A DNA stretch of 64,000 nt from Neoechinorhynchus agilis (lineage: Eukaryota > Animalia > Acanthocephala). A program made the translations under genes and the position numbers. The DNA lies in contig CM121341.1 of NCBI GenBank assembly GCA_051530055.1, positions 13,370,784 to 13,434,783 on the forward strand, in the 5' to 3' direction. This document shows, in pieces, positions 1 to 64,000 of this stretch (positions are counted from its first letter, which is position 1; each line of letters begins with the position of its first letter). The notes beneath the pieces are model-generated. The model worked only from the letters and a program-made list of their open reading frames with translations. It did no database searches and was not told the origin of the DNA.

Positions 1-861
1 ATTATTTCCCTTGGATCCAAGCAGTCTCGCCCACACAACATATTCCTTGAATGCTTCACAATTCGTCGAGAACGCACAATGGCCATCTCGATCGCAGTTT
101 GAGCAGTGCCTTTTGTTTTTGTCACATTTGGTACTGTGGTGGTCTTGGCCACAAAAAGCGCATCGCGTGACCTTGGACGGGCACCTCTTCTCCCAATGTC
201 CCCAACATTGACACACACTGCACCGAGGAAAGTAATAGTCGTAGTAACGCGAAATCTTGTTTGAAGTAAATTTAACATCCGTGGATTGGAAGAAGGATCG
301 CTCAGTGCAAAGTGCGTCCCTCCGTTCAACCGCAGCTTTTACAATAGCTTTGGGAATAAACTTCCTCGTTCTTGATGACTTCAGTAAAAAGAGCAATTTG
401 ACTCCGAATTTTTCCTCGAACGCTATCTTGTCTGCATCATCAATATCTGGAGAGATCCCAGAAACGATAAAGGTTAATCCATAACTTGTGTTCGAAATTG
501 TCACACCTGCAAGGTTGCAGTTTTCCTTGATGAAAGCCAGAAAAGCTTTCATAAAATCCGCTGCTATAAACCTGATTTTCAATATTCCTCCGAAATAGCT
601 GATGGATGAAATACGATGGATATCATCCTTAAAGGATTTGAGCCACGGAGCCAGATAACGCCTGTGTAGCTCTTCTCTGGGTTGTATTGGATTTGCTTCG
701 ATTCTTATCGTATTGGGCCATCTTTTTGAAGGCACCTCGACGAAGTGCTTACTGTTTTGATCGCTGAGAAGTTGACTCCGAATGTCCAGAGGCACGGGAA
801 TTCTCAGAACATTGGGTGGCCGTTCGCCACCCTCCACCGCAACAGCTTGTTGCGCACACAT
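1..861 (-). mobile_element. Non-LTR retrotransposon ORF1 (gag-like, three zinc knuckles), running off the window edge
   Basis: Manual translation from ATG 861 gives 287 open codons to position 1 (absent from the ORF track because there is no stop). It ends ...CSVCQCWGHWEKRC..CAFCGQDHHSTKC..CSNCDRDGHCAFSTNC, the triple CCHC pattern of Jockey/I/R1-type LINE ORF1. Confidence 0.8.
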
Positions 862-915
862 TTTTGAAAGGTATAACGTAACCTAATATGCTAGCGTTCA
901 ATGCGCGCAAATCGA

Positions 916-1155
916 TTATTTTAACATTGACTTTTTACGTCGTTCTCCCCCTCCGAAATCGTAGTTTTCCACTAGGTATCGGGACGGTCTTCTAATTCTT
1001 TTCGATTGTCTTCTGGTTATCTCGTCGATCTGATCGTGAGTATGTCCTTGCGTGATGTAATTCGGTTCTTTATTTAGACCGTCTTCATTATCATCTTCAT
1101 TGATAGGCGTGATTCTTGATGTCTCCTTTGCGTACGCATCAACGCCCTGGGGCAC
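916..1155 (-). mobile_element. Possible Gypsy-like integrase C-terminal remnant
   Basis: RRQSKRIRRPSRYL resembles the RRSxRxRRPPxRY tail of Ty3/Gypsy pol; no upstream integrase motifs found. Confidence 0.25.
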
Positions 1156-1404
1156 CCACTTCGCTATCCGCCACGAGGGAGCCAGCCCGGTTTTCGACGT
1201 TGGGGTTCTTTATCGGGCATCAGATCCCATTGAACTCTCTATCTCGGAAGCCCTGCTGATCAACCGTGATTGGGTAGTGCGGTCAGGTGCAAGTGGGGAT
1301 CTCGGCTGCGAACGGGAAAACCTGAACCGCCGGGACGAATTGACAGGGAGCATGGGCCTCTTATGAACTCCCTTTGTGTGTTTTAGACTATCAAGGAACC
1401 TGAA

Positions 1405-1445
1405 GAAGGCGTGAGGCGCCGAAATATCGGATTCAATAAAAGATT
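1405..1445. repeat. Short dispersed repeat family (core TTTATTxxxTCCGATATTTCG); related copies at ~16640-16705, ~19660-19720, ~47070-47140
   Basis: Visual sequence similarity among four copies; this copy is inverted relative to the others. Confidence 0.5.
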
Positions 1446-1484
1446 GTGTGTGTGTCCCTCAACGTCTAAAAAAATTAAAAAAAA

Positions 1485-1689
1485 TGACTGAACAAAAGTA
1501 CACGACGTTTTGGTTTTTCAGTATCCGTAAAAGTTTGTCTAGGAAAGTGGTGATCATAATAACCCTCCCGGATTCAAGGGGGCGATCCAGCGTATCCGGG
1601 CCATAATAAAAAATTAAAGCACCATTTTAGATGACTAATGAGGCGGCTTCCTAACCTTTCGACAAAAATATCTCTCAATTATGTTTTAT
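1485..1689. repeat. 205-bp dispersed repeat, copy 1 (copy 2 at 32863-33067)
   Basis: Near-identical sequence tgactgaacaaaagtacacgacg...ctcaattatgttttat at both loci, same orientation. Confidence 0.9.
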
Positions 1690-1851
1690 ACCACATCGCC
1701 CATAAGTCTAATCTGGTTAATTTCGATCGCCCGTATAAAATGTAAGCGAAACAACAATTTAACGTCAAAAAATCGATTTTGAAGCATTTGTGGATTTTAA
1801 GACACGGAAGAATCGCAAAATTGCCGTGCAAATCTTACCAGTGGTAGAGAA

Positions 1852-2529
1852 ATGCCAACGTTGGAAATGAAAGATACGCGTGAACGTAGTCCGATAGTGA
1901 GTGGGTCTCCTCGTCGGCGTCGCAGTCCTGGCACGAAGATGGCCAAGAAAAGACGGGATCGATCGGCGACTACGTCGTCCAGTGATCTATCTTCTTCGAC
2001 GACCGGTGAAGGTTCATCAACGAGCCGAACTTCATCGTCGCGATCCTCCTCGACGACATCGTCATCCCGTAGTTCATCTCCAAGACGTCGACGTACGTCC
2101 ATGGATGAGCGGGAGTTGCGGATCAGCAAGATCCACGTTGGGAAATTGACGAGGAACATCAACCGGGACCACTTGAACGAAATTTTCGAGAATTACGGGA
2201 AAGTGAAGCAGATAGAAATGCCTCCTGATCGGATGCATCATCATCTTAATCGTGGATACGCTTACGTTGAATTCGAGAGTCCAAAGGAAGCTCAGAGGGC
2301 TTGTGAGTATATGAACGGGGCAATGATAGACGGACAGGAAGTTGGCGTATCCATTGTTAATCCGCAACATTTGATGAGCGGCGGTGGTGGTGGAAGAGGC
2401 CGTGGGAATGGGAACGCTTGGAGACGGGATTATAGACAGCAACCACCTCCACCAAGACGTTCGCCAGTTAGACGGAGTAAAAGTGTGGATGATCGAAAGA
2501 GACGGTATTCGAGATCATCGAGTGATTGA
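1852..2529 (+). CDS. RNPS1: RNA-binding protein with serine-rich domain 1 (EJC/ASAP component), intronless, 225 aa
   Basis: Ser-rich N-terminus, RRM KIHVGKLTRNINRDHLNEIF...MPPDRMHHHLNRGYAYVEF...IDGQEV, RS/Pro-rich tail. Confidence 0.9.
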   Translation: MPTLEMKDTRERSPIVSGSPRRRRSPGTKMAKKRRDRSATTSSSDLSSSTTGEGSSTSRTSSSRSSSTTSSSRSSSPRRRRTSMDERELRISKIHVGKLTRNINRDHLNEIFENYGKVKQIEMPPDRMHHHLNRGYAYVEFESPKEAQRACEYMNGAMIDGQEVGVSIVNPQHLMSGGGGGRGRGNGNAWRRDYRQQPPPPRRSPVRRSKSVDDRKRRYSRSSSD

Positions 2530-3748
2530 ATCACTTCGAATCTGTTCAGCAAATTTAAATCCATCTTTGATTTGGAGGAGTGTGCACACTCGGCTATGAA
2601 GCAATCTACTTCTTACACGAATCCTACGTGTTTTATAGAATCCTGGCTGATTTGGGCTCGATGTAAACTCCCCTCGCTTTTTTCTTTGTGATGATCAATC
2701 ACTTTTAAGATTAAAGAAGAAAATTTATTCTCAAGTTAACTGGGAGTGAAGATTGACAGAACACCGAGTCGAAAAGTTCAAGATTCTGGTCATTATGTGA
2801 CGGATCTCTCGGTGGAATTTGGCTAGGATTTCGGTTTGGAAGTACAGCCAAGAAGGAAATTCACTTTCGGTAGTTAGGCAAGTAGGCGCCGTGTTGCGCC
2901 AATTTCAGCAGTTTCTCCGCTACTTCATTTGGTTAATTTACCACCTATTTTACTAAATTATCGAGATAGGTGGATCAAATCGCGTATTTTCATTTCCGGG
3001 ATATCGTCGAGCTTAATGGTTGTCCGCGAATTCTACGTGTTTTATAGAATCTTGGCTGATTTGTGCTCGATGTAAAGAATTTAAATCTTTCCACAAATTC
3101 GGTCCATTGACCTCATCAATGTATCACCCACATCTTCTACAAAGATCACAGTGTTGTTTATTGAAAATTTAATTTTACTTATTTATACTGCTCCTCGGAT
3201 TTAAATTGACTCTTTCAATGCTTCACAACTAGAACCCTTGAAATTATCGGATATAAATTAGTAAAAGTTGAAATCCGAGGGGTGGCATAACTAAGAAAAA
3301 GGAAAGTATCTTTCCCCTCGAGGGCAATAATCCAAGAGATCAGAATTTTGTATTGAGTCAACAATCAAACATTTTAGTAAAATGAATTAGAATGCATTTC
3401 GCGGAACTGTTTTGTTAAACCAAGAAATCTACTGGCATTTAGAAGGCGAACGCACATTCGCCATCCGATTGTTAAAGAAAACCTATAATCTAACGTCTCC
3501 ATTTTGGCTTCAATCTTTGATTGTAACTGAGGCGTTTTCGATTGGATACAAAATATTTACAGTGACATTTCAAGGTGCGTTATGCTCTTTCGGAGCGAAC
3601 TGAAAAATATTGAAAAATTTCGATGCACCGATTGAAAGAATAAATGAACAACTTCGGAAAAACAATATGAAAGCTTGCAAAAGCCGCCTTCTCAAAGAGC
3701 TTGTTTAAACAAAAGATTATTAAATTCGGACGCTAAAAGTTTGATAAA

Positions 3749-3949
3749 ATTATGGAAAGCCTCTTTTCCCAACACCCTCATGTTTTATTCCAGATCTATT
3801 ATCGAACGGAAAATGGGTGTTTTTTTATTTCTTGTTTCAAATTTTCGGTCGAAAATTTGAAGCAAGAAATAAATAAAACACCCATTTTCCGTTCGATAAT
3901 AAATCTGGAATAAAACATGAGGGTGTTGGGAAAAGAGGCTTTCCATAAT
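3749..3949. repeat. ~200-bp near-perfect palindrome; partial extra arm at 4111-4177
   Basis: 3749-3847 is the reverse complement of 3850-3949, with few mismatches and a 2-nt loop. Confidence 0.9.
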
Positions 3950-4739
3950 ATTATGAACATGCGGTTAAACGGACCGACTTTTCGAGCCTCTACAAACTTC
4001 TTCGCGACTCTGGAGAGGATAAAGATTTTGGAGCAACGGATCACAGCGTTGCCCTCCTCTGATTCCTTTTCAGATAACCGAAGAAAAGCTTCCTGACGAA
4101 GACGCAAGGCGTCGAAAATTTGAAGCAAGAAATAAATAAAACACCCATTTTCCGTTCGATAATAAATCTGGAATAAAGGTTTGAGTATTCAAAAAGTGTT
4201 AATTTCGTCCACTGAAAAATAAAGTAGCTAAAACTTGAAAACCTGTGTCCTTGTGACTAATCTTTTTCTATTATTAAAGTTCCTGTGTTATCCCATTCAA
4301 ATATCGACTCTTTAATAAGTCGATGGATTTTTCTCTTTTACTTGCAGAAAACTTCGGTCTTATCGAACGGTTTACATGGTAATAGTTTAGAACAAAGAAG
4401 CGTTAAAATGAATGTAAAACTTATCAGTCAGTTTAGATTTCATCAGTCTAAACTTTAATAAGTTATAAAATATATAGAACGATCGGTCTTGAAGAGGATT
4501 ATGTAAGCAATCTCCATAACGTGTCCTCCTTAATGTTAAACTGTCCACTTTTCCATCACAAAAATTCTTATTTTTGGTCCTAGTCCTCTTTACTGACCGA
4601 GTTAAAACCAAATGAGAATCCAGTATCCTCTTTGCTGGCTTTATTACCTTCGATCGGTTGAATTGAGCAGCCTATTTCGATGGCTTCCATTATGAAGCGA
4701 TTCCGTAAATATGGCTGTATACTATTCCCACATTCGCTT

Positions 4740-5180
4740 AATCAAAATCAATTTGACGTCCACAATTCATCGTATGATTTAATAAGACTGAGGAAGCAGC
4801 ATAAAGCCCACATGCATATTTGTGCTGTGAGAACCTTTTGCTGAGTTCCTGTTTGGTCTGTCCCTCATATTTGGCTGGGCATTTTTTACAGTGGACCTCA
4901 TATACAACTTCGTGCTGCTCATATTTTGGCTTATTTTCATGGATACCTGCAAAGTTGCCACCCTTTTAAAGTATACACATTGATCGTCTTGTCCATGTTA
5001 CGCAAATCCCGTCTTAGGTTCGATAGAATTTTATTGCTCAGTACATACCCGGATTCGTTCCTCACGTATATTTGCCCTCTTCTTATCTCCGATTCGGGAT
5101 AGATAATTGCTCTCAGAGTTTTAGTTTCCTGAACATTTTTTTCTCTATCATTTGTAAGGAAGGGAGGCGACGACTAACAG
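4740..5180 (-). mobile_element. Penelope-like element GIY-YIG endonuclease remnant
   Basis: Manual translation VVYEVHCKKCPAKYEGQTKQELSKRFSQHKY...NHTMNCGRQIDFD. Confidence 0.7.
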
Positions 5181-5397
5181 TAACATCAAGGAAATTGATG
5201 GTTCGCTGCTCACTCGCTTCTGCTTTTACAGCATATTTTATGTTGCTGTGTTTCGAATTCAACAATTCATTAAACCTATTGACATGGCTGATTTAGTGTC
5301 CTTATTCAAAAATGTCCGATTTAAGAATCTATCAATTTGGCTGCTTATATGTTAGTCAATGCATGCAAGGAGCCCTCACAAAATTCCTAGGAGATTG

Positions 5398-5500
5398 GAC
5401 AAAGACGGCCTTCCAATTTGAAGATAAATTCTACGAGCAAAACGATGGTCTTGCTTTGGGATCACCTCTAGCTCCAATCCTAGCTAAACTGTTCATGCGA
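5398..5500 (+). mobile_element. Penelope-like reverse transcriptase fragment
   Basis: TAFQFEDKFYEQNDGLALGSPLAPILAKLFM matches the PLE RT motif YFxFxxxFYxQxxGLAMGSPLSPxLANxFM. Confidence 0.75.
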
Positions 5501-5539
5501 TGCCTTTCCCCGATGTTTTTATTTGGATTTTTGCTTTCA

Positions 5540-8500
5540 CTGTCGACAAAAACGTTTTTAAGAACACGCCGAAGCAATAACGTTTATTGAGCTAAGATTT
5601 ATATTTTCCATTGGCAACATAATTTTTATGCATTCTTATTCGGAAAATATTTGAGAAACCGTAATAATGCATAAATCATCGATCTTTACTATTTTTGGAC
5701 GTTTTAAGATTTTAAGTTAACATTTCGATTCCTTGTTCCGCAATTTTTCCATTTGGATTTTTTGGTCTCACTGTCGAATAAAAGCGTTTTATTGAATAAA
5801 CAAAATCGGAAATTATATTCTAGAATACAAAAACGCTGAAGCAATAACGATTATTTAGCTAAAACTTATATTTTCCATTCGCAACATAATTTTTATACAT
5901 TCTTATGCGTAAAATATTTGAGAAACCGTAATAATGCAAAAAAACCATCGTTCTTTACTATTTTTGGGCATTTTAAGATTTTAAGCTAACATTTCGATTC
6001 CTTGTTCCGAAATTTTTCCATTTGGATTTTTTGGTCTCACTGTCGAATAAAAGCGTTTTATTGAATAAACAAAATCGGAAATTATATTCTAGAATACAAA
6101 AACGCTGAAGCAATAACGATTATTTAGCTAAAACTTATATTTTCCATTCGCAATATAATTTTTATGCATTCTTATACGTAAAATATTTGAGAAACCGTAA
6201 TAATGCAAAAAAACCATCGTTCTTTACTATTTTTGGGCGTTTTAAGATTTTTAGTTAACATTTCGATTCCTTGTTCCCCAATTTTTCAACTATGATATTT
6301 TGGTTTCACCGTCGACTAAAAGCGTTTTATTGAATAAACAAAATCGGAAATTATATTCTAGAATACAAAAACGCTGAAGCAATAACGATTATTTAGCTAA
6401 AACTTATATTTTCCATTCGCAACATAATTTTTATGCATTCTTATTCGTAAAATATTTGAGAAACCGTAATAATGCAAAAAAACCATCGTTCTTTACTATT
6501 TTTGGGCGTTTTAAGATTTTAAGTTAACATTTCGATTCCTTGTTCCGCAATTTTTCCATTTGGATTTTTTGGTCTCACTGTCGACTAAAAGCGTTTTATT
6601 GAATAAACAAAATCGGAAATTATATTCTAGAATACAAAAACGCTGAAGCAATAACGATTATTTAGCTAAAACTTATATTTTCCATTCGCAATATAATTTT
6701 TATGCATTCTTATGCGTAAAATATTTGAGAAACCGTAATAATGCAAAAATCATCGTTCTTTACTATTTTTGGGCGTTTTAAGATTTTTAGTTAACATTTC
6801 GATTCCTTGTTCCCCAATTTTTCAACTATGATATTTTGGTTTCACCGTCGACTAAAAGCGTTTTATTGAATAAACAAAATCGGAAATTATATTCTAGAAT
6901 ACAAAAACGCTGAAGCAATAACGATTATTGAGCTAAAACTTATATTTTCCATTCGCAACATAATTTTTATGCATTCTTATTCGGAAAATATTTGAGAAAC
7001 CGTAATAATGCAAAAAAACCATCGTTCTTTACTATTTTTGGGCGTTTTAAGATTTTAAGTTAACATTTCGATTCCTTGTTCCGCAATTTTTCCATTTGGA
7101 TTTTTTGGTCTCACTGTCGACTAAAAGCGTTTTATTGAATAAACAAAATCGGAAATTATATTTCTAGAATACAAAAACGCTGAAGCAATAACGATTATTT
7201 AGCTAAAACTTATATTTTCCATTCGCAACATAATTTTTATGCATTCTTATGCGTAAAATATTTGAGAAACCGTAATAATGCAAAAAAACCATCGTTCTTT
7301 ACTATTTTTGGGCATTTTAAGATTTTAAGCTAACATTTCGATTCCTTGTTCCGCAATTTTTCCATTTGGATTTTTTGGTCTCACTGTCGACTAAAAGCGT
7401 TTTATTGAATAAACAAAATCGGAAATTATATTCTAGAATACAAAAACGCTGAAGCAATAACGATTATTTAGCTAAAACTTATATTTTCCATTCGCAACAT
7501 AATTTTTATGTATTCTTATACGTAAAATATTTGAGAAACCGTAATAATGCAAAAAAACCATCGTTCTTTACTATTTTTGGACGTTTTAAGATTTTTAGTT
7601 CACATTTCGATTCCTTGTTCCCCAATTTTTCAACCATGATATTTTGGTTTCACTGTCGACTAAAAGCGTTTTATTGAATAAACAAAATCGGAAATTATAT
7701 TCTAGAATACAAAAACGCTGAAGCAATAACGATTATTTAGCTAAAACTTATATTTTCCATTCGCAACATAATTTTTATGCATTCTTATGCGTAAAATATT
7801 TGAGAAACCGTAATAATGCAAAAAAACCATCGTTCTTTACTATTTTTGGGCGTTTTAAGATTTTTAGTTAACATTTCGATTCCTTGTTCCGCAATTTTTC
7901 CATTTGGATTTTTTGGTCTCACCGTCGACTAAAAGCGTTTTATTGAATAAACAAAATCGGAAATTATATTCTAGAATACAAAAACGCTGAAGCAATAACG
8001 ATTATTTAGCTAAAACTTATATTTTCCATTCGCAACATAATTTTTATGCATTCTTATACGTAAAATATTTGAGAAACCGTAATAATGCAAAAAAACCATC
8101 GTTCTTTACTATTTTTGGGCGTTTTAAGATTTTAAGCTAACATTTCGATTCCTTGTTCCGCAATTTTTCCATTTGGATTTTTTGGTCTCACTGTCGACTA
8201 AAAGCGTTTTATTGAATAAACAACGGAAATTATATCTAGAATACAAATAAAATAACGATTATTTGCTAAACTATATTTTCCATCGCAATATAATTTTTAT
8301 GCATTCTTATGCGTAAAATATTTGAGAAACCGTAATAATGCAAAACCATCGTTCTTACTATTTTTGGCGTTTTAAGATTTTAGTACATTTCGATTCTGTT
8401 AATTTTCTGATTTTTGGTTTTGTCGAAAAAGCGTTTTATTGAATAAACAAATCGGAAATTATATTCTAGAATACAAAAACGCTGAAGCAATAACGATTAT

Positions 8501-8796
8501 TTAGCTAAAACTTATATTTTCCATTCGCAACATAATTTTTATGCATTCTTATGCGTAAAATATTTGAGAAACCGTAATAATGCAAAAAAACCATCGTTCT
8601 TTACTATTTTTGGGCGTTTTAAGATTTTAAGCTAACATTTCGATTCCTTGTTCCGCAATTTTTCCATTTGGATTTTTTGGTCTCACTGTCGACTAAAAGC
8701 GTTTTATTGAATAAACAAAATACTAAATTATATTCTAGAATACAAACACGCTGAAGCAATAACGTTTATTGAGCTAAAATTTATATTTTCCATTAT
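5540..8796. repeat. Tandem satellite, 269-bp monomer, ~12 copies
   Basis: Anchor tagaataca recurs at 5821, 6090, 6359, 6628, 6895, 7165, 7434, 7703, 7972, 8237, 8467, 8736. Confidence 0.95.
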
Positions 8797-8879
8797 TACA
8801 CATAAACCGTATTAATTATCTGAACTTTCTTTTAAATAATATAAAGTCACTCACCAGAAGCTTATCCTTATTTTCTCAA

Positions 8880-9690
8880 CGCATACGGGACCCAGACTTC
8901 TTTGCTCTTCAACGACCACCTCATTCGAAAGAGTACAGCAGGGATACCCTCTCGGTCCCATCGCTTTCGCACTTGCAGTGAATCCAATGGCCCACTCTCT
9001 CCATTCCAGCTTCAACGCTTGGTACCTGGACGACGCTACGCTCGGAGGTTATCCCTCCGCAGTACTGCACGATCTGGAGACACTCGTAAGGGAGACTGCG
9101 AGATTGGGCGTTGAGCTTAATGTAAGGAAATGCAAACTGTTGGTAATGAACATCGAAAACGAGTCAGCGCAGAGCGAAATCGTCAAAGGTTTTAGAAATC
9201 TGGCACCCGGTTTGGAATTGATCGGTCTAGACCGGCTGAGTCTTCTAGGGAGCTGCGTTTTTGATTCTAATGTGGAAAATGAAATCGACCATCTACTACC
9301 GAACATCACGATGCGAGGCTCTATTCCTGATCAAGAATACCCTCTTCATCCCGAAACTACTTTATATACTGCATACGGTTTCCTTCTTCAAGCACTTCGA
9401 AGCTCGATGACATTGCGAAGGCGTGTCTTGATCACATTTGAAATATCCAGCTATCGGACGAGGCCTGGCGACACGCTTCATTGCCTGTATCGTCCGGTGG
9501 CTTGGGTATTCGAAAAACAGTAGATTTGTCCTTACCCGCATTTTTAGGATCATTCGAAGGGAGTCGGGATCTGGTAAAACGTACATTGGAACCCAAGTTC
9601 TGTTTAGCGGACGAATTTCTAGTAGCGGTCCAGGAATGGTGGGAGAAGACGGGTTACAACCAAGTTCACGTGAATGAATCAGTCTATCTG
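8880..9690 (+). mobile_element. CRE-like non-LTR retrotransposon RT region, truncated and frameshifted
   Basis: Across frameshifts: VQQGYPLGPIAFALAV, NAWYLDDATLGG, GVELNVRKCKL, ALFLIKNTLFIPKLLYIL, LPVSSGGLGIR. Confidence 0.8.
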
Positions 9691-10593
9691 GGATAAACCT
9701 TTAGTCGCCCGAGCTCATAGTTCTGTGATCATAGAGGCTTAGTAGCCATTAACGTCGATAAGAAGGTTATTTTACCAACAGGGAAGATCACTAAAATATC
9801 TCGACCATCAAATGTATGCATTATAGAGGAACAGAATCCAATAAGTTCAATGGTTGAACGTATTCCAAGATAAAGACTTTTCGACTATTTCCCCGAATAC
9901 TTTAATAGGTTTATAAATAACAACAAGAGTAGACATTCTTTTAGGAGAGTTACATAAATCAAATGAGATATCATACACCAACAAGTTATTTATTCAACTC
10001 TACATATCGAAATTTTTCGATGATGTAGATAGATTGGTTGTAAATGATTCAGTGCTTCTATTTGAACACCGAAATTACTGATAGTAAAAATTATTCAGTT
10101 GGCCTAAGTCGAAAAATCTTCGTTTATAAAATCGATCACAGTGATAGCAATTCTTTTGCAAATATTACCGATGCCCCAAGAATCTCCGCTTTCACCGACT
10201 CAATTCGCGATTGTTATGGCATTCTTAATGAAAGATTTTCCTAAACACAAATTCGTTCATCTTTTGATTTATGCGGAGGATGTGTTCTATTCATCATAAA
10301 ATGGCGGAAATAGTAACTTATAAAGACCAATCTACTTTTAAACAAAGGGAAATCGGCGATAATTCCTCTGAATGGTTCGAGGGATTTCAGTAAAAGGCAC
10401 TAAAAGCTGATCCTGAAGCAAAGTGCTGAACATAGATTTTCAATGCTCAAGGTCTTGAAGTGTAAATAATACATCTCTCCGAGGCTTCTTTTTAAATTCT
10501 CTGCATAAACTACCAAAACCTGCCGATTGAATAGCATTCGAGCTTTAATCTGATTTCATTGCTGGCACATTAATTTGAGAAGCGGACAAGATA

Positions 10594-11306
10594 TTAGCAA
10601 CATCCACTCGAACCCACTGGTCTGGTTGGCGGATTCAACGGCACTCCATAACTCCCCGAGGTTCCAGTTTGTCCTGGTTTTTGAGCGATTTGTTTCATGA
10701 TTTCCGTAGTCATTTTCTTGAAGGCCACTTCTACATTTATGGAACACTTTGCACTGGTTTCGATTAAAGGAATATTAAGACTATCGGCAAATTCCTTTGC
10801 GGTATTGAAATCGACCGCTCTTCCGGCTGTAAGATCGCACTTGTTCCCTACGATAAGTTTGCATACGTTTGGATAAGCATAGCGCTCGATATCTTCTAGC
10901 CAGGTCTTTATGTGATTGAACGATTCAAGATCGGTGACGTCATATACGATGATTATACCTTGAGCACCGCGATAGTAGCTGGACGTGATCGTCTTGAATC
11001 TTTCCTGACCAGCAGTATCCCAGATTTGAAGCTTAGCGGTCTTTCCGTCCACTTCGGTCGTTTTGATTTTCTGCCAAATACAATGATTCAGCACATTTGA
11101 ACGGTAAAAAAAGCACCTACAAAGTCAACGCCGATTGTGCTGACGAACGAATCCGTGTAGACGTTGTCCTTTAAAGAAACTTTGTAAATCGAAACCCAAT
11201 CGGGTTCACTTACCGCGAATCTTAGAAGAAGACATGACTTACCAACGCCGGAATCGCCGATTAGTAATAGTTTAAACAGATAATCATAGTTGCGATCCAT
11301 GTTCAC
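10594..11306 (-). CDS. RAB1: Rab1 GTPase; exons 11306-11214, 11168-11121, 11070-10594
   Basis: [46 protein letters not shown]-terminal GGCC-type prenylation end (SSGCC). GT-AG introns of 45 and 50 nt at LLRFA|D and GVDF|K. Confidence 0.95.
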
Positions 11307-13065
11307 GGTTTCTAGTAGAATTGAGTTTGAGAGCGAGAGATGGAGAGAACTGTGAGCTCAGAACGTGAGTAACGTTTGTAATTCCACGCACCATTGATTC
11401 TTCCGTGTCTGTTACGTCTTTTAGGAAGAAAATCTCATGGTGACCGGTGGTGATTTCCCTGTTTGTGCATCGATATGAAAAGTGAGATTTTAAAAAACGT
11501 TGAGGAGACTAAAAAGACGAATAGATCGACGAAAGCAAAGATTAAGCAAGGTATTTGAGTGGCAGAGTCAAAGAAGGCGTGTCTTAGTCGCGCGTCTTAG
11601 TTAGTGAAGGAATCGGACAATATGTGGTAGCAATATCGGAACTAAAAGGTTTTCCCGGTTCTTCGGAAAAAAACAGTCGAATTTTACTTTAAGGGAAAAT
11701 TTCCGCAAATTTAGCCAGTTCGGATCCTGTTTTCGCGGTCATCAATCACTTTCGTCCATTCGGAAGGTCGGTAATTAAAAACAATTATGTTAAAAATGAT
11801 TGGTTTCGAAGGTACTATTGTCTAATTGCTTCTTATTTGAACAATACTGATCCACAAGTAGGTGTCTTTTCAAATCACTAACACAAGAAAAGCTTTAAGA
11901 ATTCATTGGATGAGTTTTCGTTGATTAAAACCGTATCGGATTTAAAGTCTGAGCTGGCAAAGTACGACGAGGCAATCGTTACATTAGAAAGTACTTCAAA
12001 GGATGAACTCCATCAAGCGGGATTTAAAACAGCCGATGAACTTCGGCTAGAGTTGAATGAACTTAAGAATGAGAGCCTTTAAGGCGAAAAATCGGATTAT
12101 CACATTTGTTCTCGTTGATATGACCAATAAAATGCCTTGGTCCATGAAAGCATCATAAGGAGCAACATTGTGAAGGTGTTGAAATTCTAACTTGAATTTT
12201 TTTATTCAAGAATTTTGTCCCCATAAAAGATTTGCTTGAGCGATAATTGCCGAGAAACGTTACGAAAACAAATTCTAGACTACGAATCTCTCTCACTCAC
12301 TAGTGAAGACGAGCACTTTCAATGCTAGAAATATAACGCCAACCAATCGTGATTCCCGGTATCGTAAAGTTTTGATTTGTCAAATGAGATTTAGATGACA
12401 TTGTCGTCAAGGCGTCACGAAAGCTCTGTTCCGATAAATTCGGCAGGACTATATCGCAATTATCGGCTACCCATTTAAACATTTCTCTCATGTGCGCTTA
12501 AGTCCTCGTTAGTTTTCGAAATTAAGTTTCGTTTTTTTGAGCAACGAAAATTGCTTAAATCTGAAGTAATGAAAAGGTTCCTATTCTCCACACCTGATAC
12601 TTGAGTATTTTGTATTGCTGCCATGAGTGTCATCGTGTGTTTTTTTCATTAAAAGAGCAATATTTTTGAACGCAGATGAACACTACTTTTTCGAAATTAT
12701 TACGCTCTAAAACGTAGCTGATTCCGTGTGATTTTCGGAAAAATATTTTTCGTTCGCACGTCGATGCTGTTGTCCTCAAAGACAAGGATGCATCCGATAA
12801 CAGCAACCAAAAACATGTTAGAGCGGAAATAAGGAACAGACTCATGGAGCGACGAAAGTTTGCCAGTGAGTTTGAGTTTCATTTTGTTCATTATTCAGGC
12901 ATATCATCGATTGTTTCCCTCAAATTTTAGACCTTGAAGTCTGGTAAGCTCGTCTGGCATTGAACGAGCGAACTTTGTGTGCGAAATACAACCAAACACT
13001 TGTTGCTAAGGAACAAACAATTCGTCTTTATAATCACCATTTTCTTGCTATTTCGTGGAAACCGA

Positions 13066-13590
13066 ATGGACGACTTCCTAGAAAGCGCCAATAGTGATCA
13101 AGATGGAGATAGTAGTTCGATTGAAAGCATATTCGAACGAATAAGTGTCTCTGAATTATGTGAGACGTTCGCTTCATCAATAGCTAAAGAAGACGATCAA
13201 ATGCAAGATGAAGAAAGCTTGATTTCTATTGGAATGTTTGGATTATCTATTGAAGACGGATCTAAACGAGTTTCGAAATCCCGATCTGACGAGATTGGCG
13301 TTTTGAAAAATCAGAGCAACAATTATTCGGAGGCGAATGAGTTCGCACCGACAATTGATTATGGACAGAGGACCAGAGTGTTTCCGCGACGAGGTCGAAG
13401 ACGTTTTCCTATGGGGTTTGAGATCGACGATGACGGGTGTAATTGTGATTTTCACCGAGAGGAAAGAGATGAGAAGCAAAAGAAAGAAGTAATGGAACAA
13501 TTGGAGTTTGAAGCTTTGGATGAACGGGCAAAGTACCGGTGGCTCATGGATAGAGGTCTTATTAAATCATATGATGCAATGTACATGTGA
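13066..13590 (+). CDS. Hypothetical acidic protein, 174 aa from ATG 13066
   Basis: Long ORF with plausible composition; no recognised domain. Confidence 0.5.
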   Translation: MDDFLESANSDQDGDSSSIESIFERISVSELCETFASSIAKEDDQMQDEESLISIGMFGLSIEDGSKRVSKSRSDEIGVLKNQSNNYSEANEFAPTIDYGQRTRVFPRRGRRRFPMGFEIDDDGCNCDFHREERDEKQKKEVMEQLEFEALDERAKYRWLMDRGLIKSYDAMYM

Positions 13591-13789
13591 AATAGATTAC
13601 TTGCTTTTTATGAAAATCTTGTGTATTTAAAGATTATAGAGGGAAAAGGCGTGCTTGGTATTATGCATATGAGCCATTCATTGCTTAACGTTACTTTTAG
13701 CCATTGATCAGTGTTTGTTGCAATTACATCAATTTTAAAAATCATGTGAATTACTACGTGATTTCTTAGCCGCATGATAAAGTTTTCTT

Positions 13790-14375
13790 TTAAATGGACA
13801 CCTAAGCCTTTGTAATGACAAAAAGAAAATCTTTATTTCGGAGCTCTCGACGTCACACGGCTTTTTTTTCAGAAATCTACAAAGGTTTCTAGTTAGTCAG
13901 GTCACTGACTTAAGTTGGTATCGCAAACCGCGCCGTAGAAGCATAGTCATCCATCGAGATATCTATCATCTTTTTTGGACAATGAAACAGGAAATTTTGT
14001 TCATCGTCACTAATAGAGAATTGATGCAATTTTCGCTGAATTGGCAAAATTGAACGTCCTTTGCTTGAACGTTTGAACGAAACACGTTCGCAACGCACTG
14101 AATCCGGACGCAAAATCATGGCCACACCATGGAAAAGCATCACTCAAAGCTCCATAGCGACGAACGCGAAGGATTCGGTGAAGCCATCGCCGATGCACTA
14201 ATATCTCAGACAGTTGGAAGGGGAGGGCGAGCCAGAGTTTTGGGCATCAGCTCGACAAAAGCTTCAGAACTTCTCAGCAGCCTCAACGAATTTTCCACGC
14301 TTCAATGTCGTTACTTTAACACACTCTTCACATCTTCATGCATTCTTGTAAATTCTTGAGAAAGATGTAAGATGC
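13790..14375. repeat. ~580-bp dispersed repeat; second, interrupted copy at 24962-26070
   Basis: Identical antisense ORF translations (13910-14143 vs 25082-25315) and flanking nucleotide identity. Confidence 0.9.
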
Positions 14376-15309
14376 CGAAAGCTCAGAAATAAAGATTTTC
14401 GTTATGTTAACCAAGAAATCTAATGTTGGCTTTTCAGGACAAAGTCAAACAATAATGCTGAGGACTTTGTAAAGCAATTGTTCAATTTGTTGTTGGAAAA
14501 TTTTTAACCAATCAACAGTAGTCTTGAATTTTATTAACAAATATGCATTCTTTAAAACGTGTTGGATTCCTCCACAAAAATAATAATCGTGTTGGAATTG
14601 CGAATTGATTTCAAATGCAAATTAACGGATACATTATTTGTGTTTTCAGATTACCGATTTTTTAAGCTTGATTTTATATGGTGAATTCTAGGTCATTCGG
14701 TTTCCAAATAGTCCTAAAATGTACGACATAGAATCGCGCAAAACTTTAAGCGATCAATATCAATCACTGAAACAATATGGGTGAGTGTTGTTGATATCAA
14801 CATCTACACCTGGGCACGAACAACCGACTGAGCTGAGAAAACCAAGCAATGGAGCGAAAGTTAATCTGGCATTTGTAAGACAAAAAAGGAACCCTGCTTG
14901 TCAATCCCATCTCCTCTCTGACCCTATAGTTTCCTTCAAATAAATTGTTTGTTGTTGATATCAATAGGAAATTTAATCATTTTTCGGCAAAAGTAAAAAT
15001 GCCCAATCATTAATCGAAGGTAACGTAAGCTTATGCCAATCACTCTAACAGTATGGCGAGTCTTCGGCACTTGGCGAACATTTCAAGGATCTTAAATAAA
15101 TCTTGGTTTTATGCGACGAAAACCAGCTTTTTCTCAATTCGGTTATAGCGATGGTAGAACTTACACTAGGAGGAAATAAAGATTCTGACTTTGAGAATCG
15201 AAAAATCTATTCAATAGGAATCGATTCGTCGATTTAATATCCCTTAAGGAAACCTATGAATTCCTTGGGCATTCCATATTCTACTTTTCCTCGGATATGC
15301 AAGGTACTT

Positions 15310-15768
15310 TTAACAAATCGTGAGAGAATGGAGCGTCCAGAGTGAGTTGGAAGCGATCAGTCTTTTAAACGGATACTTGAATCGATTATAAAACGATTTA
15401 CAAGGTCCGTTCTCATTGGTATAATCTTCCACGGCAGTAATCAGCCTAGATCGTCGGACGAAATTAAAATATAAACACGTGAATGCGGTCTCGGTCTCCT
15501 TACTTTTAAAATAGCCTCTCGTGGATACCACTCTCAAGGTAACGAGTGCTCGGTGTTCATGCTTGTTACTTCTTCGTTTGTACATTCCGTAGTTGTGCTG
15601 ATCCCATTTAGGGCCAACTGGTTCGAATCCGTTACCACCGATGACACACATCAAAAGGGATGAAATACTGCTGAAAGGAAAAAACTCACCGATGAGTTCC
15701 GCCTCCCCGAGAGGTATCTGAGAATCCGGAGGAATGTACGAACTTATAACCTTACGATTTTGGGGCAT
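15310..15768 (-). CDS. Hypothetical ORF sharing a motif (SxYIPPDxQIP...GFEP) with 36200-36340
   Basis: 152-aa ORF with a TTG start; nucleotide similarity of 15710-15760 to 36290-36340; exon structure unresolved. Confidence 0.3.
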   Translation of the reverse strand: MPQNRKVISSYIPPDSQIPLGEAELIGEFFPFSSISSLLMCVIGGNGFEPVGPKWDQHNYGMYKRRSNKHEHRALVTLRVVSTRGYFKSKETETAFTCLYFNFVRRSRLITAVEDYTNENGPCKSFYNRFKYPFKRLIASNSLWTLHSLTIC

Positions 15769-16080
15769 TGAGCGCAGACCAGCGCTTCTCAGACCGAAAT
15801 CGGTGGACTGTGTGTGTCCATTTGGCCGTGTATGGAAAAACTAATCTTAAACATATCTACCGAGGAACAATGTGTTTACGATTCATCGGAGTATCTTAGC
15901 AGGCCCAGTTCTATGGAGCGAAACGAATTTAAGTAATTATTCTTTCTTTGTGGGAAGAAATGACCTTACAAGCAACGAATTGGGCCACAAGTCGATATGT
16001 GAGGTATCGGGGAATGTGATTGGAATTATTGTTTAGGTCTACACCCGGTAAATGATTATTTATTAAAGACGTTCTGCGAA

Positions 16081-16177
16081 CCTCGTCGGGTTCATCATCA
16101 GTTTTTTCTTACTGATAGTGGCTGATGAATCCGACGAGGTTGGAAACGTCTTTAAGAAAAAATTATTTACCGGGTGA
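16081..16177 (+). repeat. Hairpin-containing dispersed repeat; second copy at 26147-26252
   Basis: CTCGTCGG(G/T)TTCA(T/G)CATCAG...CTGATGA(A/T)...CCGACGAG stems, followed by shared GGAA(A)CGTCT...AAAAAATTATTTA(C/A)CGGGTGA. Confidence 0.7.
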
Positions 16178-17669
16178 TGACTTCTAAATAATACTTCGGG
16201 AAATACTCTATAAAAACAAATTCATGTGGTTATTATAAAACACGATTTGATCGTGTTCATATTTTCTTGATTTTATGTCTTTAAATTACAAACTTTCTAT
16301 ATTTATGCACAGAACAGACCAAATCAATTGATAAATTTCTAAATAAGTCCCACCGAATGAAATATGGCAGTTTGGTATCAAATGGTTCAATTTATTCCGT
16401 TTGATTCATGCCTCTTAGTCGACTTTCAAGAATATAAATTTTGTTTTTAGTTTACCGAAGAGTACGGTTAAAATGAAAATAGCTTTATATTATAGATGTT
16501 ATTATTTTCTACGGAAATCCATTTTAGACATACTAAAGGCCGTCAAAAACGCTTCTAGCATTTTTATCAAAATTGTTTCAACAAATTTATTAAGGCGTTC
16601 TATGTGGCCCACACTTTTATTCCTGCTGTTGATATGACGGCGAAAAATTGAAGGATTTTATTAGGTCCGATATTTCGACGCACAATCTTGTACGCCTTCA
16701 TCAATGTTATTAAAGTGTTTTATCCGCACTTGAACGTGGCCAAATAAATTAGTTAAAAATATTCCGCTATATAATCTTCAAAAACTTTTATTTTTAGATT
16801 CACACAAACGTATTTGGTGATTTTAAAGGAGAAGAGAGTTATGACTGAACGCTAAAATTAGAATAACTTGCGATTGGAGACCTGGCGTCCCCTTCACATT
16901 TTAAGAAATTTGTGCTTCCCGTGTCAGACAGGTCGTTCTTGTACTCGATTTAAGCAGTTGGAGCTATCAGTAGAAAACGTCGGGAGGAAAATAAACGAAT
17001 GATTGACTCGGAGTTCTTAAATTTTCAAGAGAAATGGACAAATTTGTTCTTTTTTCGTATAATAAGACGAGAAACCGCCGTGCCTCATCTGCAAGAAGAG
17101 GAGTTTGCTTCAGGAAGAGAAGATCGCCAAGTTGCGTGAAGAGGTTTCATGGCTTAAGAAAACTGTTCAATAAACGACGAAAACGAAGCAGCAATTCGAA
17201 CGAGTTTTCGAATGGCCCACATATTGACCAAACCATTTCAATTCTCAAAGAAAATCCATATTCAAAGTATTCGCATGCGCTGTAACCCGCGAAATTTACA
17301 TCAAAGGCTCGCGTATTTGGGCACCACTGTTGTAGATGATTGATTCGGACTCCACGAGTTCTTTCAAACATTTGGACTCATGCATAGTCAATGGAACGAG
17401 CGAGTTTCTCAAGCGTCACATTATCCGAGAAGCTCCTATGACTCTACTGATGAATCCTCCGTAGACTAAGCCGTTAATTTAAAGTCCCTCGGCTCTTCCA
17501 TTACATCTCATAATTAAAGTTTAAACAACAATGTTTAACCATTTCTCGTATTCTTGAGTCCCTGAGACAGTTGTCGGCTGGCACAATACCTCTGGGGACC
17601 TAACTGAGAAATAGACGAATAATCTTTTGGGAATATAATTTTAGAAAGAGAAATTAAGTAAAATCCTTC

Positions 17670-18463
17670 AGAAGATATCGAAGGATTCCGATAATCCATG
17701 TCCCCGATTTTGTGACTGAGTGTGAAGAGGAATATTTATTGTCTCGAGTCAGCAATGTGGAACGGACTAGATGGGTGTATCTATTGAAACGTCGACTTCA
17801 AAACCTTGGTGAGTTTATCTTTTTTAAATTACATTTCTAGTTGAGGACAAAGGTGCTCGTGCGTATTTGATTCCATTGGTCAATCGTATAAGCGATTTGG
17901 ATGTATTTGACGGACACCGTTCGAATTGTTGTCGTATCAATGAGTATTCAAAAGGTCATCCGTGCGTATCGACGATATGTGGCGATGGGTAAAAATTATA
18001 TATCAAAGAATCACTTTAATTGAAATATTTCGTCCAATCACGCTGGGCTTCTTCAGTCAATCATCCAGTGTGATTGGACGAAATATTTCAATTAAAGTGA
18101 TTCTTGGATGTATAATTTTTCCCATCTTTAACGTATCGACGATATCGCTCGGAGCACCGACATTAATTAACTATTATGAACCTATTTTGGACGACGTGTT
18201 CATTAGTTATAGAGACCGGTATTTCAGATAGGTTTGTTTAAATAACAAGAAGTCTGTTTGTGGTCCAGGAAGAGATGTAGACCCTCGACATGCACGGAAT
18301 TAACGAGCTCCATTCAAAGACGATCTCAGAAGATGTATTGAACAGAAAGGAAACCCAGTTGCAAGTTGGTGATGTGGTCGATCGGTCCAAGACGAGTGAT
18401 TCGTTAACGTTCCATCATGCGCTGGGAAAAGATATGAAGATTTTGGCCGTGAATTGCGCGTGA
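17670..18463 (+). pseudogene. ALKBH6: ALKBH6-like 2OG-Fe(II) dioxygenase pseudogene
   Basis: HVPDFVTECEEEYLL, RRLQNL, INEYSKG, VSTISLGAPTLINYYEP, RSLFVVQEEM*TLDMHGI. The HxD segment is deleted; there is an in-frame TAG, a frameshift and a 167-nt insertion. 32-nt GT-AG intron at 17809-17840. Confidence 0.75.
17979..18131. mobile_element. MITE-like fold-back insertion flanked by a 14-bp direct repeat (CGTATCGACGATAT at 17965-17978 and 18132-18145)
   Basis: 36-bp perfect inverted arms (aagaatcactttaattgaaatatttcgtccaatcac), extended by imperfect pairing; it interrupts the VSTI/SLG motif. Confidence 0.75.
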
Positions 18464-18760
18464 ACTAAGAAACGCAAAATCTCTTTGGTGGTCTAAAACA
18501 AAGGCTGCTGTTCCATTTAAAACACAGCCAACTAAAAACAATGAGCAATGTTGAATGCTCATATGGCAAAAGGGAATACTTTGGCGTAAAGTTCAAATTA
18601 GCTATTTCTCTCGCTATAGAATTTCTTCGGATATGTCGACTAGTTGCCAAGTGGTGCGTTTTTTGTGGAACTACGCGAGAGAGAGTTTAAAAGGTTGAGG
18701 CAGAGAGACAAGCCACACACATTTTTTTCTATCTTTAGCGTGAAATTGAAGTTCTAAACG

Positions 18761-18998
18761 GAAAATATTTGAGAAACCGTAATAATGCAAAAAAACCATC
18801 GTTCTTAACAATTTTTGGACGTTTTAAGATTTTTTGTTAACATTTCGATTCCTTGTTCCCCAATTTTTCAATTTGGATTTTTTGGTTTCACCGTCGACTA
18901 AAAACGTTTTATTGAATAAATAAAAAAGAAAATTGTATGGGTTATTGAGCTAAAATTTATATTTTCCATTGGCAACGTAATTTTTTTATGCATTCTTG
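18761..18998 (+). repeat. Orphan diverged monomer of the 269-bp satellite
   Basis: aaaatatttgagaaaccgtaataatgcaaaaaaaccatcgttc... matches the satellite unit. Confidence 0.85.
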
Positions 18999-19872
18999 TC
19001 ACTTTTTGTCTGATTGTCGCTTGGATAATGTTATATTTTATGCTTTATAAGTTGAGCATCGTTTTTTCATGTAACATCGCTTATTCTTCAGTTTAGTTTT
19101 TATGAATTTCGAAGGCGACTCATTTTAATTCACTGTTTGATTTTTTGTTTAAAGTTCCTTTATCATCGCAGGACTAAGAAGATTGCATATCCATAAACGG
19201 TAGAATGGCATCATTTACCAAGTGGAAAAATGACTTCCATCAAACGTCTTTTGATAAATTTACAGCCTAAATAATTTTGCTAACGTCCGCATCAGCTGCC
19301 ACATCAAACAAACATTATTCTATGGGATCTTCCCCCCCCTCCCGTTTGCTTGTGGATTCACAAATCAAGCTCGTATAAAAGTGATCTGCTGATTTTTTAT
19401 GATCCGCTATTGCCCCATTAAAGACTCTCGTTTAGATTAACATCGCAAGTTTATTTCCATATTGCAAGACTATGGTTTTCCGTATATCACACCAAGAACT
19501 CGCACTCGGGATTTGGTGGATTCTTTTGCGAGAAGGTAGAAGTTGTTGTTATTTCGGGAGAGGAGGGAGCGTGAGAGTGGGGCAGTTTCAATTTTTGTTA
19601 AAACTATTTCCTTGAACGTTTTGAAAAATGTAAAGCTTGAAGATTATTCTGATGTTTGTTCATGGCCGAAAAATTGAATGAGTTTTATTAAATCCGATAT
19701 TTCGGAAGCGCGCAATTTCGTTAGTAAAAAAATCCTCTAATTTTTTAGAACCAAACCTGTTTATGACGATGCATCATTATTGTTTTCGATCGGTTTAAGA
19801 TTTATACATACGTCACAAGTGATAGTGAGAGAATTGGTTTTAATGGGTGGAAATGTATCGGCGATGATCAAT

Positions 19873-22841
19873 ATGTCCGATAGGTAAGTTGACGTCACTT
19901 TTCTGGAAGAATCGACAGATTCGCAGTCGTGTCACTGCGACAAATTATTCTCGCTTCTTCGCTTTTTCTCGCTCTAGCATGGATCAAAGTGAAAGTCAAG
20001 GGAATGTTGAATCGTCCAATAATCGGGATGAACTCTACCCAATCGCAGTGCTCATCGATGAACTCAGAAATGAGGATTTGCAGCTTAAACTGAATAGTAT
20101 TCGAGGAATATCCACAATCGCAGCCGCACTTGGACCAGAGAGAACTCGGGCTGAACTTATGCCTTTCCTTTCCGATTCCGTCTACGATGACGATGAAGTT
20201 CTTCTCATTTTGGCCGAACAACTCGCGAAATTCGTTCCTTATGTCGGAGGAGAAGAATTCGTCCATGTCCTCTTGCCACCTTTGGAGAACCTAAGCCAAG
20301 TGTGCGCTTTTTTTAACAACCTACTTAGAATGCCATCATTGGCTCCATTTTAATTGTAGATTCAAAACTTATTTTTTTGAATGAAATACTTCTTTCTAGT
20401 TATTTCATAAGATGCAGTTTGCTGAACTTGGGTTTATTTTCACACACTCACATAAATCGCATCAATGAATTCAAAAAAGTATTTAAAAGTGCGAGTCATT
20501 TCTTGTTCGAAATAGTTTTTAACCGGTTAAGTATCTTCACCACAATTCTAACTTTTGTTTGGTGATTGAGAAAATAGAGATTAAATGTATTAATTCCTGC
20601 CTACATTTACGACCTAAAGAAGTCCGACGATACTCATGAAATATTGTGAAAAGGAATTTAAATATTTAATCTCTATTTTTCTTAATCACTGAACAAAATA
20701 AAATTTTCCTTGCAAACATTTTTGTTAAATATTAAATCATTTTTCGTAGTTTTGCCACCAGTTTGGATTTAAAAATTCACCGATTTATTTCTGACAGTTT
20801 CACGTCGGTCAGTAATAAATTAGTTTGAAGATTAAGTTGTTCACATTGAAACGATGAAATTTTTTATTGAAAATTACAAGTTTTGGAAGGCAATGTTCTG
20901 TGGAGCCGCGGTTTTTCTCACGCTGACAGCATTCCCTCGTTGTACTGCGAGGGAGATGTTTTGTCTTAGGAATGCTGTCGCACGCGGGTCCCTTTTCAAC
21001 GGTTCATATTGGTTGTTTTCTGGCGGAGAAATTAAAATGATATTTTAAAATAAAATCATTTTAAATTCTCCGCCAGAAAACAACCAATAAATTAGTAAAA
21101 GTTTAAATCCGGAGGGGTGGTAAAACTGAAAAAAGAAAGTATATGACAAAAATCCAAGACATTGAAATTAATTTCTCTTATTATGCATTGACCTAAACAT
21201 TTAAACATCAAAGCCGTAACGTTATTTTTGAATCTGCTCAGAAGACATTCTTGCTCGCTACTCGCCCACTTTGTAAACGAAAAAAAGCGAACTCTGAGCG
21301 AATGTCACACCGAGGAGACGCTGGTAAGGAACAAAGCTGTTGAAGCTTTGTGTACCCTTAGTGCATCTCACTCTGCCTTCGATCTAGAAAACTATTTCTT
21401 ACCCATGATAATGCGTCTTACGCGTGGAGACTGGTTTACATCTCGAGCATCAGCATCCGGTCTCCTTTGTTGTTGCTACAAACGACTTGGACCTGAACAC
21501 CAAGCTCAGATCAGGAACACATTTCGACATCTTTGCTCGGACGAGACTCCCATGGTTCGTCGGACCGCAGCGGATAAACTCAGTGATTTGGCTGCTATAG
21601 TCGGCGAGGATTACATCAAATCGGATCTATTACCCATGTTCAATGCACTAATAAGTGATGAACACGATTCGGTCCGCGTGCTTGCAGCCGAATCCGGAAC
21701 CCGAATGACGGCGTTTGTGTCAAAATCTGACGTGGAGGCGTATCTTCTCCCTACTCTTAAAAACGCAGTTGATGATAAATCATGGAGGGTTAGGTACACC
21801 ATGTCCGAGCGATTGATTGAACTATCAAGACGCATCAGCCAGGATTTAGTGGTCACGGATATACTTCCTGCCTTTCGACAACTACTGTCAGACTCTGAGG
21901 CTGAAGTAAGGTCGTCGTCCGCTAACAAGCTCAAAGAATTCTGTGAGCTCTTGCCGGATAATCAAAGGAGTCAATTGGTTGTTTCAGAGATTATCCCAGT
22001 GATCACACCCTTAGTCAATGATGCAAATCAACATGTCAAAACATCTCTTGCTTTCTCCTTAATGGGTCTTGCCCCTTTAGTCGGAAAAGACAATACCGTG
22101 GAACACCTTCTTCCTCTTATACTCGTACAACTCAAAGATGAATGCCCTGAAGTACGGCTAAACGTCATATCTAATCTCAAATGTCTCAATAAAATGATCG
22201 GAGTCACCCATCTATCAGGAAGTCTTTTGCCGGCAATAGTTGAACTCGCTGAAGACACGAAATGGCGAGTACGACTCGCTATTATAGAATTTACGCCTCT
22301 TCTCGCGGACGAACTCGGTCTGGAGTTCTTTAATGAACGTCTTAATGCGTTGTGTATGACTTGGCTAAAAGATCCAGTATTTGCTATTCGCGAAGCAGCC
22401 CAATCGAATCTTAAAACATTTGCAGGTTTCTTCGGTTGGGACTGGATCGAATCAACCGTATTGCCGCGAATCGTGCAACTTCAAAATGACGTGAACTATC
22501 TTTACCGTAGTAGTGCTCTGGCATGTCTAAAGGTACTAGCCGAGTGCGTGGCAAGAAATCAAGTTATGGATTTCATTTGCCCGCTCATAGTTCAAATGGC
22601 TGATGATAAAGTCGCCAATATTCGATTTGGGGTTTGTAAATGCCTAAAAACAATCAAACCGTTCGTTGATGATTCGTATTGGACGAGCAAACTCCTTCCT
22701 GTACTTGGTAGGCTAGTCAATGACCAGGACGTGGATGTCAGGTATTATGCCAATGATGCTAGCGATACCGTTCAACAACAGGAATCAAACTCTCACACAA
22801 ACATGCATCAGATGATGGACGTCGAAATGACTGCGTCGTAG
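19873..22841 (+). CDS. PPP2R1A: Protein phosphatase 2A scaffold subunit A (PR65); likely exons 19873-19883, 19978-20301, 21299-22841
   Basis: [21 protein letters not shown] repeats, [35 protein letters not shown]. 94-nt intron 19884-19977 (AG|GTAAGT...CTCTAG); ~1-kb second intron with uncertain boundaries. Confidence 0.92.
20553..20698. mobile_element. MITE-like element with ~46-bp imperfect terminal inverted repeats inside the PP2A-A intron
   Basis: ttttgtttggtgattgagaaaatagagattaaatgtattaattcct vs the reverse complement of 20652-20698. Confidence 0.65.
21008..21088. repeat. Hairpin palindrome inside the PP2A-A intron
   Basis: attggttgttttctggcggagaa ... ttctccgccagaaaacaaccaat perfect arms. 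The adjacent 21088-21145 resembles 3255-3310. Confidence 0.8.
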
Positions 22842-23424
22842 AGAATTTAATAGAAATCGGGCGATTGAGTTCAATGAGTTCATATGGACCTATATTCTTT
22901 TTATTATTTCAAAAGTCACCTATACCCACAGTTAACCATTAATTAATAATCACCATCAATTATTCTTTAAAGCACGAAATAAGTTGATCCAGGCATAAAG
23001 AGGGTGCGAGACTGAGTTTTGAATTGATCTCAAATGCATCAGTCTGGGTCACTTTTCGATATGACGCTCACAATTAACTAGCGATAAAATGGGAAATTTT
23101 AACGCTCGAAAAAGAATGCGGTCTATTAAACTACAACCAAAGCGTAATTCTTAAAATAGTACCTCGTGGCGACTGCTGATTATTGCACAGTTTCTACGAT
23201 ACATCTTAAAAGAATGTCTTGTTTAGGTCGCTTGTCAACAACGCCCGAGAGAGATCATTAAAGTAGAATGTATATATTTCCACTGATTGTATATCGCTCA
23301 TTATCGATTTAACGTTAAAAAATAATAACGACATGATTGTTCGTTTTGACTCGTGAACCTAGGATTGTAAATCCCGTAGGCAGCTTCGCTGAGCTCATTT
23401 AAGCCAATTATAGGTAATATCTTC

Positions 23425-23810
23425 GCCGACTCGATGGCCGCCGTATATCGGACGGTGTCACAGTATTCTCGTGGCGAGAAGGCGAATGCTTACTCTGGGA
23501 CGCCACGTGCGTGGACACGCTCGCAGCCAGCAACATAAAATTCGCCACTGTTAAACTTGAGGAGGAGGAACAACCGCCGCCGAGGAACGCAAAAAGACAA
23601 AATATAGGGACCTGAGTCGAAATCATTATTTTGTTCCCTTTGGCGTCGAGGCACTCGGGTCGTTTGGTACCGCGCTGCATGACCTGATCGAGGAATTGTC
23701 TAAGACATTGAGACGAATCACTGGCGATCCGAGATCAGGAGCATTCCTCTTACAAAGCATAAGACTGGTTGTGCAACGAGGGAACGCTGCATCCGTCCTT
23801 TCGACGGTGG
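23425..23810 (+). mobile_element. CRE-like non-LTR element restriction-like endonuclease (RLE) domain remnant
   Basis: Manual translation with one frameshift: SDGVTVFSWREGECLLWDATCVDTLA..AAEERKKTKYRDL..FVPFGVEALGSFG..VQRGNAASVL. Confidence 0.8.
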
Positions 23811-23879
23811 TGCGAATGACTTCCTTGTATTAAAGATTCAAAAATTACAAAAATTAAAGGGAAGCTTTTGCTTTGTTTC

Positions 23880-24095
23880 CTGTTCCATGGTATTGGCCAT
23901 TTCTTTAATAATTCGATGGAAACAACTGTCTTGTCGAATCCGATTGAGTGTGTGGTTCGGTGAGCATAATTTAGAATCGCTGAAGTTGTATCGCCACATC
24001 GTGATGCGTTCTCGTGTTCACGGAGACTTTTGAACAACGCGTTGTTTTACCTACGTAAGCCATTACGCAGTCGTTGCAAAGAATGCGTCTTACCA
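23880..24095 (-). mobile_element. Penelope-like GIY-YIG remnant
   Basis: RRILCNDCVMAYVGKTTR/FKSLREHENA..SAILNYAHRTTHSIGFDKT. Confidence 0.7.
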
Positions 24096-24469
24096 CATCT
24101 GAAATCAGACGTCGAAATATATCAGCTTATCTATCAGCTATCAGACAACACACATTCGACATGAGTTTTCCGTACTAGTTTTAAAAGTATAAAAAGTGAT
24201 CTCTACATATTTGTTTGAAGCGTTTTTCCTGAAGTGTACATTTCAACTTAAAAATACCTATTAGCTAAGAATGTTCAGCTTAGGTAGTTCGAATTTAGTT
24301 TTATAATACTAGCGAAAATCGTGTAGCGCACATTCGCGTCAAATGAACGGATTTTAACTGCGCAGATGTTCTAAGAATCGAGCATTTTCATTGTCATTAA
24401 ACTCCTATAAAGATTGAAACCCGAATGCTTGATCAAAATTTAATTATGATTTAGTTTGCTTCACGACGT

Positions 24470-24541
24470 GGCTTGGTGGTCTAGTGGTATGATTCTCGCT
24501 TAGGGTGCGAGAGGTCCCGGGTTCAATTCCCGGCCAAGCCC
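24470..24541 (+). tRNA. trnP-AGG: tRNA-Pro (anticodon AGG), intronless
   Basis: Acceptor stem GGCTTGG/CCAAGCC, anticodon arm CTCGC-TTAGGGT-GCGAG, T-loop GGTTCAATTCC; eukaryotic tRNA-Pro pattern. Confidence 0.95.
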
Positions 24542-25419
24542 CATTACTAAATGAAACGTTCAGTGTGGATCCCAAAAGAACAGCCTCAGGTATCACTCCA
24601 ACCAAGAATATCAAAGGATAGCAAATGGCGAAAAGTTTCTTCATTTTTTAGGTTCTTCTTCAAAATGTTATTTTTCAGATCATCCTGAAGATTCTGGCGT
24701 TAATGGAAATAAAGCTCGAATATGCGCCTCTTCAATGGTTTAGAGCTAAATGAATTCCATTTTCCGATAAAATTTGCCTTGAGCCACTAAAACAATTTTC
24801 CTATGTAAAACCATTCTGCATATCGAATTCCTTCTTCTCGATATACTTAAATAAAGTCCCGGAAAGGACGGAAGGCTTCCTAATTGGACAGACGGATGAT
24901 GGAAGCTAATGTGTGCGAGTAATGCAACTTTTGTTTAAATATAATCAAGTTTTGTTTTCTTTTGAATGGACACCTAAGCCTTTGTAATGACAAAAAGAAA
25001 ATCTTTATTTCGGAGCTTTCGACGTCATGCGGCTTTTTTTTCAGAAATCTACAAAGGTTTCTAGTTAGTCAGGTCACTGACTTAAGTTGGTATCGCAAAC
25101 CGCGCCGTAGAAGCATAGTCATCCATCGAGATATCTATCATCTTTTTTGGACAATGAAACAGGAAATTTTGTTCATCGTCACTAATAGAGAATTGATGCA
25201 ATTTTCGCTGAATTGGCAAAATTGAACGTCCTTTGCTTGAACGTTTGAACGAAACACGTTCGCAACGCACTGAATCCGGACGCAAAATCATGGCCACACC
25301 ATGGAAAAGCATCACTCAAAGCTCCATAGCGACGAACGCGAGTTAGGTTTGTGGCCAAGGATTCGGTGAAGCCATCGCCGATGCACTAATATCTCAGACA
25401 GTTGGAAGGGGAAGGCGAG

Positions 25420-25945
25420 AGTTATATAAACACGTTTTATTTATGTAAAAAATGCCGGATCCACAAACTTGCCAGCATCTTTCTTTGCTAAACGGTGTGT
25501 GGATGACGGATGTTAAAGGCAAGGGAGGTGGGACTTGTTTTTGAAGGGGTGTTGATGTGGGATTGGAGGCTTTGTAAAGGAGATAACCGATTGGGAGTCT
25601 TTCTTTGTTCTCCAGTTATTAAGGAAAGATTGGGCTTGGGGGAAGAAAGATTTTTGGTAGAGGGTGGTACGAGCGAGGGGGGGGATGAAAAAGGTTGGGG
25701 TTCTGGGTGTTTACGAGGGAAAAGTATTTAGAGATGAGGGAAGAAAATTATGGAGGGGTGTTGAAGAAGACGGAGGGCGTTTTTGGAGAAAATGGAGTGG
25801 AGGTGGGCGTCGAGGGGAGGGAGTGAAGTCCCGCATATTCTAGCTGCTCTCTTGTGGAAGGTCTCAAGGGAATGGAGAGCATTGAAGGAGAGGGCGAGGA
25901 AAGTGGGGAAAGCGTATGTAAGGATAGGAAGGATGGCAGAACATC
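25420..25945 (-). mobile_element. 3' fragment of an L2/CR1-type LINE inserted into the 580-bp repeat copy
   Basis: Manual translation AILPILTYAFPTF..LETFHKRAARIC..LPPLDAHL..ARTTLYQKSFFPQAQSFLN; absent from the 13790 copy. Confidence 0.7.
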
Positions 25946-27011
25946 AGCTCGACAAAAGCTTCAGAACTTCTCAGCAGCCTCGACGAATTTTCCACACTTA
26001 AATGTCGTTACTTTAACACACTCCTCACATCTTCATGTACTCTTGTAGATTCTCGAGAAAGATGTAAGATGGCAACTCTTTTATACGTCGATGGAATTTT
26101 CTCTGTTCCGTGTAGATTTTTACTAAAAGATTATGGTTGTTTCGGACCTCGTCGGTTTCAGCATCAGTTTGTGAACAAAACACTTAAACTAACTGATGAT
26201 GAACCCGACGAGCTTCGGAACGTCTCTAATAAAAAATTATTTAACGGGTGAAGATCTAAATACCTCCTAACATATCAACATTACTTTAAAGATTTCAAGT
26301 TTGTTGATGTTAAATCGAGCAGTTTTTTATTTCTAAAATTTGTATCTCAATTTCGCGTCTTTCTTTGAACGATATTCTATTTTATGTGTAGAAAGTAATT
26401 AATGATATTTTGGTATTTTGCGTTATAATAACAACACGTTTTATTTGTTATTGATGCACATGAAGACTTGGGATAGAAAGAAAAATTGATGTCATTGAGA
26501 TTGGAATTCGGGTCAGGTTGGATGGGGAAATTCAATCTCGTTGGAAGGTCCGGTATGGGTGGGAATTATCAGTTATTGATCCCAGAAGAGTCTGTGAGGT
26601 TGGGTGGGTGGAGATGTGAAGTGTGTTAAACAAGCGACAATGAAGCTGAAAATTCGTCCAACTTTGTTGAGCAGTCCGGTATGAATGACGGATCCGGAGA
26701 GGATGAAGGATCCGGAGTTGATGACGGATGCGATGCGGATGATCGATCCGGAGGGTGACGGCAGACGCCAGAAGGTCTAAAAAAGCGGGATATTTCGATG
26801 TGAACGATTTATCAAAGTTTCAACCGCATCGATGTTCTATCAAAAATATCTTTAAAAGAAGATAAAACTTTTTCCGTGAGATAATAGAAAAGATTTCTGA
26901 TACATAAACACTATTTTTTTACTTTAACGAATTTTAATTTTGTTAACGCGCAACGTGTTTTTTATATATAAAATTCGTATCGAAATTATAAAGTTAAACT
27001 TTGTAATCAGT

Positions 27012-27712
27012 GCGCTTTTTCGCGTCTTTCTTTGAACGATGTTTTTATGAGTAGAAATAAATCAGTTTGTATTTTAGTATTTTGTTTTTTTGCGTTCATT
27101 CTAAAAAACCCGTAAAAATAAGGAAATTTAACAAATTGTTCCTTATGGTCCATTCTCGATAATTCTCCATAAACAAAAAGCGATGATTGAATTTAAATTT
27201 AGAACAGTAAAGATTTCTACTTCTTTGAGAACTTTTGATGTGTTCGTTATCATTTTCAAATTACATTTAAAACAAAATGAATGCCAAACTATTTATTTTA
27301 TCCTATCGATGAAAACATCCATCGAAACTAATTGGCCTTTTGTTTGGCCGTCCATACAAATAATCCCTTAGAAAGACGTCCTTTAGCATAAAGATCGTAG
27401 AAATAATCAAGCTCTTTCACAAATTCCGTCTGACCATTTCCAAGCCGCTATAATTACTGAATTTTCCGTCCAGTAAATCGTCTTTATTCAGGGTGAAGCA
27501 AAAATAGTGCCGTTGTATTTTGCATCTTTGGTGATATTCTTTATCCCCTCAAATGTTTTCAAGCCTTCATTAGAATCGTTCCCGAATAGAACACTGCAAA
27601 CCATTTGTCCGTGAGCGTTAATTTGTTATTAATATCCTCGCTGACGTATCGCACAATCAGTGTCCGATTTTTCTACTTTATAATCCCTTACTCGCCGGTC
27701 TTCGATGTCGAT
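27012..27712. repeat. ~700-bp inverted duplicate of 42192-42890, carrying a degenerate unknown ORF
   Basis: Matching short ORFs 27183-27371(+) and 42531-42719(-); end-to-end nucleotide similarity. Confidence 0.9.
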
Positions 27713-28962
27713 TACAGAACTGGACGAAAAAGAGGAATTTGTTAACGGAAAGAATGAATTATATTATAAATCGTTAGCAAATGCAAATTGAGGCCCATTT
27801 GCATCATTTACTACTTTTCGCACTTTTCGGAAAAAAAGGTGGGCGTAACAGTTTTCCAAGAAACTATAAATGAGGATTTGAAGCCTTCTAACCCTCAGAT
27901 GGATAAAGGATTATTGTAAAAGTTGAGCGTAAGTGCACCTTTTATTCCTAATTTTCAAACTATAAAAATATACTTTAAGGTTTTATTCATTCAACCTCTT
28001 CTCGAATGCTCGTATCATTCGCATCTTTGTCGACGTTCGTTAAGCGCCTTATTCACACTTCAAGGTCTGATTAAGCGAGGTTTCCAATTTCGAAATATTC
28101 CCCAATAATAAAGCAGTTCATCATCACCATTCAATATTTACCATACCGAAGGATCTTCTTGATGTGCGCCAAGAAGTGAGAGAATCAATACGCAGATCAA
28201 TTGATTGCCGAAATTGCCGGTCTACATTTTAGAAAAAGGGGAATCTTCGCGCCCAAGTGTCCATTTTCGTCAACAAAACTTAATCATAGTATAAAAACTT
28301 TAATGTGACGTCACACAAACGCCAACTAATTTCTCCATTATTATAACATTGTAATCAATTCTAAAGATATCCAAATGGCTTTCGCTTTTTACGTTTTGAT
28401 ACAATCATTCCGAGGGGGTATCTTTCGTGTATTAAGATTCAAATTTTTCATTTAAGAGCACAAAAAACGGTTTAAGATGTGTAACAACTGAGCTCTTCGA
28501 TCAAGTATTTTTAATACGCAAAATGGCCTTAAAGAATCGTTAGGTTTTATTTTTCTCTTTCAAAAGTCCGTTATATTATAACGTTTGGTATTGTTCTCTT
28601 TTCTCACTACGTTATTGTTTAGATCGCTTATCGACAACCGAGGGAGATCGTTAAAGGCGAATATATTTCGACTGATTGAATCCGTGTCATTGCTAATCGT
28701 TTGCAAGTATTTACGACAGTGCGTACGAAATTGTTTATCGCCAACGCTCTGTGTGTGTATTTGTTATTGAATACCGTACCGAACGCGGAAGAATCGTATA
28801 CTTGCCGTATTCATCGTCTTTCGCTCATCGAACAAGTATCTCAGTGTGTGTCTTATCAAGAGCTCGGGATTTCCGAAGCCGTTCTATTAAGGCGCTCGCA
28901 GCGTTCATAGTGTTTTACCCTTGAACTTTTTGAATATCTATTAATCCCTAATTATAGATTCA

Positions 28963-30240
28963 ATGAAGAGAAACACTTCAGGAGCAACCATGAGCCGGAG
29001 TAGCAGTTCTCAATCGGATATGCAAAGTGATAGCGTAAATCGCGTCATTTCAGAGATTCGTGACTTAATAAATGGCAAACGATTGAACGATGAACGATTA
29101 CCGCAGGCAATAATGGAACTCAGTGAGGCCAATTTATCGATAAAGGACGTAAAAAAACTCAAGTTAGGTCACATGATTGATACAGTTCGAACTAGTGCCA
29201 TGGTGGATGCTGAAGTCAAGGTCGTCTGCAAGCGGATGCTCAAAAAATGGAAGAACGAATCGATGGAGTTCAAGAAACGGCTAACGCAATCAAGTGGTCT
29301 TGAGCAGTCTTCGGATGCGTCCATGTCTTGTTTATTGAGCTTCGAAGAAAAATCCCAACCAACCGTTGATACTCTCGTCGAACGTAAACGTCCAAGGCTA
29401 AATGAATGTAGCGAACACGAAATGATTGAAGTAGCTAAGGACGATGCTTCCTTTAGAGGTCGGTACCTGGACGAAGCCAACGTTCAAATTGTGGAGCAAG
29501 AGATATCTGAGGATGTGAAAGTAAAAAATATGATTGACTCCCCGGTACCAAGGATTGAAGTGGTCGCAAAGAAACGACATCATAAAGATCGCGATCGAAG
29601 TGAAGTCCGTGATCGACCTTTTAAGAAAGAGAAACGGAACGAAGTTCGACAAAAGGAGGATGATTACACAAATCGGGATCATCGACCAAGAAATAACGGC
29701 GACCCAAAATACGTCTGTGAAGATTTTGATTATATCTTGACGCGAATCAATGATGCCGCCCGGATAAGATGTCGACGGGTTCTTCTACGCTCTCTTCAAA
29801 TTGATGAGAAACCGCTGGACGAGACGGACGCTCTTCTTGCTTGTGAGATTGAGTCCAAAGTGTTTGAAATCTACAAAGTTGCCGATGATACGTATCAGAC
29901 TCACATGATGACCAGGATGCATACTTTGTACGGCACGAAGAATTTGGGTCTGAAACTCAAGGTTAGAAACGGACAATTGTCTCCGACGAGGTTCGCGAAT
30001 ATGACCAGAGACGAACTCTGGAGCGAGCGTAGGAAACGGCAACGAGAACAATGGAAAAAAGAAGCAATTGATCACCGATTAATGCCGATGACCCAGGGAA
30101 CGCGGACTACAATGTTGACTTGCGGTAAATGCAAGGAAAAGGATTGTACGTACACCCAACTTCAAACACGATCCGCCGATGAACCCATGACGACGTTCGT
30201 GTATTGTAATAAATGTGGAAATCGGTGGAAGATGAATTGA
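28963..30240 (+). CDS. TCEA1: Transcription elongation factor TFIIS, 425 aa, intronless
   Basis: C-terminal zinc ribbon TCGKCKEKDCTYTQLQTRSADEPMTTFVYCNKCGNRWK; N-terminal domain with LKKWK; domain II/III signature. Confidence 0.93.
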   Translation: MKRNTSGATMSRSSSSQSDMQSDSVNRVISEIRDLINGKRLNDERLPQAIMELSEANLSIKDVKKLKLGHMIDTVRTSAMVDAEVKVVCKRMLKKWKNESMEFKKRLTQSSGLEQSSDASMSCLLSFEEKSQPTVDTLVERKRPRLNECSEHEMIEVAKDDASFRGRYLDEANVQIVEQEISEDVKVKNMIDSPVPRIEVVAKKRHHKDRDRSEVRDRPFKKEKRNEVRQKEDDYTNRDHRPRNNGDPKYVCEDFDYILTRINDAARIRCRRVLLRSLQIDEKPLDETDALLACEIESKVFEIYKVADDTYQTHMMTRMHTLYGTKNLGLKLKVRNGQLSPTRFANMTRDELWSERRKRQREQWKKEAIDHRLMPMTQGTRTTMLTCGKCKEKDCTYTQLQTRSADEPMTTFVYCNKCGNRWKMN

Positions 30241-30631
30241 ATGGCCTTCTTGTTATTGATATAGACCGGACATTAGTAGTGAGCGATCGAATAATAAGAA
30301 TGATATCGCCTGTTTTGCTTGTTGGGATTGGATTCTCAGTTTACCGCGAGTTCTTTGTAAAACATCCAGCAAAAACCATCTTCCTCGACGCAAGAGAGGG
30401 ATGTTGGTTGGGAAACTACTGGGAAATCCTTTTATTGATCACGTAGTACCTATTAGTGTTATTTTGCTTAACAAACAAGACAATTGAGTCATGGAGGGTG
30501 TAGGTTCCAAAAAGCAGAAAACAAACGCAGCGAGAACACTTTTCTAGAATTAGTCTGCCTTCTAAAGTGAAAGCAGTTTAAATTGATGTATTTAAAATTT
30601 AGATGTTTTTTGGTACCGAATGCGATTCTCG

Positions 30632-30709
30632 AATGGTCCAGTTGACTTGAGATTTGAATCTTTGTTTCAAGGTAAAAAAAGGTTCAAATCACAAGTTAAC
30701 TGGGCCATT
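30632..30709. repeat. Hairpin/MITE-like palindrome
   Basis: aatggtccagttgacttgagatttgaa vs ttcaaatcacaagttaactgggccatt. Confidence 0.7.
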
Positions 30710-31022
30710 TCAGCGATTTTATTCGCTTCCCTGATCAATAAATCAGTGGGCTTTGCGACCAAATTCAGCCGTGTATCGACAACTTAATTTACACTAATAA
30801 AATAAAGAGATTTTCAACTTTTACTCGACCAGAATATAAAAGTGAAAAGTCTCAAAGAATCTGCTTCGGATTTTCTCATTGGATTCTCTGTGAGCACTTA
30901 ACCAAAATGAACATTTAAAATAGGCTAAAATTTAGATCCAAGAAAAAGAAATTTTTTTGAAAATCCACTTTGGTGTTGCATTTAAACTGCATGTTTACGT
31001 CTTTGGAAACGAATCGTACACA

Positions 31023-32068
31023 TTAGTTTTTGACGCTTTGGCTAAGTTGCATCTTAATTTGAATCCAACTTCGGTACATGACTTTTCGCGACTTTCGGTT
31101 GGTCAGCAATCTTTTGCTTGATTTAGATTCCAATATTTGGATAGAACATTGAGGATGTTTTGACTGACCACTTTCCTTTAATAAAAGTTCTAATTGGTCT
31201 TTATCGAAGAACGTTGCCAGCGTGCCATCTCCCCGGACGAAAACACTGTCTTCGTGTACGCACTTTTCGGGATTAAATCTGAGCTGAGCCATATCGAATC
31301 GGCCATAATCGCGGACTATAAGAATGCCGCGATCTTTTTTCAATAGCGATCATTGTGTGTGTGCGTACGAAAACACAACAATCGTCAAACTCCAGATAAA
31401 CTCTAAAGCCAATCTCAAGTGCATTGGTCCGATCGCACTTAAAGTAAATATACTAACGGCAAAATCAAATCCATCCGCACAATCTCTTAAAAGCTCACAT
31501 CTTCTCGCCGTCATATCGTTACGATCGCATAGATCCACCAATGATAATTGGCATCGACTTTGATCGAAGTTCGGATTTTGTCTAAATGCATTCAATGCCT
31601 TCGACGAGCAATCAAATCCGTGAATGAGGCAGTGCGGTGGTAAGTTCTCAAGGAGCATCAAAGACGTATTTCCAACTCCGCAACCGACATCGACAATCCT
31701 GATTGGATCACCGCATTGTTGCTTTAACGCAAAGTCTGATATTTCCGTATGGAATGCGATTGGTCTTTAGGACGAATAGAAAGTCCAATCGCACGTCAAT
31801 CGATAAACTCTCTCATAATCCAACGACGATCTTTAAAGAACTTATTTCCGTGATTCTGATAAAATGCTTCCCAGTGACGGGCAGTACCTTCTCTCAAAAT
31901 AGCCTCCCGTTGATCCACAGCCATCGATGAAGAATGATTTTCTGCTTCTTTTAAGCGACGTAATGCTTTTTCCATATCTTCATCGTTTAACTCAACATCG
32001 TCCCAAGCATTGTGATCAAAAATGTCCTGATCTTCACTAAAATACCGAGTGCCAAACATTTTTGCCAT
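31023..32068 (-). CDS. METTL2: METTL2-like tRNA N3-methylcytidine methyltransferase, with two problematic junctions (possible pseudogene)
   Basis: FGTRYFSEDQDIFDHNAWDDVE, NKFFKDRRWIMREF, IVDVGCGVGN, IFTLSAI, RDYGRFDMAQLRF, RGDGTLATFF. Confidence 0.8.
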
Positions 32069-32825
32069 CTTTAAGTTCCTGATGGGCAGAGAACGATATC
32101 AGCGATCGCAAAATCTATCTGTAGCACTATATTACGAGCAATTCGTCGCTAATGTGAAAGAAACGCTCCGACTTTTCCTTGTATCGCTTTCCTTTTTCAA
32201 TATTTATCCTTTGATAATTCTTTAAAATTGGTAGCGTTGGCCCGAGATAAGTAATTCTCGGGCGATCTGGCAACGTTCATTCGATGGAAACTACGAAACA
32301 CCTTTATCCTCGATTGCCTTCGAGGATGCATCCAGCATCATTTTTTTGAATCGTTGATTCTCCGATAAAAAATAGTTGGCTGCATCCTTTATTGCTGCGC
32401 TCCGATGAAACCTCGCCTTAAAAATAAAATCAGCGTCGCAGTAATCCTCTTACGCTGAAAGCATTTCCTTGCAGGATTGCTTCCGCGGGAGGTATCTTGT
32501 TTTTAATTGCAAGAAATTATAATTTTTCTTCTTTAATCTTAAAAGTGATTGAGCACCATAAAGAAAGGAAGCGAAAGGAGTTTTCTGGACGATTTCTCTA
32601 AACGTTCAAACAGTTAACCATAAAATAGTTTTCTCATAACATTTCTAAGGGGTTCAAATGCTGAGCGTTATGACGTAGGGACACAAGTAATATCTACATG
32701 AGTTTCTTTTTTTGGATTTTTATCATTAATCTGACGGGTTCTTGAAAATCCTCGTTTATGTCTTCCAAAAACCCTTTAACCCTCAGTTTTCCCAGCTGAG
32801 CAATAATATCCTTTTTAAGGCAAAT

Positions 32826-32885
32826 ACAATAGTCCTCAAGAATGTCTAACATTCTAGTCATCTGACTGAACAAAAGTACACGACG
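32826..32885 (-). pseudogene. 20-codon fragment of an ISWI/CHD-type SNF2 helicase overlapping dispersed repeat copy 2
   Basis: RRVLLFSQMTRMLDILEDYC matches the conserved RVLIFSQMTRMLDILEDY motif; flanks are unrelated. Confidence 0.7.
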
Positions 32886-33522
32886 TTTTGGTTTTTCAGT
32901 ATCCGTAAAAGTTTGTCTAGGAAAGTGGTGATCATAATAACCCTCCCGGATGCAAGGGGGCGATCCAGCGTATCCGGGCCATAATAAAACATTAACACCC
33001 CATTTTAGATGACTAATGAGGCGGCTTCCTAACCTTTCGACAAAAATATCTCTCAATTATGTTTTATCCGGATTGGGGATTACGACCATCACATCTCCAA
33101 TTATGGAATAATTTAGACTATTTAAATAACAATACTTAAAGTAGAAGCGCTTATCTTAAAAACGTGGAGAATCTGTGTCTCATTATAGGTTTTTGATTAG
33201 AATCAATTAAAAGTCTCACTTTTAAACTGTAGCAATCGCTAACGGTTTTTCTATTGAACAATCTCGCCGCAAACGTACTGTTCCAAGATCAAAGTTTCCT
33301 AGTTTGAAGCAATCAAAACGTATAGTCAACCTTCTTGTTGTTAAAACAGTCAAATTTGGATAATTGAAACGACTGCTTATAAGAACCAAAGCTATCACGT
33401 CCCCCATGTTGCCCGATTAACACCGGAATCGACTGTATTTAAAAATCAAATATCAGCGCTTGTTACTGGATTGATCCGAAAGGTATCCATTAAACTCAAT
33501 TTTCCCCTCGCTAAAACTGAAG

Positions 33523-34649
33523 ATGCAACGCCGTATTCTCAATAAAGATGACATGGCAACTTGGCATGATAGTCAAGCTTACGACGATCTCGTCTGCTTT
33601 ATTATTGGTGTATCATCTAAACTAAAGGACATTCGGATGACGGATTTGCCCGTCACAAACGAAGTTGGTAATCCTTGAAATACAAATAGACGTGACGCTT
33701 TTTGTATCTCTTTGCATTAAAGTGCCATAAACGCTTATTGTCATCACTCGATAAAATGGATTCGTGGATCAACGAAAATCCAGTACGAAACTTGGATGAA
33801 TGCCGATTTGGAAATGTCGCTTTTCGTGATTGGCACTCTAAACTCGTTAAGGTATTTTGTTTCCAACTAAAAGCTAGGAAATCCATTTACTCGTCTAGAA
33901 TTCAAAAGAAGTTGTCGAAGAAATATTCAAAGGAACTTCAACGATAAACGTGACCAAGGAAGATTTAGCTACCGCAATCTATGAAGCGTCGCAATATTTG
34001 AATTTGAGTTTTGGAAGTGAAGTCCGACTAGACTACGGAACGGGTACATTTTGTAGTAAGAACTGCTCTTTCGATTTCTCAAAAAGGTCACGAACTCAAT
34101 TTCGTCTTGTTTTTGATGATATTTTTCAAAACGGGAGCTTTGGATTTGAGGTCCGATGCAGTTGTCACCATTCTGGTGGTTTTCCAGAGGTTTGATGCCT
34201 GCAGTTGTGCTTTTATGGCAAATCAAATGTATAGATATTTAAGACTAGTAAGACGGATTCAATCCGAGTACAGACTAGAGCCTGCAGGCAGCCATGGCGC
34301 ATGGAGTCTTGACGACTATCAATTCCTGTGTTTTTTATTTGGAAGTGCTCAATTCAACGATTGTGGAGCTAAACCAAATGATTTTATCGATCCGACAATC
34401 TATACACGCGACGCCAACGACTTTATGTTTATGTCAGCTATCAAACACATAAACGAAGTCAAAAGTGGACCGTTTTTTGAACATTCGAATCAACTTTGGC
34501 AGATATCGGGAGTGCCAACATGGCGAAAGGTGCATCAGGGACTCGTCAAGATGTACAGAGTTGAAGTGCTTGGAAAATTTCCTGTCGTGCAGCATCTTCT
34601 CTTCGGCAAGTATTTTCAGTTTCGGCAATGTGAGAGAATTAATAAGTGA
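33523..34649 (+). CDS. PTPA: PP2A phosphatase activator PTPA; introns 33664-33722, 33852-33898, 34044-34086
   Basis: SQAY, RFGNVAFRDW, SFGSEVRLDYGTGHELNF, LEPAGSHGAWSLDDYQFL, EHSNQLWQISGV, VLGKFPVVQH. All three introns are GT-AG and phase-compatible. Confidence 0.93.
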
Positions 34650-35334
34650 GTTATCTGAGAGTTTTGGAGCTTTTGTCTAGGCGAACAGTCAATAATTTGT
34701 CGATTCTAGCTTATTTTTCGCTCACTTCATAATCTGAGTTCCCCGATTAAAAGCTCAGAAATTCATTTGCGTGGATAAAACACTTTTACAACCTTGATAA
34801 GAGCACGATATTGTGTCGTAATATTCGATTTAATCAATTCCTTCAATTTTTTACGCCATAAATCTTTACATGTTGCTTATTTAAAGTTCTGATTTAAAAC
34901 CCTTAAAAATTAAAGTTCGAATTAAAAGTAAACCTGTGTGAGTCAAACTCTTCTCGAGAGCCAAGTTTGTATGTGTACAATCAAAGTTGAATTAGTACAA
35001 AAAAGAGAATACTGTTGAATATTGCGAAAGATCGGTATGAAATCGATTCAGATTTATCAATCTCAAATAATGAGCACTAATCTTGCGGCGATTCGAAATC
35101 AGAATAAATCATCTTTTGTCTCTTAACTTCAAAAAGATGAATGTAAATTTTAAAATAGCCACTTTTTGAAGAAACTCGCGTCGCTCCATTTTATGCATTT
35201 AAACAAAATTGATATTAGAAATGTAGGGGTGGATTATGTTTAAAATCGTTTATATTTTTGCAACATTTAAAAACTTAGACTTTATTCATCTAAATTCATG
35301 TCAACTGTAGCAAATTCGTTTGAGAAAGTATAGG

Positions 35335-36105
35335 TTATAAAGCTATAGCATTGTTCGGCAGCTGTCTTCCTATCTGTGTTCCTATCCCAGCGATTTCTTT
35401 GAGACGCTATAAAACGAAAGCTAAGTGGTTTTTGGTTTACCAATCACTTACATTCATAAGAGCGCCTCGAAATGCGGTTGGCTGTTCAAGTGTCGTTGCA
35501 ATTCCTGGGGTTCCATGCGGTTGCGTTATCACGGGCGCTTGAGCCACTTGTGGTAGCGAAGACGGAGGTGGCGCAATTGGCAAAGTTGTTGTTGTTGGTA
35601 TTGGCCGATGCTGTGTTGGTTGTCCAATTAATGGTTGAAGATTTGGTGGTACTGTAGGTGTTGTAGTCGGGTAGATTGATCCTGGGTAAAGTCTGGGTTC
35701 TCCAAATTGACCGCTATATCCAGTAGGTGTATAGACGACTTGACCCGATTGGTTCATTATTGGATTTACATGGACAGGTGGAAAGATGATTGGTTGTTTG
35801 CCCAATGGAATCGAAATTATATCAAGGCTTGCATTAGGAAGTTCCCAGGAGGCTCCGGGTATTCCCGTTGGTCCATACGAAGCAAGACCCGTGAATGCCC
35901 CTGGACCAGATGCGGGTAATTGAACTGTTTGTAGCTGAATGGGTTGTTTATATTGGGCACCAACGTACGGGTTTATAATCGCAGGGGAACCAAAATTGAA
36001 ACCAGGAGGAACACAATTATAGAACCCTCCTTTTTGATCAAAGCAGGTGAACGGCTGTTGTGGTATCGACGGCGGATGGAAGTGGTTTCGCAGAATAGTT
36101 CGTTT
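35335..36105 (-). CDS. Pro/Gln/Thr/Gly-rich low-complexity protein; 5' end unresolved; last intron 35451-35407
   Basis: The frame is open from ~36105 to the GTAAGT donor at 35451; a 45-nt intron is followed by RLKEIAGIGTQIGRQLPNNAIAL*. Confidence 0.55.
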
Positions 36106-36399
36106 ATTGTATGAGTTTTCAAAAAAATAGCCACGTCCCCCAAAAATTCAACGGAGATATTGAGTCTGTTTATAATATCACAGGGAAATTATTTTATCTT
36201 ATGTAGGGCTAGCCGGTTACATTTTTTTCTGCTCCGAAACCCTGATTCAGGGTAAAGGGTTCAAATCCCCAATACGAATCACCATTGAAGGGAGGTATCT
36301 GAGGATCCGGAGGGATGTACAAACTTGATTATTGCTTCAAATACGCTTAAAAAATATCATAGGAAATGATTGGGAAAAGATAGTTTTACCAACGAATGC

Positions 36400-36747
36400 T
36401 TAAGCCTCGTTAGTTATGAAAACCCATTGCCTACTTCCCCATTTGGGAAATTCATCATCTTCGTCGCTATCTATGCCATCTCGAGCATCCGTCCACCGTT
36501 GTTTACTAGAATGACTATCCAACAACCGAACACTGGATCCAGTTTTCGTTGACCTCGGTAAGAATATTGGGCGGGCCACTATCCTAACAGGTTCCCCTTC
36601 AACCGCAGTAATGCGTTCCTCTTCCGTCTTTGCATTGTCCACATTTACGACTAAGTCACTTGAGGGCATTGCAACATTAGAGGCAGGCACTACACTTCCA
36701 TCCGCTAATGCAATAAAATCAGCTCCATTTGCGATAGTTCGACCCAT
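36400..36747 (-). CDS. Hypothetical ORF, possibly an upstream exon of the neighbouring gene
   Basis: 115-aa ATG ORF; no recognised domain. Confidence 0.3.
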   Translation of the reverse strand: MGRTIANGADFIALADGSVVPASNVAMPSSDLVVNVDNAKTEEERITAVEGEPVRIVARPIFLPRSTKTGSSVRLLDSHSSKQRWTDARDGIDSDEDDEFPKWGSRQWVFITNEA

Positions 36748-37699
36748 TGATCTTAAGGCCGACTGAGAGAGGTTGGCATCGTTGAGACACTCGTTATTTA
36801 ATAATGGACCATTAATTTGATCAACCTACATTTTTGGTGGTTTTGGTCTTTAAACAGTATTCTCACCTCGTCGGGAGTCAAAAACGCACTTTTCTTTTTT
36901 TGCGGTCCAATCAACTTTACACGTCTGATTATTTTAAACCAAAAAATAATTGAAATACCTCACTAAGATGCCGTTCTAGGACTATGGTGGGCGGTGCCGA
37001 TTTATGCCGTTTGTGCCGGTGAGATTTGTGATGTTTCTGAATGGAAAAAGCGATCGCTTATGTTCTAATAGGCAAGATAGAGAGATTAGATACCCTTTTA
37101 GTCTCAGAAACCTTTTGAACAGTATTTTTTCCTGTGTCGAGGTTGAGTGTTAGGACACACTATCCACGGATACTCACCATTGAATGAAGTTACTTTTGGT
37201 GATGCCATAATTGGCAAACTGAACACCACATCATCGCTGGATCCATTCGAAACCCAGTCCTTGTACTTACGAACGCTCGTGTTCATGAATGGGGTTGCGT
37301 TGAACACTTGTTTGTTCATAATGCGCCAGAATATAAGAGAAGCGGTGCAAATGAACGGGTACGCATGAGTAGTACAATGTCAGGGTTCAAACTGAGAACG
37401 GCAAAAACAAAAGTGAGTAATGAGCGTGCTAAGGTGTCATCTGATGTTTCCTCCTCGTTAAGGCAAATGAACCGATTATCCCTAGCTGATGCTATGAATT
37501 CTTTAAAAAAAATCTTAGCTAAATTATGAACAAAGATATAAAAATATCTCAGCACACTCAAAATCAACCACGCATTACCTCGACTCTCAGATAAAGGCGA
37601 CTTGAGATGGGAAATCACAGATCGAATCGACTTGGACGAAATGACGCTCTCTGTGATCGGCTTATAAGGAGTCACTTCTAATCGAGGATATATACCGAT

Positions 37700-37960
37700 C
37701 AGTAGTTCGCATTGTGTTTCTTTACGGAACCGAATGCTCGTCAATCACTCAACGTGATGAGCAACTTCTCACCGTGATGGAAACGAAAATGTTAAGATGG
37801 CTACGACGATATACGGGACAAAATGCGAACGCCTTGCGGGTGAACAGTCGCTGGTTGGAAGAAGGGCTGAAAGTCGAGGCAGAGGGAGAGTTCGAAGCCG
37901 AAATGCTTCGACCAGACGAAACCTTCAATCGCGAAATATGGAGGAAGAGGTTGTTTTATA
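37700..37960 (+). mobile_element. RTE-clade LINE C-terminal fragment
   Basis: FLYGTECSSITQRDEQLLTVMETKMLRW...NREIWR resembles RTE LYGxExWxxT...ExKMLRW...DRxxWR. Confidence 0.65.
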
Positions 37961-38687
37961 GAATCACTACAAAGCTCGTCAATATGTTCATCTGCACATG
38001 ATTTGCTTCAAGGTCGCAAGAGACACAGAACTCATCAACTTTATTAATCAGCATTTTGAGCTAATGAAAATAGCGAAAAATCCAATCTCTAATCTTCGTC
38101 GCCTGAAATTCCGGAAGCATTTGTGCAATCCATCGATATTTATTTCAACTATAAAATGGAGTGCTTTTTAGAAAACAAATAAATACAATCATGATTGGGA
38201 GTCGGTGCAGAGGGAAAGCACCCAGGCCATGCCTTTGACTGCGAAAAATGGAAAAAAAGATTAGTAAATGCCGCTTCTATACGCTATAAAGGTTGAAGAA
38301 GTTACAAATATTTCCATTGGTATCTAAAAAGACCACGGCGTTCTCTTATTTTACAATTTGTTCTTAACTTCCAAACACGTTGAAAGTAAATATAAAATCA
38401 ATTTAAATTAGGGCACTGTTTGGACTGCTACGATTTCCACTTCTTGTTCCGAATAGTACACATACAAACCCGATTAATCAGAGTTTTAGGTTGACAAATG
38501 CGATGACTCGAGTTTGGAACGTTGATCCATACTCGAGTCTTTCCTTCCTATTCATTTTCCTTTGAAAAATTAAGCGTGCTGAGGCAAAGATCATCACGTG
38601 AATCACGGTAAAAATGACTCGTGTGGGTTTCTTTGAATCAAAGAGCGATAAATACCTTTTCACTTGCTACATTTTTAGCTTAGAAAA

Positions 38688-39173
38688 ATGCACTCAACAC
38701 TTCTATTCGACATCGCGCTCTTGGCGGTCTTTATTGCGAGTGGAAAGGGTTCTACAGAACACTTGCCTGCGAGGCCAATCGCCGGAGACAAGGACGTCCA
38801 GGATCATGTTGTACATTTTGCTAAACTTCTTCTTGGAATGCTCAATTGTGATAGCTGTCGTCTAGGGATTGGACCAGGGGAGAAGGTCCTTCATTGCAAA
38901 CGTGTAATGTTGGATGATACTGATCATGAAGTGATAATTACCTTCAAGAACACATCATTGATGGATTTTGGATTGGATAAATCTGGAAAAGTTCTTAAAC
39001 TCGATCTGGAGCTCGGTAACCTACGCCGGAATAAATTAAGAAGCATGGAACGACCAAAAAGACATACGAGAAGACTTGTTCATGAAGAAAAACCAGTGGT
39101 GATCGATGTTAGCAATGAGGTCGACCTTCAAGACGTTCATGTTAAGATGGGGGAGATTTTTAAAGAAACATAA
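38688..39173 (+). CDS. Hypothetical secreted protein, 161 aa
   Basis: Hydrophobic N-terminus MHSTLLFDIALLAVFIASGKG; ATG start; no recognised family. Confidence 0.5.
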   Translation: MHSTLLFDIALLAVFIASGKGSTEHLPARPIAGDKDVQDHVVHFAKLLLGMLNCDSCRLGIGPGEKVLHCKRVMLDDTDHEVIITFKNTSLMDFGLDKSGKVLKLDLELGNLRRNKLRSMERPKRHTRRLVHEEKPVVIDVSNEVDLQDVHVKMGEIFKET

Positions 39174-39754
39174 CATGTAGATGGTTATTAACAAAATTAG
39201 TTATTAGATATATTAGTGGTTTTAAAAAAAATTCCAATTCGTTTTGGGGTTACAAAATTCCAGTCGTGAAGCACTTGTAATATTTTATTTTGCATGACAA
39301 GCATCTTTTGCCATCGTTTGTTTGATTATGCAAATAGAATAACCGATATTGAGACGATCAAATCAATGTATAAGTGTGTATTTCAGGCAATGTAGAAGAA
39401 ATGGGTTGATCCGGACACCTTCGTTTGTCTTTATTGTCCAGTTCTGAGATTATGCTCAATATCCAATCGACGATTATTACTATAAAGAGCACAAATATCT
39501 GTAAAATATTATTTTACCTAACATGATTCTTAGATAAAAAGATATCAGCAAATTCTTCATTCCGGGTACGAGAATGTCAAGTGGTTTTAAAATAATTTTC
39601 ATTCTATCAATAAAGCAAAAACCAGACGCTTTTTTTGTTCAGGAGGCCTACCTCGGCTAAAGAAAACAAATGTACCTCCGATGCATGTCTTTATTGTATT
39701 TATCATAGATGTTGAAGATAGTTTTAATTTTAGGAGTCTAAAAATAAGAGTTTA

Positions 39755-41136
39755 AAAAGAAGCCTCGGAGAGATGTATTTTTTACACTTCAGGACCTTGG
39801 GCATTGAAAATCTATGTTCAGCACTTTGCTAGATTTTTATAAAATCAGCGATCCTAGTTCAGGATCAGCTTTTAGTCTGATTAAAAGCCTTTTACGGAAA
39901 TCCCTCGAACCATTCAGAGGAATTATCGCCGATTTCCTTTTGTTTAAAAGTAGATTGGTCTTCAATATAAATCTTTTGTTCAAAACATTCAGATGGCTTT
40001 CAGTCATATAAGTTACTATTTCCGCCATTTTATGATTAATAAAACACATCCTCCGCACAAATCAAAAGATGAACGAATTTGTGTTTAGGAAAATCTTTCA
40101 TTAAGAATGCCATAACAATCGCGAATTGAGTCGGTGAAAGCGGAGATTCTTGGGGCATCGGTAATATTTGCAAAAGAATTGCTATCACTGTGATCGATTT
40201 TATAAAAGAAGATTTTTCGACTTAGGCCAACTGAATAATTTTTACTATCAGTAATTTCGGTGTTCAAATAGAAGCACTGAATCATTTACAACCAATCTAT
40301 CTACATCATCGAAAAATTTCGATATGTAGAGTTGAATAAATAACTTGTTGGTGTATGATATCTCATTTGATTTATGTAACTCTCCTAAAAGAATGTCTAC
40401 TCTTGTTATTTATAAACCTATTAAAGTATTCGGGGAAATAGTCGAAAAGTCTTTATCTTGGAATACGTTCAACCATTGAACTTATTGGATTCTGTTCCGC
40501 TATAATGCATACATTTGATGGTCGAGATATTTTAGTGATCTTCCCTGTTGGTAAAATAACCTTCTTATCGACGTTAATGGCTACTAAGCCTCTATGATCA
40601 CAGAACTATGAGCTCGGGCGACTAAAGGTTTATCCCAGATAGACTGCTTCATTCACGGGAACTTGGTTGTAACCCGTCTTCTCAGCCACGTTCCACTAAG
40701 AGATTCGCCGCATAACGACCGGAATCTTGAACTTTTTGACCCGGTGTTCCGTCAATCTTCACTCCCAGTTCACTTGAGAGATTTTGGCGTTCTGAACGCA
40801 ACAGAAAACGCAATCCCAGCCTTTGGCTCATAATTTTTCTTTAATCTTTAATGTGATTGATCATCACAAAGAAAAAAGCGAGGGGAGTTTACATCGAGCC
40901 CAAATCAGCCAGGATTCTATAAAACACGTAGGATTCGTGTAAGAAGTAGATTGCTTCATAGCCGAGTGTGCACACTCCTCCAAATCAAAGATGGATTTAA
41001 ATTTGCTGAACAGATTCGAAGTGATTAAATCACTCGATGATCTCGAATACCGTCTCTTTCGATCATCCATACTTTTACTCCGTCTAACTGACGAACGGCT
41101 TGATGGAGGTGGTTGCTGTCTATAATCCGTCTCCAT
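39755..41136 (-). repeat. Inverted composite duplicate of 2418-2826 joined directly to 9644-10497
   Basis: 40864-41136 translates as the RNPS1 C-terminus; 40085-40285 equals 10044-10244; junction near 40680. Confidence 0.9.
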
Positions 41137-41289
41137 ACTGAATCTGCATGTTAAATTCTTCTAAAATAAAGAGGTTCACAGCCTGTGATTACAAGTGAAT
41201 CGTCCGTTTAGAAGCGCCAATAATCTCGGGCTTGGAAAGAGTCGTGTTAATCATTGATTGATAGCGGGACTGATAGATAAGAAATTGAT

Positions 41290-41450
41290 CCCCTATTATT
41301 GCTGTGCTTTTGTTCCCGGAAGGGAAGTCAACTCGCTAACTGACCAAGTGAGTTTCGAAAATGAGAGACTTTTTGGATGCAGCATTAATAAGGCCTTTGA
41401 TGCCATCGATCGAGAGTACGTTTACGAATGAGCTACATTAAGATTCCTCA
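41290..41450 (+). mobile_element. Highly decayed LINE RT remnant
   Basis: Short motifs AFVPGR and AFDAIDREYV only. Confidence 0.35.
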
Positions 41451-41582
41451 GAAGTTACGGATGCGAATTGAAAAATATTATTTTAAGTGCTGCCTCTGAT
41501 GCATTAAAATGTTCGTAAAGATTCAGAAGTTGTTGTCGCGCGCCTCGTAGGTTTGGGAAACATACCGTAAAAAACTGCGAGT

Positions 41583-41975
41583 ATGGGCGCTCATGATTAC
41601 GTGATTACTACCGATAAATCAAAACTGTTATCCTACCAAAGAAGATACGATGTTATTATTGATGCCATTAGTGCGTACCATGACGTTAATGAACTACTTG
41701 GTCTTTTAAATGTAGGCGGAAATTTAGTGTTAGTTGGATTGCCTCCTGAGCAGTTGAAGTTTACGGCTAGATCCGTAATTCGAACTAAGTGTTCCATAAC
41801 TGGATCCGCAATTGGGTCTCGCAAAGAAACGAAGGAAATGCTTGAGCTTTGTTCAAAGCATGGAATCACCTGCGAAGTAGAGGTTATAAGACCCGATCAA
41901 GTAAATGAAGCTTATGATCGAGCATTGAAAGGCGATGTTCAATTTAGATTCGTGATGGATATGAGCAAGCTTTGA
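41583..41975 (+). pseudogene. C-terminal third of a cinnamyl-alcohol-dehydrogenase-family (YahK/AdhC-like) medium-chain dehydrogenase
   Basis: YDVIIDAISAYHD..LLNVGGNLVLVGLP..ITGSAIGSRKETKEMLELCSKHGI..AYDRALKGDVQFRFVMD; no catalytic N-terminal part found upstream. Confidence 0.75.
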
Positions 41976-43690
41976 TGTCTTCATGCTTGGCAGAAAATGA
42001 TCACTTCTAAATAAATCATCAATTAGCATTTTTTTAGTGATGGGATCCAGGATTTTCTTAAAAAGCGAGAATGTACGAAAAACGCCAAGGCCGAGAATTT
42101 ACATCGTCTGAGTACGATGAAATATTCAACAAGATTAAAGAAATCATTCGAGATGAGGACAAATTTATCGATTTTCTGAGAAGGTTATTCGGCATCGAAG
42201 ACCGGCGAGTAAGGGATTATAAAGTAGAAAAATCGGACACTGTGATTGTGCGATACGTCAGCGAGGATATTGATAACAAATTAACGCTCACGGACAAATG
42301 GTTTGCAGTGTTCTATTCGGGAACGATTCTAATGAAGGCTTGAAAACATTTGAGGGGATAAAGAATATCACCAAAGATGCAAAATACAACGGCACTATTT
42401 TTGCTTCACCCTGAATAAAGACGATTTACTGGACGGAAAATTCAGTAATTATAACGGCTTAGAAATGGTCAGACGAAATTTGTGAAAGAGCTTGATTATT
42501 TCTACGATCTTTATGCTAAAGGACGTCTTTCTAAGGGATTATTTGTTTGGACGGCCAAACAAAAGGCCAATTAGTTTCGATGGATGTTTTCATCGATAGG
42601 AAAAAATAAATAGTTTGGCATTCATTTTGTTTTAAATGTAATTTGAAAATGACAACGAACACATCAAAAGTTCTCAAAGAAGTAGAAATCTTTAATGTTC
42701 TAAATTTAAATTCAATCATCGCTTTTTGTATATGGAGAATTATCGAGAATGGACCATAAGGAACAATTTGTTAAATTTCCTTATTTTTACGGGTTTTTTA
42801 GAATGAACGCAAAAGAGCAAAATACTAAAATACAAACTGATTTATTTCTACTCATAAAAACATCGTTCAAAGAAAGACGCGAAAAAGCGCACCAGGTAAA
42901 TTCATAAAATCTTCATTTGTTGTTAAGAAACCAAATTTTAGTTAAAAACAATTTATTTACAAAGGAGTAAATCGGATCGAAGTTTATTCGAGATTTATTA
43001 ACAAAACTTTTAAAAAATCATATTGGCTATCAGGCGCTCGTCACCTGAGAAAAAGCTTTTTCTCTGATGATTATGTTTTGATGGAAAGAAAAATGCCCAG
43101 TATGATTTAAAAGACTTAATTTTATTAAGTGCGTTTAGATTTTTTTACTTATGATGGAACTATGATGTTTCGACGGGATGTGTAAGCCTCAGATTATTGA
43201 ATGTTCTATTATATAACGATAAAAAATTAGTTGGTGGATTGGTGACCGGTTTCATAACCGCATGTTTTCTTTTCCATTTTTCGTTACTTTGACAATTTAC
43301 GCGATTAAGAACAAATGTTTATTTTGGACCAATATTTCGGAGTTTTGCTCCTTCTTCAGGTTCCTGGAAAGCGCGCAGAAATAAAGAGCACCGGAAATCT
43401 GTTGACAAAGTACATTGCTGAACCGGGTATTCTTTATTCCGGAGAGCTATCAAAATCTTTAACGTTGATCTGGAGTTTTGGTGATCGTAATCCCAGATAG
43501 ATCGTATTTTATTAAGCTTTTGGGCTGACTGCTGAGACGAAGCCTCTTAGCGAAATACCAATTAAGCGAGCATTAGTGTCACTTTCTTAAGACATTGAAT
43601 TTAAAATCCCTAACCACTCAAAACAAAGTACAGACACAGCTATAAGCCTATACTATACATTCATACAAAGAATATCTCGACAAGTGCGAC

Positions 43691-45763
43691 TCACGACCAC
43701 TTCGTTCCGACCTTACTGACCACTCCGCATTCAATGTATTCTTTGATTGTCTGATGGAGATCTTGTCTCCCGGCCGACTGATCACATCGACAGTACTGAG
43801 ATTCTCGGAGTCTCTTAGTTAAAATCTCGATTCTTAGCAGAAAAAACACTAGCCGGATTTTGTAAGAACAACTGAGCTCCGGCAAAGACAGCTCGGCAAC
43901 TCGAATAATTTCGTCGGCGCCGGCCACTAGCTGCCCATGAAAGCAAGCGAACGCAAGATAATAAACTAGTACCGAGAATTCGAACTTCGCAGAACCGCTT
44001 CGTGTAGATTCTCTCCATAAAGAATCAAACAATTGGTCACTTAGTCCGCGAACTCCAATTGCGTCACACAAAAGTTCGGACATTCGTTCATAATCAGATT
44101 TTCGGATTTGAATGAGTGTTTTCGAAAAGTGCCAAGGCGGCGACGGACTACTGCCCAGTGAAAATGAGACATCATTCGCTGGTACGAATCTTAGTGCGTC
44201 GATTATACACTCGATATTATCGATGATTGTACTTATGAATTCTTTGAACATACAATGCCCGTTTAAAAGCATTTCATATTGTTGGGTTAACTTGAGAGCT
44301 TCTTCTAAACCCATTAAAGCGTCACCAAGAAGATATTTTTTACAATTAGCGTATTTTGGTGGACGAATCACCAAAGAAGATGTTCGATGATGATGAATGT
44401 AGGAGATAGACAAGCAGTTCTCAGTGGAGATTGAATCGCACGGAAATGACATTGGATTTTCTAAGCAGAATGCTCGAATTTGACTTTCGGAAAGACGAAG
44501 AAGCAGTAGAGCTCGTTTTAGGTCAGATTGTTTAAATTGAATACTTCGATCATTCTCGATCGTACACGTTTCCTCTTTTTTCCTCATGAAATTGAGAATG
44601 ATAGAAATTTAGATTTTCGCCCAGTTTTAGATTTGTCAGCAATGGTCTGATAAAAAAACATAGGGAAATGAAATGATAAAAAATCTTCTGTACGAAGCAT
44701 TTCTTTTAAGATTTCTATTGCTCGATGATACTCACGGTTAGCCATACATATAATGGCTCGTTTATAGGTTTGATTTTCGAATGGTTTTAACTCGAGCGTC
44801 CGGTTCGATTGGACGAATTCATTGTTAAAGTTTCGATCGAATCGTACAATCACTGGATCCTCAATTAAGCCGTCAACGGTTACCTCGACGCTAAAAGTCT
44901 TCAGGAGGTCCAATGGACAATGCCAAATGTGTATTTGAAGCAAACGTTGTAATTCGTAGAAATAATTGACCGAATAGCCTGATTTATGAATATTTTCGAT
45001 CATCTCATAGTCTTTGATGGCTTCCGGATACATGGCGGCCATTAAGTGGCAATGGAATCGAATACGAAGCGCCATTAATTTTCTTTCTTCTGAAAAAGAT
45101 TCGTCCTCTGTGCCATTGAGAGTGTTGCTTTTTGGTGTTACAAACGCTACCTTTTCCCCTTGCTCTTCTATATTTTGATTAAAATCAATCATTAGACACA
45201 GATCATTGATTGCAATAAGAGCCGAACTGATATCTGTTTGAGAGTATTTATAGAAGGCGTAAAATAGACAAATGTTGAAGTAAGAAATATCATCGTATAA
45301 AATTGGCAAGTGTTCTCTATTCATTCGAAGGTGGAGGTAGGAAACGAAACCCTGCGAAAAGAGAGAACCCCACGCCTAAGCTGTCTCGTTCTTCATAGAC
45401 CTTCTCAATGACGTCATCGAGCTCCCGTTTGATTCCACTCATCTCGCACTCAACTAAGACATAATTGAACGCAACCACAACGTCGAAATCGCCATTGTTC
45501 GTGAGCAATACTCGAAGGCATTCGAGATAAGATTTGGTCTCGTGGGAGGACAAGAACTGTAAAAGAGCCCAATTAGCAGCAACGTTCGGATGTTGGGCGA
45601 GAGGAGTCTTATTGAGAGCCTGGTGGTCATTCCGGCAAAGGTCAATCTTTTGTTGACGAAAACGAAGACGAGACCGACGAAGAAGACGAACGTTCTTACT
45701 GTTAAAATGCTTCTCAAACCGATTTCCAGATCGAAATGCCTTCATTCCTTCTAACGTACCCAA
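43691..45763 (-). CDS. CNOT10: Divergent TPR-like helical protein, tentatively CCR4-NOT subunit 10; probable introns near 45375-45315 and 44659-44583
   Basis: Ordered weak similarities recalled from CNOT10: YLECLRVL..VAFNYVLVE, ICMANREYHRAIEIL, LLGDALMGLEEALKL, VLVYYLAFAC..LVFFLLRIE. Confidence 0.45.
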
Positions 45764-47687
45764 TAATCAGTCACACGCGTAATGAGCGACGAAAAATTGA
45801 CTTGTCACTGTTGTAGAATTCTTCCGTGCTAAAATAGAAACCAAGATCCGAAAAGAAGAATGCAGATTTATCGTAAACTCACCATTTTTTCCTATTGATT
45901 CGAGGAGAGCTCTGAAAGAAATTTTAATCGAAGTAAAAAAAAGAGGGATTGAAGTTCTTAGATTTTCCGAGTATTCATAAACGACCAAAATAAAAAAATT
46001 TTCATGAAAATTTGGGGAACTTTAATCCAACCTAATTAAGAACTCAAAAATAATCCACACTTAAACCAAAATACAGAATATACTTCTGTTGAACATAACG
46101 ATTATACCATGATACTTCACATTAATTTTAATGTAGTGATCACACGTCGTCGTAACTCGCAAGAAAATGTGGCATGAAAATATTATACAGTCTTAATTTT
46201 TATCGGTGCACAAGCCAACAACGAGGCAATGCTGCTAGCGTGATAGCGACAGCCGAGGAAAGAGAGAAGCTAAGATTTTGGATTGCATGTTTTGTACTTT
46301 ATTATTGTTTAAAATAGTGCAAATCAAAAACTTTCTAATTCTGTTAAATCTCTTCTTTAGCTCCGATTCCTCTTTAGAGTTCATTCCATCGGGATCGCGG
46401 CCAAAGGACGCGTCGCGATCGATTAAAGGTCGCAATATTTGAGATATTTCGAACGAAGTAACCTCACCTCATCAGTCATCTGAAATATGTTTTTCACATT
46501 AAGGTTTTACGCTGGAGTGCGTTAAATCGCCAAACCCGAAGATCGGGGACCAATTATCCGCTCGAACCTCTGCGCTGTACTATACTTTGATTAACCCGAA
46601 GGATTTTGTCGATGATCAAAATTTTAATCTTTCTTTTTCTCGGTTTTGCCACCCGCTGGGGGATTTATACTTTCACTTCACATCGATCGGATAATTCCGA
46701 CATTTCCTCGCAAGGTTTGCTACATCTAGAACACAAACATTATAGCTTTATCCTCTGGACTGATACTTATCGGGCAAGATGTTCCCTTGTGAATTTAAAC
46801 CCCTCCCCGGAGTGGCCTCCTCGAAGTGAATAACCAATAACTTCCCCCCTCCTGACCGGGGACTCGTAATCCACTCCAAAATCAACATTGATTCATCCAA
46901 TCAGAGCTCGAGTGCTCGCGAGGAACCAAAGCTACATGAAAACCTGTTCTTTGTGACTTTCCTTCTAATGAAACGTGTAAACAAAAGCCGGAGTCTCGAT
47001 ACGTTGCCTTTTATTTTGGAGATGATCTAAAATCCGTTTGAAGATTAAATTGTTCATGCTATTTTTATATGGCTTAAAAAAATTGAAGTAATTTGTTGAA
47101 TTCGATATTTCTGAGGCACACAGTGTTGTACGCGTTTATCAAGGTTGAGAATCTACGCAATGGTGGCTCATAAATATCGAACCTAATAAATTACATTAAT
47201 TTTTATGCCATAAAAAAGAGAATCAAAAGCTGCTCATCCATAATTAAACCCTTCAATAAAACACGAATATATTTAATATGAAATAAGCGACTTGCTTTTT
47301 TTGAATGTAGGCTTAGGATTTGCCTTACAATTGGCACAAAAATCGCATGAATTGCAAATTTAAATGGCAAAAGCTATCAAAGAAATCAAATGCTATAAGC
47401 AACAATTTTATTGGCCAACTTTCAAATTGGTCTGGTTTTTTTGACCAATCATAATTTGATGTGATTTGCGTGTTCAAAAAAAAGAGGATTGAAAAGTTCG
47501 TTGCTTGACTTTGGAAACTCGTAACGTTCGCAGTAACTTTTCTAATCTAAATCTTAAAATTTTTGATTGCAAATGCCAACTTTTGACATTACCTTAGTTT
47601 ATGAACTCAAGATTTAGTCGCGTTGGTTGCCAAGGAACTGAAGATTGGAATGCAACTTAACAGATAACGAATGTTAAAAAATTTGAA

Positions 47688-49853
47688 ATGTTTTCGGACA
47701 ACTACCAGAATGGATTAACAACGGTTTATTATTCGCTTGGTTCTAATCCTTTGAAGTTTTTCGACTACGTCGTAAGCTCAGTTAAGCATTTAGTGAATGA
47801 CTTAAGATAGGAATTCTTAGGTAAATGAAGGTGGAGACATTAGAAGAGTTCAAGATGAAGATCTATGCAGTCTAGTTCATGAGATACTGTCTGAAACTAC
47901 AGGGTATATCGTTACTTCAAAATCTTTTTACCTTTTTTTAATTCGGGAAGGACAACCTATGTCGTAGCTCCTGATAAATGTTTAAAATCTCTCGGAATCC
48001 ATCAACCAATTCTAAACATCATTGTGAAGAACCTTGAACTCCCGTTCTTAATGGACGTAAAGGTATTCTTTCAAAAATTAAATTCGACATGTTTTGATAA
48101 TTACCTAAGGTGAAAGATCTAATGGATGATACATTTACGCTTCAGTTTGGAAGTTTTTTTCGAAAAACACGTATAAGCAATTTTACGTCGTCTTTTCCGA
48201 TCGAATGGAAACTTGGATGGAATCAGCTCTGTTTTGATCTTAAGTATTACCTTGATCATGCATGTGGCGCAACGTTCAAAGAGTGTGTGGAAATAAAAGT
48301 TTGAAATTAAAATTAAAAATGTAATTGTAAAGTTTAACTTAGATTTACTCAAATTGCCGACTTCGAAGAATTGTCTTTTCCAACACTCCCATCACTGCTG
48401 ATGATGAGCTTCATAAGGAAATTGCCGAATGTTTGAGACGTCCTATGGATGCTAAAGAGGTTTGTGTGATTTTCACCTATCAAAATTTTTCAATTTTTGA
48501 ATCTTTGATTATCTCAATCAACGCTAAGAAGTAATTTGCTCTTTTCCAGGAATTGTCCATTGAAGGAGTGCGAAATTTGATACATCTAAGGTCGAAGGAC
48601 GCGATCAAGGTTTCTAAAGTTGCTTCTGGATCGAAGCTTAACGCACTTAATGGTACCAGTAGCCATGATAGGGGTTCACGAATTGAAGAAGTGGCTGAAT
48701 TTTCCAAACTTAGTTCAAAAATAAGAGATACTTTTGCACTTCCCAGATCACAGCTCCAACTAGCGCACCGTCAAGAAAAAGAGGTGAATACTGACATAAA
48801 TTCACGCAAGTGTCAACCTGAACCTTCTCTTAGAAAATATCTAGCACTCCGAGGAAAATAAAGCCAAAGAGTTTAAAGCGGAATACAGGATCTCTAAAAT
48901 CCAATCGGATGAGTAAAGCGCTCAGTATAAAGGATAAAACGACACGAGAAACGAATATTCTCAAAACATCGAGAAAAGGAGTATCTGGGAAAATAAAGAG
49001 TCCCGAAGATGATCCTGGAACGAGATCTATTCTAAGGAAAACGGGGTTTACATCCTCACGAAAAATAACACCTAAAATAGAAAAACGCACTGAGGACAAA
49101 GACCGTTTAAGTATTTCGAAAAGACTAAAGTCATCTGCCAGGACAACAAAAGCACCTAGGACAACAAAGAGGACCACCAAGAAATTAGAAGGAATCCAGA
49201 ATCCTAAGAAATCGGCACTCGCTAGTGCTATAGAAAAGAAAAAAAATGTTAGCTCTGTTTCCAAGACATCTGATCGAACAACTAAAAGCTTTAAGCTTAA
49301 TTCCATAAAGCGCTTAAAGCGAAAAGGATCAACCGCCACCTCCTTAGCTGAACAAAAAGGTAATCCGGCAAATGCAAAGAGAAGTATTCTACCTTCCAAA
49401 CATGTTAAACAAACCAATTCGGATTCTAAAAAATCTTCGTCCCTAAAAAGACGTGGCACTGTTGGAAAAAGCACAAGATCAACTGCAAGAAAAGGAAACG
49501 ACGGGAAGTCAGTTTTAGATCAAAAGTCTTCGAGAAAGGCGACTAATTCGACTTTAAAAACGAAATCTGTTAAGAAAGGCGTGGAAGGTAAGAGTATAAA
49601 AAAATCCCGAGGATCGGCAGTGGTAAAAGATTCGATTGTTGGAAAGCGAAACATCAAAAGCGAAAAGTCTGCAAATATTAGTAGAAAAGGTAGTGGGTCT
49701 CAACGGGCGGGAACAACAAAAGCACGTCGATCAAGTGCGAGAAAGTTAGACTCGAAGCAACTCGATGAATTAAACGAAAACACCGAAAAGCCCGGATCAT
49801 TCCAAGTGGAAAATCAGCCCGATCAAAATGAGCTTTCGGCTAAACTTGATTGA
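47688..49853 (+). CDS. CFAP20: CFAP20/BUG22-domain protein with a long Lys/Arg/Ser-rich tail, ~612 aa, 7 exons (47688-47771, 47821-47903, 47951-48062, 48110-48298, 48343-48459, 48550-48783, 48834-49853)
   Basis: Spliced product MFSDNYQNGLTTVYYSLGSNPL..IRRVQDEDLCSLVHEI..SLGIHQPILNIIVKNL..GWNQLCFDL..IYSNCRLRRIVFS follows the CFAP20 pattern. All six introns are GT-AG and in phase. Confidence 0.85.
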
Positions 49854-50058
49854 TTTTTCCTCTTATTGATTTTCAAAATAAACTTACTGAAAGGTGCCTT
49901 GGGCTTTTTAGCATTCTCATGAAATCTTTATTATCGATTTTGAAATGTTTTTAGAAGAATATGGCGTGTGTTCGAGTAAGGGATAATTTTTTAAAAGCAA
50001 CCTTAAAGAATGGCTACGTAATCTCATTTAAATTAGCACGTTAGATCGTAAATTGAAT

Positions 50059-51409
50059 TTATTTTAATATCTTTATGCAGTTCTTTATCTCCGTTGTGTA
50101 GCTAAGTCGAGACCATAGTTTCGATCGATTAAACGTTGTTCGGATGAGACAAACAAAAGACTTTGCGATCTTGGTGCACAAGCGACCAGTTCGTGCACCT
50201 CCATGAACGTGCCGTGTGTAGATGGAAGATGTTCGTGCAACAGCGGATGCCAAGTGAGCAATACACTTTTCGGAGAAGGTATTCCTTAAGCATTGGTTTA
50301 GCACCCATCTAGGTTTTCCTTTTAAGTAGACTTTTGGAAAACTATAATTTAGCTTGAATGCCGGCGGACTCCTAAATGAATCCAGTGTGTATTGTTGATA
50401 AACCAGAGACGAAGGTGAAATGTTCATAAAGCGAATTGATGGCGCAGATCCAAAATAAATCGGAGACACTGATGGAATATGAATGTACGTATCAATAAAG
50501 ATTTCTCCCTCCATATAGATCCGCACATTCTTGTCTATTTAGAGCCAGTAATCGATTCGTGTCTGAAATCCAAAATTGAGAAGTATGTTGATGGCCCCAA
50601 AGATTTACGAGGATCACATCTTCAATATATTCGGCCAAAATGCCCACCAGGTCGCTATCGTACTCGTTATTAAGGCCAAAGAAGACCTCGCCATCGAATC
50701 CATTACCGACTCCTATAGGAATGTGAGAAGCTACTATAGCTTTCTTGTTCATACTCCGTAACTCGCTAAAAGTTTCACGAAGCCATTTTAATTGCCAAAG
50801 TGGATCTTGTCCTCTATCTTCTTTTTCCATGTAGAGTATGGTATTCAGCACAATCAGATAGATTTGAGCAAATGTGACTTTGAGCTTATACCCCATAAAG
50901 CCTCATTCTTATTTAGAGCTCAATCTGACGCGATAATATCCTCCTTTAAGGAACTGAGATTCAATTTCCTGATTTCGAATCATCTTTCGCCATTGGCATT
51001 CATTTAATAGACGAGCGTAATACCTGTAGTCGGTTATTGGGATAGATGGATGCTGGTCATGATTGCCAATAACCGGAAAGATTGATGCATTTTTAGCCAC
51101 GTACTTTAGAGTCATTTCTACATACATTTTCATAGTCTTTTCGAATTTACTTTTGGTTCGACGACCTTCAGGGCCGGGCCATTTATGACTACAGAAATCC
51201 CCAAGCAGGAGATATGATGCGTCCGATGAATCCATCGATTCAATAAACTCAAGAGCTTTTCGATACAAAGCGATGGACGAATCGCAGCAGCCGTCGGCCA
51301 ATCGATTAGAAGTGTCTGATATGTTCAGATGTACATCAGTCAGGATGCGCAAGTGAACAGAAACTGCCATGTGAAAGCACGAGTGTAAAAGTAAATATAA
51401 ATAAATCAT
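50059..51409 (-). CDS. Secreted acid sphingomyelinase-like phosphodiesterase (SMPDL3 family); intron 1 of 45 nt after GGYYR (GT-AG); second junction non-canonical
   Basis: Signal peptide; metallophosphoesterase motifs TDVH, LLGD, IGNHD, SHIP, WGHQH, PSVSP. Confidence 0.8.
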
Positions 51410-51532
51410 CGATTTTATTATCTATGACGGAAAATCTTAACTCCAAACGGCAATCGTTCCCGTTGTATCGTCGTTGTGACTACGGTAAAAAAAACACTTC
51501 GAGCGCGCGGTTGTTTCAAAATATCTCACAAT

Positions 51533-51798
51533 ATGAATGTACCAAAAGGAATCCGAGTGATCAATGGTCAGAAAATTCTTTTATTAGGTGAGGAAAAACC
51601 CAACAAAGCTCACTTTGATCCAGAAAATTTCTCAATGTAAATGCAGGCGGATTTCTTCGTTGTACCCATAGCGTTTTACCTCGTATTTCTAGTTTCACTG
51701 AAACTCAGTTCGACCGCTCGCATAGGCGCAATAAACTAAACTTAACCGCCAAAGCAATAAGCGTTCGTTATTGCAAAATTAAAGCCGTCAAAGATTGA
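51533..51798 (+). CDS. Putative 57-aa spliced microprotein (introns 51588-51623, 51637-51692; 13-nt middle exon)
   Basis: Two in-phase GT-AG introns with strong donors (GTGAG, GTAAA) join an ATG to a stop; starts 124 bp from, and divergent to, the phosphodiesterase ATG. Confidence 0.4.
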
Positions 51799-53368
51799 TG
51801 TTCACTTTCGAAGGACACGGTAATAAGGATTCGGTTTAATTCCTACAGATGTATTAAACAAGGTGAAGATTTTAGGGTAAATATTGATGATTGTTTAATT
51901 TTAAGCCAACCAATGCCATCGACTTCAATATCTCTATCTCGAAATAAGACTCGGCAATATTGGACAAATTTTGGCCAAAAATCATCTAGACTACTTAGAG
52001 GAGATGTGAAATAAAAATCCAAATAAGAGAACAAAACGAGCGTTCAGCGATCCTTTTAGCTTACAAATATATAATTCTGATCTGCATCTTATAATGATCA
52101 AAGGAGCAACATTCTGTTCCGCTAAAGCGAAAACTATCAAAGTGTATTTTATAAGATAAGCAAAAAATTTAAATGACACAATTAAGACCATTAGGGTCGT
52201 TGTACGAATTCAAAATTCACAAACTGGACATGCGTTTTGGGCTCAAAATATCAGCATCGCCGTGTTGAGAGGCAATACGGCAAGTATTCGGGCGACAATT
52301 GAGGACGCCGGATAAGGTTTTCCTCCAAGATTTTGATAAATAGATTCAAGAATATATTTTGCTCAAAATTGTTTTTATTTTGGTCGATCATCAACATCCA
52401 ATAGGAATTGCTATAGTCGAATGTATATATTTCGGCTCACATATATAACCACCTTAAATGCATTTTTAACTATAATTAAATATCATCAAAAATTATTATC
52501 ATATCACAAATAGGAGGAGAGATTTCACGCTCGCAAAAACAATTAACTCTAAATCCAACGTTCACAACAGAATTCTTTTTAGTGTCAAAAAGAACGAAAC
52601 TAAGATTAAGCAAATCCCTTCAACTATAAAGAGTTTGCGTATGGCAAAGAAAATCAGCGTCAGTCTGGTGAGTTTTTAAAAGTCTTGAAGTGAGGCCTTT
52701 TCTGCGGCTGATAATTTTTCCGAAAAAACTATATTTTGTTGAACTCGTTGCAGATTAAGGAAGCCCTATAAAAATTCTATAATGAAACGTGAGTTGAGAG
52801 CTATTCATAACTGAGAACATAAAGTGCAGCAACAGCTGCGGAGGTTTGAGAAAGTTGCAATATACGATAAGCTCTCGTTTGGTGGCGGAAATTACAAAAT
52901 TAATGAGTTTTAATTAGGATCACTAACATAAGACGTAAAATAAAAGCAATTTTATGCCCATAAATGCTAATCTAAATTGCTCATATACTTTTAAACCTCG
53001 ATTCATCACAGAAAAGTTCCAAATCTTCAAAGATAATGCTCGCATATTAGTGAAATCGGTGTTAAAAATTGGTGTCCTTAAACGGTTAAAATTAACTAAT
53101 TCTTGAAGAATTTATAGTTACTGCAATAAAAGCGTTAGAATAGATTTTCACTGAGCCTAAACATGCGTGAGACAGCCGGAATGTTCATAAATTGACACCG
53201 GTTATTTAAACTGTGGAAGCTAAAAAACAATGAATGTAGGTTTCTATTAGGATTCTTGCCCCGAACGACAAAACAAAAAGCTTGAATCTCTAAGTCGCAC
53301 AAGACTCTAAGAAGAGCCCTGGTCGATCAATACGAGTTATATATCTAAAATCTAAATAATGCCCATAA

Positions 53369-54076
53369 TCACAATGCTTGACGGACATCGGCTTCTGGGT
53401 TAACAACCAGTATTTGTCCCTCCGGAAACATTGTGTTCTGTTCAGTGCATGTAATAACGGTTGCCCGTGTTGATGATGGTTGAACGTTTTGTGATCTTGG
53501 ATTATTCCGATTAAGTGGATTTCGATGTATAGCCAAATTACTCGTCGGCTGTGGCGTCAAGCATAATCCAGTAGGAAGTAATCGAATGATTTTCTCGAAA
53601 AATGCAGTGACACGTTTTAAAGGAAGGCCCATACTTTCAAGTCCCTTTAAAAGCTCAATGAAGTTTACGTTTTGATTTGTCCCGATTCGTGGGTTATAGT
53701 TTGATTGCACTGATTGAGAAGAAACGCTGTCCCTTTGAACCGGAGACTCATCGGCTAAACTAGGATTTTTCTAGGAGTAAAGTTCTAAATATCTTACTTG
53801 TTGCGAACCACGACGGACAAAAGGACACACCAACTAGGAAAATGACGAAGTATAGCCGGAATTTATTCGTCTAACGGAAACGATAGTAAAACATTTTCCT
53901 AAAAAATAACTTACTCTTCCATGTCTTTGCCTAGCTGCCAGCACGATCTCAGTCAATATGGCGTTAAATATATGATCCTTTGCAGTCCAGTCGTTTTGAT
54001 CGGTTTGGGTTGATTGACGCATTAGAGATATTCGATGAGCAAGTTTAGTGCTGTCATATTTTATCCAATGTGTCAA
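53369..54076 (-). CDS. Hypothetical spliced protein; introns 53914-53871 and 53797-53755; 5' end unresolved
   Basis: Two GTAAG..AG introns (44 and 43 nt) link three open frames in phase; includes one hydrophobic stretch (LYFVIFLVGVSF). Confidence 0.55.
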
Positions 54077-54749
54077 TGCAGCAAACGGCTAATTTTGAAT
54101 TCGAGATATTTCTGGAAAGACATGGACGCTGTTTACGAGCAATCGAAATGTATTTACCAACATTCAAATTCTATAAGTGTATTCGAACCCAATGAAGATG
54201 ATCCTTGTAATAAGCGCTTTCATACACTTATAAAAGGAGTGATCGGCAAATCAAAGCGCTCACTTTTTACACAACTGTTGTGGATTTCGAAGCTCTTGAA
54301 ATAAATTGTCAGCTTTGATTGAAAGGACGATTTTTACGAAACGAAGATCATGAAAAGTCGTGAAGATTTTAAGTAATCAAAATCTAAGAGCAGCAAAAAG
54401 TGGTTAATAAAACTTAGCGTTAAATTGAATTCGTCAACCATTAAATGAGAATTAATTCAAATAAAAAGAGAGAATAAAGCACACCTAAAGGAACAAAATG
54501 CGACAAGCACATTTTCAAAACTTCTATTTACCAGGAAAAGACAACTAAAAAGAATTCGTAAAAAAAATAAAGCTATTGCTAACCTTCAAAAAAATACAGT
54601 GAAACGTCGATTATTCGAAGCGTCAATCAACGGGGTTCTATAACCGCAAAATTCATAAAGGTGGTTTTCGTTTGAGGCCCAAAGTGCGACTTTCTCCCTA
54701 ATAAAAAGAAATTCTTGATTCATTAAACCCCTACGTTTATTATTTTCAG

Positions 54750-55110
54750 ATCGTCACGGCTTCAAATAGAAACAAAAATTGAAATATCGTCTTGAGAAAG
54801 GAGAAAGTGGAACGTCTCTAGAACAGTTTTGTAACGTTGGAAATTCAACGCTTTCTGGCAGTCGGAGACCTCGCGGGTGCCTAAAAGAAAAAAAGCGATT
54901 ATTTTCATTTAAACCACTTTCCATGCGTATCAAGAACTATTCGAAAAGGTCTCGTATCCGAAAGTTGTCCGGTCCCAATTAATTCGCGGATAATTAGCGT
55001 TCCATTGAGTGTCCATTTGAAGCATTCGAATTCACAGTAGAGAATAAGACCTTTGGTACTGTTAAAGGCCAAATTTTTAGAACACGGTTAATCAGGAAAC
55101 AAACTTACTT
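54750..55110 (+). mobile_element. Tigger/pogo-like DNA transposase N-terminal remnant
   Basis: RLEKGESGTSLEQFCNVGNSTLS (HTH-psq-like), followed by LLKAKFL (CENP-B HTH-like). Confidence 0.55.
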
Positions 55111-58100
55111 CAATGAATTAGAAAGACAATGATACGCAATCAAAGATGCTGAGCATCGAACGAAAGACGTAATTGGGAGCATAAATGCGTCCATAAAATT
55201 ATAAATTAATCACTATAATTCTGTGTTGAAGTGTGTCTTTTTCTAAGGCTGTTAATTTTCATACGAACGAAACTCACTAATAAGTCGCGACTCCTCCTCG
55301 GGAGCTATCTAAGAATAAGGAGTGATGCGTATAAACCCATAACCACGTATGGTTCATCGATATTAAGTGATTTCATGCGTTTGCCTGATCCAAGACCTCG
55401 GTTAGTTGTGTGCCCATTGGCAAGCCAGGCTAAAAAAAAGATAAAATAATCACCATCAGTTATTCTTTAAAGGATACAATAAGCATTATAGTAAATTGAA
55501 CCAAGTGGAAAAGGCTGAGAGACTGATGATTGAATCTCCAATAAATTAGTGAACGAGGGCAACCGTGAACGCTTATATACACAGGAATTATTAATTTTAT
55601 GGACGTAAATAAGATCCTTATTAAGCAAAGGGGGAAAGACAAATAAATCCAAAGGGCTAGGTGTCCAAATTAAACAATCCCCATTAAGTTATTGTTCGCA
55701 TTGTTTCCAGATCTCGTTGAGAGAGAAAAACCGGATTAAAAGCTGAAAACAAATTTCAAAATTAATTTATGAAAGCTTGATTTGTGGTGAACATAATAAC
55801 CCGAAAAAAACGTATTTTATTGTTCGCAAAATATTTCGAAAGAGGAAACCTCGCATTATTAATCATTGTTTCGCAAGACCGGGTGATTGTCTTCATCACC
55901 ATGTTAAAATTTACTATCCCGGTGGATTTTCTCTTGATATGAATTTCTAAAAAATTTTGTAAAAGCTGTCTTGGCATTATTTACAAGCATATGTTGTTTA
56001 GCAAAAGAAAAGGTCGAATTGACGTGGTCAAATTCGGCAAGATTCGCGACATACAGATAGAAGTGTATTGATTCTCAACGTTACGGCATCGGGCGTAAGT
56101 TGTTTCTCTCTCTGGAAGCCGTTTACCTCCCTTTCAACTCCTTTTTCTTCAGAAAATGGGTAAATCGTCATCGAAGCAGCAACCTCGAAGTCTTGCTCCA
56201 TCGTTGATTCCAATGGGACAAACAAATCCATTGTTTCAACCTCAACATCATATCATCCCAGTGCACATAATAACTCAAAACCAAACGTTTCCATCTCAAC
56301 TCCACAGGTTCGTGTCCCCATGTTCCCGGAACAATGGTTGTACCACTAATTTTTCGCATTCACAACCACTAGAGCACCAGTAATGTTTGACGATGCGGTG
56401 CTGATGGACCAAAGAGTGCGGCGTTACTGAAGCAATTGATGATTATTAGTAGTTGAGAGCCATTAGAACTTCATATTTTAGTTTAGTACAAAAAATTAAA
56501 CTTTTTTTCCAAAAAAAAATTGAAAATTTACAGAATACAGGAGACGTCCGATCGTAAGTTACAGTATTTTGTTTTATCAAAAGGATAATTTTTTACTATT
56601 TTCCGTCTCGATTGGTGGGCGACCCGGATAAAACGTATTTTATTTGTTTATAAAATATTTCGAAAAACCTCCTCGCATTATTCATCATTTACATTTTGCA
56701 CAAGACCGGGTACGTTATCTTCATCACCATGTTAAAATTCCCTATCCCGGTGGATTTTTGCTGCTGATGTGAATTTCAAAAAATTCAAAAAGGCATAAAT
56801 ATTGACATTATTTGGCTATGTTGTTAGCAAAAAAGGTCGAATTGACGTGGTCCAAATTCGGCAAAATTCGACATACAGATAGAAGTTTATTGATTCTCAA
56901 CGTTACGGCATCGAACGTAAGTTCACATCTTCTCTCTCTAGAAGCCGTTTACACTCCTTTCAACTCCGCTTTTTTCGCAGAAAATGGGTAAATCGTCATC
57001 GGCTTAGCAACACTCAGAATCTTGCTCCATCTACGTTGATTCCAATGGGACAAACAAATCCAATGTTCCAACCTCAACATCATATCATCCCGATGCCCTG
57101 TACTCAAAACCAAACGTTTCCATCTCAACTCACGAGTTTCGTCCCCATGTTCCCGGAACAATGGTTTGTGCCACCTTCAATTACACCATTCACAACCACT
57201 AGAGCACCAGTAATGTTTGACGATGCGGTGCAGATGGACCAAAGAGTGCGGCGTTACTGAAGCGATTGATGATTATTAGTAGTTGAGAACCATTAGAACT
57301 TCATATTTTAGTTTAGTACAAAAATTTAAACTTTTTTTTAAAAAAAGAAAAATTGAAAATTTTGAAAAAAAAACGTCAGTGTAAGTTACAGTACTTGTTT
57401 TTATCAAAGGATAATTTTTTACTATTTTCCATCTCGATTGATGGGGCGGCCGGATAAAACGTATTTTATTTTATTTCGCAAAATATTTCGAAAAGAGAAA
57501 CCTCCTCGCATTATTCATCATTGTTTCGCAAGACCGGGTGATTATCTTCATGCCATAGCTAAAATTTACTATCGGTGGATTTTCTCTTGATGAATTTCTA
57601 AAAATTTTGTAAAAAGGCATAAATATTGACATTATTTACAAGCTTATATATTTTTTAGCAAAAAAGGTCGAACTTGTTGTTGGAAAATTCAGCAAAGATT
57701 CGACATACAGATAGAAGTTTATTGATTCTCAACGTTACGGCATCGAACGTAAGTTCGCTTCTCTCTCTAGAAGCCGTTTACCTCCCTTTCAACTCCTTTT
57801 TTTCTTCAGAAAATGGGTAAATCGTCATCGAAGCAGCAACCTCAGAATCTTGCTCCATCTACGTTGATTCCAATGGGACAAACAAATCCAATGTTCCAAC
57901 CTCAACATCATATCATCCCGATGCCCTGTACTCAAAACCAAACGTTTCCATCTCAACTCACGAGTTTCGTCCCCATGTTCCCGGAACAATAGTTTGTCAC
58001 CGCTTCCGTTACACCATTCCACAACCGCACCGAGCACCAGTGATAATTTTTTGACGATGCGGTGCTGATGGACCAAAGAGCGGCGTTACTGAAGCAATTG

Positions 58101-60312
58101 ATGATTATTAGTAGTTGAGAGCCATTAGAACTTCATATTTTAGTTTAGTGCAAAAAATTAAACTTTTTTTCCAAAAAAATTGAAAATTTACAGAACACAG
58201 GAGACGTCCGATCGTAAGTTACAGTATTTTGTTTTATCAAAAGGATAATTTTTTACTATTTTCCATCTCGATTGGTGGGCGACCCGGATAAAACGTATTT
58301 TATTGTTCGCAAAATATTTCGAAAGAGGAAACCTCCTCGCATTATTTATCATTGTTTCGCAAGACCGGGTGATTATCTTTATCACCAGTTAAAATTTACT
58401 ATCCCGGTGGATTTTCTCTTGATGTGAATTTCTAAAAAATTCTGTAAAAGGCATAAATATTGACATTATTTACAAGCTTATATATTTGTTAGCAAAAAAG
58501 GTCGAATTGATGTGGTCCAAATTCAGCAAAGATTCGACATACAGATAGAAGTTTATTGATTCTCAACGTTACGGCATCGAACGTAAGTTCGCTTCTCTCT
58601 CTAGAAGCCGTTTACCTCCCTTTCAACTCCTTTTTTTCTTCAGAAAATGGTAAATCGTCATCGAAACAGCAACCTCAGAATCTTGCTCCATCTACGTTGA
58701 TTCCAATGGGACCAATAAATCCAATGTTCCAACCGCAACATCATATCATCCCGATGCCCTGTACTCAAAACCAAACGTTTCCATCTCAACTCACGAGCTT
58801 CGTCCCCATGTTCCCGGAACAATGGTTTGTGCCACCTTCAATTACACCATTCACAACCACTAGAGCACCAGTAATGTTTGACGATGCGGTGCTGATGGAC
58901 CAAAGAGTGCGGCGTTACTGAAGCAATTGATGATTATTAGTAGTTGAGAGCCATTAGAACTTCATATTTTAGTTTAGTACAAAAAATTAAACTTTTTTTC
59001 CAAAAAAATTGAAAATTTACAGAACACAGGAGACGTCCGATCGTAAGTTACAGTATTTTGTTTTATCAAAAGGATAATTTTTTACTATTTTCCATCTCGA
59101 TTGGTGGGCGACCCGGATAAAACGTATTTTATTGTTCGCAAAATATTTCGAAAGAGGAAACCTCCTCGCATTATTCATCATTGTTTCGCAAGACCGGGTG
59201 ATTATCTTCATCACCATGTTAAAATTTACTATCCCGGTGGATTTTCTCTTGATGTGAATTTCTAAAATTTTTTGTAAAAGGCATAAATATTGACATTATT
59301 TACAAGCTTATATATTTGTTAGCAAAAAAGGTCGAATTGACGTGGTCCAAATTCAGCAAAGATTCGACATACAGATAGAAGTTTATTGATTCTCAACGTT
59401 ACGGCATCGAACGTAAGTTCGCTTCTCTCTCTAGAAGCCGTTTACCTCCCTTTCAACTCCTTTTTTCTTCAGAAAATGGGTAAATCGTCATCGAAGCAGC
59501 AACCTCAGAATCTTGCTCCATCTACGTTGATTCCAATGGGACAAACAAATCCAATGTTCCAACCTCAACATCATATCATCCCGATGCCCTGTACTCAAAA
59601 CCAAACGTTTCTACTCTCAACTTCACGAGTTTCCATCCCCATGTTCAAAGACGATAGTTTTGTGTGCCACCTTCAATTACACCATTCACAACCACTAGAG
59701 CACCAGTAATGTTTGACGATGCGGTGCTGATGGACCAAAGAGTGCGGCGTTACTGAAGCGATTGATGATTATTAGTAGTTGAGAACCATTAGAACTTCAT
59801 ATTTTAGTTTAGTACAAAAAATTAAACTTTTTGTTTAAAAAAAATTGAAAATTTACAGAATACAGGAGACGTCCGATCGTAAGTTACAGTATTTTGTTTT
59901 ATCAAAAGGATAATTTTTTACTATTTTCCGTCTCGATTGGTGGGCGACCCGGATAAAACGTATTTTATTGTTCGCAAAATATTTCGAAAGAGGAAACCTC
60001 CTCGCATTATTCATCATTGTTTCGCAAGACCGGGTGATTATCTTCATCACCATGTTAAAATTTACTATCCCGGTGGATTTTCTCTTGATGTGAATTTCTA
60101 AAAAATTCTGTAAAAGGCATAAATATTGACATTATTTACAAGCTTATATATTTGTTAGCAAAAAAGGTCGAATTGACGTGGTCCAAATTCAGCAAAGATT
60201 CGACATACAGATAGAAGTTTATTGATTCTCAACGTTACGGCATCGAACGTAAGTTCGCTTCTCTCTCTAGAAGCCGTTTACCTCCCTTTCAACTCCTTTT
60301 TTTCTTCAGAAA

Positions 60313-60588
60313 ATGGGTAAATCGTCATCGAAGCAGCAACCTCAGAATCTTGCTCCATCTACGTTGATTCCAATGGGACCAATAAATCCAATGTTCCAAC
60401 CGCAACATCATATCATCCCGATGCCCTGTACTCAAAACCAAACGTTTCCATCTCAACTCACGAGCTTCGTCCCCATGTTCCCGGAACAATGGTTTGTGCC
60501 ACCTTCAATTACACCATTCACAACCACTAGAGCACCAGTAATGTTTGACGATGCGGTGCTGATGGACCAAAGAGTGCGGCGTTACTGA
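60313..60588 (+). CDS. 91-aa Pro/Gln/Met-rich protein with an N-myristoylation-like start (array copy)
   Basis: MGKSSSK...; intact ORF preceded by a GTAAGT..CTTCAG intron. Confidence 0.7.
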   Translation: MGKSSSKQQPQNLAPSTLIPMGPINPMFQPQHHIIPMPCTQNQTFPSQLTSFVPMFPEQWFVPPSITPFTTTRAPVMFDDAVLMDQRVRRY

Positions 60589-61142
60589 AGCAATTGATGA
60601 TTATTAGTAGTTGAGAGCCATTAGAACTTCATATTTTAGTTTAGTACAAAAAATTAAACTTTTTTTCCAAAAAAATTGAAAATTTACAGAATACAGGAGA
60701 CGTCCGATCGTAAGTTACAGTATTTTGTTTTATCAAAAGGATAATTTTTTACTATTTTCCATCTCGATTGGTGGGCGACCCGGATAAAACGTATTTTATT
60801 GTTCGCAAAATATTTCGAAAGAGGAAACCTCCTCGCATTATTCATCATTGTTTCGCAAGACCGGGTGATTATCTTCATCACCATGTTAAAATTTACTATC
60901 CCGGTGGATTTTCTCTTGATGTGAATTTCTAAAAAATTCTGTAAAAGGCATAAATATTGACATTATTTACAAGCTTATATATTGTTAGCAAAAAAGGTCG
61001 AATTGACGTGGTCCAAATTCAGCAAAGATTCGACATACAGATAGAAGTTTATTGATTCTCAACGTTACGGCATCGAACGTAAGTTCGCTTCTCTCTCTAG
61101 AAGCCGTTTACCTCCCTTTCAACTCCTTTTTTTCTTCAGAAA

Positions 61143-61418
61143 ATGGGTAAATCGTCATCGAAGCAGCAACCTCAGAATCTTGCTCCATCTACGTTGATTC
61201 CAATGGGACAAACAAATCCAATGTTCCAACCTCAACATCATATCATCCCGATGCCCTGTACTCAAAACCAAACGTTTCCATCTCAACTCACGAGTTTCGT
61301 CCCCATGTTCCCGGAACAATGGTTTGTGCCACCTTCAATTACACCATTCACAACCACTAGAGCACCAGTAATGTTTGACGATGCGGTGCTGATGGACCAA
61401 AGAGTGCGGCGTTACTGA
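61143..61418 (+). CDS. 91-aa array protein copy
   Basis: Intact ORF, same structure. Confidence 0.7.
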   Translation: MGKSSSKQQPQNLAPSTLIPMGQTNPMFQPQHHIIPMPCTQNQTFPSQLTSFVPMFPEQWFVPPSITPFTTTRAPVMFDDAVLMDQRVRRY

Positions 61419-61970
61419 AGCAATTGATGATTATTAGTAGTTGAGAGCCATTAGAACTTCATATTTTAGTTTAGTACAAAAAATTAAACTTTTTTTTCAA
61501 AAAAATTGAAAATTTACAGAATACAGGAGACGTCCGATCGTAAGTTACAGTATTTTGTTTTATCAAAAGGATAATTTTTTACTATTTTCCATCTCGATTG
61601 GTGGGCGACCCGGATAAAACGTATTTTATTGTTCGCAAAATATTTCGAAAAAGAGGAAACCTCCTCTCATTATTTATCATTGTTTTCGCAAGACCGGGTG
61701 ATTATCTTTATCACCAGTTAAAATTTACTATCCCGGTGGATTTTCTGATGTGAATTTCTAAAAATTCTGTAAAAGGCATAAATTGACATTATTTACAAGC
61801 TTATATATTTGTTAACAAAAAAGGTCGAATTGATGTGGTCCAAATTCAGCAAAGATTCGACATACAGATAGAAGTTTATTGATTCTCAACGTTACGGCAT
61901 CGAACGTAAGTTCGCTTCTCTCTCTAGAAGCCGTTTACCTCCCTTTCAACTCCTTTTTTTTCTTCAGAAA

Positions 61971-62246
61971 ATGGGTAAATCGTCATCGAAGCAGCAACCT
62001 CAGAATCTTGCTCCATCTACGTTGATTCCAATGGGACCAATAAATCCAATGTTCCAACCGCAACATCATATCATCCCGATGCACTGTACTCAAAACCAAA
62101 CGTTTCCATCTCAACTCACGAGCTTCGTCCCCATGTTCCCGGAACAATGGTTTGTGCCACCTTCAATTACACAATTCACAACCACTAGAGCACCAGTAAT
62201 GTTTGACGATGCGGTGCAGATGGACCAAAGAGTGCGGCGTTACTGA
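61971..62246 (+). CDS. 91-aa array protein copy
   Basis: Intact ORF, same structure. Confidence 0.7.
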   Translation: MGKSSSKQQPQNLAPSTLIPMGPINPMFQPQHHIIPMHCTQNQTFPSQLTSFVPMFPEQWFVPPSITQFTTTRAPVMFDDAVQMDQRVRRY

Positions 62247-62802
62247 AGCAATTGATGATTATTAGTAGTTGAGAGCCATTAGAACTTCATATTTTAGTTT
62301 AGTACAAAAAATTAAACTTTTTGTTTCAAAAAAATTGAAAATTTACAGAATACAGGAGACGTCCGATCGTAAGTTACAGTATTTTGTTTTATCAAAAGGA
62401 TAATTTTTTACTATTTTCCGTCTCGATTGGTGGGCGACCCAGATAAAACGTATTTTATTGTTCGCAAAATATTTCGAAAGAGGAAACCTCCTCGCATTAT
62501 TCATCATTGTTTCGCAAGACCGGGTGATTATCTTCATCACCATGTTAAAATTTACTATCCCGGTGGATTTTCTCTTGATGTGAATTTCTAAAAAAATTTG
62601 TAAAAGGCACAAATATTGACATTATTTACAAGCTTATATATTTGTTAGCAAAAAAGGTCGAATTGACGTGGTCCAAATTCAGCAAAGATTCGACATACAG
62701 ATAGAAGTTTATTGATTCTTAACGTTACGGCATCGAACGTAAGTTCGCTTCTCTCTCTAGAAGCCGTTTACCTCCCTTTCAACTCCTTTTTTTCTTAAGA
62801 AA

Positions 62803-63078
62803 ATGGGTAAATCGTCATCGAAGCAGCAACCTCAGAATCTTGCTCCATCTACGTTGATTCCAATGGGACAAATAAATCCAATGTTCCAACCTCAACATCA
62901 TATCATCCCGATGCCCTGTACTCAAAACCAAACGTTTCCATCTCAACTCACGAGTTTCGTCCCCATGTTCCCGGAACAATGGTTTGTGCCACCTTCAATT
63001 ACACCATTCACAACCACTAGAGCACCAGTAATGTTTGACGATGCGGTGCTGATGGACCAAAGAGTGCGGCGTTACTGA
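62803..63078 (+). CDS. 91-aa array protein copy
   Basis: Intact ORF; its acceptor reads TTAAG rather than TTCAG. Confidence 0.7.
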   Translation: MGKSSSKQQPQNLAPSTLIPMGQINPMFQPQHHIIPMPCTQNQTFPSQLTSFVPMFPEQWFVPPSITPFTTTRAPVMFDDAVLMDQRVRRY

Positions 63079-63631
63079 AGCAATTGATGATTATTAGTAG
63101 TTGAGAGCCATTAGAACTTCATATTTTAGTTTAGTACAAAAAATTAAACTTTTTTTCCAAAAAAATTGAAAATTTACAGAACACAGGAGACGTCCGATCG
63201 TAAGTTACAGTATTTTGTTTTATCAAAAGGATAATTTTTTACTATTTTCCATCTCGATTGGTGGGCGACCCGGATAAAACGTATTTTATTGTTCGCAAAA
63301 TATTTCGAAAGAGGAAACCTCCTCGCATTATTCATCATTGTTTCGCAAGACCGGGTGATTATCTTCATCACCAGGTTAAAATTTACTATCCCGGTGGATT
63401 TTCTCGATATGAATTTCTAAAATTTTTTGTAAAAGGCATAAATATTGACATTATTTACAAGCTTATATATTTGTTAGCAAAAAAGGTCGAATTGACGTGG
63501 TCCAAATTCAGCAAAGATTCGACATACAGATAGAAGTTTATTGATTCTCAACGTTACGGCATCGAACGTAAGTTCGCTTCTCTCTCTAGAAGCCGTTTAC
63601 CTCCCTTTCAACTCCTTTTTTTCTTCAGAAA

Positions 63632-63907
63632 ATGGGTAAATCGTCATCGAAGCAGCAACCTCAGAATCTTGCTCCATCTACGTTGATTCCAATGGGACAA
63701 ACAAATCCAATGTTCCAACCTCAACATCATATCATCCCGATGCCCTGTACTCAAAACCAAACGTTTCCATCTCAACTCACGAGTTTCGTCCCCATGTTCC
63801 CGGAACAATGGTTTGTGCCACCTTCAATTACACCATTCACAACCACTAGAGCACCAGTAATGTTTGACGATGCGGTGCTGATGGACCAAAGAGTGCGGCG
63901 TTACTGA
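63632..63907 (+). CDS. 91-aa array protein copy; 61-nt 5' UTR intron at 63568-63628
   Basis: Intact ORF; TATA-like TTATATATT upstream; ATTAAA downstream of the stop. Confidence 0.7.
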   Translation: MGKSSSKQQPQNLAPSTLIPMGQTNPMFQPQHHIIPMPCTQNQTFPSQLTSFVPMFPEQWFVPPSITPFTTTRAPVMFDDAVLMDQRVRRY

Positions 63908-64000
63908 AGCAATTGATGATTATTAGTAGTTGAGAGCCATTAGAACTTCATATTTTAGTTTAGTGCAAAAAATTAAACTTTTTTTCCAAAAAAATTGAAA

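Follow-up and report, generated by a model that had tools for sequence, protein, structure and literature searches.

Contig CM121341.1 of Neoechinorhynchus agilis, a fish-parasitic thorny-headed worm (Acanthocephala), carries an array of 12 head-to-tail mini-gene units of ~830 bp (828-837 bp) that extends over ~10 kb. The window analysed here, a stretch of 64,000 nucleotides of this contig, ends within the array (Table 1). The fetched locus overlaps the window exactly at 46156-64000 and continues for ~3.3 kb beyond it, which adds the units u11 and u12 and places the array end at window-equivalent ~65756, ~1.76 kb past the window edge. With the unit as query, nhmmer and blastn found exactly 12 full units between 55800 and 65756 and no extra copies outside the array in the 67 kb examined. 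A sequence-only reading of the window had begun the array at 55795, which is correct within 5 nt, and had counted at least 10 head-to-tail units, in agreement with the ten start-codon anchors in the window, which follow one another at intervals of 828-836 bp. Tandem Repeats Finder made no call at the array because its longest period is 500 and the unit measures ~830 bp. A genuine 269-bp satellite of ~12 copies is present at 5566-8794 in the same window.

Table 1. Array units and u7 gene-like signals, in window coordinates.
Feature	Position	Strand	Start-codon anchor	Remarks
Tandem array of ~830-bp units	55800..64000	+		9.9 units in window (u1-u9 and most of u10); 12 in total
u1	55800..56621	+	56156	Pseudogene; most diverged, 65-116 substitutions vs other units
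u2	56623..57446	+	56984	Pseudogene; stop at codon 8, +1 insertion
u3	57450..58281	+	57813	Pseudogene; codon 60 TGG->TAG (W60 stop), later indels
u4	58283..59110	+	58646	Start codon destroyed by 1-nt deletion (AAAAT-GGT)
u5	59112..59946	+	59476	Pseudogene; frameshifting indels past codon 45
u6 CDS	60313..60588	+	60313	Intact, 91 codons, PI variant; unit 59948-60777; intron 60249-60309
u7 CDS	61143..61418	+	61143	Intact, 91 codons, QT variant; unit 60779-61607
u7 TATA-like box CATAAATA	60949..60956	+		~190 nt upstream of ATG
u7 putative intron, 5' leader	61079..61139	+		61 nt; GTAAGT donor, polypyrimidine tract, CAG acceptor
u7 ATTAAA polyadenylation-signal hexamer	61483..61488	+		64 nt past stop
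u8 CDS	61971..62246	+	61971	Intact; PI, P38H, P68Q, L83Q
u9 CDS	62803..63078	+	62803	Intact; QI variant
u10 CDS	63632..63907	+	63632	Intact; protein identical to u7 protein

Units u1-u5 are broken and u6-u12 are intact, so that 5 of the 12 copies are dead. The five right-hand copies that had been called intact from the sequence, u6-u10, each contain an intact 91-codon ORF, as do u11 and u12 beyond the window. With u7 as the reference unit and its protein (MGKSSSK...RVRRY) as the reference, the residue differences described earlier (QT/PI/QI at codons 23-24, P38H and L83Q) were all found, together with P68Q in u8 and R87G in u11. Unit u8 carries 7 indels outside its CDS that are private or nearly so, its TATA-like box has lost 2 nt, and it contains an upstream ATG; in u9 the acceptor is AAG in place of CAG and the TATA-like box carries a T-to-C change. 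Among the broken units, u4 is just 5 substitutions away from u6 and its reading frame is otherwise open up to 58921. The TATA-like box of u1 is lost, and its frame contains two in-frame 3-nt indels followed by a +2 frameshift after ~codon 50, with an ORF remnant of 75 aa at 56156-56383. The divergence of u1 is patchy, blocks at 100% identity adjoining blocks at 70-78%, indicating that u1 is a gene-conversion mosaic.

The TATA-like box, intron, 91-codon ORF and ATTAAA that had been proposed for each unit were found. All intact units have their splice signals in register (GTAAGT, polypyrimidine tract, (C/A)AG), with the pattern GTAAGT...TTCTTCAG and the acceptor 3 nt before the ATG, whose context is AAAATGG. 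In u6, u7, u9, u10 and u12 the start codon is the first ATG downstream of the TATA-like box, and the other two of the seven intact units have an upstream ORF of 12 codons only. A poly(A) hexamer follows the stop by 63-64 nt in all intact units; it is ATTAAA except in u11, which has AATAAA. In size and signals the putative 61-nt intron resembles two introns of Rab1, a gene also located in the window, that measure 45 and 50 nt. The intron had also been described as a hairpin kept in u1 through G-U pairs. The pairing segments GTTTCT/GGAAGC are indeed present in u1, but folding is no better than chance: the stem has only 6 bp (GCTTCT/AGAAGC in u7), the consensus intron folds at -8 kcal/mol with z = -3.5 for the intron alone and z = -0.5 in a 121-nt context, the u1 intron folds at -3.9 kcal/mol (z = +0.2), and u12, though intact, has a mismatch within the stem. 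A conserved hairpin is therefore without statistical support.

The encoded protein has 91 residues (10.4 kDa, pI 9.2), is mildly basic and is rich in Pro, Gln, Thr, Met and Phe. AlphaFold2 modelled it with a pLDDT of 60 as coil throughout save for a helix at residues 80-90, which suggests a largely disordered protein with one short C-terminal helix. No homologues were found in 1.84 billion representative proteins, Pfam, PDB or a metagenome scan, and the single match in 5.8 billion clustered proteins plus the 1.84 billion representatives was the locus's own model P0001, consistent with the undescribed family that had been postulated. The further suggestion of a structural or effector protein is unsupported; the protein has no signal peptide or hydrophobic segment (Kyte-Doolittle 19-residue window maximum 0.64).

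The start MGKSSSK has G2, K3, S6 and K7, the key positions of ARF6 (GKVLSK), in common with that protein. The ARF6 peptide GKVLSKIF is a substrate of N-myristoyltransferase (NMT) on Gly2 and also Lys3, and the enzyme touches Ser6 and Lys7 (PMC7044312). Like ARF6, the G2-K3-x-x-S6-K7 start fits NMT recognition, as the sequence-only reading had held. The strict PROSITE myristoylation pattern PS00008 does not match the protein because the pattern excludes Lys3. Genuine NMT substrates with Lys3 exist, and from its N-terminal motif the protein is probably myristoylated. Met1 would be removed and NMT would then acylate Gly2 co-translationally, and Lys3 might be acylated too, as in ARF6. Stable membrane binding needs a myristoyl-plus-basic or myristoyl-plus-palmitoyl combination. 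The idea of a membrane-anchored protein was not borne out, since a single myristate with two nearby lysines only and no N-terminal cysteine (the first Cys is residue 39) gives weak, reversible binding at best; acylation would lead to peripheral, reversible membrane association and not to a stable anchor.

The CDS accounts for 34% of the unit, yet none of the 11 indel events in the intact units lies within it (binomial P=0.010), a test with ascertainment bias in that 'intact' is partly defined by the absence of frameshifts. Of 37 indels in the broken units, 12 lie in the CDS, in proportion to its length, indicating that the CDS is not intrinsically indel-resistant. The pN/pS of the intact units is 0.42, not significantly below 1 (3 synonymous vs 6 non-synonymous sites, Fisher P=0.42), and substitutions are not significantly sparser in the CDS than in the rest of the unit (9/276 vs 29/537, P=0.22). 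The broken copies display a fully neutral pattern, with a synonymous fraction of 0.27 vs 0.24 expected and even codon positions. These comparisons do not establish selection on the protein. The codon-usage log-likelihood is positive for the ORF frame alone (+9.3; the five others give -16 to -43), on a scale where known coding windows score 17.3 +/- 5.2, and 10-11% of random 830-bp sequences of matching composition contain an ATG-ORF of at least 91 codons. Variability across all 12 units is lowest in the 3' UTR and spacer, not in the CDS; along the unit, spacer included, pi is 0.9-3.1% and conservation is about equal throughout. Shared variants form a mosaic among the units with four-gamete violations, indicating gene conversion or unequal exchange, just as the concerted evolution proposed earlier predicts. 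The evidence that the gene still works is only moderate.

The locus fits its description as a tandemly amplified gene, being a head-to-tail unit with full gene-like anatomy rather than a plain satellite. Judging by these sequence features, we lean slightly towards a lineage-restricted orphan protein-coding gene, in a 12-unit head-to-tail array of mini-gene units with a probably myristoylated, disordered product, and the array resembles a conventional lineage-specific gene cluster. Each unit would be a self-contained mini-gene in which a TATA-like promoter precedes a non-coding leader exon of ~100 nt, and a GT-AG intron of 61 nt separates this exon from a second one. The second exon would comprise the first AUG in a favourable context (AAAAUGG), the 91-codon ORF and a ~65-80-nt 3' UTR with ATTAAA; the predicted splice junction joins ...CATCGAAC to AAAATGGGT. 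The seven units on the right could be active and the five on the left would be decaying pseudogenes, with gene conversion or unequal crossing-over holding the younger block at 96-99% identity as the left edge slips out of this exchange and degenerates. Several active copies may raise the yield of a small, abundant lipidated protein in a tissue that is either rich in membranes or sex-specific.

Alternatively, the array might be a recently amplified non-functional repeat from a once-real gene, a gene-derived mini-satellite without a stable protein, in which the ORFs survive only through the youth of the right-hand block and homogenisation by gene conversion. Such a repeat is hard to reconcile with promoter-like, splice, Kozak and poly(A) signals in register around the longest ORF unless it had a gene origin, and the young units keep these signals, u11 even with AATAAA for ATTAAA. 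The two non-significant selection tests, the neutral pattern of u1-u5 and the nearly equal conservation of the whole unit agree with this alternative, as do an ORF length unremarkable by itself, the lack of both homologues and single-unit gene models, the true satellite in the same window and the broken state of five copies, including u4 despite its closeness to u6. The contrast in CDS indels between the intact and decayed blocks, the low copy number and the gene-dense, euchromatin-like setting argue against it, and we regard a dead repeat as rather unlikely.

The deposited BRAKER annotation contains four models, each spanning two adjacent units, with no single-unit call and no record of the exact 91-aa products as called genes. 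If it were correct in principle, transcripts would cross at least two units and the proteins would consist of repeated ~88-residue modules, a donor near the ORF end (AGA/GTGCGG, codon 87) being spliced to an acceptor preceding the next ATG and every MGKSSSK except the first being internal. The models came from a run with RNA-seq hints (PMC12690905), and the reconstructed u6-u7 join (codon 87 to AAA-ATG) keeps the frame. However, the donors deduced from model lengths of 143, 179 and 173 aa vary (GTTCGT in u1, GTGCGG in u6, GTGCAG in u8) and match poorly to the GTAAGT/GTAGGT donors of this genome, and each unit is equipped with a TATA-like box and a separate stop that a poly(A) signal follows at 64 nt. 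In addition, the intact u12 is without a model, u1 and u2 are joined across frameshifts, and the models never exceed two units. Such a pattern is the one seen when ab initio prediction extends a short CDS. The deposited gene models fuse neighbouring units wrongly, and genuine read-through proteins appear very improbable.

Least credible is the reading in which the function lies in a non-coding RNA, or in an element that is regulatory or derived from a transposon. It might be sited in the spacer, where a conserved 65-66-codon minus-strand ORF that recurs in several units, a mini-exon-like segment, a weak likeness to two other window loci (nhmmer E 0.006-0.03) and the low variability shared with the 3' UTR have to be set against the absence of an Rfam family match even at E<=1, of a tRNA within the array and of a Pfam match to the minus-strand ORF, the u8 frameshifting indels in the region of that ORF, and the marginal level of the spacer likeness.

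We also compared the probable orphan gene array with known systems. The hippocalcin/neurocalcin/VILIP group likewise starts with Gly2-Lys3...Ser6-Lys7, but past the first seven residues neither this group nor ARF6 has sequence or fold kinship with the array protein, which has no GTPase or EF-hand domain and is predicted to be a 91-residue disordered chain with putative acylation. The hydrophilic proteins HASPB/SMP-1 of Leishmania and calflagins of trypanosomes are likewise small parasite proteins that have an N-terminal acylation motif, lack both a signal peptide and a transmembrane segment, and are encoded by repeated genes. These protist proteins are dually acylated (myristate and palmitate, with a nearby Cys) or have EF-hands, unlike the metazoan array protein with its distant first Cys, which has no homology to them. 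The satellite of the same window is similarly head-to-tail, homogenised and of comparable copy number, whereas the 830-bp unit has full gene signals around its ORF and its young copies are without indels there. Histone, 5S/SL RNA, antifreeze-protein and trypanosomatid multicopy gene arrays, which evolve through gene conversion and unequal crossing-over, are likewise head-to-tail complete transcription units with high copy identity, mosaic variants and divergent or dead edge copies. The present array differs in having only 12 copies and decay at the left edge alone, the right-edge u12 being among the closest copies (8-16 substitutions from u4 and u6-u10), and since its product is an orphan, a need for high dosage is an assumption. 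As an analogy only, the array resembles testis- or sex-biased ampliconic genes: Drosophila Stellate/Su(Ste) and mammalian X/Y ampliconic genes are also young, species-restricted, small and tandemly amplified with many pseudogenes and, like the array, in which 6 of the 9 CDS polymorphisms are non-synonymous, they show rapid protein change.

The window belongs to CM121341.1, a 19.4-Mb sequence of assembly GCA_051530055.1, and comes from the nuclear genome of a thorny-headed worm (acanthocephalan). N. agilis is a parasite of mullet with a compact genome of 46 Mb, which was annotated with BRAKER and RNA-seq hints (PMC12690905). The sequence-only reading had proposed head-to-tail, gene-bearing repeats. 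Ten start-codon anchors, 828-836 bp apart, were located within the window, and the database locus L001, which is identical to window positions 46156-64000 and extends 3.26 kb further, revealed two more past the window end. An nhmmer profile of the unit and blastn delimited exactly 12 full-length units (u1 to u12, left to right) of 828-837 bp, all head-to-tail, between 55800 and the window-equivalent position 65756, and no further unit, degenerate ones included, was detected by these searches elsewhere in the 67 kb examined. An additional degenerate unit left of u1 was considered as well and was not found by nhmmer. The right end of the array is clean at ...GATTGGTGGGCGA, after which unrelated sequence begins. 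The 91-codon ORF is intact in u6-u12 (7 of 12 units) and is broken in u1-u5 by frameshifts, stops or ATG loss. The proposed repeats are thus real, and the residue differences reported between them (QT/PI/QI at codons 23-24, P38H and L83Q) proved correct when the units were compared, with P68Q and R87G as further ones. The blank result of Tandem Repeats Finder at the array reflects a limit of the tool, whose longest period is 500, and is not a negative result.

The ORF is surrounded by candidate expression signals. A TATA-like box, CATAAATA, lies ~190 nt upstream of the ATG, and five of the seven intact units have no other ATG between the box and the start. The putative intron, 61 nt long, runs from a GTAAGT donor through a polypyrimidine tract to a CAG acceptor, which is AAG in u9, and the ORF begins 3 nt after it in the context AAAATGG; the (A)TGGGT at the start is kept in 12/12 units. 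Since the intron contains no ATG, the same start codon would be used whether the transcript is spliced or unspliced. The predicted junction joins the leader exon ending in ...CATCGAAC to the ORF exon beginning with AAAATGGGT. ATTAAA stands 64 nt past the stop in the intact units and is replaced by AATAAA in u11. Transcription start, splicing and polyadenylation of the units are predicted from these motifs. The proposed intron is typical for this genome, because those of the Rab1-like gene in the same window, our yardstick for intron size, have like size (45 and 50 nt) and signals (GTAAGT/GTAGGT donors). The conserved intron hairpin of the sequence-only reading did not hold up: its stem is only 6 bp, the u1 copy and the wider context perform no better than shuffled sequences, and the stem is mismatched in the intact u12. 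A C-to-T change (GACGTGG to GATGTGG) common to u4, u8 and u11 (window 58508, window 61833 and L001 18170, respectively) gives the putative leader exon an ATG ahead of the start codon, with an upstream ORF of 12 codons.

In principle, trans-splicing could take place at the acceptor that precedes the ATG. Spliced-leader trans-splicing is documented in bdelloid rotifers but not in Brachionus (PMC1925144). No literature report of it was found for acanthocephalans, and the N. agilis genome paper (PMC12690905) mentions neither this locus, nor introns, nor trans-splicing. Separately, the inter-gene spacer holds a 20-nt mini-exon-like segment, AATACAGGAGACGTCCGATC (window 61520-61539), at the same position in 11 of the 12 units, bordered by the acceptor-like TTTACAG and the donor-like GTAAGTTA; it may be due to chance, serve as another leader exon or be an element for downstream processing.

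We then asked whether the ORF is coding. The evidence is moderate and points both ways. On the positive side, the signals stand in register around the ORF. We consider descent of the unit from a genuine gene almost certain; that the young block of right-hand intact units is still functional we consider slightly better than an even bet. Codon-usage likelihood was +9.3 in the ORF frame, the only positive one (other frames, -16 to -43), on a scale where known coding windows score 17.3 +/- 5.2. None of 11 indel events among the intact units falls in the CDS (P=0.010), while the five broken units have 12 of 37 indels there, in proportion to CDS length. The nine variable CDS sites of the intact units comprise three synonymous and six non-synonymous ones, giving a pN/pS of 0.42 that is not significant, and the lower substitution density of the CDS (3.3% vs 5.4% in the rest of the unit) is not significant either. 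Two further lines of coding evidence were discarded: dN/dS in the diverged copies follows a fully neutral pattern and gives no sign of past constraint, and a chance ORF of 91 codons occurs in 10-11% of random 830-bp sequences of the same composition. The most conserved segment of the unit is the 3' UTR, not the CDS. The 69 nt after the stop (window 61419-61487 and equivalents) show the lowest variability across the 12 copies, pseudogenes included, with pi of 0.022 vs 0.035-0.070 elsewhere in the unit, which suggests that the 3' UTR is under constraint or that conversion is concentrated there. RNA-seq of N. agilis (36 males, 30 females) exists under PRJNA1223661 (PMC12690905), as does a Trinity assembly (Zenodo 10.5281/zenodo.17199078).

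Non-coding classes were weighed against the coding reading. The array does not fit satellite DNA, whose units are non-coding, lack gene signals and usually form long arrays: here gene signals are in register around the ORF, the copies number only 12 and the flanking genes are ordinary. The 269-bp AT-rich satellite of the window is a genuine non-coding tandem repeat and provides a useful contrast to the 830-bp array. SL RNA, 5S and snRNA genes are often carried in tandem units of ~1 kb; such a gene within the unit was rejected, as positions 55000-64000 gave no Rfam match at E<=1 and the unit had no tRNA match. A minus-strand spacer ORF of 66 aa was dismissed as a gene because it has no Pfam match and carries frameshifting indels in u8.

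The BRAKER models deposited at the array (see the table) are no independent support for expression. The 143-aa model P0001 (ACOME3_003141) splices the first 51 codons of u1 into u2, out of frame with the ATG of u2. The 179-aa model appears to correspond to residues 1-87 of u6, a Lys and residues 1-91 of u7, and the 173-aa model to residues 1-81 of u8, a Lys and u9; these two seem to use different, weak donors. The intact u12 has no deposited model. The fused models are probably an annotation artefact, in which a short CDS seems to have been extended ab initio. Because they fuse adjacent units, estimates of copy number and expression for ACOME3_003141 and its neighbours are unreliable.

Deposited gene models at the array and other features of the window
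Feature	Window position	L001 position	Strand	Remarks
BRAKER model, 143 aa	56156-57260	10001-11105		fuses two adjacent units
BRAKER model, 179 aa	60313-61418	14158-15263		fuses two adjacent units
BRAKER model, 173 aa	61971-63078	15816-16923		fuses two adjacent units
BRAKER model, 194 aa	63632-64737	17477-18582		fuses two adjacent units
AT-rich satellite	5566-8794			269-bp period, 12.2 copies, 93% matches
181-aa ORF with YLDD motif	8978-9523		+	directly right of the satellite
Rab1-like GTPase gene	11303-10597		-	two introns
tRNA-Pro(AGG) gene	24470-24542		+	
Calcineurin-like metallophosphoesterase gene	50492-51409		-	PF00149, E 9e-6, over at least two ORFs

Several other features were noted in the window. 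The 269-bp satellite sits in its lowest-GC part (28%). The YLDD motif of the neighbouring 181-aa ORF is reminiscent of reverse transcriptase; Pfam offered no match to this ORF at E<=0.01, and it may be a decayed retroelement fragment. The metallophosphoesterase gene lies ~4.4 kb upstream of the array. Positions 28071-28166 and 46429-46480 weakly resemble the 5' spacer of the unit (unit positions 17-145; nhmmer E 0.006-0.03). The match at 28.1 kb is an inverted pair, and both loci lie upstream of a gene, one TFIIS-like and one with a CFA20 domain; a repeat with dispersed copies may explain the resemblance, or a promoter module that the loci share.

The mosaic relationship among the units bears on how the array evolves. 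Within the group of u4 and u6-u12, the units are 5-26 substitutions apart, and divergence rises through u5, u3 and u2 to u1, which differs by 65-116. Among u4-u12, the 20 informative sites group the units incompatibly with each other, with variants shared for example by {u4,u8,u11}, {u4,u6,u8,u11,u12}, {u4,u9,u10,u11} and {u5,u8,u11}, and all four gametes occur between CDS nt 90 and 153. In addition, u1 is patchy, as blocks 100% identical to the consensus alternate with blocks of 70-78%. These incompatible groupings, the four-gamete violation and the u1 patchwork argue for gene conversion or unequal exchange, and so support the concerted evolution of the sequence-only reading as a process; under it, copies within one species would resemble each other more than their orthologues in other species. 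Decay is found at the left edge only, and the right-edge u12 is 8-16 substitutions from u4 and u6-u10; left-only decay suggests growth or renewal of the array at its right side.

The predicted protein was then compared with databases. Its sole database relative is P0001, the 143-aa 'hypothetical protein ACOME3_003141 [Neoechinorhynchus agilis]', which is the model of this very locus. A homologous-protein search and an exhaustive phmmer search of 1.84 billion representatives returned no homologue beyond it, Pfam gave no match, a JGI metagenome scan found no relative, and the only match among PDB sequences (E=0.025) was disregarded. The second phmmer match, P0002 (E 1e-5), was rejected since it is one weak ~23-bit match, repeated seven times, to a repetitive, probably mis-modelled protein. 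Exact-product look-up of two 91-aa variants had nothing on record. The proposal of an undescribed family agrees with these searches, which returned no homologue except the locus's own model. We class the array as a probable family of tandem genes restricted to this lineage, which evolves by birth and death plus conversion and has a small, disordered, probably N-acylated product.

The 91-residue protein has a mass of 10.4 kDa, a pI of 9.2 and a GRAVY of -0.41, contains no hydrophobic segment and is composed of 14 Pro, 11 Gln, 9 Thr, 7 Met, 7 Ser and 7 Phe among others. AlphaFold2 modelled it as coil throughout (pLDDT about 55-60) except for a helix at residues 80-90. Its N-terminus, MGKSSSK, places Gly2, Lys3, Ser6 and Lys7, and the GKSSS after the initiator Met is retained in 12/12 units, the most diverged included, while the ATG itself is lost in u4. 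Substrates of N-myristoyltransferase (NMT) have Met followed by Gly2, one of Ser/Thr/Ala/Gly/Cys/Asn at position 6 and no Pro at 7, with basic residues favoured at 7-8. The predicted start of the intact units provides Met-Gly2, and Ser6 and Lys7 are suitable at their positions. The PROSITE pattern PS00008, G-{EDRKHPFYW}-x(2)-[STAGCN]-{P}, is not matched because it excludes Lys3. ARF6 (GKVLSKIF) has Gly2, Lys3, Ser6 and Lys7 in common with the array protein; NMT1/2 acylate its Gly2 and also Lys3, and the enzyme contacts Ser6 and Lys7 (PMC7044312). PS00008 is known to be over-strict, as the proven substrate ARF6 (GKVLSK) illustrates (PMC7044312), and failing it lowers our confidence in an NMT substrate only slightly. 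The start proposed from the sequence alone fits NMT recognition at Ser6 and Lys7 and fails the strict pattern at Lys3. Judged by this N-terminus, the array protein, if translated, would probably be myristoylated. The term 'membrane-anchored' was too strong for a protein with a single predicted myristate, two lysines only and no nearby cysteine, and the suggested 'structural or effector' role is unsupported. To judge from myristoyl-switch proteins, such an N-terminus would give weak, reversible membrane binding.

A broader and improbable reading would make this an acanthocephalan gene that is confined to its taxon, possibly of de novo origin and amplified to seven active copies. Its disordered product would be very abundant, would carry a lipid at Gly2 and perhaps also at Lys3, as in ARF6, and would coat the cytoplasmic membrane face in the syncytial tegument or a sex-specific tissue. 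If so, lipid-tethered low-complexity proteins would gain a new kind, and the protein would be a parasite-specific marker or target, with its copy number tuned by unequal exchange. Functional genomics is very scarce in Acanthocephala, a growing pest of fish aquaculture (PMC12690905, PMC9523657). If expressed at all, the gene would be among the few characterised lineage-specific genes of the group, and its product, as an abundant protein without counterpart in the host, might serve for diagnosis as an antigen or as a marker of tissue. The array would further offer a clean, compact case in which to study how an orphan gene arises, multiplies and decays, because intact to long-dead stages adjoin within 10 kb. 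If not expressed, it is a young gene-derived tandem repeat of little wider interest. Known systems include functional analogues, among them small acylated proteins that parasites encode in multicopy loci, and ampliconic orphan genes; the likeness is one of function and not of descent.
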